A stretch of DNA of 55,731 nucleotides, the filler included, from Jimgerdemannia flammicorona (Eukaryota): the NCBI GenBank assembly GCA_003990765.1. It is 3 parts of 3 records of this genome, joined end to end, with 100 filler letters (N's around TTAATTAATTAA, not from the genome) between each part and the next. Parts side by side here need not be neighbours in the genome. Positions count along the whole stretch, not along the records: positions 18,621 to 37,127 come from RBNJ01002192.1; 2 more parts are not named here. One strand, given 5' to 3'. The position numbers and the translations under genes are program-made. A model generated the notes under the pieces. That model saw nothing but the letters and a program-made list of their open reading frames with translations. It was not told the origin of the DNA and made no database searches. This document shows positions 1 to 55,731 of this stretch, one piece after another (within the stretch, counting starts at the first letter, position 1; every line of letters starts with the position of its first letter).

Positions 1-523
1 ACAAGTAGAAAGGACCAACAAAACCCTCAAGAATGTTATCGCCAAGATCTGTGATAACTACGAGAACTGGGATCACTATCTGCCAATAGCATTATCTGCT
101 CTCCAGGATATCTGATCACAAAGCACCTACTTTACCCCTCGAGAAATGCTATTCAGAGAAGAATGTTCTCAAGGAACCCTATCATCTAATAGAGATGCTG
201 TATGGAAACATGTGGACATGGAAATATGGAGACTACACCAAATCAGGAAGAAGGCCGAGAATTACATAACCAAGGTGCAGACACTACAATGGAGGAATGC
301 AGAAAAGACCCACAAGCCCTTGGAAATTATCAAGATAAGAGATAAGGTCCTAGTGTATCAGAATATAGTAGAAGCTTCATGGTCACAAAAACTGGAGCCC
401 AAGTGGGAAGGACCATACCTTGTGTAAGATATAAAAGGGACCACCTTTTCGCTATGAAAACCCTCAGGCACAATAATCCCCACCACTATTCACCGAAACC
501 AACTCAAGAAATATCATGGCTAG
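1..523 (+). pseudogene. Ty3/gypsy LTR-retrotransposon integrase, C-terminal part
   Basis: Frame from base 2 reads QVERTNKTLKNVIAKICDNYENWDHYLPIALSAL...TPREMLF (integrase core end), then DKVLVY...KLEPKWEGPYLV (GPY/F module) to ...HRNQLKKYHG, stop TAG 521-523. A few in-frame stops. Confidence 0.9.
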
Positions 524-629
524 TAACAAAAGTACTGCAATGGCACTCAAGATCACTAGTGCTGCCCAAAGAGCCATCAAAAGACAATGGTACACCATCA
601 AGCCTCCGACCATAGAGCTATACTATACC

Positions 630-2378
630 TCTCTAGCGGGTCATAGGAGTGGAGCTGGGGGGGTAGCGACTGAGGCAGGGACTGCTGATGGGGGTGTGAT
701 GGGTGATCTGGAAAAAAATCTAGATGGGACTGCTGATGGTGAGCTGAGCGGTGGGAAGGGCACAAGGCCCAGGGACCTGGTGGATGGTATAACGGGACTG
801 GTGGTGGCTCTGTTACTCAAGAAGTCAATCTCACTGTTCGCAGTCATGCTGTGCTTCCAGGGCTTAGCAGTGATGGCAAAAATGGTGTTGGGGCTTATCG
901 CTAAGCAGGTGGTGGGAGCAGCTTCGGTGAAGTTTCTGAAGGGACTAGAGGGGGTGGAGGTGGGATTTGAGGAGGTTGAACCACTGGAGGAGGTGCTGAA
1001 GGTTGGGTTGGTGGTTGGGGAGGTGTGTGTTCTGATGGCAAGGTGTCTGAAATGGGATCTGAGGGTGGTCCAACTGCTGGTGAAGAGAGTACCCATGGTG
1101 ACGTCGATGGAGACGAGGAAGAGAGTGAAGGATGTCATGGCGGAGTATGGAGAGGTGGTGGATATCGGGTTCAGGGTCTGGGAAGGGACCATGCTCAGGA
1201 CTGGGGATGTGGATGTGAGGATTCGGCTGGCTGGGAAAGAGGCTACTGGGAAGACAAGGGACTGGCCTTCAGTGTTGGTCTGGGGAGCTTTCCTGTGCAA
1301 GGTGACGTGGGTGAAAGGAAGTGAAGAAGAGGAGGAAGATTTATTGGAAGCACTGAAGGAGCTGGATAGGGCTGTGGAACGGTAAGCTAAGGCCTGGAAG
1401 ACTTTCGAGGAGTCAATGCTCCTGGAGGTGGTGGATGGAAAGAGAATTCGAGTGGACAAGGTGCAGTGGGAAAGGGGTCAGGGGCAGAAGAGGCAGAAGG
1501 ATCTGCTGGCTAAGCTGGGGGGTGGACCACAGAAGGATGCGAGCATGAAGATGGGTGCAGAAGGGGCCAGAGCAAGTGTCTGGACTGGTGAGAGGAGTGG
1601 GAACGATGGAGCAAAGTCAGGGAAGGCTAAGGAGGTGAAGATTAGCAACCTATATGCTGATGGCACCTTGGAGGTTTGGGATGAAGTCTGGGAGAATTCC
1701 CCCACCCCTTCCCCTCTTATCAGGCATGGCCTGGCTTCCAGGAACAAGTCTGGGGAGGATGTGACGATGCTGGGGACCCAGCAGGTGAAATTCAGTGTTC
1801 TGGAGGTATTGGATGGGAACCGAGTAGTGGCGGCAGGGGAGGAGGAACTGGTGGATATCCCAGAGGTATGGGATGAGGACGCGAGTGTGGAAGCTGACAC
1901 CACGATACTGGATGGAGGGAGGCTGGCGACCCCTGGTGGAAAGGAGATGGGGAACCTACTTTGGATGTGCCGGATGATGAATATCCTGGTGGCAGAAGAG
2001 CTGGGGGAGGTGGACTTGTGTGGGATGGATGATGAGCACTGGACAAGAATTTTGCAGAGGGAAGGAGTGGCGATGATGCTGAAGGCAGAAATTTTCGCAG
2101 TATATCTGGAGGAGGAAGGGTATGAGGTAGATAAGGAGAGGGAGGCAGAGTTGGCAGTGGTCGCTGGGGAGAAGGCTGAGTACTGTTGGAACAGGTGTCA
2201 TGGGTTGCAGCTTTGGCAGGAGGCTTGCATCAAGTACCGAGAGGAGTTTGAGGAGAAGGCTGATGAGGAGATGAATGAGCTGTTGGCTGGACTGGAGGCT
2301 CAGAGGGCTGAAGAGGAGGAGGTGATGGCTGAACATAATCTGGACACAGTGCAGAAGGAGAGGGGCATGGAGCAGTAG
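630..2378 (+). pseudogene. LINE ORF1 (RRM-like core, acidic helical C-terminus)
   Basis: ORF-track pieces 516..1385 and 1416..2378 share one frame. VQLLVKRVP...EYGEVVDI...LRTGDVDVRI...WPSVLVW resembles Tx1/L1-type ORF1 RRM segments and recurs in the other copies. Confidence 0.8.
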
Positions 2379-2408
2379 GGATTGATTGAGAACAAACTGT
2401 ATTTTACT

Positions 2409-5400
2409 ATGAACAGTACAACCAACATTTTTTCTTTGAACATGAATGGGCTGAGGGGTGCGGTTCAATGCAGGAACATTTTTATTTGGTTGAAGGGATT
2501 GGAGGCTGATCTCTTTCTCTTGCAGGATGTCAGGTGCGAGGATGATACTGATAGGATAGAATGGACTAAGGAATGGGGTGATATGACAACTTGGAACAGC
2601 AAGGTCGGGATTCTGGTTCGGAAAGGCAGAGGGGAGATAAAGGATGTGAGGAGCTGGGGGGAGAGACTGGTCTGGGGTGAGTGGATTCATGCAGTTTGGG
2701 AGCCGATCACTGTTGGCTCCTGTTACTGCCCTGCTGTGTGGGGGGAGCATGTGGATTGGGTAAAAGGGCTCCTGGAGAGTGGGATCCTTGCTGAAGCTGG
2801 GTTGGATATGTTTGGAAGAGATTTCAATATGGTTTGGGATGTACAGCTGGATAGAACTGATGGAGGACAGGGTGCGGAGAGCAGGAGTGGGGGGTTAGCG
2901 ATGTGAGAGGAGGTTGAATGGCTAGGAACACTGGTGGATGCTGGTAGGGAGCACTGTGGGGACAGGGGGGTATATACGCATTGGGCTGGAGGTCTGGGGA
3001 CGAGGATTGACTGGATTCTGACAGCCGACTGTTTGGGCTGTGATGTTTGGAAGGTGTTAGAGGTAGAATGGTGTCCGTGGTCAGATCACTGGGGCCTCTT
3101 AGGACAGGGGTGTTTTGGGGGAAGTAGGGATGGGCCTGGACATTGGTGCCTAAATTCCTCCTTGTTGGATGATGAGGTCTGGTGGGAGGAGTGGGCGAAA
3201 GACATTCAGCTGAAGGTGGCGAATTGGTGGCAGGAAGAGGCCACATTTGGGGTTCGGTGGATGAGGATGAAAGAGATGGCCAGGATGTATTGGAGCGAGG
3301 CTGGCAGAGTGGCTGGGAAGCAGCGAAGGCAGAAAGTGCATTGGGCTTCTACTAGATTGGCTAGGCTCCTGGAGGAGTGGGCAAGACTGGCAGCAGTGGA
3401 GGGAGAAGAGGATTGGAGAATAACGAGGGTGAGGATGGAGGTTGGGGAACTGCAATAGATGCTGCAGGAAGAGGAAGAGTCAAGGGTGCAAGGCCTGGTG
3501 GCATGGCTTTGTTGGCAGGGGCTGGAGGAAGGAGAGAGGCCTTCCAAGTTTCTCACAAGGACACTTCGAGCAAGAAGGATACAGCAGTGGTGGGAAGAGG
3601 TACTTGGCTCAGATGATGTACTAGTGCATGGTGTACAGGACATCCTTGGAATGCTGAAGGCGTGATAGAGTGGATTGTGGAGAGAGGAGGAGGGTGGGGC
3701 AGATGCTACAGCCATTGACCAAACATTGGAAGATTGGCACCCACTACAAGCTGAGGGACTAGGTGACCTGGTGATGCCTGTAAAGGAGGATGAGATCCAT
3801 CAGGTTCTTGCCGCGACAGCCTTGGGTACAGTGCCTGGGGAGGATGGCCTCCCTTGGGACTTCTGGAAGCAAATGGTTGGAGTCCTGGGCATATTGGGGG
3901 AGTTGACAACACTGTGTGACTCTATATTGCAGTCAGGGAGATGGGTGGGGGAGCAAGACCTTGGGCTGGTGATGCTGCTTTATAAGAACAAGGGAAGACA
4001 AGAGGATTGGAAGAACTGGCAGCCGATAATGTTGCTAGATATGGACAGGAAGCTGGTGACTAAGGTGGTGGTCGCAAGGCTACAGAAGGTAGCCCAGGAA
4101 ATTGTAGGTGTTGAGCAGAGGGACTTCATAGGGGGTCGGCTTATTAGAGATGGCACGGCCTGGGTACATGAAGTTATTGAAGGTGCTCGAGCCTGTGGAC
4201 TAGATGGGCGTCTTGTCTTCTTGGATCAAGAGAAGGCTTATGACCAGGTGCGGCAAGTCTGGCTGGCGAAAGTATTAAATAGAATTGGAGTTCTGGGCCC
4301 ATTTCAGTCAGCAATGGTCAGCCTACTGGAAAGGAGTAGGGCTGCGCTTGTGTGCAATGAGCATCAAGGGGTGGCTTTCCCTCTGGGTAGAGGAGTGCCC
4401 CAGGGGGACCCACTGTCCCCCATTTTGTATGCTCTTTTCTTGGAACCTCTGATGGACAGGATTTGGTGGAAGATCGTGGGGCTCTCTATCTATGGCATTG
4501 GCTGGAAGGTTGGAGCCTTTGCGGACAATATGGTGGTTGGTTTGGGAGTAACTGTGGATGTCGAGGAGCTCCAGAAGATAGTGGAGTGGTATGAGGAGAA
4601 CTCTGGGGTAAAGCTGAATTGGCACAAGTGCGAAACAATGGTACTGGACAATGGCTTGGTGGGTGGAGAAGTTATTGGAACAATTGTCCCTACTGGAGAG
4701 GCAGTGCAGTACTTGGGCATCTATTTGTCAGTCTATGGGTCTGTTTTGCCCAGGCTGTGGTGGGAGCAAAGGATTGGAATTTGGGAGGAGGACCTGCGGG
4801 GTTGGGGGGGTCAACACTTCTCTCTGGCAGGAAGGATCTCAATTTTGAATGTATACTGGCTGCTGAAGCTGTGGTACTTGGCCTATCATCTGGACTTCCC
4901 AGCCTGGGTAGTGAAGAGATTGGTGAAGGTGGCCAAGGGATGGATTTGGGCTGGCAGATGGAGTCAGATTGGTTGGGAGACTTTGTCCCTACCGGTGGTG
5001 AGAGGTGGTCTTGGGCTGGTGGACTTCCCCAAATGACTACACTGCTTGAGGGCTTGGTGGCTGAGGAGGGCGGTGGAGTTGCATGGAGGGGGCTGGGTCC
5101 CCCTGCTGCAGAAGATATGGGAGAGGCAGACATCGCCTAGAGGCTTGACTGGTGATCTTCTTTCATTGGTTGGACTTCAGAACACTGCGCAACTGAGATA
5201 TAAAGACTTCTGGTGGGGGATAGCCAAGGGGGCACACTGCATTGGTATTCGCTGACAAGGGGATGAGGGGGAGAGGGCTTGGGACCCGGCAATGTGGAGA
5301 TGGGATAGCATTCTTCTAGGAGGCATGCCTTTGCTGGAGTTCAACATTAGTGATGGCATTGAATGCCAAAGGGGTCCAGGCCAGGATCTGTGGCCTAGTG

Positions 5401-6094
5401 GTTGGCAAGGAGTTGGAATTGGTGAGGAGTGGGACTCGCATGGGGTTTGGACCTGGAGTGCCACAGTGAAAAATTGGATACTGCTGAAGTACTGGATAGT
5501 CTGGTGGCATGTACTAAGGAGGAATGTGATGCTTAACTTCCGCTCAGGACACCTTGTTGTAGGGGGCTGCTTTGACTGCGAGGAGTGCCATAATGTCGGG
5601 CAGGAAGGGGGATTGGTACAGACGCCGGAACATTGGCTAGGGGAGTGTGAGATGTTGGGAGACTTTTGGCAGGCCATTGGGGACCACTTGGGGGTAAGGT
5701 GTAGGGGTGATGATGTATGGGGGAGGTGGGAGGACCTGAGGGATCGATTGATAGGAGGGGTTGGGGAAGAGTGGATTACTCTAGGCTGGGCAATGGCTAT
5801 TTGAGTTGGGCTGGCTGGCTACTAGCTATTTGAGTTGGGCTGGCTGGCTACTGGCTATTTGTATTTGAGGAGGAGAAGCGACCGAGCTTGGGGAGCTGGT
5901 TAGCAAGGTGGCAGTTCCTTATGGAGGATACCTTGACAGGCTGGTAGCTTGGTTGGGGGCTGCAGGGGGGTCAGCGGTACTGCTTGGTGGTGAAAATCTG
6001 TGGTCAGAGTGGTGGGAGAGTTAGAGTTGTTGGTGAGAGGGTGGTCTTTATATGTGATGAGGTGGGGTGGGGCCACCTGATGGGGATCGGATAG
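2409..6094 (+). pseudogene. LINE ORF2: APE endonuclease, reverse transcriptase, C-terminal zinc finger
   Basis: EN motifs SLNMNGL, (G)DFN, RIDW, SDH. RT motifs PGEDGL, NWQPIMLL, DQEKAYD, GVPQGDPLSP, AFAD(N/D), YLGI. Zinc finger CFDCEEC...TPEHWLGEC. Ends GIG-stop 6092-6094. Interrupted by stops and a 29-bp tandem duplication at 5796-5853. Confidence 0.95.
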
Positions 6095-6183
6095 TGGGTG
6101 GTGATATTGTATACTTATTCATAGACTGGTAATAAAGACGGAGTCCAAGGGACTATAAAAAAAAAAAAAAAAAAAAAAAAAAA

Positions 6184-7807
6184 TTATTCAAAATGTAGAT
6201 CTTTGTGAAGTGCAAATCACTATCTCAGTTAGAAATAGAGTTGTATCTATTCAGAAAACTTATATGGATGGACCTTCTCATACTCATGGACTTCAAGAGA
6301 GTGATATGTTGAAAGCTCCCAGAAAAATCACTACTTTTTTTAAAGAAGAACTTCAGAAAGGTTGTTATGCACTAATAGTTAAAAATGTGACAAAGTGGCA
6401 ATTTGGAGATGATAATCTAGAATTAGAATTTGTTAAAACAAAAAAACTTATCAATATTCAATGTGGATTTCTTGGTGGAATTAATGTCAAATTTAATGGT
6501 GAGAAGATACTGGATGATGATTTGAAAGAGACAGCAGAATGGCTCAAGTTAAACAATTATCAATCTGAATTTTTCACTCATAGTATTTATTATGGTTTAG
6601 TATTTACAAATGGTGAACATCTGGATGCTCTTTGAACATGCAGACATTTAGTATTAATGGATTCAACATACAAAACAAACAAGCATAACTGGAAACTTTA
6701 TATACTATTGCTATATAATTCTTTTGGAGCATAGATATTAGGTGGACATTTCTTTATTAGTAAAGAAAGTGCTCAAATAGTTGCAGCTAGATTAAAATAT
6801 CTAAAATAGTAGGCATTAACATGGCAACCTCGATACTTTCTTATTGATCAATCTGCAATTGAAGAAAAGGCAATTATCAACATCTTTCTTAGTATCAACA
6901 GTGGTGAGCAAAATGTTGATATTTATTTCTGTACTTGGCATCTTCGACAAACACTTGATCATCAAATTGGTAGCTTTTCGGAAAGTCACCATTTGATAAT
7001 TTAAGCAATGTATAAAATATCAAAAATAGGCTATGAACAATTAGTAGCTCAGGTGATTCAAAAAATACCAATGTGACAAAATTATCTACAGTAAAATTGG
7101 GCAGATAATACAGCAAAATGGGGAATATAGAACTGTCAACATTTACCTCTTCTTCTTCAAACAACTGCAACTAGTGCTTTAGAGTCTTATTATACAGTAT
7201 TGAAGAGAAAGGGAAATGGAAGCTTTGAAATTATCAGTATATGTAAGATTATAGACCAAGTTGATAATGAATATCTCAACAGAGCTGCTGTCAACCATTA
7301 AAACTTTTGGACAAATCAATTACAGAAATGTTGATTTATCTCTTTCTGAAGAGCTTTCCACATCTAGTTCAACTTCTTATATTAGGTAAAATTCGAGCCT
7401 TTGAAAAATGATTTGAAGAAGGTAAGACAATGTCTGATCATACTACTATAGAGTACTATTGTTAATTTTTTCAAAGATATATGCTTCTATATAAACACCT
7501 CTTTCATCAGAATATTAGCCAAGACTTTCTTACTGATGTACATTGGGAGTAATTCCAAAGTATGTTTACTGAGTCAGGTCTCCATATTTATGTCAGTCAC
7601 ACTCAAGTAAGAGAACTGCCAGAAGAAGAAGATCCTTTGCAAGTAGTAGTAGAATATCAACAGCTGGAGTTTTATTCTATTCAAGATCAATTACATAAAC
7701 ATTGGTTCCAACTTGAATCAGAATTTATTCAAACTAGCAATCAAAGTCAATTACAAAATCTTATAACACAAATATATAACCTTTGTTTAGAAAATAGACA
7801 AAACTAG
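6184..7807 (+). pseudogene. Mutator-like (MULE) transposase, degraded
   Basis: MDSTYKTN (6657), FLIDQSAIEEKAI (6837), FCTWH (6927), LLQTTATSALESYY (~7150-7190), decayed SWIM finger EYYC*FFQRYMLLYKH (~7450-7500). Confidence 0.88.
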
Positions 7808-8044
7808 ATCATATGTCAAAATTGATATTTGTTTTTTAACTAGTTTTGTAATACTCACTTCTATAGCACTTTTTTTTTTATATTTCTGATAAGGCAAGAT
7901 GATAAGATAGTTGTGATTAGAAATGGAGAATGAGGATAGATGATTCTATTATATTATTAATAAATAACTACCATACTTTTTGAAATCTTAAATAGTGAGA
8001 GATATAATTCTTTTGGTATGTCAAGGAAGACAAGAAGTCTATGA

Positions 8045-8780
8045 ACTCATACTGATTCCCCTTCATACTGAAGCCCTCATACTGAAGCCCCATGTCAAAG
8101 CCTCATGCAGAAGTCCCCTCATGCTGAAGCCTCATACAGAAGTCCCCTCATGCCAAAGCTCCCCCTTATACCAAAGTCCTCTCATGCTGAAGCTCTCCCT
8201 CATGCTGAAGCCCTCTCATGCTAAAGCTCTCCCTCATACTGATGCCCTCTCATGCTGAAGCCCCTCATGCTGAAGCCCTCTCATGCTGATACTCCCTCAT
8301 GCCAAAGCCCTCTCATGCCAAAGCTCCCACTCATGCCAAAGCTCCCCCTCTTACCAAAGCCCTTTTATGCTGAAGCTCCCCCTCACACCAAAGCCCTCTC
8401 ACACTGAGGCCCCCTCATGCTGATACTCCCTCATACTTACACTGATGCTCCCTCATGCTCATGCCCTCATACTGAAGCTCCTCTTATGCTGAAGCTCTCC
8501 TCATGCTAAAGTCCTCTCATGTTGAAGCCCTCTCACACTAAAGCCCTCTTATGCTAAAGCTCTCCCTTATGCCAAAGCCCTCTCATGCTAAAGCCCTCTC
8601 ACACTGAAGCTCCCTCTCATGCCAAAGCCCTCTTATGCTAAAGCTCTCTCTCACATTGAAGCCCTCTCATGCTGAAGTCCCCTCATACTGATACTCACTT
8701 ATACTGAAGTCCTCTCATACTAAGCTTCCCCTCATGCCAAAGTCCTCTCATGCTGAAGCCCTCATGCTGATGCTCCCTCA
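8045..8780. repeat. Minisatellite, ~17-21-bp unit CTCATGCTGAAGCCC(T/C)
   Basis: Dozens of degenerate tandem units such as ctcatgctgaagcc, ctcatgccaaagcc, ctcacactgaagct. Confidence 0.92.
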
Positions 8781-8879
8781 GTCATCAGAATATAGTACTT
8801 CAGAACTCAGTAGAGCAGGGGCCTATTAATTTACAGTATAATAACAGTATCAGAGAGGGAGACAATATTATTCAGTGAG

Positions 8880-9495
8880 TTACAGAGACATTCACTGACC
8901 AGATAATAAAATAAAATAAATAGAATGGTCATAAGGCTTTAGTCACAGAGATATTCACTGACCAGATAATAAATAAAATAATAGAATAGTTATAAGACTT
9001 CAGTCACAGAGATATTTACTGACTAGATAATAAATGAAATAAATAAAATGGTCATAAGGCTTCAGTCACAGAGATGTTCACCAACCAGATAATAAAATAA
9101 AATAAAATAAAATAAAATAAAATAAATAGAATAGTCATAAGGCTTCAGTCACAGAGACATTTGTCGACCAGATAATAAATGAAATAAATAGAATGATCAT
9201 AAGGCTTCAGTCACAGAGATATTCATTGACCAGATAATAAAATAAAATAAAATATAATAAATAGAATGATCATAAGACTTCAGTCACAGAGATGTTCGCT
9301 GACCAGACAATAAAATAAAATAAAATAAAATAAAATAAATAGAATAGTCATAAGGCTTCAGTCACAGAGACATTCACTGACCAGATAATAAATGAAATAA
9401 ATAGAATAGTCATAAGGCTTCAGTCACAGAGACATTTGCCAACCAAATAATAAAATAAAATAAACATTCACCAATAAGATAATAAATAGAATGGT
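8880..9495. repeat. Tandem array of ~9 units (60-85 bp): conserved core plus variable (AAAAT)n
   Basis: Core TAGAATRGTCATAAGGCTTCAGTCACAGAGAYATTCACTGACCAGATAAT is repeated, separated by (AAAAT)n runs of variable length. Confidence 0.92.
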
Positions 9496-9499
9496 TCCC

Positions 9500-11585
9500 C
9501 TCCATGCAATTATAGTATAACACTCAGCATATACCTCTCTTTCTCCTCCAAAGCTCTGATCAACTCATTATCTGTAGCTTCTGCCTTCTCCTCAGCCTCC
9601 TCTCTATTATCCTCACAGATATCTCACCATATCTTTAGTCTATTCTTCACTAACCAGTACTCCTCAACAATGGTATCTGTCTCCCTCCACAACTCTACCT
9701 CTCTCTAGACATCTATCTCATACTCTTTCTCCTCTAACATGACTGAGTACCTCTACCTGCAATTTGCCCACCACATTTACTTCTTCCAAATACTATTGCT
9801 AAATCAATTTTTTCATAATTTGGAAATCCATCTCCCCCAGTTTGTCTGCCACCAAGTCTCCCAGGATCTTCATAAGCCATGCCACACCCCCAATTGATTC
9901 CCCCCCAGGAGTCCTTGGCTGCTCTATCTCCACTCAACTATACTCTCTCTTAGAGTATTCTTCATCCTCCTCCTCAATATCAATTAGGCCTTTCTCCTCA
10001 GTTCCAATGACCATATCCCCAAGCCTCACATTAGGAACACCAAATCAAATATTCTAAATCCCTCTCATAACAATGTCTCCCTCTACTCCTGTACCTCCAT
10101 TATCTCCTATTACCCTCTCATTCAGTATCTTCCTCTCCTCTTCCTTCTTATCTAAGTCCATAAAGGAGTCAGGATCATTTTCCCCAATGAGTTTCTTACA
10201 CCCTGGGGTATGCTACAAGGATTCCAGTCTCCCCTCTCTCTGTCCAATCATTCCCTTTCCCCCCCTCTTGTTTTCTCTATAGCTTTCCAACAACTCCTTC
10301 TGCATATACCTCTCCTGCAGCCTCTCCTATACCTTCTTATCCATCCTCACTTTCCTCCCCTCCACCTCTTTCACTACTGTCTTCTCCTTGAAAACCTTCC
10401 AAGCTTTCTCTCTCTACTCAACAGCCATCTCCATCTCCCAGAGTACTGTCAATAGTTCCTCTTCCTCTTCATCTATCCCCTTTACCCAAGAGACCTTGCA
10501 CTCAAATGGCTCCCACTTCAGCACCTTCAGCCAGTCCCCTTTCTTCTCAGTTACCTCTCTTCCAGCTATCTGCAGTTGTACTTCCACATCCCCTGTCCTG
10601 AACTTTGTTCCTTCCCATAGCTGAAATCCAATATTGACTACATCATCATACTCTCTCATTACCACTCCAATCCTACTTTTCATCTCCTCTATAGATATCA
10701 TTGTGACCCCCTTTACTACCAGGTACACTACTCTCAGATTTTATCTGAGATATCTTGACATCAGCACTACCACCTTGCCCACCTTCAGCCTCTTCTCCAT
10801 AGCCTCTACTAAGTGCTGCTCCTCCATAAATCCAACTTCCACACCCTCCAGCTCTTTCAAGAATTTCACCAATACCATCTCCTTTATCTGCTGTCCAAGT
10901 ATCTCCAACACTATTCTAGCCATCACCACCAGCCCTCAGAAGCTTAGTATAATAGCAAATTCTGAAATCAATTTCTTGAGTAATGGTGCCACCACTAGTC
11001 CCATTACATTATTAGAGAGATCACCCTTCCAGGTCCCCCCTGAGTCCTCAGCTGTTCCCTTCTGCCCATTAATAGTTATATCTTCTTTTTTTCTCTAATT
11101 CACCATTATGCCTCCATCAGTAGTCACTCCACCAACACTAGTCATGCCCCCTCCAGCCCTTCCCTTCCCTCTATCAGCTAGTGCCTCTCCCACTCCTCTA
11201 ATCTTTCCCTTCCCCTTTCTCATCATTTTCCATCCTTCAGTTTCATCATCTCCTCCTCCATCCTTCACAGCCACTACAAAACTCACTGCTCCTCCATCTT
11301 CTCTCACACTGCTTGGCCCTTGTCTACCTTCTCCAAGACCTCTGCCATTCATCAGACTAAAGAACTCTCATCCCATATCTATCTCCTCTTTTCCATACTA
11401 CTATTTGAATGCCCCACTCCTGCCAGATCTAGTATGCCCACCAGAACCTTATCTCATTATTATTTTCTTAGTTGCTCTTTATAATAAATAGTTGAAAAGT
11501 ATATCAAAAGTATGCCAGAAATTTATATAACATGAGTAATAGCTGTTGAAGATGTAGAAAATACCTTATAAATAGAAAGAAATTT
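9500..11585 (-). mobile_element. Divergent-subfamily LINE, 5'UTR and ORF1 only, heavily decayed
   Basis: Minus ORFs 10414..10728 (YDDVVNIGFQLWEGTKFRTGDVEVQLQ) and 10741..10929 (VKFLKELEGVEVGF) match ORF1. Ends near the ORF1 C-terminus at the tandem array. Boundaries approximate. Confidence 0.8.
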
Positions 11586-11589
11586 ACTT

Positions 11590-11591
<2 letters not shown>

Positions 11592-11623
<32 letters not shown>

Positions 11624-12337
11624 CCTTTGTTTTTTTTTTTTTTTTTTTTTTTTTCTTCTATAGGCCTTGGTCCTTATTCATTCACTATCTATATAAATAT
11701 TAAGTCTTCATACCACATCAGTAGCCATCTCCTTACCCCAGCTCCATCTTACTCCAATACTTACTCTTCTATCTAGTGCTCCCAACAAATTGAATTGAAT
11801 TGAATTGGACCCAAATTTGATTTGATTCAAATCAATTCAAATTGAGATCCAATTCAATTTGAGGTCCAATTCGAACTCTATTTTTAGAAATTAAATAACT
11901 TGACAAATATACATCCAAATTCAATGAGTTTTAGCTTGTTAAATTCCTCTTATATAGGGGAATCTAACAAGCTAACGATCATTGAATTTGGACATATATT
12001 TGACGAGTTATTATATTTCTAAAAATAGGGTTTGAATTAGACCCTCAATTTGATTTGAACTCAATTTGAATTGAAAAATCCCCAATTCAATTCATTTGGG
12101 AGCATTACTTCTACCTATCTCTACTCTATTGAGCACTACTTCTAATTCCACAACCTCTACTCTTCTCCCACTCTTATTATATATTCTTTTCACAAGTTTC
12201 CATCTCTGCTCTCTCTGACCTCCCTACTCTTTCTGCCATCCTATCAGGATGTCTATTAAAAGTTATTCTCATCTTACCAATTTCTCACTCTCCATCATCC
12301 CACTACCCTCCTCAAACACTACTTGCCAATGTCCCAC
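11592..12337 (-). mobile_element. Old LINE copy, 3' end with poly(A); host of a MITE and of LINE A3
   Basis: Poly(T) 11592-11654, then a 3'UTR homologue. Minus translation VGHWQVVFEEG...LLIDILIGW...LVKRIYNKSGRRV matches the ORF2 end. Confidence 0.8.
11774..12107. mobile_element. hAT-type foldback MITE, 334 bp
   Basis: Termini TAGTGCTCCCAA...TTGGGAGCATTA. 8-bp TSD cttctatc (11766-11773) / cttctacc (12108-12115). Interior is a long imperfect palindrome centred near 11950. Confidence 0.88.
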
Positions 12338-15300
12338 TTTTTTTTTTATTTTTTTTTTATTTTTTTATAGTCACTTGGACTCATCCTTTATTACACCCAT
12401 CTATCCTATATAAATACAATGAACCCACCCCTTATCCAATCCCTCTAGGGGCCCCTCCCCCCTACCCCTTCTCAATGAAACACCACTCTATTGAATATGA
12501 TTCCCACCCTTCCACCACTCTGTTCGCATATCCTTGTTACCAAACTACGCCACCACTCCCCTGAAGGACCCCAACCTATCCACCATCCAGTCAACAAATC
12601 CCCCAACAGCTCCTCCCATCTTACAACCTTCTCCAGCAGGCTCATTTGCCACCCCTCCTCAAACACAAATAGCCAATGTCCCACCAGACCCACCCAAACT
12701 GCTAATACCCACCTGACAGTGAGCCAACTATCACCCACCCCCCCCATCAGCCGAGATCTCAAGTCCTCCCAGTGATACCCTTCACCTGCTGGCCTGCGCA
12801 CCACACCCAGTCTATTCCCTATTTCAACCCAAAAGTCCCCCAAAACCTCACACTCCCCCAGCTAATGTTCCGGCATCTGTACCAAACCCCACATTGTAAC
12901 ACTCCTCACAGTCAAAACAGCCACCATCTACCAGATGCCCGGTGCAGAAATTCAGCATGACGTTCCTCTACAGCATTTGCCACCACACCACCCAGAACTT
13001 GGGGGGAAGCCACCACCACACCTCAGTACTCTAAGACCAGATACCTGCCCAGTCCCACTCCTCACCAATCCCAACTGCCTGCCAACCACATGGCCAAAGG
13101 TCCTGGCCAAGACCCTGCTGACACTCCACTCTATCTCCAATATCAAAGGTAACAAGTAGAGCACTCTCCAGAAGCAGTCTATCTCATCACCACATACAAG
13201 GACCCCACAATACCTCCCCCTCATTGCCTTGCCAGCACAGACCAATTCTGTGTACTCCATTGACCACTCCCCACCAAAAGCCCTTAAATCGCAGCTGCCG
13301 AATTCTGTTGAGCCCTACCAAGGAGAGTACATCTCCTGAGGACCCTTGGGGGGAGATCCTCATCTCCCACACCTTCTGCATCAGAAGTACCCAACCCCCT
13401 CCCTGTAGTTCAGCCGCTCTCTTCAGCCACCAGGCTTACAAGCAGTGCAACCTCTTAGGGAAATCCACAAGGCCAAGACCTCCCCTGTCTACCGGTGTCA
13501 CAAGAGTATTGCAACTGATCTGGGACCTCCTCCCTGCCCAAATCCAATCCCTAGCCACCTTTGTCAGCCTCTTCACCACCCAAGCTGGGAAGTCGAGGTA
13601 GTATGCCACATACCACAGCTTGGAGAACCAGTATGTATTCAGAATTGATATCTGCCCAGCCAGAGAGATATGGCAGCCTCCCCAACCTCGAAGAGCCTCC
13701 CACCAAATAGCCACCCTGCTCTCCCACCACCCTCGTAATAAGACAGAACCATATAAAGAGAGGAAGATACCCAGATACCATACCACCTCACCAGTAGGGA
13801 CAATTGTTCCAATAACATCCCCACCCACCAGTCTATTCTCTAGCACCATAGTCTCACACTTATGCCAGTTGTGCTTTGCCCCAGAGTGAACCTCATACCA
13901 TTCCACTGTCTCCTTAAGTGCCTCTACATCTGCCACAGACCCAAGGCCAACCACTATATCATCTGCAAAGGCCCCCACCTTTGACACTATACCATAGATA
14001 GAGAGCCCCACCACCTTCTGGCGAATCTTATCCATTAATGATTCCAATGAGAGAGCATAAAGAATAGAGGACAAGGGGTCCCCCTGAGGAACCCCTCTTC
14101 TCAAGGTAAATGCCTGACCATGGTGACAATTACACATCAGTGCTGCCCAACTGCCCTCAAGCAGATTCACCATAGAAGCCTGAAATCCAGGAGGAACACT
14201 AATACAATCCAACACCTTGCCCACCCAAACCCACTGGACCCAGTCATAGGCCTTCTCCTGATCCAAAAAGACCAATCTCCCATCCAGGCCGCAAGCCCAG
14301 GCCTCTTCAATGACACCATGCACCCAAGCAGTCCCATCTCTAATAAGCCTGCCTCCAACAAAGCCCTGCTGCTCCTTCTCTAGCACCTATTGGGCAACCT
14401 TCTGCAGCCTTGCAACAACCACCTTAGTTACCATCTTCCTGTCCATGTCCAAAAGCATGATTGGTTGCCAGTTCTTCCAGTCTTCTCTCCTCCTCTTGTC
14501 TTTGTACAATAAAGCCACCAGTCCGAGGTTCTGCTCTCCAACCCACTCACTGCTCTGAAGAATATAATCACAAAGAGCAGTCATCTCCCCCAGAATGCCG
14601 GAGACCTTGACTATCTTCTTCCAGAAGTCCCATGGTAGTCCATCCTCCCCTGGCGCTGTTCCAGTTATAGTTGCTGCAAGGACACTCTGGACCTCCTCAC
14701 CTCACACCAGCAAGGCCAAGTCATCCAGTCCAGCCACTTGTGGCGGCCTCCAGTCCCCTAATGTATCTTCAATAGCTGCCTCATCAGTACCCCCTTCATC
14801 CTCACTCCACAAACCCTGCTATCTCACTTTCAAAACCCCTAGGATTTGTTGCATACCATGTACTATGTCCCCATTGGCATCGAGGATGCCATCCCACTGA
14901 TGTCTCACCCTCCTAGTGTTGAGCAGATGAGATAAATATCTAGTAGGCCTCTCACCCTCCTCAAGCCCCTGCCACCATAGCCTAGCAGCCATACCTTACA
15001 TATGGACCTCCTTCTCTTCTCTCAGCACCTGTTGCAGTTTCAATATCTCCAATTTAATCTGCACTAACCTCCAATCCTCCACCCCATCAGAAGTAAGCAA
15101 ACCTGCCCAATCCATTTGCAATCTCCTCAGCCTGCTGGAAGCACACCTTGTGCACTTCCTCCTCCATCTCCCAGCTTCTCTCCCAGCCTCTCCCCAATAG
15201 ACCCTCACAATCTCTTTCAATCTCATCCACTGGATGCCCACTGACAAACTCTCACACCTCCAGTGAGAAACTTTTGTCTGAATATCCTCTACCTATGAAT

Positions 15301-18200
15301 CCCACAACCCTTTCTCAGCCAGTAGAGAGGAGTTGAGGTGCTAATGTCCGGGTCCATCTCCACTCCCCCCAAACTGCCCTTGTCCCAACAGTCCCCAGTG
15401 ATCAGACCATGGGCACCATTCCACCTCTAATACCTTCCAGACATTAGGCCCCCAGCATTCTGCCATCAGAATCCAGTCAATCCTTGTACCCAAGCCATTC
15501 ACCCAATGTATGTAGACCCTTGAGTTGCCCCATCATGTTCTACCCATATCCTCTAAGGAGCTCAGCCTCTCCACCTCCTCCCATGTATCCAGGCCTCCAC
15601 TTCTCCCTCCTGCACTCCTCCCACCATCAGTGCAGTCCAGATGCTGATCCTGAACCATACTAAAGTCCCCCCCAATCACATTGACCCCTTCTGCCAAGAG
15701 AACACCCTCCTCCAGCAGCCCCTCAATCCATGCAATCCTCTCACCCCTAACCACAGGGCAGTAGCAAGAGCCAACCTTCACCGACTCCCACCCTGGCCTC
15801 TGCCAATCTCCCCAGACCAAGCAGTCACCCCAGCTCCTGATTCCCTCCAAGTCACCTCTACCCTTCCTCACCAGAATCGCCACTTTTCCAAACCAAGCAG
15901 CAGCCCTGCCCCATTCTTTAGTCCACTTCACCTGATCATCCTTATCCTTATACCAAACATCCTGTAGTAAAAAGAGATCAGCCTCCAACCCCTTGAGTCA
16001 AGTAAAAATGTTCTTACACCATCCAGACCCCCTCAACCCATTCACATTCAAAGAGAAAATGTTAGTTGTACTGTTTATAAGGAATAATGTTAAAAGTGAT
16101 CCCATCCTCTACAAGTCCACATTCAGCTCCTCCTGCACCAAGTCCAATTCACATTCAGCAGCTAGTTCCCTTTCCCCAGCTTTCCATGCCTCCAACCCTC
16201 CCAGAAGTTCTACCATTGCCTCATCTTCCCTCTCCTCAAATTCCTCTCAATACTCCAGACAGACCTCCCTCCAGAGCTGCAAACCATGCCACTCAGCCCA
16301 GTAATATGTCACCTGCTCACCTGCAGCCACCACCAGCTCTGCCTTCCTTACCTCATCAACCTCATATTCCTTCTCCTTTACGAGGATCACAAAAATCTCC
16401 CCCCTCAGTGCCTCCACCACTCCCTCACCATACAGGATCCACTCCCAGTGCTCCTCAGGCATAACCCATAGGTCCACTTCTCCCAATGCATCAGCCATGA
16501 GGTTATCCATCACCTTGCTCATCCACAGCAAGTTTTCTACCTCCTTCCCTCCTAGAGTCCCTGGCCGGCCTGCATCCAACATCATAGTGTCAGCACCTAC
16601 ACTGGCAGCCTCATCCCACTCCTCCCCAGGGACATCCACCAGCTCATCCTCGCCAGCTGCCACCACCTGGCCCCCTTTTGCCACATCAGGGACCCCAAAA
16701 CGCACTTGCTGGGCCCCCTTCATCAGCACATCCTCTGATGTCCTTCTCTTTACAGCTGGGCCCCTCCTGATCAGTGGGGGGGGGGTGGAGTCCAATTCCG
16801 GCTCCCAGACCTCAAAGGTGCCATCGGCAAAAGGGTCCTTGCTCAGCACCTTCCCATCTTCTTCCTTGCCTTCCTCCACCTCCCCTACCCCTTTACTAGC
16901 CCAAACACTGGCACCTCAGCCCCAACTGCCTTCTTCTTCACCTCAACTGTCATACTTGCCAGTAGCTCCCTCTGCCTCCTGCGCCCCTGTGCCCACTCCC
17001 ACTGCCCCTTGTCCATGTGGATACACTTCCCCTCCACAACCTCCAGATGCATCAACTCCTCATACATCTTCCAGGCCCTTGCCCTCCTCGCCACAGCTCC
17101 ACTCATCTCCTCCAGCACCTCCAACAAGTCCTCCTCCTTCTCCTCACTCCCCTTCACCCTTGATACCTTACAGATGAATACCCCCCACATCAGCACAGAA
17201 GGCTAGTCACTTGCCTTCTCTGTTGCCTCCTTTCCCACCAGCCGAATCCTGACATCAATGTTACCCATCCTGATCGTTGTCCCCTCTCACACCTGAAAGC
17301 TGATATCCACTATGTCACCATACTCAATCATCACCTCCTCCACCCTCTTCCTAGTCTCCTCCTTAGTCACTATGGACACTCTCTTCACCAGAAGCTGTAC
17401 CACCCTGGGGTCCCATCTCAAGCACCACACCATGGGGACCACCACCTCCCCAACCACAACTCCAGTCTTCAGTACCTCATTCAGTGGACCAGCCTCCTCA
17501 AAGCCCACCTTGACTCCCTCCAGACCCTTCAAGAACTTCACTGAGGCTGCCCCAGCCACCTGCTTCGAAACAAGCCACAGAACTATCCCTGCCATCACTG
17601 TGAAGCCCTGGAAGCACAAGGTTACCACAAACTCCGAGATCGACTTCTTGAGCAATGGGGTCACTGCCAGCCCTGTTACACCATCTGCCAGGTCCCCCTT
17701 CTGCATCGGGAACCTATGCCCCACCTGGCTATCAGCCATTACATCTCCTTTTTTTTCCTGATTCCCTGTCACACTCCCATCAACAGTTATACCACCAGCT
17801 GCAGCACCTTCAGCCCCTACACCTGCACTCCCAGCTAGAGTACCTCCCCCCCTCCCAAGGCTCATCTTGCCCTTCCCCTCAGCAGCACCAGCCCTATTAC
17901 CAGCTGGCCACCCACTCCCCTTAACCTTGTCTGCAAAGCTTGGGGGACTAGATCTTCCCCCATTACCACTAGACACCAGTCCTCCTCCAGAGCTTTCTCC
18001 ATTTCTTGGCCCTCCAAAGGCCCCTATCTCCAGGCCATAACCCCTTCCCACCTACTGCCAGTTGAAGGCCCTAGATCCACTCAACCTAGTATGCTCACCT
18101 ATATGGTCATTGCTCTCCATGTTGCTAGTCACCTTTCACCAAAAACGTTGTCGAAAGTATTGTCTGAGTCTTGTGTCACCTGAATGTTACCAGTGAAAGG
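12338..18200 (-). mobile_element. Full-length LINE copy A3
   Basis: Poly(T) from 12338. ORF2 start decayed to ATA at 16078. ORF1 ATG 18120 (MESNDHIG...) to stop 16109. 5' end cctttcactggtaacattcag. TSD tgcca(a)tgtcccac at 12324-12337 and 18201-18213. Confidence 0.93.
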
Positions 18201-18388
18201 TGCCATGTCCCACTAGGTCTAGTCATATTGCCAGAACCCACCTTAGAGTATACCACTTATTCCTAATCCCCCCCACTATCCTCTGTTTCAATTGGTCTCA
18301 GCAGTTCTCCCCCCAAGTTCTATATACCCTCTCCAACCTCTGGGCTACTCCCTCCCAGAAGCCCCAAAGTACCTCACACTCTTCCAAC
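18201..18388 (-). mobile_element. Continuation of the old LINE interrupted by A3
   Basis: Resumes at the TSD and is homologous to the ORF2 region just after the zinc finger. Confidence 0.75.
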
Positions 18389-18520
18389 TAGTGCTCCTAA
18401 CGAGTCAATTTAATCCGGATTGGATTCGGATTGATTCGGATTGAATCCCATCCGGATCAACTCGGATGGGATTCGAATCCCATCCGGATGGATTCGAATC
18501 GGATTCGAATCGGATTCGAA
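18389..18520. mobile_element. hAT-type element end, truncated by contig end
   Basis: TAGTGCTCCTAACGAGTCAA terminus, near-identical to 43221, followed by CpG-rich GGATTCGAATC subterminal repeats. Confidence 0.8.
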
Positions 18521-18620
18521 NNNNNNNNNNNNNNNNNNNNNNNNNNNNNNNNNNNNNNNNNNNNTTAATTAATTAANNNNNNNNNNNNNNNNNNNNNNNN
18601 NNNNNNNNNNNNNNNNNNNN
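18521..18620. other. Artificial contig linker N44-TTAATTAATTAA-N44
   Basis: Exactly 100 bp with a six-frame stop 12-mer at 18565-18576. Confidence 0.95.
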
Positions 18621-18699
18621 TTTTTTTTGCAGCCAAATTTGGCTACATTTCAATACCAACAAAGAGATAATTATAAAAATTATAAAGATAGATATCAAA

Positions 18700-18885
18700 G
18701 AATAATGAAAAACTATAGGATAATAGAATACTAAGAGACTATAACTATAGAAGAGAGACTGCAGAATAAGAGACTATAAGATGAGAGACTATAGAATAAG
18801 AGACTATGAGATAATAGATAATAGACTATAGAATAGTTAGATAATAGATAGTAGAATTACAAGATAGATAGATAGATAGCTAACT
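18700..18885. repeat. Degenerate short tandem repeat, ~15-bp GAGACTATAGAATAA
   Basis: Repeated gagactatag/gagactataag/gagactatgag units grading into (GATA)n. Confidence 0.65.
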
Positions 18886-18893
18886 ATGGTCAG

Positions 18894-21800
18894 CCTTTCT
18901 CTTGTACAATTCACATTACATCAACTTCAAACAACAGTTTACGACATAACTTGGAGAAAAAGTATTATAAAAATATCATCAAGCAAGAGTTCTGATAGGT
19001 ATGCTGGATTGGATAGACCTGGGGCTTTCAGCTGACAGAATGTAGGGAGGGGTTATGGCCTGGAGATGGGGGCCTTTGGAGGGTCGAAAGGTAGTGAGAA
19101 CTCTAGAGGTAGACCAGTGTCTGGTAGCAATGGGGGAAGGCCTGGTCCCCTAAGCTTTGTGGATAAGGTGAAGGGGAGTGAGTGGCCAGCTAGATCTAGA
19201 ATAGGTGCTGCTGAAGGGAAAGATAAGGTGAGCCTAGGGAGGGGGAGAGGTACTTAGGTGAAAGATGCAAGTATAGGTGCTAGAGATGCTGTGGCTGGGG
19301 GTGGGACAGCTGATAGAAGTGTGATAGAGAATTGGGAGAAAAAAAGAGATGTGATGGCTGATGACAGAGTAGAGCAGGGGTTTCCAATGTGGAAGGGAGA
19401 CCTGGCTGATGGTATAATGAGGCTGGTGGTGGCATTATTACTCAGGAAATCAAACTTGGAGTTTGCAGTGACACTGTGCTTCTGAGGCTTAGCAGTGATG
19501 GTGAGAATGGTCTTGGAGCTTATCTCAAAGCAAGTGGCTGGGGCTATCTCAGTAAAGTTCCTAAAGGGTCTGGAGGGGATTAAGGTGGGCTTTAAGGAGG
19601 TAGGTCTACTGGAGGAAGCTCTGAAGACTAGAGTGGCTATTGGGGAGGTGGTGGTCTCCATAGTGTACTGCCTGAGGTGGGACCCCAGGGTAGTGCAGCT
19701 GCTAGTGAAGGGGGTGCCTACAGTGATGAGAGAGGAAACTAGAAGGAGGGTGGAGGAGGTGATGGCAGAGTATAGCGATATGGTAGATATTGGTTTCCAG
19801 GTATAAGAGGAGACCTCTATCAGGATAGGTAATGTGGATGTGAGGATTCAACTGGCTGGAAGGAAAGCTACAGAGAAGATGAGTGACTGGCCCTCAGTAT
19901 TGATGTGGGGGGTCTTTGTCTGTAAGGTGTCTAGGGTGAGAGGGAGTAGCAAGGAGGAAGAGAACTTATTGGAGACTCTGGAGAAGTTAAGTGGTACTGT
20001 TGAGAGGAGGGTGAAGGCCTGGAAATTGTATGAGGAGTTAACACATCTGGAGATTGTAGATGGGAAGTGTATTTGCACAGACAAGGGGCAGTAGGAGCAG
20101 GCCCAGGGGCATATAAGGCAGAGAGAGCTATTGGCAAGTATGAAAGGAGGGGTAAAGAAGAAGGTAGATAGAGCTAAGGAGTCTGGAAGTATCAAAGCCA
20201 GTATCTGGGCTAGTAAATAAGGAGAAGAGGTAAAGGCAAACAAGAAAGTAGCTAGGAAGGTGCCAAGCAAGGACCTCTATGCAGATGGTACATTCAAAGT
20301 CTGAGAGCAGGATGTGGATACCACCCCCCCCCCTCTTATTAGGAGGGGCCCAGTGGTGAAGAGAGGGGCAGTGGAGGATGTGCTGATAAGGAGGGCCCAG
20401 TAAGTATACTTTGGGGTCTCCAATATAGCAAAAGGGGGCCAGGTGGTGGCAGTTGGCAAGGATGAGCTGGTGAATATCTCAGAGGAGGAGTGGGATGAGA
20501 CTGCCAGTATAGGAGCTGATACCACAATATTAGATACAGGGTGGTCAGAGACTCCAGGAGGGAAGGAGGTGAGGAACTTGCTGTGGATGAGTAAGGTGAT
20601 AGATAACCTCATGGCTGAGGAGTTGGGAGAAGTGGACCTGCATATGATGCCTGAAGAGTATTGGGTGTAGATTCTGTGTAGAGATGGAGTAATGGAGACA
20701 CTGAAGGTGGAGATTCTTGTAATTTTCATGGAGGAGGAGGAATACAAGGTTGATAAGGTAAGAAGGCAGAGCTGGCAGTTGTTGCTGGTGAGCAGACTGC
20801 CTACTGTTGGGTGGAGCATCATAGTTTGCAGCTCTGGCAGGAGGCCTGTCTGGAGTATTGTAAGGACTTTGAGAAGAAAGAGGATGGGGTGATAGCTGAA
20901 CTTCTGGGAGGGTTGGTGGTACAGGAAGCTGAAGAGAAGGGACTAGCTGCAGAACATGACTTGGACTTGGTACAGGAGGAGTTGAATGTGGATTTGTAGA
21001 GGAGGAGATTGATAAATAACATTATTTCTTATAAACAGTACAACTAATATTTTCTCTCTGAATGTGAATGAGTTATGGGGATCTGAGCAGCATAAAAATA
21101 TTTTTGCTTGGTTCAAAGGATTGGAAGCTGATCTCTTTTTACTATAGGATATATGGTGTGAGGATGAGGATGATTGGATAGAGTGGACTAGGAAATGGAG
21201 TGGAACTACTGCTTGGTTTAGCAAAGTGGCAATTTTGGTGAAGAAGGATAGAGAAGACTTGGGGGAAATCAGGAGCTAGGGTAATTGATTGGTCTGGGGA
21301 GAATGGCATTGGCCAGAGTGGGAATCAGTGAGGGTTGGCTCCTACTACTGTCCTGCAGTTAGGGGCAAGAAGATTGCATGGATTAAGGAGCTACTGGAGG
21401 AGGGAATTCTCTTGGAGGAAGGAGTTGATGTTCTTGGTAGTGATTTCAATATGGTTCAGGATCTGTGACAAGATAGAACTGATGGAGAGAGGAATGCAGG
21501 TAGGAGAAGTGGTGGTCTAGATGCATAAGAGGAGGTAGAGAATCTTAGCTCCTTAGGGAATAGGGGCAGAACTTGGTGGGGCAATGCAAGGGTCTACACA
21601 CATTGAGTAAATGGCTTAGATATGAGAATTGACTGGATTCTGATGGCAGACTGTTAGGGTGCTGATGTTTGGAAGACTTTAGAGGTAGAGTAGTGCTCAT
21701 GGTCAGATCACTGAAGACTGTTAGGGCAGAGACAGTTTGGGGGGAGTGGAGATGGACCTGGACATTGGTACCTTAACTCCTCTCTGCTGGCTGAGAAGGG

Positions 21801-23859
21801 GTTGTAGGACTTATGGATGGAGGATATTCAGGTGAAGGTTCCTATCTAGAGGTATGAGAGTTTATCTATAGGTGTCCATTGGATGAGGTTAAAAGAGGCT
21901 ATAAGGGTCTATTGGGGAGGAGCTGGTAGAGAGGCTGGGAGGTGAAGGAGAAAGCACATATAGTGTGCTTCAAATAGGCTGATGAGATTGCAGATGGAAT
22001 GGGCTGATTTGCTTACTTCTGATGAGGTGGTGGATTGGAGGTTAGAGTGGGCAAAATTGGAGATAGTGGAACTGCAATAGGTATTGAGAGAGGAGAAAGA
22101 GGCTCATATGCAAGGAATGGCTGCCAGGCTAAGATGGCAGGAGCTTGAGGAGAGAAAGCAGCCTACTAGGTACTTGTCTAGGCTCCTCAAAGCTAGGAGA
22201 GTGTGACATAGATGGAAAGGGGTCTTGGATGCCAAGGGGGATATGGTGCATGGCATGCAACTGATCTTGGGGGTTTTGAAGGAGAGATGGCAGGGTCTGT
22301 AGAGTGAGAAAGAAGGGGGTGCTAATGAGGAGGCAATTAGAGATACACTGGAGGAGTAGAAGCCACTGTGGGTGGAGGGACTAGGAGACTTGATCTTACT
22401 GATCCAAGAGGAGGAGATCTAGAGTGTCCTTGTGGTAACTAAGCTTGAGACAGCACCAGGGGAGGATGAATTACCTTGGGACTTCTGGAAGAAGATGGTG
22501 AAGGTCTCTGGAGTATTAGAAGAGATGGCTGCCCTCTATGACCACATTCTTCTGAATGGTAAGTGGGTTGGAGAGCAGGACTTGGGGTTGGTGGTCTTAT
22601 TGTACAAATACAAGGGCAGGCAAGAGAACTGGAAGAACTGGTGACCAATCATGCTTTTAGATATGGACCAGAAGTTGGTAACTAAGGTGATTGTTGCAAG
22701 ACTATAGAAGGTTGCTCAACAGGTGCTGAGTGAGGAGCAGCAGGGCTTTGTAGGAGATAGACTTATCAGAGATGAGACTGCCTGGGTGTATAGCATTATT
22801 GAAGGGGTCTGGGCTTGTAGACTAGATGGTATACTGGTCTTTTTGGACCAGGAGAAGGCCTATGACTGTGTTCAGTAGGTATGGCTGGGTGAGGTATTGG
22901 TGTCCTGTCACAGTTTCAGACTTCTATATTGAATTTGTTGGAGGGTAGTAGGGCAGTACTGATGTATAATGGGCAGGGGTTTGGCTTTTCTCTTGGAGAG
23001 AGGAGTTTCTCAAGGAGACCCACTGTCTCCTATTCTCTATACCCTTTCACTAGAACCTTTGATAGATAGGATCCATTAGAAGATGACCAGGCTCTCTTTG
23101 TATAATGTAGTGTAGAAGGTGGGGGCCTTTGTGGATGATATAGTAGTTGGACTTGGATCAGTGGCAGATGTTAGGGCACTTAAGGAAACAGTGGAATGGT
23201 ATGAAGTATACTCTGGGGTGAAACTTAACTGGCATAAGTGTGAAATAATAGTTCTGGGGAATGGGCTAGTGGGAGGGGATATCTGGAACAATTGTCCCTA
23301 CAGAAGAGATGGTGCAGTATTTCAGTATCTTTTTTTCTGTTTATGGATCAGTCTTACTATAAGTTTGATGAGAGAGGAGGGTAGCCATTTGGGGGGAGGC
23401 TCTACATAGTTGGGGAGGTCATCACATCTCCCTGGTAGGGCAGGTGTCAATCCTGAATGCTTACTGATTTCCCAAGCTATAGTATGTGGCATATCACTTA
23501 GACTTTCTGGCCTGGGTAGTAAAGAGGCTAATGAAACTAGCTAGGGATTGGATTTGGACAGGAAGAAGGTCTCAGATCTGTTGGGATATCCTTATAGAGC
23601 TGATAACTAGAGGAGGCCTAGGCCTTATGAATTTCCCTAAGTGGCTATACTGTCTGCGAGCTTGGTGGTTGAAAAAGACTGTTGAAATACAGGGAGGAGA
23701 TTGGATACTACTGATACAGAAGGTGTGGGAGAAGAGATTCTCCCCCCAGAAGTCCTCAGGAGATTTGCTCTCTCTGGTGGATCTGAACGGAAGCTGATGG
23801 CTAAGGTATAAGGGCTTCTGGTAGGGGGTGATAGATGGAGCACACCAGATAGGCCTGCA
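18894..23859 (+). mobile_element. LINE copy B1, 5' end present, cut off late in ORF2 by a hAT-type end
   Basis: 5' cctttctc motif shared with the other full-length copies. ORF1 stop 20997-20999, ORF2 start decayed to ATA at 21031. EN and RT motifs with many stops. Confidence 0.9.
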
Positions 23860-24030
23860 TAGTGCTCCAAATAGATGGAGTTGATCCAGATGAGATTCAA
23901 TTCAGATTCATCATATGGTAGATTTGAATCAACTCAGATTGGTCTCATGATCTGATCTGAATTGATCCAGATTGATCCATCCAGATTGGTCCATTCAGAT
24001 TGGTCTATCTGGATTATCATCCAGATTGAA
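23860..24030. mobile_element. hAT-type element end; partner end not found
   Basis: TAGTGCTCCAAA terminus, then decayed gattcaattc/gatccagatt subterminal repeats like those at 18389 and 43221. Confidence 0.7.
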
Positions 24031-24879
24031 ATCTTTAGTGACATCACTCTTTCTTTTGTTCATTTCACTCTTGTTTTTTTTTTTTTTTCCATACTTTGGT
24101 AACATCACTCTTTTCTTTTGCTCTCTCTCTTCTTTTGTTCTTTTCTTTGTTATTTTTCTTTGTTCTTTTCTGCTGCATTATGAGTAAACAAAACAGCAGC
24201 CCTTAATTCATACATTGGTCCAGTCTACTCATTTTTCACCCTGCAATGATTGTCAAAAGAGGGAGTATTCGAGGTAGAAATGCACTCTCTGCTGACAATG
24301 TTAGATTCTTTCTCATATGGACAGCACACAAGCTACTCATTGAGAGCCAAAGGGGTGATGGTGGTGGTAATGGCAGTGGCAATAGCGGGGATGAGAGAGA
24401 ATTCCAGCAACAACTCACAGTGGCCCTTCAGATCTCAGAATTCACAGACCTCACAGCTATATATACAGCAGCCTTTTTGGAGTAGCCAATAGTAGATGTA
24501 GGTTGCTCACTCAGCAACCACTTGTTTACTTGTGTTTATTTAAATTTCCCCAGTATAACCCAATTCACCTCATGCTTTTCTTAGAGTCTACAGCTCTATA
24601 GTGAGATCTGCCAACTTTATTCACAACATCTGATTAAGATGAAGAAAGGCTGGTAGACATTGTGGGGTATGCCTTTGGTGGCTAAGCTGTTGAGTCAATG
24701 TATCGCATGGTAGAGATCTCAAAAGGAACAGAAGCAAGCCTTCATGAGCAATCTTATGCAACTTGTGCAACTTGTTGATATACAGCTCACTCACTCACTC
24801 ACTCATGCTTTTTTTCTGAAATACCCATCTCTGTGTTTTATTTAATTTCATTTTTATATGGTCTCCCCCTAAAAACACC

Positions 24880-25012
24880 CACACCTACATGCAATCTATC
24901 TGCACACAACCCATCTGCATGCAACCTGCCTATACATAACCTGTCTGCACATAATCCATCTGCATACAACTCATCCACATATAACCCATTTGCATGCAAC
25001 CCATCTGCATAC
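24880..25012. repeat. 15-bp minisatellite (CAACCCATCTGCATR), ~9 units
   Basis: Visible tandem units; appears as the NPSAH/NPSAY repeats in ORF 24833..25105. Confidence 0.8.
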
Positions 25013-26040
25013 TTATCTCAGTCCCTCAGATCAGGGCTCAGTTCTATTGGAAAGGAGAGTTCAAAGTTATCTGAGTTTAACTACATCTGGTATCTGATCA
25101 AATAGAGAAATTCAAGGGCAAGATATTCAGCATAAGCAGTACCAGCATCATTATCAAGGCTTGGGGGTTGACATTTGAATCAGAGCCAATTGTTCTTGAC
25201 CAAGGGGTCCATTGGCCAGCAGAAGTAACCAATGATAAAGAGAACTATATCATTATTAATGAATGTAGAGAGGTGGTTATGATAATGATAAGGAACCTCT
25301 ATGGTGATGAGCTTCACTGCCACATCAATGAGATTTACAAGGATTGTATCAAATACCAGATGGTAGGAAAGAGAGGGTGACACCGGTAACATTCAGGTGA
25401 CACAAGACTCAGGTAATACTTTCAACAACGTTTTTGGTGAAAGGCGACTAGCAACATAGAGAGCAATGACTATATAGGTATGTGTACTAGGTCGGGGGGA
25501 TCTAGGGCCTTCAACTGGCAGCAGGTGGGAAGGGGTTATGGCCTGGGGATGGGGGTCTTTTGTAAGAGGGTTGCTTTTTAGGGTAACTGTTATGTAGTTC
25601 TAGATAGAATTTCTGGAAGTTCTGGATATTCTGGAAGACTGTTTTCTTTATGGTCAAGATCAATTTCGTATGGAGTATGTCCTCTATACTTATTGATTTC
25701 AAGATTGGGTTAACGTCTCAACCAAAGTCCTTTTTCAGACTAGTTCTGGATGTTCAGGATTTTCCATATTTCAGAAACTTCAAGAAACTAAGACCAGCTT
25801 AGTTGAATCGGTATATCGCTGCAGACAATACCCAATTAGGAAATTTCGTGATGGGGTTAGGAGTGAGACCTAACAAGGAGTGGATTCACTTAAGGGTGGT
25901 TTGTGGGTTATTGAATAGGTTTATTTGCTATTCATGATATTGCTATACTAGGAGTAGTTGTGTGAAGGGATATTGTGGGGAAGTATTCAGGAATGTTCTT
26001 ATGTATTCGAGTCTGAGATTCTGAGGTCTGGGGGAGTGGG

Positions 26041-26174
26041 TATTTATACTAGTGAGGGGCTATCTGGACTATACTGAATATGGACGTAGCACTAAGTGCT
26101 TTGCTGAGTCGGAATGCAGTTATATAGTGCAAGTGTGATCTGATATATTAAGAGATCGTCTGACTGCTGAGTCA
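26041..26174 (-). promoter_or_regulatory. Putative main LTR promoter
   Basis: Minus-strand TATAAATA at 26048-26041, TGAGTCA at 26168-26174, minus-strand AATAAA at 25925-25920 as possible poly(A) signal. The TATA and TGAGTCA motifs are also in copy 2. Confidence 0.5.
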
Positions 26175-26237
26175 GTTCACAGTCATATCATATAAAGCTA
26201 ATCTAACTATACTATGACTGCTAGACTATTTATGGGT

Positions 26238-27335
26238 TTAGGCGCTGTCTGGGTAGTTCTCGATGACATCACTATCAATTGTATCATCTCTGATGAAGTA
26301 GTCATCCAGGAAAAGGGATTCGTGGATTACTTCTCCTTGTTTACTGAGGTAATAATACATTGGAACTTCATCTCCATCCCACAGGATAGCATCATCTGTC
26401 TCATAGGCTGGATAAGGTATTGGTGGACAAAGGATGGGTGTATTGTCTTCACTTTCATTGGATTCGCTGTCTGTATACCTACTATAGGTTATGACACTGT
26501 GAGTTGCAGGGTTATAGTATGCTGGCGGCTGTGGTTCATGTCGCTTATACTCTGGTAGTGGAGTGGTTGGTTCGATCTCAAGGGTTGTCTGGAGGTACAG
26601 GTTGTGTTCTCCGGTTTCTTCATTGTAGTTGAAGTAATTGGGGGTGAATGCAGGTTGGTATTTGTGCCAGTGATCATTGTCCCAATAAGTCTCGTATGCA
26701 GTTATGAACTATTGTAAGTTCATCAGCAAGGTTGGCAGAGTGATCAGGGTTGGCAGAGATCCTTGGCTAGAGGTCATGTCAGTGTCAGAGGGATCATTGT
26801 CTTCTGCTTCATCTTTATTGAAGTGGATTATATCATAGATGTCTTTCATGGCATATCCAACTTGGGGCATTTGCAGAATATGATCATTGGGGTGTGGGAA
26901 GGTTCTGTCTGTGGTTTCGACATACTCAAGGTACTTGTGGTTGAGTTCTTGTATCATATTGTCAATTTGGCCATAGGACAGAGTAGCAACCATTTCGCTA
27001 GTAGTAACTTGGAGGCAGGGAATAAAGGTACTGTACTTATAGAAGAGTTCTCGATGTTTGCGGGCGATGAGCTTCTGGTGTTGAGACATCTGGGTAATGT
27101 CTGTGTTGTGGTGGTGTTCAACCATATCTTCCAGGAGGTGGCTGATCTGGTAGTAGCTTGAGATTTGTCTGATTCAGTAGGTCTCACTAAACATGTTCAG
27201 GGCATTCCATCAGACTTCCATGAAGTAGAGGGGTGCCAGGCTATGGATATTCATGAGGGGCAGAGGGGGTGTGGCTTGGTTGACAATGGTATTCCAAATG
27301 TCAGTGTGGATGTAGGTATAGATCTCGGTAATCAT
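26238..27335 (-). pseudogene. LTR-embedded ORF of unknown function (365 codons if three stops are repaired)
   Basis: ATG 27335 in an A/C-rich leader (...cacacaaacATG). One frame MITEIYTYIHTDIWNTIVNQ...MVEHHHNTD...LLMNLQ*FITAYETYWDNDHWH...DVIENYPDSA, TAA 26240-26238. No frameshift; stops at codons 42, 54, 209. Confidence 0.75.
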
Positions 27336-30225
27336 GTTTGTGTGTTTGGAAGTTATAGTTGTTGTTTTGTTTTGGTTCTCTAATTTGACGCATTTTGGTG
27401 CTTGGTATATATGTATTTGATCCTAATTGATAAGATTCCATTTGTGTAGATCTTGTGTTCTGTGACTTTATATTGACTCAGCTTTGTGTACTGTGACTTT
27501 GGTTTGACTCAGCTTCGTGATCAAGCAGGTGATTTCCAGATTTGTTCAGAGGTCGTGTGTGATTTTAGTAGCTTGTTTGGAGGGTGATGTGTAATTTCGG
27601 TGGCTTGTTCGGAGGGTGACATGTAATTTTAATGGCTTGGAGGTTGTGCGCTTACACCTTTGGAGGACCGAAGAATGGAGAAGGCTCTGGAGGGGGACTG
27701 GTGTCTGGTGGCAATGTGGGAAGATCTGGTCTCCCAAGCTTCGCAGACAAGATTAAGGGGAGTGGGTGGCCAGCTAGTAATAGGGCTGGTGCTGCTGAGG
27801 GGAAGGGCAAGATGAGCCTTGAGAGGGGGGGCAGTGCTCCAGCTGGGAGTGCAGGTGTAGGGGCTGGCAGTGCTGTGGCTGGGGGTGTGACTATTGATAG
27901 GGCATGATGGGGAATCAGAAAAAAAAAGGAGATGTGATGGCTGATGGCCAGGTGGGGCAGGGGTTCTCGATGTGGAAGAGGGACCTGGCAGATGGTGTAA
28001 TGGGGCTAGTGGTGACCCCATTGCTCAAGAAGTCGATCTTGGAGTTTGCGGTGACCTTGTGCTTCTGAGGCTTAGTAGTGATGGCGAGGATGGTTCTGGG
28101 GCTTGTTTTGAAGCAGGTGGCTGGGGCAGCCTCAGTGAAGTTCTTGAAGGGTCTGGAGGGAGTCAAGGTGGGCTTTGAGAAGGCCAGTCTACTGAATGAG
28201 GCACTGAAGACTGGAGTTATGGTTGGGGAGGTAGTGGTCTCCATGGTGTGGTACTTGAGATGGGACCCCAGGGTGGTGCAGCTTCTGGTGAAGGGGGTGC
28301 CTATGGTGACTAAGGAGGAGACTAGGAAGAGGGTAGAGGAGGTGATAATTGAGTATGGTGATGTGGTGGACATTGGTTTTCAGGTGTGGGAGGAGATAAT
28401 GATCAGGACAGGTGACATTGATGTCAGGATTTGGCTGGCAGGAAAGGAGGCCACGGGGAAGGTGAGTGACTGGCCTTCTGTGCTGATGTGGGGGGCATTT
28501 GTCTGTAAGGTATTGAGGGTAAAGGGGAGTGAGGAGGAGGAGGAGGACTTGTTGGAGGTACTGGAGGAGATGAGTGGAGCTGTGGAGAGGAGGGCAAGGG
28601 TCTGGAAGATGTATGAGGAGTTGACACATCTGGAGGTTGTGGAGGGGAAGTATATCCACATGGACAAGGGGCAGTGGGAGTGGGTGTAGGGACACAGGAG
28701 GCAGAGGGAGCTACTGGCAAGTATGGCAGTTGAGGTGAAGAAGAAGGCAGTTGGGGCTGAGGTGTCTGGGGGTATTGAAGCCAGTGCCTGGGCTAGTAAA
28801 GGGGTAGGGGAGGTGGAGGTAGGCAAGGAAGGAGATGGGAAGGTGCTGAGCAAGGACCCTTTTGCCAATGGCACCTTCGAGGTCTGGGAGCCGGAATTGG
28901 ACTCCACCCTCCCCTCTCTGATCAAGAGGGGCCCAGCTGCAAAGAGAAGGGCATTAGAGGATGTGCTGATGAAGGGGGCCCAGCGAGTGTGTTTTGGGGT
29001 CCCTGATGTGGCAAAAAGGGGCCAGGTGGTGGCGGCTGGTAAGGATGAGCTGGTGGATGTCCCTGAGGAGGAGTGGGATGAGGCTGCCAGTATGGGTGCT
29101 GATATCACGATGTTGGATGTGGGATGGCCAGAGACTCCAGGAGGGAAGGAGGTAGAAAACTTGCTGTAGATGAGTAAGGTGATGGATAATCTCACAGCTG
29201 ATGCATTGGGAGAAGTGGACCTACAGATTATGCCTAAGGAGTACTGGGAGTGGATTCTGCATGGTGAGGGAGTAGTGGAGGTACTGAGGGGGGAGATTCT
29301 CATGATCCTCTTAAAGGAGGAGGGATATGAGGTCAATGAGGTGAGGAAGGCTGAGCTGGTGGTGGCTGCAGGTGAGCAGGCAATATACTGCTGGGCTGAG
29401 CAGCATGGTTTGCAGCTCTGGAGGGAGGCCTGTCTGGAGTATTGAGAGAAATTTGAGGAGAGGGAAGATGAGGCAATGGTAGAACTTCTGGGAGGGTTGG
29501 AGGCATAGAAAGCTGAGGAACAGGAGCTAGCTGCTGAATGTGAATTGGACTTAGTGCAGGAGGAGCTGAATGTGGACTTGTAGAGGATGGAATCACTTTT
29601 TAGCATTATTCCTTATGAACAGTACAACTAATATTTTCTTTTTGAATGTGAATGGGTTGAGGAGATCTGGATAGCATAAGAACATTTTTACTTGGCTCAA
29701 GGGATTAGAGGCTGATCTCTTTTTACTATAGGATGTTCAGTGTGAGGATGAGAATGATCAGGTAAAGTGGACTAAGGAATGGGGCAGGGCTACTACTTGA
29801 TTTGGAAAAGTGGTGATTCTGGTGAGGAAGAGTAGAGGTGACTTAAAGGGATCAGGAGCTGGGGTGACCACTTGGTCTAGGGAGATTGGCAGTGGCCAGG
29901 ATGGGAGTCAGTGAGGGTTGGCTCTTGCTACTGCCCTGTGGTTAGGGGTGAGAGAATTACATGGATTGAGGAGCTACTGGAGAAGGGTGTTCTCTTGGTG
30001 GAAGGGATCGATGTGATTGGGGGGAACTTTAATATGGTTTGGGATCAGTGTCTGGACCACACTGATGGTAGGAGGAGTGCAGGAGGGAGAAGTGGAGGCC
30101 TGGATGCTTGGGAGGAGGTGGAGAGGCTGAGCTCCTTAGGGGATATGAGTAGAATACGATGGGGCAACTCCAGGATCTACACACATTGGGTGAATGGCTT
30201 GGGTACAAGGATTGACTGGATTCTG

Positions 30226-30913
30226 TGGAGGCATGGTGGTGGCTTCCCCCCAAGTTCTGGGTGGTGTGGTGGCAGATGCTGCAGAGGAATGTCATGCTGA
30301 ATTTCTGCACCAGGCATCTGGTGGATGGTGGCTGTTTCGATTGTGAGGAGTATTACAATGTAGGGCAAGCTGGGGGTGTGGTGCAGATGTCGGAACATTG
30401 GCTAGGAGAGTGTGAGGTTTTGGGGGACTTTTGGGTAGAAATAGGGAATAGACTAGGTATAGAGCACAGGCCAGCGGGTGGAGGGGGTTGCTGGGAGGAC
30501 TTGCGAGCTCGGCTGGTGGGGGGGGTGGGGGATAGTTGGCTCACTGTTGGGTGGGTGTTAGCAGTTTGGGTAGGTTTGGCAGGGCATTGGCTTTTTGTGT
30601 TTGAGGAGGGGCGGCAGATGAGTGTGCAGGAGAAGGTTGCAAGGTGGGAGGAGTTGTTGGGGGATCTGTTGACTGGATGGTGGGTAGGTTGGGGTCCTTC
30701 CAGGGGGGTGGTGGTGGGGTTTGGTGGCAAGGATATATGATCAGAGTAGTGGGAGAGTTGGGGTTGTATTTGGGAAAGTGGCGTTTCATCGAGAAGATAT
30801 CAGGGGAGAGGGGGGCCCCCCCCTGAGGGGGATTGGATAGAGGGTGGGTTCACTGTACTATATAGGATAGATGAGGGTAATAAAGGGAGAGTCCAAGTAA
30901 CTATAAAAAAAAA
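30226..30913 (+). mobile_element. 5'-truncated LINE (688 bp) nested in the EN domain of B2
   Basis: ORF2 zinc-finger end, 3'UTR and poly(A). Perfect 17-bp TSD ggattgactggattctg at 30209-30225 and 30914-30930. Confidence 0.95.
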
Positions 30914-33900
30914 GGATTGACTGGATTCTGATAGCAGAATGCTGGGGGTCTGATGTCTGGAAGATATTGGAGGTGGAATGGTGCCCATGGTCTGATCACT
31001 GGGGACTGTTAGAACAGGGGCAGTTTGGGAGGAGTGGAGATGGATCTGGACATTGGCACCTCAACTCCTCTCTGCTGGCTGAGAAGGGGTTGTGGGATCT
31101 GTAGGTAGAGGACATTCAGATGAAAGTCTCTCACTGGAGGTATGAGGGTTTGTCAGTGGGTGTCCAGTGGATGAGATTGAAAGAGGCTGTAAGGGTCTAT
31201 TGGGGAGAGGCTGGGAGAGAAGCTGGGAGATAGAGGGGGAAGTGCATGAGGTGTGCTTCTAGTAGGCTGAGGAGATTACGAATGGATTGGGCAGGTTTGC
31301 TTATGTCTGATGGGGTGGAAGATTAGAGGTTAGCACAGATTAAATTGGAGATATTGGAACTACAACAGATGTTGAGAGAAGAGGAGGAGGTGCATATGCA
31401 AGGTATGGCTGCTAGGCTACAGTAGCAGGGGCTTGAGGAGGGTGAGCAGCCTACTAGATATTTATCCTGTCTGCTCAATGCTAGGAGGGTGAGACATTGG
31501 TAGAATGGGGTCCTTAATGCTGATGGGGACATGGTACATGGCATGCAACAAATCCTAGGGGTTTTGAAAGAGAGATGGCAGGGTTTGTGGAGTGAGGATG
31601 AAGGGGGTGCTGATGAGGTGGCTATTGAAGATGCATTAGGGGAATGGAGGCTGCTGCAAGTGGCTAGACTGGATGACTTGGCCTTGCCAGTGTGAGGTGA
31701 GGAGGTCCAGAGTATCCTTGTGGCAACTAAAACTGAAACAGTGCCAGGGGAGGATAGACTACCATGGGACTTCTGGAAGAAGATGGTTAAGGTCTCTGGC
31801 ATTCTGGGGGAGATGACTGCTCTCTGTGATCATATTCTTCAGAGCGGTGAGTGGGTTGGAGGGCAGGACCTTGGGCTGGTGGCTTTATTGTACAAAGACA
31901 AGGGGAGGAGAGAAGACTGGAAGAACTGGTGACCGATCATGCTTTTGGACATGGACAGGAAGATGGTAACTAAGGTGGTTGTCGCAAGGCTGCAGAAGGT
32001 TGCCCAACAGGTGCTGGGGGAGGAGCAGTGGGGCTTTGTTAGAGGCAGGCTTATTAGAGATAGGACTGCTTGGGTACATGGTATCATTGAAGGGGCCTGG
32101 GCTTGCAGCCTAGATGGAAGGCTGGTCTTTTTGGATTAGGAGAAGGCCTATGACTGGGTCTGGCAGGTTTGGCTGGGCAAGGTGTTGGATCATGTTGGTA
32201 TTCCTTCTAGATTTCGGGCTTCTATGGTGAATCTGCTCAAGGGCAGTCAGGTGGTGCTGATGTGTAATAGTCACCATGGTCAGGCGTTTACCTTGAGAAG
32301 AGGGATTCCTCAGGGGGATCCCTTGTCCCCTATTCTTTATGCTCTTTCATTGGAACCATTAATGGATAGGATTCGCCAGAAGGTAGTGGGGCTCTCTATC
32401 TATGGTATAGTGTAGAAGGTGGGGGCCTTTGCAGATGATATAGTGGTTGGCCTTGGGTCTGTGGTAGATGTTGAGGTACTTAAGGAGACAGTGAAATGGT
32501 ATGAGGTCCACTCTGGGGCAAAGCTCAACTGATATAAGTGTGAGACTATGGTGCTAGAGAATGGTCTGGTGGGTGGGAATGTCATTGGAACAATTGTTCC
32601 TACTGGGGAGGTGGTATGGTATCTGGGCATCTTCCTCTCTGTATATGGTTTTATCTTACCATGAGTGTGGTGGGAGAGCAGGGTGGCTATTTGGGGGGAG
32701 GCCCTTCAAGATTGGGGAGGCTGCCATATCTCTCTAGCAGGGCGGGTATCAATTCTAAATACATACTGGTTCCCCAAGCTGTGGTATGTGACATACCACC
32801 TAGACTTCCCAGCTTGGGTGGTGAAGAGGCTGACAAAGGTGGCTAGGGATTGGATTTGGGCAGAGAGGAGGTCCCAGGTCAGTTGGGATACTCTTGCGAC
32901 ACCGGTGGACAGGGGAGATCTTGGTCTTGTGGATTTCTCTAAGAGGTTACACTGCTTGTGAGTCTGGTGGCTGAAGAGAGTGGTGGAACTACAGGGAGGG
33001 GATTGGGTACTTCTGATGCAGAAGGTGTAGGAGATGAGAACCTCCCCCTGAGAGTCCTCAGGGGATCTACTCTCTTTAGTAGAGTTTAATGGAATTCAGC
33101 AGCTGCAATTTAAGGGCTTTTGGTGGGGAGTGGTTGATGGAGCACACTGAATTGGTCTGTGCTGACAAGGCAATGAGGGGGAGATGTTGTGGGGTCCTCA
33201 TATGTGGTGATGGGATAGACTGCTTCTGGGAGGTGCTCCACTTGTTACTTTTGATATTGGGAATAGAGTGGAGTATCAGCAGGGTCTTAGCTGGGACCTT
33301 TGGCTGAGCAGTTGGCAGGTAGTCAGGATCAGCGAGGAGTGGGACTGGACAGATATCTGGTCTTGGAGTACTGAGGTGTGGCAGTGGCTTCCCCCCAAGT
33401 TCTGGGTGGTGTGGTGGCAAATGCTGTAGAGGAATGTCATGTTGAATTTCTGTACTAGGCATCTGGTGGATGGTGGCTGTTTCAACTGTGAGGAGTGTTA
33501 CAATGTAGGGCAAGCTGGGGGTTTGGTGCAGGTACCAGAACATTGGCTGGGGGAGTGTGAGGTTTTGGGGGACTTTTGGGTTGAAATAGAGAATAGACTG
33601 GGTGTAGAGCGCAGACCAGCGGGTGAAGGGGATTACTGGGAGGACTTGAGATCTCAGCTGGTGAGGGGGGTGGGTGATAGTTGGTTTACTGTCAGGTGAG
33701 TGTTAGCAGTTTGGGTGGGTCTAGTGGGATATTGGCTATTTGTGTTTGAGGAGGGGTGGCAGATGAGCCTGCAGGAGAAGGTGGTAAGGTGGGAGGAGCT
33801 GTTGGGGGATCTGTTGACTGAATGGTGGATTGGTTGGAGTCCTTCAGGGGGGTGGAGGTATGGTTTGGTGGCAAGGATATGCAAACAAAGCAGTGGAAGG

Positions 33901-35219
33901 GTGGGAATTGTATTTGATAGAGTGGTGTTCCATTGAGAAGGGGTAGGGGGGAGGGGCCCCCCTAGGGGGATTGGATAGGGGGTGGGTTTATTATATTTAT
34001 ATAGGATAGATGGGTGTAATAAAGGACAAGTCCAAGTGACTATAAAAAAAAAGGAAAGAGAGGGTGAAAAAAGCAAGGAGGGGGGGTTTGGACAGAAATT
34101 GAGTATACTGCAATACTGGTAAAGGGTGGGTTCCAGAGTTCCAAAATCCCCCACACTTGTCTCCCTTTTTTTTTTACTCCTCTCTAGATAAATCACACTC
34201 TTTACTGACATACTCTTTTTGATACAATTCCAGGGATATACAAGATTCTGTACCCCTATCAGAACTTTAGAAGTGCCATCAAAGAGCAAACTATGTGTGA
34301 GTACAACATGGTCTGTGCAGTAATGATGGCTATGATCTGGGGTTCTTTGAGTAGATTGGTAGAGCATACAGCAGGCCAGCTTAGTAGTGATCTCAGTGCA
34401 GCTGTACATATATTCTTGGTGCAATTTAGCATACTGTATGAGGTGAGGAGCTCTGCTTTTTTGGGGTACTACAGCCCAGGGGGTTTCTGCCTCCCTGTAT
34501 GCAAAAAGGACTGACCAGTTGCTATTCATTTCAGCAGGTTTCCAAGCCAGGGCTCCTGGGGCTGGACCAAGGACAGGCATCCACCAGTATAGTCTGGCAG
34601 TATGAGGTCCTGGGCCAAGGATTCACCCAACTGTATGCTTACATCACATTAGGATATGTTGGGCACAACCTTTCTCTACCTATACACATAGACAACAATA
34701 TCACTCCAATAATGTTTTACATCCCAGAAAGGAAGGGCCCAACCTGGGAGAATAGTGGTGGAGTCTGGTATGACCTCACCTATGGTTTCAGAGTCCTGTT
34801 TGCAGCCCATATAGCCATCCTATTCCAACCATATGACCACCATGATACTGTTGCCTTTGAGGAGAGCTTGGACACAATAGTCATCATACTCACAACAGAT
34901 CAAGGCCTGAGACTGGCAGGTGGAGCAGTTTTTGTGAGAGTTAAGCAATTTTTTGTGAGAGTAAGACAATCTTTCATGAGGGTTAGGTAGCCATTTTATA
35001 CAGGTTGGGCAGTCTTATATGGGGGGGTTGGGCTGGGCACCTCTTCTGTAGCACTAGCTTAGCTGTTATATAGAGCCCTACCAGCCTCTCAGCCCTACTC
35101 TGTAGTACCACCAGTGTGGTACTGTGGCACAGGGCCAGGGTGCCCATAGGACCCGAACTGGCAACTTTGACTGCCGGAAATACCCTCTGATCACCAGAAG
35201 CACCCTCTGCCCTGGACTT

Positions 35220-35760
35220 CTTGGTAGCTTGGGGCTGCTTCTATACTGCTGGCAGAGGGCTGCAAATTTTGCATGCTCCCTCCATCTGCCCTGCCTATCC
35301 TGGACACTTGCAGCTTAGGGCTGCCTCTTACTGCTGGCAGAGGGCCACAAATTTTGTATGCTCTCTCTACTGACCCCATGCCCACCAACCCCGCCAACTG
35401 ACCCTGTCCACTGACCTGGGTGCTGATAGCTTGAGGCTGCCCCTCACTGCTGGTAGAGGGCCACAAATTTTGCACACTCCCTCCACCTACCCCCTCCTCT
35501 GCCTACCCCCCTCCTGCTAACCCCCCCCCACCAACCCCCTCAATCTGGACACTTATAGCTTGGGGCTGCTCCTTGCTACCAGTAGAGGGCCGCAAATTTT
35601 ACATGCTCTCTCTGCCAACCCCATACCCACCCACTGATCCACCCACTGACCTAGATACTAGCAGCTTGGAGCTGCCCCTTACTGCTGGCTGAGGGCTGCA
35701 AATATTGTGCGCTCCCTCCGCCACTGCTGTCAACTCTACCCCACTTGGGCTGCAAACTCT
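35220..35760. repeat. Five ~85-130-bp units with C-rich spacers, possible hAT subterminal array
   Basis: Core GCTTGGGGCTGC...ACTGCTGGCAGAGGGCYRCAAATTTTGCAYGCTC near 35226, 35312, 35429, 35558, 35663. Confidence 0.8.
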
Positions 35761-35869
35761 AGGCCAAGTTCTCAGGTTTTTTTTCCCTTTTTTATTATTT
35801 TTAAAAGGTATTAAATATTCCACAAGGCCAACTAACTTATCTGTAGACCCACTGAATTTTAGTGACCCA

Positions 35870-36924
35870 AGCCCTATCAAGACTTCAGATACATATATGC
35901 CTGAATTGTCTCAACATTCAGTGTACACCTCTTTGAGGCAACGAGGTCTACCCCACCTAAGAACACCTGTTTGATGGGAGTGCTGGAGGCAGGAATCACT
36001 AAGTAGTCCCAAGCTATACTACATAGGCTGGAGAAGTCTGTTTGATATAGCTGCATGCTCTGGTGGGTAGAGCAGTGGTTAGATTAGTGGGTTAAATTGG
36101 CTCAATGCCTATCTGACAACCCACCTTCTACCAGTTGAGTACCTCCATGCCCTCCAGCAGGACCACATAGTCACTAGCAAAGTAAATGGTAAGTTTGTCT
36201 ATTGATGGCAGCTCTTCCACTGACAGCTCTCTCTTCCTCTTTCTGCTGAAGTAAATATGGAACAGAAGAAATCTCTTGGCATATTTGTCTGGACTTTAGC
36301 TGGAACCTTGTGGCAGCATATAGTTTTTCTGGTATACTTTGATTACAGCTTGCTTGGTTCTCTCAATAAAGTGCTACTCCCAGCCCTGATCTTTATGGTA
36401 TTGTAGCTTTAAGTGTAGATCCAACACTGTTTGAAGAATAGGAGAGTGAGTTTTTGCAGGGTTTCCTCTGTTTTGGAAGGGGCAATGGCCATATGCCAAT
36501 ATTGATATACCTATACTAATTGAGTATATGGTGATATCTGTTTGGGAGTAGTATTTTCTGAGCTTACTTAAAGTAACCTCTATGGTGTCTCTCTGATCTG
36601 GGCTTAACTATAAATCACTACAACCCTCCAGTCTGTCCTCGAGCTTATCCTCTAGTCAGTCAATCAGAAGGTTGTATACTGGTATTGCTGAGCTTATTGT
36701 CAGGGTCGTTTGTTTGACTATATCCTTCATACAATTGTCGAAACACTGGCAGTTATATGTAGTGAGGTGTTGCATTGTGCGAAGGCAGACAAAATGAGTA
36801 TAGAGCCAGAGCAACCACCACTTGCTTCCAAAACTCTGACAACATTTCTAAGTATGTCCCACTCACTTTCATCTAGAGCCTCAGTCCATATTTCCTTGTC
36901 AGCAGCCACTGTTGAATCTATTGG
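35870..36924 (-). pseudogene. hAT transposase C-terminal half with three introns
   Basis: Spliced reading: ...ESEWDILRNVVRVLE / CFDNCMKDIVKQTTLTISSAIPVYNLLID...KLRKYYSQTDITIYSISI / VLDLHLKLQY...EVLNW*K / LYQTDFSSLCSIAWDYLVIPASSTPIKQVF...ETIQAYMYLKS (dimerisation domain). Introns 36825-36746, 36510-36427, 36124-36051. Confidence 0.88.
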
Positions 36925-36925
36925 C

Positions 36926-36955
36926 TTTTTTTGTTTTTTTTTTTTTTTTAAAAAT

Positions 36956-37002
<47 letters not shown>

Positions 37003-37127
37003 TAAATCTTTTTTTTATTTTTATTTTTTTTATTTTTTAAAGTCTCTTGGACTCCCTTCCTTTATTAAACCCATCTATCCTATATAATTACAATGATCCC
37101 ACCCCCTATCCAATCCCCCTTGGGGGG
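36926..37127 (-). mobile_element. LINE 3' end and tail, interrupting the hAT transposase
   Basis: Composite poly(T) 36926-~37038, then family 3'UTR (cttggactc...tttatt) and the GIG-stop end of ORF2. Confidence 0.88.
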
Positions 37128-37227
37128 NNNNNNNNNNNNNNNNNNNNNNNNNNNNNNNNNNNNNNNNNNNNTTAATTAATTAANNNNNNNNNNNNNNNNN
37201 NNNNNNNNNNNNNNNNNNNNNNNNNNN
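37128..37227. other. Artificial contig linker N44-TTAATTAATTAA-N44
   Basis: 100 bp, 12-mer at 37172-37183. Confidence 0.95.
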
Positions 37228-40200
37228 TTGGACTGCCCTTTATTACTGAAGTCTATAGTGATAACAATATAATGTCACCCACCCTCTCAACCAATACCCC
37301 GGGGGCCCAACCCCCCTTCCTCAACCTCCCCCTGCCCAAGCACCACCTGACCACCCACTACCTGAACTCTTCCACCACTTTTCTGGGAGATACACTGCAC
37401 CAAACTCCTGTGGTACCCCCCACCCATACCCCAACCCCACCACCAGCTGTTTAAAATGTCCAACAGCAACTATTCCCACCATGCCACCTTTTCACCAACT
37501 CCAACCCGATGCCCATCCTCAAATACATGCACCCAATGCTCTGCCAACCCAACCCACATAGCCAAGACCCAGCCAAGGGTCAGCCATTTGTCCCCGACCC
37601 CACCCACCAATTGCTGGCGAAGCTCTCCCCATCTCCCCCCTCCCTTCCCTCCCCCAGCCCCCAACCCTAACCTGTCCCTTATACACCCCCAGAACTCCCC
37701 CAAAACCTCACACTCGCCAAGCCAATGTTCAGGCGTTTGTACAACCCCTCCCTCCTGACCAATATTGAAACAATCCTCACACTTGAACACTCCACCATCC
37801 ACCAAGTGACCAGACCGATAGTTCAGCATCATATTCCGCCACAGGATCCGCCACCATGCCAACCAGAACTTGGGGGGCAGCCACTGCCTCACCTGCTCGC
37901 TCCAATGCCAGAGCCCATTCCAATCCCACTCCTCCCTGATTCCAACCCTCTGCCAGGCTTCAGACCACAGGTCTCCACCTAGGCCTCGCAGGCACTCCAG
38001 ACCCTTGCCAAGCTGAAAGTCCTCCACCAGAGCACTACCCAATAGGAGCCTGTCCCATCTCCACATCTGTGGTCCCCAAACCTCTTCAGCCTCGTCACCC
38101 CGCCAATGAAGGCCGATTTTCTTAGCACCATCCACTGCTCCCCACCAAAAGCCTGTAAACCACATCCTCCGGCTCCCTTCCATAGCCACCATTGCAAGCA
38201 GGTCGCCGGAGCTACCACATGGGGAGTATCGAACCTCCCACAGCCTCTGCATGAGTGGCACCCACTCCCGACCTCTAAGCTCACTCACCCTCCTTAGCCA
38301 CCAGGCTCTCAGACATAAAAGCCGCTTAGTAAAGTCCACTAAGCCCAGTCCACCACTCTCCAAGGGCAGTGTGAGCACCTCCCAACCAACCTGACTCCAT
38401 CACCCTCCCCAAATCCATGACCTCGCCATCTTCAGCAACCCTTTAATCACCCATGGTGGAAAATCCAAATGATATCCAATATACCACAGCTTCAGCATCT
38501 AGTACACATTCAACACCATCATCCTTCCGGTAAGAGACATATGCCGGCCTCCCCATCGCATCAAGACATCGCCCCACTCCAACAGTTTATGGTCCCATCA
38601 TGCCCAGGGAAGAAGAGATCCAAACACCAAGAAGTAGATCCCCAAGTAGTGCACTAGTTCACTAGCTAGAACCACCGTTCCAATAACATCGCCACCGACA
38701 ATTCCAGCGCCCAGTACCAGCGTCTCATATTTGTGCCAGTTCAGTTTGGCACCAGAACCCCGCTCATACCATTCCACCATCCTCTGCAACTCGCCAACAT
38801 CCTCCAAGAAACCCAGTCCGACCACCATATCATCAGCAAAGGCCCCCACCTTCCAGTTCACCCCTAGAATGTCCAAACCCCCAATCTTATGTCGAATCCT
38901 GTCCAGTAGTGGCTCCAGGGAAAGAGCATACAATATGGGTGACAAGGGGTCCCCTTGTGGCACCCTACGGCCCAGGGGGAAGGTCACCCCCCAGTGGCCA
39001 TTGATGACCAATGCTGCCTGACTGTCCTCCAAAAGGCTGATCAATGAACCTCAGAACCCCGGGGGGATACCAATCCACTTCAGCACTCCCTCCAGCCATA
39101 TTCTCCGCACTCTATCATAAGCCTTCTCCTGGTCCAGAAATACTAATCTGCCATCCACCCCGGTAGCCCGGGCACCTTCAATTACTCCATGAACCCAGGC
39201 CGTCCCATCTCGAATCAACCGACCACTGACAAACCCACATTGCTCCAAACCAAGCACCTGCTATACTATCCCTTGCAACTGCAATACCAAGATCTTCGTC
39301 ACCAGTTTGCGGTCCATGTCCAGAAGCATGATCAGCTGCCAATTCTTCCAATCCTCCCTCCTGCCCTTGTTCTTATATAGCAAGGAGACCAGCCCCAAGT
39401 GCTGTCCCCCAATCCAGGCACCAGACTGAAGAACTTCATCACACATAGCCATCATTTCCTTCAGTACCTCATGCACCCCTGTCATCTTCTGCCAAAAATC
39501 CCAGGGGAGTCCATCCTCTCCCGGGGCTGTCCCTTTACTTGTAGAGGCCACTACTTTGCAAATCTCCTCACTGCTCACTAGGTCCCCCAACGCCACAAGT
39601 CCCATGGCAGGGTCCGGGTGCCAATCCCCCAGCTGCCTCTCAATGTCCAAAGCATCCAGGCCTCCTTTGTCCTCACTCCAAAGGTTCCCCCACTGGGATC
39701 GCAATAGGCTCAAAATTGCCGAAGTCCCTACCACCAGCTTGCCATTCTTGTCCAAAACTCCCTCCCACCGCTGCCTCGTTCGTCATGCTTGTAACAACCG
39801 TGACAAGAACCTGGTAGGTCTCTCCCCTTCCTCACGCCCCTGCCATCACAAGCGGGCCACCATCCCCTGCAGCTGCTCCTCTTCCTCCCTCTGTAGCACT
39901 CCTTTGAGCTCCCCCACCTCCTGCCGGATTCTCACAATATGCCAATCAGTCTCGGCCCTATCCTCCAGCACACCCACCCATCTCTCCATGAGCACCGCCA
40001 AACGCTGCGAGGCCCACATCACCCATTGCCTTTGCTGAGCACTCTTTCCTTTCCCCACCTCCCTCCAATACCTCTGAGCCTTTATCTTCAACCTTCTCCA
40101 GCGGTCCCCAATTGCCAGTCTCTGATCCCACCACCTGCCGATATCTCCAACCACCTCTGTTTCCCAACCCTCCTACAACGCCCTATCCTCCAGCAAGGAT

Positions 40201-42245
40201 GAATTTAGCTGCCAATGTCTGGGCCCATCCTCATTTCCCCCAAACCGCCCCCCTCCAAGCAATCCCCAGTGATCTGACCATGGACACCATACGACTCCCA
40301 GCACCATCCAGACGTCCGCTCCCCAACACTCTGCTGTTAGAACCCAGTCAATCCTAGAGCCCAGTCCTGCTGCCCAATGGGTATATACCCGCCGATCAGC
40401 CCAAAAATGTCTCCCTGAGTCCACTAAAGAACACAACCTTTCCATCTCCAACCAGTCCGCCAACCCACCACTTTCACCTCGCATGCCTCTCCCGCCATCA
40501 GTCCTGTCTAACTCCTTATCTCAGACCATATTGAAGTCCCCTCCCATACAGTCAAACCCAACTTCTCCCAATAAACCAGCCTCTTTCAATCTGTGAATCC
40601 AATCCACCCTCTCCCCTCTCTCAGCCAGGCAGTAATAAGACCCAACTGTCAGCGAGCTCCATCCAGGCCTCTTCCACACTTCCCACACCACCCGCGACCC
40701 CCAATGTCCAATGTCTCCAATGTCCCCCATCCCTTTCTATACAAGAATACCCACTTTCTCCTACCAAACTGCCTCACCCCCCCATTCCTTAGTCTATTCC
40801 TGTAAATCCACATCAGCATCATACCAAACATCCTGCAACAAGAAGAGGTCCGCATCTAGACCCCGAAGCCAGCCAAAGATGTACTTCCTCCTAGCCGCCC
40901 CCCGTAACCCATTAACGTTCAATGAGAATATCCTAGTTGTACTGTTCATATTGAGTAAATATTGTAGAAGAGACCTCAACCTATAACTCTATGCTCATCT
41001 CATCCCTCGCCAAGTCCAAGAGCCGCTCAGCCTCCAATTCACCCTCTGCAATATCCCGTGCATCCAGTGCCCCCAAGATTTCCTGACACTCCACTCTGTC
41101 CACCTCCTCTATATCTGCCCTATAATCCAAGCAGACCACGCGCCACTTTTCGAGTCCCTTCCTCGAGTTCCACAAGACAAGTGCCCTGTCACTCACAATC
41201 CATCAAAGCTCCTCCTCATGCTGATCATCAACCTGATACTCAACAGACTCCAGGAGGACAGCCAGGATCTCATTCCTCATCTTTCTCGGCACCTCTTCCC
41301 CATATAGAATCTCCTCCCAATGCCTCTCCTCTATCACCCTGAAGTCCTCACCCCCCAGCTCTTCAGCCGCTACCCCTTCCAGGGTCTTCTATATCCACTT
41401 CTCCTCATCTACTGCCTCCGCCGCCCCCTGAGCAATTTGTCCCCCATCCACCTCAGGTTCCACCAGCATGCTCCTTCACACTGACTCATCCCACTTCTCA
41501 TCCAGTACATCCATCAGCTCCTCCTCACCTCCTGCCCCATTCGGAACACTATACTGAGGGTACCCACCTTCGCCCATTTCGGCATCCACCTCCAAGATAT
41601 CCTCCCTCCCCTCCCCAACTCCAATCAGAGCCCTACCCTGGGCCATCTCTCCCCCTTCAGCCCAGGCGCTCTCCTGCAACCCTGCAGCCCCCTCCCCAGA
41701 GCTTCCACCAGCCCTACCCCCACCCAACTTTGCCAACAACTCCTTCTGAATCCTCCTCCCCTGCAACTTCTCCCAGGCTCCCTTCTCCATCCGAACCCTC
41801 TTCCCATCCACCTCCCCCACCACTGTCCTGGCCTCAAACTCCTTCCAGGCTAATCTCCTCCTCACAACTGCCCCTTCCAGGTCCTCCAGAGCCTCCAACA
41901 GGTCCTCCTCCTCCTCCTGAGTCCCCTTCACCCTAGTGACCTTACACTCCACCGGTCCCCACCTCAGCGCTGCTGGCCAGTCTCTCAACTTCCCCGTATT
42001 CTCCTTTCCAGCCAGTCTCACCCTGACATCGATGTCTCCGGTTCTAAGCTCCATGCCCTCCCAGACCTTGAACCCAATATCCACAATCTCGCCATACTCC
42101 TTGATCGCCTTCACAACCAACTCCCTGGTCCTCTCCTTCGACATTGTAGAAAGGTCCAACACTGTCAACTGCACCACCCGAGGGTTCCAGTGCATACACC
42201 GGGCCATAGAGACCACAACTCCGCCAATCATCACCCCCAGTATCA
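37228..42245 (-). mobile_element. LINE copy C1 (CpG-richer subfamily), 5'-truncated in ORF1
   Basis: Minus ORFs with ORF1 (41476..42246), EN (GGDFN, RIDW, SDH), RT (QGDPLSP, AFADD) and zinc finger. 3'UTR at contig start. Confidence 0.93.
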
Positions 42246-42966
42246 ACTATACTAATAAAGCTTTAGACTTCCTGTACAGTACCATTGAAGATAAATAGGC
42301 TCAGACTTTTTATTGGTCTGGCTTGTTCAACTAAGATAGTAATAGTTACTACCATTATAGCTATCTGGACTATGAGGTCTAGAATCTGTTAGTTTGCTAT
42401 ATTATTTACTAAAGATAGTTGGACTACTAGTAGTGAGTTACTGATATAACTTAAGGTACTAGTACAGAATATAATGGTGTTCTTTAAGTCTGTATAAGTT
42501 GCTGGAGTAATAGTTATAGATCTAGAGTAAGAGTTTGATTAATAGTTATCTGCTGCTATATAGGTATATTTTGTTCTAATGGAGATATAACTTCTTCAGT
42601 AGTATATCTGAGATCAAATTCACTAAGATACTCTTCCTCTTCCTGGCTTTGGTCTCTATGTAGTTGAGTTTGCTTAGTATTGAAGTAGATAGAATTAGTT
42701 ATATATTAGATTTCAGATAGACTTAATTCAAAATCTGATTCTGGTTCAGTATTGATCTCAGTTTCAGATAGAGTAGTAGCTGGGCCTACTTCTGATTCAA
42801 AGTCAGGTTATTGATAAAAGGTTTCTCTTGCTTCTTCTTTAAGAATATGATAGGTCTTATAATTCTAGAAGTAGTAGTATAAGGTAGTCTTGGTTCTTAT
42901 ATGGTAAAAGTCAGTAGAGTTGAGTCACTTAGTTAGAGGCTTGGGCTTCATAAAGAATTAAGGCTA
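42246..42966 (-). pseudogene. Decayed LTR-retrotransposon internal region, gag-like start
   Basis: Joins 49442-49849 once LINE C2 is removed at its TSD. Minus translation has an acidic low-complexity stretch, then ...IKSLSLFIFNGTVQEV*SFISI, resembling the Gag P-x-F-x-G...FI motif. Weak. Confidence 0.45.
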
Positions 42967-45900
42967 TACATCTTTCTCTGGTAATATTCAGATTATACAA
43001 TCTTCTGGCAATATTTACAATATAGTTTTTGGAGAAAAGATACTAGTACCATAGTAACTGATGAGTGTTCTGAGGTATATACTGAGCAGGGTGGCCCTGG
43101 TACATTTGACTAGCAGTATGTGAGGAGGGGCCCCAGCTTGGGGGAAAGCATGAGGGGCCTGCTAGTGGGAGGATATAGTAGAGAAGGGGGCAGTGCTGGA
43201 GGTCAGAGGACAGAGAGGGCTAGTGCTCCAAACGAGTCAGTGTAATTCGAATCTGATTCGAATTGGACAGATTTGAATCTGATTCGAATCCAGTCATATG
43301 GAATTTGAATCAGATTCGAATTGGATCCTAATTTGGAAAAAATAACAATTAACCAAAACAATCAATATAAATCGCCTAATATCTTCATGAATATTCATCC
43401 AAATTCAATGAAACAAAGTGTGCTGTATTCGCCTAATTAAGGGCTTTCCAGCAGTATAAATTTAATTTAATCTGGACCAGTATTTGTGGAGAAATTCAAC
43501 AAAACCTTTTACAGAATGTGGCTCAACTATGACCTATGGACATTTTGTTAATTTCCTCTATGAATACTGGTCCAATTTCAATGAAACCTATATTGCTAGA
43601 AAGCCCCTAATCAGGTGAATACCGCACACTTTGTTTCGTTGAATTTGGATGAATATTTATGGAGATATTATTCTTTTTGTCTAAGATTTATATGATATAA
43701 ATTCAGTAATTCGAATTGAGATTTAAATTTGGCAATTCGAATTGATCATGTGATGAATTCAAACTGATTCGAATTGACTCATTCGGAGCACTAGGGAGGG
43801 CAAGCTTTGCAGAGAAGGTGAAGAGGTATCAGCTGAGAGTTGGGCTGGAGAGTTGGCTGAGGGGGGGCAAGGTGACAGTGAAGGCTACTGGGCAGAGGCT
43901 TCAAGAGAGAGCTCCTCTGGGGGGCCAGAGTAGTGGGACTAGTAGTGTAGTAGCTGAGGGGGTGACTGCTGATAGGAGTGTAACAGGTAATCTGGAAAAA
44001 TATCTAGATGAGACTACTAATAAGAGACCAAGCTATGGAAAGAGCACAAGACCTAGTGATCTGGCTGATGGTATAATGGGACTGGCAGTGGCACTATTAC
44101 TTAAGAAGTTGATCTCAGAATTTGTAATCACTCTATACTTCAGAGACTTAGCAGTAATAGCAAAAATAGTTCTGAGGCTAATTGCAAAGCAGGTGGAAGG
44201 TACAGTATCTGTTAAGTTCCTAAAGGGCCTAAAAAGAGTAGAGATGGGCTCTGAGGAGACAGGGCTACTAAAGGAGGCATTAAAGGCTGAGTTGATAGTT
44301 GGAGAGGTATGTATTCCAATAGTACAGTACTTGAGATGAGATCCTAGAGTAGTGTAGCTCTTGGTGAAGAGAGTGTCTATGGTAACTGCTGTGGAGATGA
44401 GGAAGAGAGTTGAGGAGGTCATGACTGAGTACAGAGAGGTAGTAGATATAGAGTTTAGAGTCTAAGAAGAGACTATCTTCTAGACAGAGGATATTGATGT
44501 CGGAATTTGACTAATAGAGAGAGAGGCTACTAGCAAGGCATATAATTGGCCTTCAGTAATGATGTGGAGAGCCTTTATGTATAAGGTAATGAGGATGAAG
44601 GAGAGTGAAAAGGAGGAGAAGGACCTGTTGGAGGCACTAAAGGAGCTAAGTAGTACAGTGAAGTAGAGGACAAAGGCTTGAAAGGTGTATGTGGAGTTGA
44701 CATACCTAGACATTGTTAGTGGGAGGTGAGTCTATATTGACAAGGGGCTGTGGGAGAGGACTCAAGGTCATAGAAAGCAGAGAGAGTTGCTGGTAAGTCT
44801 GGAGGTAAAGAAGATAAGAGCTGCTGATAATAGTGAGGATACTGGGGGAGCTTTGGCAAGTATCTGGACTGGGGGGCAAGAAGAGAATGTGGAGGTAGAT
44901 CTGGAGGAGGCCAGGAAGGCACTGAGTAATAACCCATATGAGAATAGTATATTCAAAGTCTGGGAGCAGTCTCCTACTCTTACTCCTCTTATCAGGTAGA
45001 GACTGGCTGCGAGGGGTCAAGCAGTAGAGAATGTACTCATGTATAGTGCCTAGTGAGTATACTTTGGAGTTTCTGAGGTAAAGAAAGGAGGACAAGTAGT
45101 GGTAGTTGACAAGGAGAAACTAGTGAATGTCTTGGAGGAGGGATAGAATGAGACTGCAAGTATGGGGGGGGATATCTCAATGCTGAGTAGAGGACAGCCT
45201 ATAACTCTTAGGGGGAAGAAAGTGAAGAATCTACTGTGGATATATTAGATAATAAATAACCTTGTAGCTGAGGAACTGAGAGAAGTGGACCTAAGAGTGA
45301 TAAGTGATGAGCACTGAACTAGGATCTTGCATAGTGATGGAGTGGTAGAGGTATTAAGAGCAGAGATACTGACAGTTTTCCTAAAGAAGAAAGGATATGA
45401 GATAGACAAGGAGAGAAAGGCCAAGCTGGCAATTGTTGCTAGTGAGCAGGCCACCTACTGTTGGGAAAAGCATCATGATTTACAGCTCTAGCAGAAGGTC
45501 TATTTGGAGTATTATAAGGATTTTGAGAAAAAGGAGGATGGAGAAATAGCTGAGCTACTGAAGGAATTGGAGACTAAGAGGGCTGAAGAGGAGACAGTGT
45601 CTGCTGAATATAACCTGGACTTGGCAAGAGAGGTGAGAGATATGGAGTAGTAGAGGATATACTTTCAATTTTACAATATTCCTTATGAATAGTATAACTA
45701 ACATTTTTTCTCTCAATATGAATGAGTTATGGAGTTCATTTTAACATTGGAATATTTTTGCTTGGCTGAAGAGACTGGAGGCTGATCTCTTTATTTTGCA
45801 GAATATCAGATGTGAGGATGATCTAGATAGACTAGAGTGGACTAAGAAATAGAGAGGAGAGGCTATATGGAAAGGCAAGATAGAGATTCTGGTCCAGAGG

Positions 45901-48900
45901 GGCAGAGGAGAGATATGAGAGGTGAGGAGCTAGAGAGACAGGCTGGTTTGGGGAGAGTGGATTTGAGCAGATTGGAAGCTAGTTATAGTGGGGTCTTGTT
46001 ACTGTTCTACTGTATGGGGGGAGTATATAGACTGGGTGAAGGGTCTCCAGGAGAGTGGGGCCCTCATAGAGGCTGGAGTGGATATGCTTGGCAAAGACTT
46101 CAATATGGTCTGGGATGTTTTGGTGAATAGAACTGATAGAGGGTAGGGGGCTGAGGATAAGAGTGGAGGTCTGGAGATATGGGAGAAAGTAGAGAGACTG
46201 AGTGTATTAATGAATACTGGTAGGGGATTTTGAGTGATAAGAGAGTATATACATACTAGACCAGGGGTCTGGGGATAAGGATCAACTAGGTTTTGATAGC
46301 AGATTACTGGGGATTGGATATCTGAAAATCACTGGAGGTTGAATGGTATCTATAGTCTGATTATTGAAGATTTCTGAGATAGAGATATTTTGGGGGGAGT
46401 GGGGATAGGCCTGGACATTAGTGTCTAAATTCCTCTTTATTGGATGATAAGAGGCAGTGGGATAAGTGGGCTGTGGATATTTAGCAGAGGGTAGAGGATT
46501 GGGTACAGAAGGGGGCCCCTATGGGTGTCAGGTGGATGTGGCTGAAGGAGGCTGCTAGGGTCTACTGAAGAGAGGCTGGCAAGATGGCTGACAGATAGAG
46601 GAGGTGATGGGTGACATAGACTTCTGCTAGACTGGCTCAACTTCTAGAGGATGGGGCTGGACTGTTGGCCCTAGAGGGGGGGGAGGACTGGAGATTATTG
46701 TGGGTACAGAAGAAGGTTGAGGAGCTGCAACTAGTAGTAATAGTAAGGGAGGAGGAGGAGGTATAGGTGCAGAGTCTAGCAGCATGGTTATGTTGGCAGA
46801 GACTAGAGGAAGGAGAGAGGCCCTCTAAGTTCATCATGAGGGTCCTTCAGATAAGAAGAGTTCAGCAGAGGTGAGAGGGGACATTGGATGCTGATGGATA
46901 TTTAGTATATAGTATACAAGATATTCTCAGATTGTTAAAGAGGAAGTAGAGTGATCTGTAGAGTGAGGAGGAGGGGAGGGCTGATGATGCTGCTATTGAT
47001 CATGCTTTGGAGGATTGGTACCCACCACAGGTAGGAGGACTGGATGGTCTGGTATTATTAGTACAGGAGGAGAAGATTCATTAGGTTCTTACTATGACTT
47101 TGCTAGATACAGCACCAGGGGAGGATGGCTTACCTTGGGACTTTTGGAAGAAGATAGTGGGAATTCCCAGTATACTGGAAGAATTGATAGTAATGTTTGA
47201 CTTGGTGCTATAGTCAGGGAGATGGGTGGGTGAGCAGGATCTGAGACTAGTGATACTGCTCTATAAGGATAAAGGCAGGAGAGAGAACTGGAGGAACTGG
47301 TGGCCAATCATGCTGCTAGATATGGACAGGAAGTTGGTTACCAAGTTGGTTATAGCAAGGTTGCAGAAGGTGGCCCAGCAGGTATTGGGGGAGGAGCAGT
47401 GGGGCTTTGTGGGTGGCTGACTCATTAGAGATAGTACAGCTTGGATATATAGTATTATTGAGAAGACACAAGCCTGTGGACTGGATGGGTGTCTGGTTTT
47501 TCTGGATTAAGAGAAGACATATGACCATATCAGATGGATCTGGTTGGCAAAGGTACTGGATAGGATTGGTATCTCTCAGCAGTTCTGAGTAGTAATGATC
47601 AGTTTACTGAAAGAGAGTTAAGTAGTACTCATGTATAATAGGTACTGAGGGGGGGCTTTTCCTCTAGGAAGAGGGGTTCTCCAAGGGGACCCACTGTCTT
47701 CTATTTTGTATATACTCTTATTGGAGCCATTGATGGATAGAATTCAGCAGAAGATTATAGGGCTCTCAGTATTAGATATTAGATAGAAGGTTGGAGTCTT
47801 TGTAGATGATATGGTGATTGGTCTGAGATCAATCACTGATGTAGAAGAACTCAAGATAATGGTGGAGTAGTATGAGGTATATTCTGAGACTAAACTCAAC
47901 TGGCACAAGTATAAGATGATGGTATTAAGTAATGGTCTGGTAGGAGGGGATATCATTGGAACAATTGTCTCTACTGGAGAGGCAGTGTGATACCTAGGTA
48001 TTTATTTCTCAGTTTATAGATCAATCCTACCTAAAGTTTGGTGGAAGCAACAAGTTGTGATCTGGGGGGAGGCTCTGCAGAGTTAGAGTGGCTACCAGTT
48101 GTCTCTAGCTGGGCATGTTTCTATTTTGAATATCTACTGACTACTGAAGCTATAGTATTTGGCTTATCATCTGGACTTTCTAGTCTGAGTGGTGAAGTAA
48201 TTGTTGAAACTGGCCAAGGGTTGGATCTAGGCTGGAAAGAGAAGTTAGATTAGTTGGGAAATCTTATCTCTGCCAGTTACTAGAGGAGGTCTGGGGCTGG
48301 TTGACTTTCTGAAGAGACTGCACTGCCTGTGAGCATAGTGGCTGAAGAGGGTGGTAGAGCTGAGAAATAGTAGCTGGATTCCCCTGATGAAGAGGGTCTG
48401 AGAGATAAGGTCCTCATCAAGAGGCTCTACAGGTAATCTACTATCCTTGGTTGGACTTCAGAACAATAGTTATATGTGGTATAAGAGATTCTAGTAGGGG
48501 ATTATAAATGGTACATATTATATTAGAATTCACTAGTAGAGAGATGAAGGAGAGATACCTTGGGGCTCTGCAATGTAGATATGAGACTGTATACTATTAG
48601 GGGATATCTCATTACTTAATTTTGATATTAGTGATAGAGTAGAGTATCAGAGGGAGTTAGGACAGGATTTGTGGTCTAGTGGATGGTAGCAGACAGATAT
48701 CAGGAAAGAGTGAAATTGGAATAGGGTTTGGGCCTAGAGTGTTGAGGTCAGGTAATAGTTATCATCAAAATACTGGGTGGTCTGATAGCACATATTGTAG
48801 AGGAATGTTATGCTCAACTTTTGCTTAGGCCATCTAGTCAAGGGGGGCAGTTTTGACTGTAAGGAGTGCTATAATGTAGGACAGGAAGGGGGTTTTGTAC

Positions 48901-49396
48901 AGATGTCTGAACATTAGCTAAGAGAGTATAAGGTGCTTGGTGACTTCTAGTTGACAGTTGGGTATCAATTGAGTGTAGTGCATAAGGGAGGTAATATGAG
49001 GGACCAATGGGAGGATTTGTAGTGGGGGGGTTTGGGTTGGAGCAGTTTACTTTAAATTAGATTATAGCTGTATGGGTGGAGTTAGTGAGTTACTGGTTAT
49101 TTGTTTTTAAGAATGAGAGGAGACTAGAATTGAGAGCATGGTTGCTGAGATAGGAAGGGCTGATGAAGGACATCTTAATAGGCTGGTGACTTGGTTGGGG
49201 CCTACAGAGTAGTTGGTAGCATAGATTGGTCAAGAAAATCTATAAGCAGAGTGAGGAGAGAGTGGGGGTAGTGGGTGAAAGAGTATCTTTTAAGTGTGAA
49301 AGGATAGGGGAGGGCCTCTCTAAGGGGATTAGATAGTGGAAGAAGATACTGTAACTATATCTATAGACTGGTAATAAATGGCAAAGTCTAAGTAAC

Positions 49397-49441
<45 letters not shown>
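42967..49441 (+). mobile_element. Full-length, heavily mutated LINE copy C2
   Basis: 5' tctttctctggtaatattcag. ORF1 stop 45651, ORF2 ATG 45685, poly(A) to 49441. Degenerate TSD aaagaattaaggcta (42952-42966) / gaggaattaagacta (49442-49456), differing by transitions only. Confidence 0.9.
43221..43793. mobile_element. hAT-type foldback MITE, 573 bp, in C2 ORF1
   Basis: TIR TAGTGCTCCRAAYGAGTCA at both ends. 8-bp TSD gagagggc (43213-43220) / gggagggc (43794-43801). GATTCGAAT subterminal repeats. Inner inverted arms ~43378-43505 and ~43540-43670. Confidence 0.92.
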
Positions 49442-49446
<5 letters not shown>

Positions 49447-49849
49447 ATTAAGACTAGAAATATATCTACTGGTTATCCTAGATTACTTGGATTTGTAGAG
49501 CTAATAAAACTCTTATTGAAAAGAGTAAAGAAGGCTTCTATAAGACCTTCTTCATCTTGACTTGTAAGATATAGAGCAAGGAGTTCAGTATATAGGGTTT
49601 TGTCTATCTGCTAATTTAATTAGAGTACTTCTTTTTATAGATAAAGTTTGTCTCACTTGTTGCAAATGTGGAGGTCAAATTGTCCTTGTACATCAGGTTC
49701 AATTCTCTCCAAATTGTCAGATAGTTCAGGATAAATTCCAGTTTAGAGGTTGGGCTTTATACCAACTTGTAAAAATTCTCAGAAGGGTTTATAGTGGAGT
49801 AAGGAAGTGTCTTAAAGCAGAATTGGATTATAAACCACTGCTACTAAGT
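49442..49849 (-). mobile_element. LTR-retrotransposon PBS and start of internal region
   Basis: Three nt after the LTR end the minus strand reads TAGTAGCAGTGG (49846-49835), read as decayed TGGTAGCAGTGG, complementary to a tRNA 3' end ...CUGCUACCA. Confidence 0.65.
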
Positions 49850-51876
49850 TGTAAGAGAGTTTACTTTTATTTTAGAGTAACTGTTATATAGTTCTGAAAG
49901 AGTTTTCTAGAAGTTCTGGATATTCTGGAAGACTGTTTTCTTATGGTCAAGATCAATTTTATATGGAGTACATCCTCTACACTTATTGATTTCAAGATCA
50001 GATTGATGTCTCAACCAAAGTCTCTTTTCAGACTAGTTCTAGATATTCAGGATTTTTCATATTTCAGAAAGTTTAAGAAACTAAGACCAGCTTAGTTAAA
50101 TTGATATATTGTTGCAGATAATACCCAATTAGGAAATTTCATAATGGGGTTAGGAGTGGGGCCTAATGGGGAGCAGATTTACTTAAGAGTGATTTGTGAG
50201 TTACTAAATAGATTTATTCACTATTTATGATATTGCTATACTAGAAGTAGTTGTATGAAGGGATATTGTGGGAAAGTATTTAGAATTGTTTTTGTATGTT
50301 TGAGTCTGTTTAAGTCCAAGATTCTGAGGTCTGGCGGAAAGGGTATTTATACTAGTGAGAGACTATCTGGACTATGCTGAATATAGATGTAGTACTTAGT
50401 ACCTTGCTGAGTCGAAATATAGTCACATAGTACAAGTGTGATCTGATATGTCAAGAGATCATCTGACTGCTGAGTCAGTTCACAGTTATATCATACAAGG
50501 CTAATCTAACTATCTATAACTGCTAAGCTATTTATAGGTTTAGATACTATCTGAGTAGTCTTCAATGATATCACCATTGATGATATTATCTCTGATAAAG
50601 TAGTTATCTAGAAAGAGTGGTTTGCAGATTACTTCTCCTTATTTACTGAGGTAATAATATATTGGAACTTTGTCACTATCCCACAGGATAGCATTATCTG
50701 TTTCATATGCTGGATAAGGTATTGATGGGTGAAGGAGTGGTGCATCATCTTTGCTTTTATTGGATTTGCTGTCTACATATCTTCTATAGGTTATAGTACT
50801 ATGAGTCATGGGGTTGTAGTAAGCTGGTGGCTGTGGTTCATGTTACTCATACTCAGGTAGTGAAGTGGTTGGTTCAATCTTGAGAATTGTCTGGAGGTAT
50901 TGGTTGTGTTCTTCTGTCTCTTTATTGTAGTTAAAGTAATTAGGGATAAATGTAGGTTGGTATTCATGCCAGTAGTCATTGTCTCAATAGGTCTTATAGG
51001 TAGTTATGAACTATTGTAAGTTCATTAGCAAGGTTGGCAGAGTGATCAGGATTGGCAGAGATTCTTGGCTGGAGGTCATATTAGTGTTGAAGGGATTATT
51101 GTCTTCTGCTTTATCTTTATTGAACCAGATTATATTATAGATATCTTTCATAGCATATCCAACTTGAGGCATTTGTAGGATATGGTCATCAGAGTACAGG
51201 AAGGTTCTGTTTATGGTCTGAATGTACTTAAGGTACTTATAGTTGAGTTCTTGTATCATATCATTGATTTGACTATAGGATAGAGTAGCAATCATTTCAG
51301 CAATAGTAACTTAGAGGCAGGGAATAACAGTGCTATACTTATAAAAGAGTTCTTAGTATTTGTAGGCAATGAGTTTCTGGTATTGAGATATCTGAGTAAT
51401 GTCTGTATTGTGGTGATATTCAACCATATCTTCTAGGAGGTAGCTGATCTGGTAGTAGCTTGAGATTTGTCCAATTTGGTGGGCTTTGCTAAATATGTTC
51501 AGGGCATTCTATCAGGCTTCTATGAAGTAGAGGGATGCTAGACTATGGATATTCATGAAGGGCAGAGGGGGTGTGGCTTAGTTGATAATAGTATTCTAAA
51601 TGTTAGTATAGATATGATTATAGATCTCGGTGGTCATATTTGTATATGTTTCAGAAGTTACAGTTGTTGTTTATTTTGGTTCTTTGTTTAGTATGTCTTG
51701 GTGCTTAGTATATATATATTTAGTCCTAATTGGTAAGATTCTATTTGTATAAATCTTGTATCTTATGACTTTATATTGACTCTCAGTTAGACTCAGCTTC
51801 ATGATTGAGCAGGTGATTTCCAGATTTGTTCAGAGGTCATATGTAATTTTAGTGACTTGGAGGTTGTGTGCTTATA
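49850..51876 (-). mobile_element. Second copy of the long LTR (2,027 bp), 5' LTR of a disrupted element
   Basis: Collinear with 25561-27656. Termini TGTAAG...CTTATA (CA decayed to TA). PBS-like motif adjacent. Confidence 0.9.
50540..51637 (-). pseudogene. Second copy of the LTR-embedded ORF
   Basis: ATG 51637 to TAA 50542-50540 is 1,098 nt, the same as copy 1. Includes track ORF 51011..51295 in frame. Confidence 0.72.
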
Positions 51877-52207
51877 TGGCATATGTATTATCTGGACTTT
51901 CTGATCTGAGTAGTGAAGTGATTGATGAAGCTGGCCAAGGGGTGGATCTGGGCTGGAAGAAGGAGCCAGATCAGTTGAGAGGTCTTATCTTTACTGGTAG
52001 TGAGAGGAGGGCTTAAGCTGGTCAACTTTCTGAAAAGACTATATTTTTTGAGAGTATAGTGATTAAAGAGAGTAGTAGAGTTGAGAGGGGACAGTTGGGT
52101 CTCCCTATTACAGAAGGTCTGGGAGATGAGGTCCTTGCTGAAAGGCTTGACAAGAGATCTCTTATCATTAGTTGAACTTCAGAATACTGTATAACTGAGG
52201 TATAAAG
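51877..52207 (+). mobile_element. Decayed LINE ORF2 fragment flanking the LTR
   Basis: Homologous to the YHLDF...GLGLVDF...LRYKG segment. Confidence 0.8.
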
Positions 52208-55200
52208 GTGTTACAGGATATTCGGTATGAGGCAGATGTGGATTTACAGGATTGGACTAAGGAATGGGGGGGTGCAGTAGTTTGGAGGGAGAAAGTGGGT
52301 ATTCTTGTTCGGAAAGGGATGGGGGACATTGGGGACATTGGACATTGGGGGTCGCGTGTGGTGTGGGGAGTATGGAAGAGGCCTGGATGGGGCTTGCTGA
52401 CAGTTGGGTCTTGCTACTGTCCGGCTGAGAGAGGGGAGAGGGTGGATTGGATTCGCAGATTGAAAGAGGCTGGATTATTGGGAGAAGTTAGGTTTGACTG
52501 TATGGGGGGGGACTTCAACATGGTACGAGATAAGGAGTTGGACAGAACTGATGGAGGGAGAGGCATGCGAGGTGAGAGTGGTGAGTTGGTGGACTGGTTG
52601 GAGATGGAAAGGTTGTGTTCTTTAGTGGACTCAGAGAGACATTTTTGGGTGGATCAGCAGGTGTATACCCATTGGGCAGCAGGACTGGGCTCTAGGATTG
52701 ACTGGGTTCAAACAGCAGAGTGTTGGGGAGTGGATGTCTGGATGGTGCTGGGAGTTGTATGGTGTCCATGGTCTGATCACTGGGGGTTGCTTGGAGGGGG
52801 GAGGTTTGGGGGAAAGGAGGATGGGCCCAGACATTGGCGGCTAAACTCTTCCTTGTTGGAGGATAGAACATTGTGGGAGGGTTGGGAAACAGAGGTGGTT
52901 GGAGATATCGGCAGGTGGCGGGATCGAGGACTGGCAATTGGGGACCGCTGGAGGAGGTTGAAGGTGAAGGCTCAGAGATATTGGAGGGAAGCAGGGAAAG
53001 GAAAGAGTGCTCAGCGAAGGCGGCAGGTGATGTGGGCCTCGCGGTATTTGGCGGCGCTCATGGAGAGATGGGCAGGTGTGCTGGAGAATAGGGCCGAGGC
53101 TGATTGGCATATTGTGAGAATCCGGCAGGGGGTGGAGGAGCTCAAAGAGGTGCTACGAAGGGAGGAAGAGGAACAACTGCAGGAGATGGTGACCCGCTTG
53201 TGATGGCAGGGGCTTGAGGAAGGGGAGAGACCTACCAGGTTCTTGTCGCAGTTGTTACAAGCACAATGAATGAGGCAGTAGTGGGAGGGAGTTTTGGACG
53301 AAGATGGCGAGCTGGTGGTGGGGACCCCGGCAATTTTGGAACTATTGCGATCCCAGTGGGGGAACCTTTGGAGTGAGGATGAAGGGGGACTGGATGCTCT
53401 GGACATTGAAAGGCAGCTGGGGGATTGGCACCCGGACCCTACCATGGGACTTGGGGCATTGGGGGACCCAGTGAGCAGCGAGGAGATTTGCAAGGTAGTG
53501 GCATCTACGAGTAAAGGGACAGCTCCGGGAGAAGATGGATTCCCCTGGGATTTTTGGCAGAAGATGACAGGGGTGCGTGAGGTACTAGAGGAAATGAGGG
53601 CTATGTGTGATGAAGTTCTTCAGTCTAGTGCCTGGATTGGGGGACAGCACTTGGGGCTGGTCTCCTTGCTTTATAAGAACAAGGGCAGGAGGGAGGATTG
53701 GAAGAACTGGCGGCCAATCATGCTTCTGGACATGGACCGCAAACTGGTGATGATGATCATGGTGTTGCAGTTGCAAGGGATTGCACAGCAGGTGCTTGGA
53801 TTGGAGCAATGTGGGTTTGTCGGAGGTCAGTTGATTCGAGATGGGATGGCCTGGGTTCATGGAGTGATTGAAGGTGTCCGGGCTACAGGGGTGGATGGCA
53901 GATTGGTATTTCTGGACCAGGAGAAGGCTTATGATAGAGTGCGGAGAATATGGCTGGAGGGAGTGTTGAAGCAGATTGGTATCCCCCCAGGGTTCCAAGG
54001 TTCATTGGTCAGCCTCTTGGAGGACAGTCAGGCAGCATTGGTCATCAATGGCCACTGGGGGGTGATCTTCCCCCTGGGCCATGGGGTGCCACAAGGGGAC
54101 CCCTTGTCACCCATATTGTATGCCCTTTCCCTGGAGCCACTACTGGACAGGATTCGGCATAAGATTGGCGGCTTGGACATTTTAGGGGTGAACTGGAAGG
54201 TGGGGGCCTTTGCTGATGATATGGTGGTCGGACTGGGTTCCTTGGGGGATGTTGGAGAGTTACAGAGGACAGTGGAATGGTATGAGCAGGGTTCTGGTGC
54301 TAAACTGAACTGGCACAAATGTGAGATGCTGGTGCTGGGCACTGGGATTGTCGGTGGTGATGTTATTGGGATGGTGGTTCCAGCTGGTGAACCAGTGCAC
54401 TACTTGGGGATCTACTTCTTGGTGTTCAGATCTCTTCTTCCCTGGGTATGGTGGGACTGTAAACTGCTGGAGTGAGGTAATGTCTTGATGCGATGGAGAG
54501 GCCGGCATATGTCCCTTGCCGGAAGGGTGATGGTGTTGAATGTGTACTGGATGCCGAAACTGTGGTATATTGGGTATCATTTGGATTTCCCACTGTAGGT
54601 GGTTAAGGGGTTGTTGAAGATGGTGAGGTCGTGGATCTGGGGAGGGCGGCGGAGCCAGATTGGTTGGGAGGTGCTCACACTGCCCTTGGAAAGAGGTGGA
54701 CTGGGCTTAGTAGACTTTACTAAGTGGCTTTTATGTCTGAGGGCCTGGTGGCTAAGGAGGGCAAGTGAGCTTCAAGGTCAGGAGTGGGTGCCACTCATGC
54801 AGAGGTTGTGGGAGGTTCGATACTCCCCATGTGGTGGCTCTGGTGACCTGCTTGCAATGGTGGCCATAGAAGGGAGCTGGAGGATGCAGTTTACAGGCTT
54901 TTGGTGGGGAGCGGTGGATAGTACTAAGAAAATCGGCCTTCGGTGGCGAGGTGACGAGGCCGAGGAGGTTTGGGGACCACAGATGTGGAGATGGGACAGG
55001 CTTCTATTGGGTGGTGTTCTGGTGGAGGACTTTCAGCTTGGTGAGGGTCTGGAGTACCTACGAGGCCTAGACAGAGACCTGTGGCCTGAAGCCTGGCAGA
55101 GGGTTGGAATCAGGGAAGAGTGGGATTGGAATGGGCTCTGGCTTTGGAGCAAACGGGTGAGGCAGTGGCTGCCCCCCAAGTTCTGGTTGGCATGGTGGCA

Positions 55201-55731
55201 GGTCCTTCGGCGGAATGTGATGCTGAACTATCGGTCTGGTCACTTGGTGGACGGTGGGGTTTTCGAGTGCGAGGACTGTTTCAAGTTGGCCAGGAGAGAG
55301 GGGTGGTACAAACACCTGAACATTGGCTTGGCGAGTGTGAGGTTTTGGGGGAGTTCTGGAAATGTATAATGGACAGGTTAGGGTTGGGGGCTGGGGGAGG
55401 GGAGGGAAGGGGGAGATGGGGAGAGCTTTGCCGGCATTTAGTGGGTGGGGTCGGGGATGAATGGCTGACCCTTGGCTGGGCCTTGGCTATGTGGGTTGGG
55501 TTGGCAGGGCATTGGGTGTATGTATTTGAGGACGGGTATCAGGTTGGGGTTGGAGAGAAGGTGGCATGGTGGGAATGGTTGCTGTTGGATATTTTAAACA
55601 GCTGGTGGCGGGGTTGGGGCCTGGGTGGGGGGTACCGCAGGGGTTTGGTGCAGTATATCTCTCAGAAGAGTGGTGGAAGGGTTCAGGTCATGGGTGATCA
55701 GGTGGTACTTGGGCAGGGGGAGGTTGAGGGT
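52208..55731 (+). mobile_element. LINE copy D, 5'-truncated in EN, same subfamily as C1, runs off the window
   Basis: Long ORFs 52208..53203 (EN), 53294..54475 (RT with DQEKAYD, QGDPLSP, AFADD) and 54599..55369. Confidence 0.95.

Follow-up and report, generated by a model that had tools for sequence, protein, structure and literature searches.

A probable, formerly selected protein-coding gene contained wholly within the LTR of a high-copy retrotransposon family in Jimgerdemannia flammicorona

Results

The LTR unit and its setting

The window, that is, the whole stretch of 55,731 nt of Jimgerdemannia flammicorona DNA analysed here, consists of three contigs joined by linkers of 44 N, TTAATTAATTAA and 44 N (18521-18620 and 37128-37227). 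On the minus strand of the middle contig lies a unit of 2,096 nt (25561-27656) that encloses a pseudogene of 365 codons plus TAA (26238..27335). A second copy of the unit, 2,027 nt long and 82% identical to the first (49850..51876, minus strand), encloses the same gene at 50540..51637, again on the minus strand. These copies, hereafter copy 1 and copy 2, are located on different contigs, 24 kb apart in the window, and no third copy was found when the window was compared with itself.

The surrounding DNA is a nest of repeats, in which the self-comparison revealed at least 7 copies of an element of 5.5-6 kb, 65-91% alike. These elements carry plus-sense frames with RVT_1 (E = 4e-25 to 6e-17), and a poly(A) run (49405-49441) terminates one of the copies. 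They are non-LTR (LINE) elements, and the only RT domains present in the window belong to these poly(A) LINEs. The proteins closest to the LINE RT are metagenome fragments with 47-74% identity, the named ones reaching at most 29% (a Mucor, plants), while a LINE RT frame has a mixture of Chordata, giant viruses and diatoms as its Atlas neighbours. Since the LINE sense strand is rich in G and poor in C (32-38% and 12-15%, respectively), the GC skew is strong and long chance frames, up to 410 aa, occur on the G-poor strand antisense to the LINEs. The observed/expected ratio of CpG is 0.01-0.27 on the LINE sense strand and 0.15 in the window as a whole; copies 1 and 2 of the LTR unit have values of 0.37 and 0.05, with 30 and 3 CpG left, respectively. 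Transitions at CpA/TpG are also common: with C or G taken as ancestral, 71 C/T differences precede an A and 51 G/A differences follow a T. Copy 2 is more decayed than copy 1.

Copy 1 begins with TGTAAG and ends with CTTACA, so that its termini form a 6-nt inverted repeat of the TG...CA type, and it is flanked by a 5-bp TSD, a length within the 4-6 bp looked for. On the plus strand, the left TSD copy reads TCTTT (25556..25560) and the right one CCTTT (27657..27661); the left one carries a single C>T change, CCTTT being found in the LINE paralogues B and C. Indeed, copy 1 is inserted inside a LINE, which reads TCTTT, copy 1, CCTTT, and the empty site, a single CCTTT with no insert, is preserved in both paralogous LINE copies (B and C, 2/2). 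Furthermore, an X2 contig joins 25560 to 27677 without the LTR unit. The termini of copy 2, TATAAG...CTTACA, differ from those of copy 1 by one transition, and matching 5-nt flanks were not found around this copy. Its end is followed, after 3 nt (ACT), by a decayed PBS-like sequence, TAGTAGCAGTGG (49835..49846, minus strand), and an independent X2 copy has TGGTAGCAGCAG in the same flank. The latter has the position of a PBS, a few nt from the 5' LTR, and its TGG start; it may resemble the 3' end of initiator tRNA-Met. A PPT was identified outside the window, on an X4 contig where 12 purines and a T immediately precede the TGTAAGCG of the LTR (minus strand), and two further X4 contigs begin like this PPT-bearing one, with an agreement of 0.72. 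Given the termini, the TSD and empty sites, and the PBS-like and PPT contexts, copy 1 is assigned as a solo LTR and copy 2 as a 5' LTR. A solo LTR with TG...CA ends and a 5-bp TSD had been proposed for copy 1 in a previous sequence-only reading of the window, and the termini, the TCTTT/CCTTT flanks and the empty site in two of two LINE paralogues bear this out.

The internal region that follows copy 2 starts with a leader (49442..49834, minus strand), which a LINE cuts off with its poly(A) end at 49441; the region is thus interrupted some 400 nt on, not far from the end of the contig. No Pfam family was detected on the one ORF of at least 70 aa in this leader. Outside the LINEs, neither the 37 ORFs of at least 70 aa nor the six stop-tolerant frames of the window contain gag, protease, RT, RNase H or integrase of an LTR element; no full-length element was found in the window, and no gag-pol adjoins the LTR unit. 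Terminal direct repeats of the TRIM/LARD type were not found inside the unit by comparison of its upstream and downstream modules. In four runs, 3,230, 428, 58 and 379 contig pieces fit the stretch; these contigs are short (about 150-450 nt), no piece spanning the whole LTR unit, and their depth drops sharply at 25561 and 27656. None of 12 runs listed for this sequence was recorded as RNA. The LTR unit is a high-copy repeat with these two limits. From its sequence features, we regard the 2.1-kb unit as a genuine LTR of a high-copy LTR retrotransposon family.

Arrangement of the gene and of the candidate regulatory elements

The ORF is wholly contained in the LTR, on its sense strand, and occupies LTR positions 322-1419 of 2,096. 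It is preceded by 321 nt in copy 1 and 239 nt in copy 2, and followed by 677 and 690 nt, respectively, whereas the distance from ATG to TAA is 1,098 nt in both (27335-26238 and 51637-50540). This equal length of the gene between flanks of differing length agrees with what the sequence-only reading had described.

The 5' end of the LTR is made of about 3 tandem units of about 33 nt (27557..27656, minus strand), the number of which varies between copies. Copy 2 is 57 nt shorter here, and an X4 contig skips 63 nt within the same region. Further downstream, a motif search revealed two GCTGAGTCAA motifs (27474..27511, minus strand), with TGAGTCA at 27511-27505 and 27480-27474, which we take to be AP-1/Gcn4-like. 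A TATATA at 27406..27411 (minus strand), situated 70 nt 5' of the ATG and conserved in copy 2, is a candidate promoter of the ORF. The ATG at 27335 has an A at -3, presumably a Kozak-like context. No ATG between the upstream TATA and this start is conserved in both copies, and an in-frame stop is situated 5' of the ATG, 29 codons away in copy 1 and 13 codons away in copy 2.

On the 3' side of the ORF, a second motif pair, GACTCAGCA, is present at 26173-26165 and 26110-26102 (26102..26174, minus strand) and is well conserved between the copies. A second TATA, TATAAA (26043..26048, minus strand), identical in copy 2, could be the promoter of the genomic RNA, and an AATAAA (25920..25925, minus strand), kept in copy 2, is a candidate poly(A) signal. 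This portion downstream of the ORF is the best-conserved part of the LTR, with 0.141 differences per site between copies 1 and 2. A duplicated promoter was considered and rejected, the upstream and downstream modules showing no similarity (local score of 21 vs a shuffle mean of 21.8). An RNA gene in the LTR was likewise rejected, with 0 Rfam matches and 0 tRNAs in the window.

Decay of the reading frame

In copy 1, the frame is interrupted by internal stops at codons 42 (27212-27210), 54 (27176-27174) and 209 (26711-26709), and in copy 2 by ten of them, at codons 14, 20, 42, 43, 95, 109, 209, 218, 265 and 333. The sequence-only reading had posited one frameshift-free frame, closed at codon 54. 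Its continuity is retained, with no indel between the copies, but the stops are three in copy 1 and ten in copy 2, and not that of codon 54 alone. At codon 54 itself, copy 1 has TGA and copy 2 has CAA. Each of the ten stops of copy 2 is one or two transitions away from the corresponding codon of copy 1, and all internal stops in both copies are transition-type decay of Arg, Gln and Trp codons. Those at codons 42 and 209 are common to the two copies, the former derived from CGA and the latter from CAG.

Evidence for coding and selection

In a global alignment of copies 1 and 2, the 1,098-nt ORF contains 0 indels, vs 11 in the flanks (998 nt in copy 1), of which 6 are upstream and 5 downstream, one of the latter being at the very end. 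Among the run contigs, none of the 12 indel places listed, of 15, falls within the ORF, though these places cluster and partly repeat the indels between copies 1 and 2, and are thus not independent. The differences between the copies are distributed as 75, 28 and 91 over codon positions 1, 2 and 3, and the Nei-Gojobori dN/dS is 0.23 in the ORF frame, compared with 0.39-1.87 in the other five frames. The avoidance of indels and the dN/dS below 1, which the sequence-only reading had anticipated, are thus both observed when the two window copies are compared.

Transitions at C and G dominate the divergence, 177 of the 194 ORF differences being transitions. Since mutation here consists almost entirely of such changes, a context-matched null was used, in which the 194 substitutions were redistributed among sites of the same base and context in 5,000 simulations. 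Synonymous differences account for 85 of the 194, vs 64.4±5.2 expected, a value of 85 being reached in 1 of the 5,000 simulations; the synonymous excess is moderate. The stop gains in copy 2, 8 vs 11.3±2.5 expected, do not depart from the null and look neutral, as expected if much of the decay postdates insertion.

The number of stops was also compared with that predicted from strand base composition. Only 3 are seen in the 365 codons of copy 1, vs 19.2 predicted (Poisson P ~6e-6). Stops number 13 and 36 in the other two sense frames, and 3 in the in-register antisense frame. With 0.177 nucleotide differences per site, the ORF is no better conserved than its flanks, for which the values are 0.141 downstream and 0.199 upstream.

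Two open relatives of the frame

A word-indexed search among 5.8 billion proteins identified P0001, a protein of similar length, with E = 8e-99; P0002, a shorter relative, has E = 1e-59. A HMMER pass over 1.84 billion representatives retrieved the same two proteins and nothing else. P0002 (128 aa, from a JGI contig of 1,180 nt) corresponds to residues 1-128, with the same Met start, and is 80% identical to copy 1. At 8 of 8 positions occupied in both window copies by His, Tyr, Gln, Cys or a stop, including codons 42 and 54, P0002 has Arg; this is the pattern expected from the decay of CGN codons. The Arg at codon 54 accords with the earlier suggestion that TGA and CAA at this place derive from an ancestral CGA. 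P0001 (247 aa, open, from an ENA contig of 998 nt) corresponds to residues 115-365, with 63% identity and 80% similarity over 115-364. It shows two in-frame gaps of 2 residues only, has Gln at the window's stop 209 and shares the same C-terminus. Since P0001 and P0002 are open and together span the frame, an open version of the whole frame exists or existed, and even a relative with no more than 63% identity is still open. No relatives were found in JGI metagenome contigs, either by protein patterns or by a 25-nt LTR word, and none were found in viral contigs.

Collectively, these data make it probable that we are dealing with a genuine coding gene, once under selection, in a genuine LTR. The signals of selection, together with P0001 and P0002, uphold the earlier claim of an LTR-borne protein-coding gene unrelated to gag, pol or env.

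The predicted product

Pfam searches assigned 0 families to copy 1, P0001 and P0002 (E up to 1 and up to 10), and no gag, pol or env was recognized, as had been noted from the sequence before. More specifically, none of the three matches a capsid, nucleocapsid, protease, RT, RNase H, integrase or envelope family. The best match of a PDB profile search, a kinetochore protein with E = 0.39 over 27 residues, was taken as a chance hit. The ESM Atlas model of P0001 has a pLDDT of 0.39, with no usable neighbour or feature match, and the AlphaFold2 model of the whole protein has a pLDDT of 31. Residues 1-128, modelled separately with AlphaFold2, consist entirely of helices (pLDDT 53, pTM 0.42). A Foldseek comparison of this last model with the PDB gave 0 matches at E <=0.001 and only designed helical repeats, taken as meaningless, so that the structural relative sought for the protein by this route did not emerge. 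The models are too poor for a fold comparison with Sag or Nef.

The C-terminal part, as represented by P0001, has a pI of 4.05 and contains 10.5% Asp, 9.7% Pro and 9.3% Tyr; windows near the C-terminal end have a net charge down to -7 and 3-6 aromatic residues. No hydrophobic leader, signal or membrane segment is apparent from sequence and composition. The product is predicted to be a soluble acidic protein with a helical N-half and a C-half rich in Tyr, Pro, Asp and Glu. Its acidic tail with bulky hydrophobic residues is, in our view, similar to activation domains. Since the acidic, aromatic tail has this appearance, our best guess, a doubtful one, is that the product was a trans-acting regulator of the element. 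The transactivator or silencing antagonist suggested in the sequence-only reading is likewise a guess.

Discussion

A possible role of the gene in the element

We propose that a complete 365-codon gene is located wholly in the LTR, in the same orientation as the element. It is preceded by the tandem repeats, two TGAGTCA and a TATA, and followed by two GACTCAGCA, TATAAA and AATAAA. During its active period, the family probably maintained this gene by purifying selection. The two window copies are probably old insertions, the frame of which was later destroyed by transitions; these are strongest at CpG and common also at CpA/TpG, and converted Arg, Gln and Trp codons into stops. Since the downstream TATA would start the genomic RNA, the gene would be placed in U3, as is MMTV sag. 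The upstream TATA could yield an mRNA of about 1.5 kb from either LTR or from solo LTRs, which would end at the LTR's own poly(A) signal. The LTR might then be a self-sufficient cassette of enhancer repeats, TATA, ORF and poly(A) signal, and every LTR, including the solo ones, could express a trans-acting acidic regulator, raising transcription of the family or blunting methylation-based silencing; taken as a whole, this scenario is tentative and rather unlikely. The sequence-only reading went further and suggested that the solo LTR spreads as a cassette. This finds no support, a solo LTR being a recombination remnant and both window copies being pseudogenes.

The gene could also be a passenger, taken up whole or in part from the host by the LTR of a single lineage and rendering no service to the element, the coding signature being either inherited or due to a weak, transient constraint. 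We consider this unlikely. It would account for a product that resembles no transposon protein and for an ORF divergence that is not below that of the flanks. A cellular parent gene could be absent from databases in such a poorly sampled host lineage, but no cellular homologue was found among the 1.84 billion representatives. The stops shared at codons 42 and 209 are open to two readings. The gene may have been broken already in the common ancestor of the copies, and hence dispensable for transposition, in which case LTRs with a broken frame may still have been copied, as the passenger explanation would have it. However, independent hits at these codons are plausible, because CGA and CAG are the most mutable contexts here. 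Moreover, the synonymous excess arose between two LTR copies, that is, with the gene already in the LTR. The 0 indels in 1,098 nt, vs 11 in the flanks, and the fact that P0001 is open to the same C-terminus at only 63% identity also speak against a passenger.

Another arrangement would place the gene in R rather than in U3. The TATA at 27411-27406 would then be the sole promoter, and the frame would be the first cistron, or a long leader ORF, at both ends of the RNA. The upstream module, with its tandem repeats, two TGAGTCA and TATA, has indeed the usual appearance of a U3, and the ATG at 27335 has an A at -3, no ATG between TATA and start being conserved in both copies. However, R would have to be about 1.5 kb long, which far exceeds usual R lengths. 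The better-conserved downstream module, with two motifs, TATAAA and AATAAA, is also spaced as is usual for a promoter that is followed by a short R and a poly(A) signal. We judge a location in R to be very improbable, and a U3 position of the gene is predicted.

Finally, a chance open frame on a G-poor strand, or a true gene in the in-register plus-strand frame, might be invoked from the antisense chance frames of up to 410 aa at the LINEs and from the 3 stops that this plus-strand frame of copy 1 also has, but it is hardly credible and is refuted, as far as sequence can refute it, by two independent database proteins, P0001 and P0002, which match the minus-strand frame (E = 8e-99 and 1e-59), in line with its 3 stops vs 19.2 predicted from composition, its lowest dN/dS (0.23 vs 0.39 antisense), and a plus-strand product that is a Cys/Trp/Ile/Val-rich string in pieces of 114, 132 and 72 aa.

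Comparison with known LTR-borne and accessory genes

LTRs are normally taken as purely regulatory, and to our knowledge protein genes inside LTRs are textbook matter only for a few vertebrate retroviruses. One of them is sag, which encodes a superantigen and is located in the LTR of the mouse mammary tumour virus (MMTV), within U3. Like sag, the present gene is a whole sense-strand gene in the LTR, distinct from gag, pol and env, doubled with the LTR and kept in solo LTRs. Unlike sag, it shows no sequence or family likeness (0 Pfam families), its product has no evident transmembrane or signal segment, its carrier is a retrotransposon family of a soil eukaryote and not a vertebrate retrovirus, and its U3 position is predicted. 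By analogy, MMTV sag would be the closest counterpart in layout. Lentiviral nef and foamy-virus bel/bet start in the internal region and extend into the U3 of the 3' LTR. They have in common with the present gene the use of the LTR as coding sequence for an accessory gene of regulatory type, but overlap only the LTR edge, whereas the present ORF is wholly inside the LTR; there is no homology. Cassandra TRIM elements have, in their LTRs, a gene derived from 5S rRNA and transcribed by polymerase III. There, too, a gene unit of cellular type with its own promoter, a candidate one in the present LTR, is embedded in both LTRs; however, the Cassandra unit is an RNA gene, whereas a protein of 365 codons is encoded in the present LTR, and the window gave no Rfam match.

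LTR retrotransposons may also contain additional ORFs (aORFs), exemplified in the review by Vicient and Casacuberta (2020, PMC7264820) by the env-like ones of Athila/Bagy2 and by those of Grande, RIRE2, Retand and Boty; according to this review, aORFs are internal to the element, most of them being situated between pol and the 3' LTR. The likeness to the present frame lies in a conserved extra ORF that most copies of a family contain and that has no relatives beyond the element (PMC7264820). In contrast to these internal aORFs, as that text places them, the present ORF is inside the LTR, so that it occurs twice per element and survives solo-LTR formation. In this review (PMC7264820), none of the phrases sought for a location in, within or inside the LTR occurs. 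No retrotransposon with a protein ORF inside its LTR was found in the open-access literature searched, the phrase 'LTR contains an ORF' occurring only in a paper on MMTV (PMC9412291). The layout, an accessory protein gene wholly within the LTR, represented here by two decayed copies, would be new for retrotransposons as far as this literature goes, and is of a kind known from retroviral LTRs; the gene shows no homology to any LTR-borne gene known to us.

Significance for the element family

An LTR-borne gene is doubled in every element, unlike an internal gene, and remains with its promoter and terminator in every solo LTR. Furthermore, it escapes gene annotation through repeat masking. If intact copies are expressed, this family would make it possible to test whether non-retroviral retrotransposons evolve trans-acting regulators or counter-defence factors, and would tell whether solo LTRs may be other than inert remnants. 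If, in addition, the LTR acts as a self-sufficient cassette, the 'dead' solo LTRs would still be of use to the living copies of the family. Accessory genes borne by retroviral LTRs would then have a parallel among retrotransposons, in a lineage remote from vertebrates.

Reading frame opposite the LTR gene

The decayed 365-codon frame carried within the 2.1-kb long terminal repeat (the LTR gene) is accompanied on the plus strand by a frame in register with it (26238-27335), which is interrupted by 3 stops in copy 1, the solo LTR, versus 12 in copy 2. Between the two LTR copies, dN/dS is higher for this antisense frame than for the sense frame (0.39 versus 0.23), and no database protein matched the antisense frame.

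Composition and divergence of the LINE family

Copies of the LINE family, which has poly(A) ends and RVT_1, lie at 631-6183, 12340-18195, 19016-23845, 27657-34052, 37319-42246, ~42987-49441 and 51886-55729. Their sense strand is extremely asymmetric, with 32-38% G versus 12-15% C, and the observed/expected CpG ratio in the family is 0.01-0.27. The nearest relatives of the LINE reverse transcriptase are metagenome fragments (47-74% identity); relatives from named genomes do not exceed 29%. Within the window, the inverted pair 37319-40840 / 52209-55729 shares 91% identity across 3.5 kb, and the pair 12360-18020 / 27657-34050 is 89-90% identical; the majority of the remaining pairs, at 65-77%, fall far below the 91% pair.

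The window itself consists of three contigs joined artificially by two identical linkers (44 N, TTAATTAATTAA and 44 N; 18521-18620 and 37128-37227), and neighbourhood across these two joins therefore carries no meaning.

Other repeats and a possible LINE target duplication

An AT-rich stretch between LINE copies holds two tandem-repeat arrays with units of roughly 80-190 nt (8045-8780 and 8878-9495). On the minus strand, ~35880-36047 weakly resembles the hAT C-terminal dimerisation domain (E = 0.01), but its 16.1 bits do not reach the cut-off of 21.4 bits. This segment may derive from a former hAT DNA transposon.

One LINE carries, close to its 5' end, an inserted foldback element of ~570 nt (43231-43800, part of which is also found at 18454-18511). 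Read in reverse, the central 300 nt of this element match their own sequence at 78%, and words of the ATTCGAAT type recur at its ends. This LINE, together with its foldback insert, is bracketed by an imperfect 32-nt repeat (42955-42986 and 49444-49476), which may represent a long target duplication of the LINE. A family search with the segment 42260-42986 found no family. If the 32-nt repeat is indeed the target duplication of this LINE, 42260-42986 would be the continuation of the LTR element's internal region, which follows LTR copy 2 and is interrupted at 49441 by the LINE poly(A) end.
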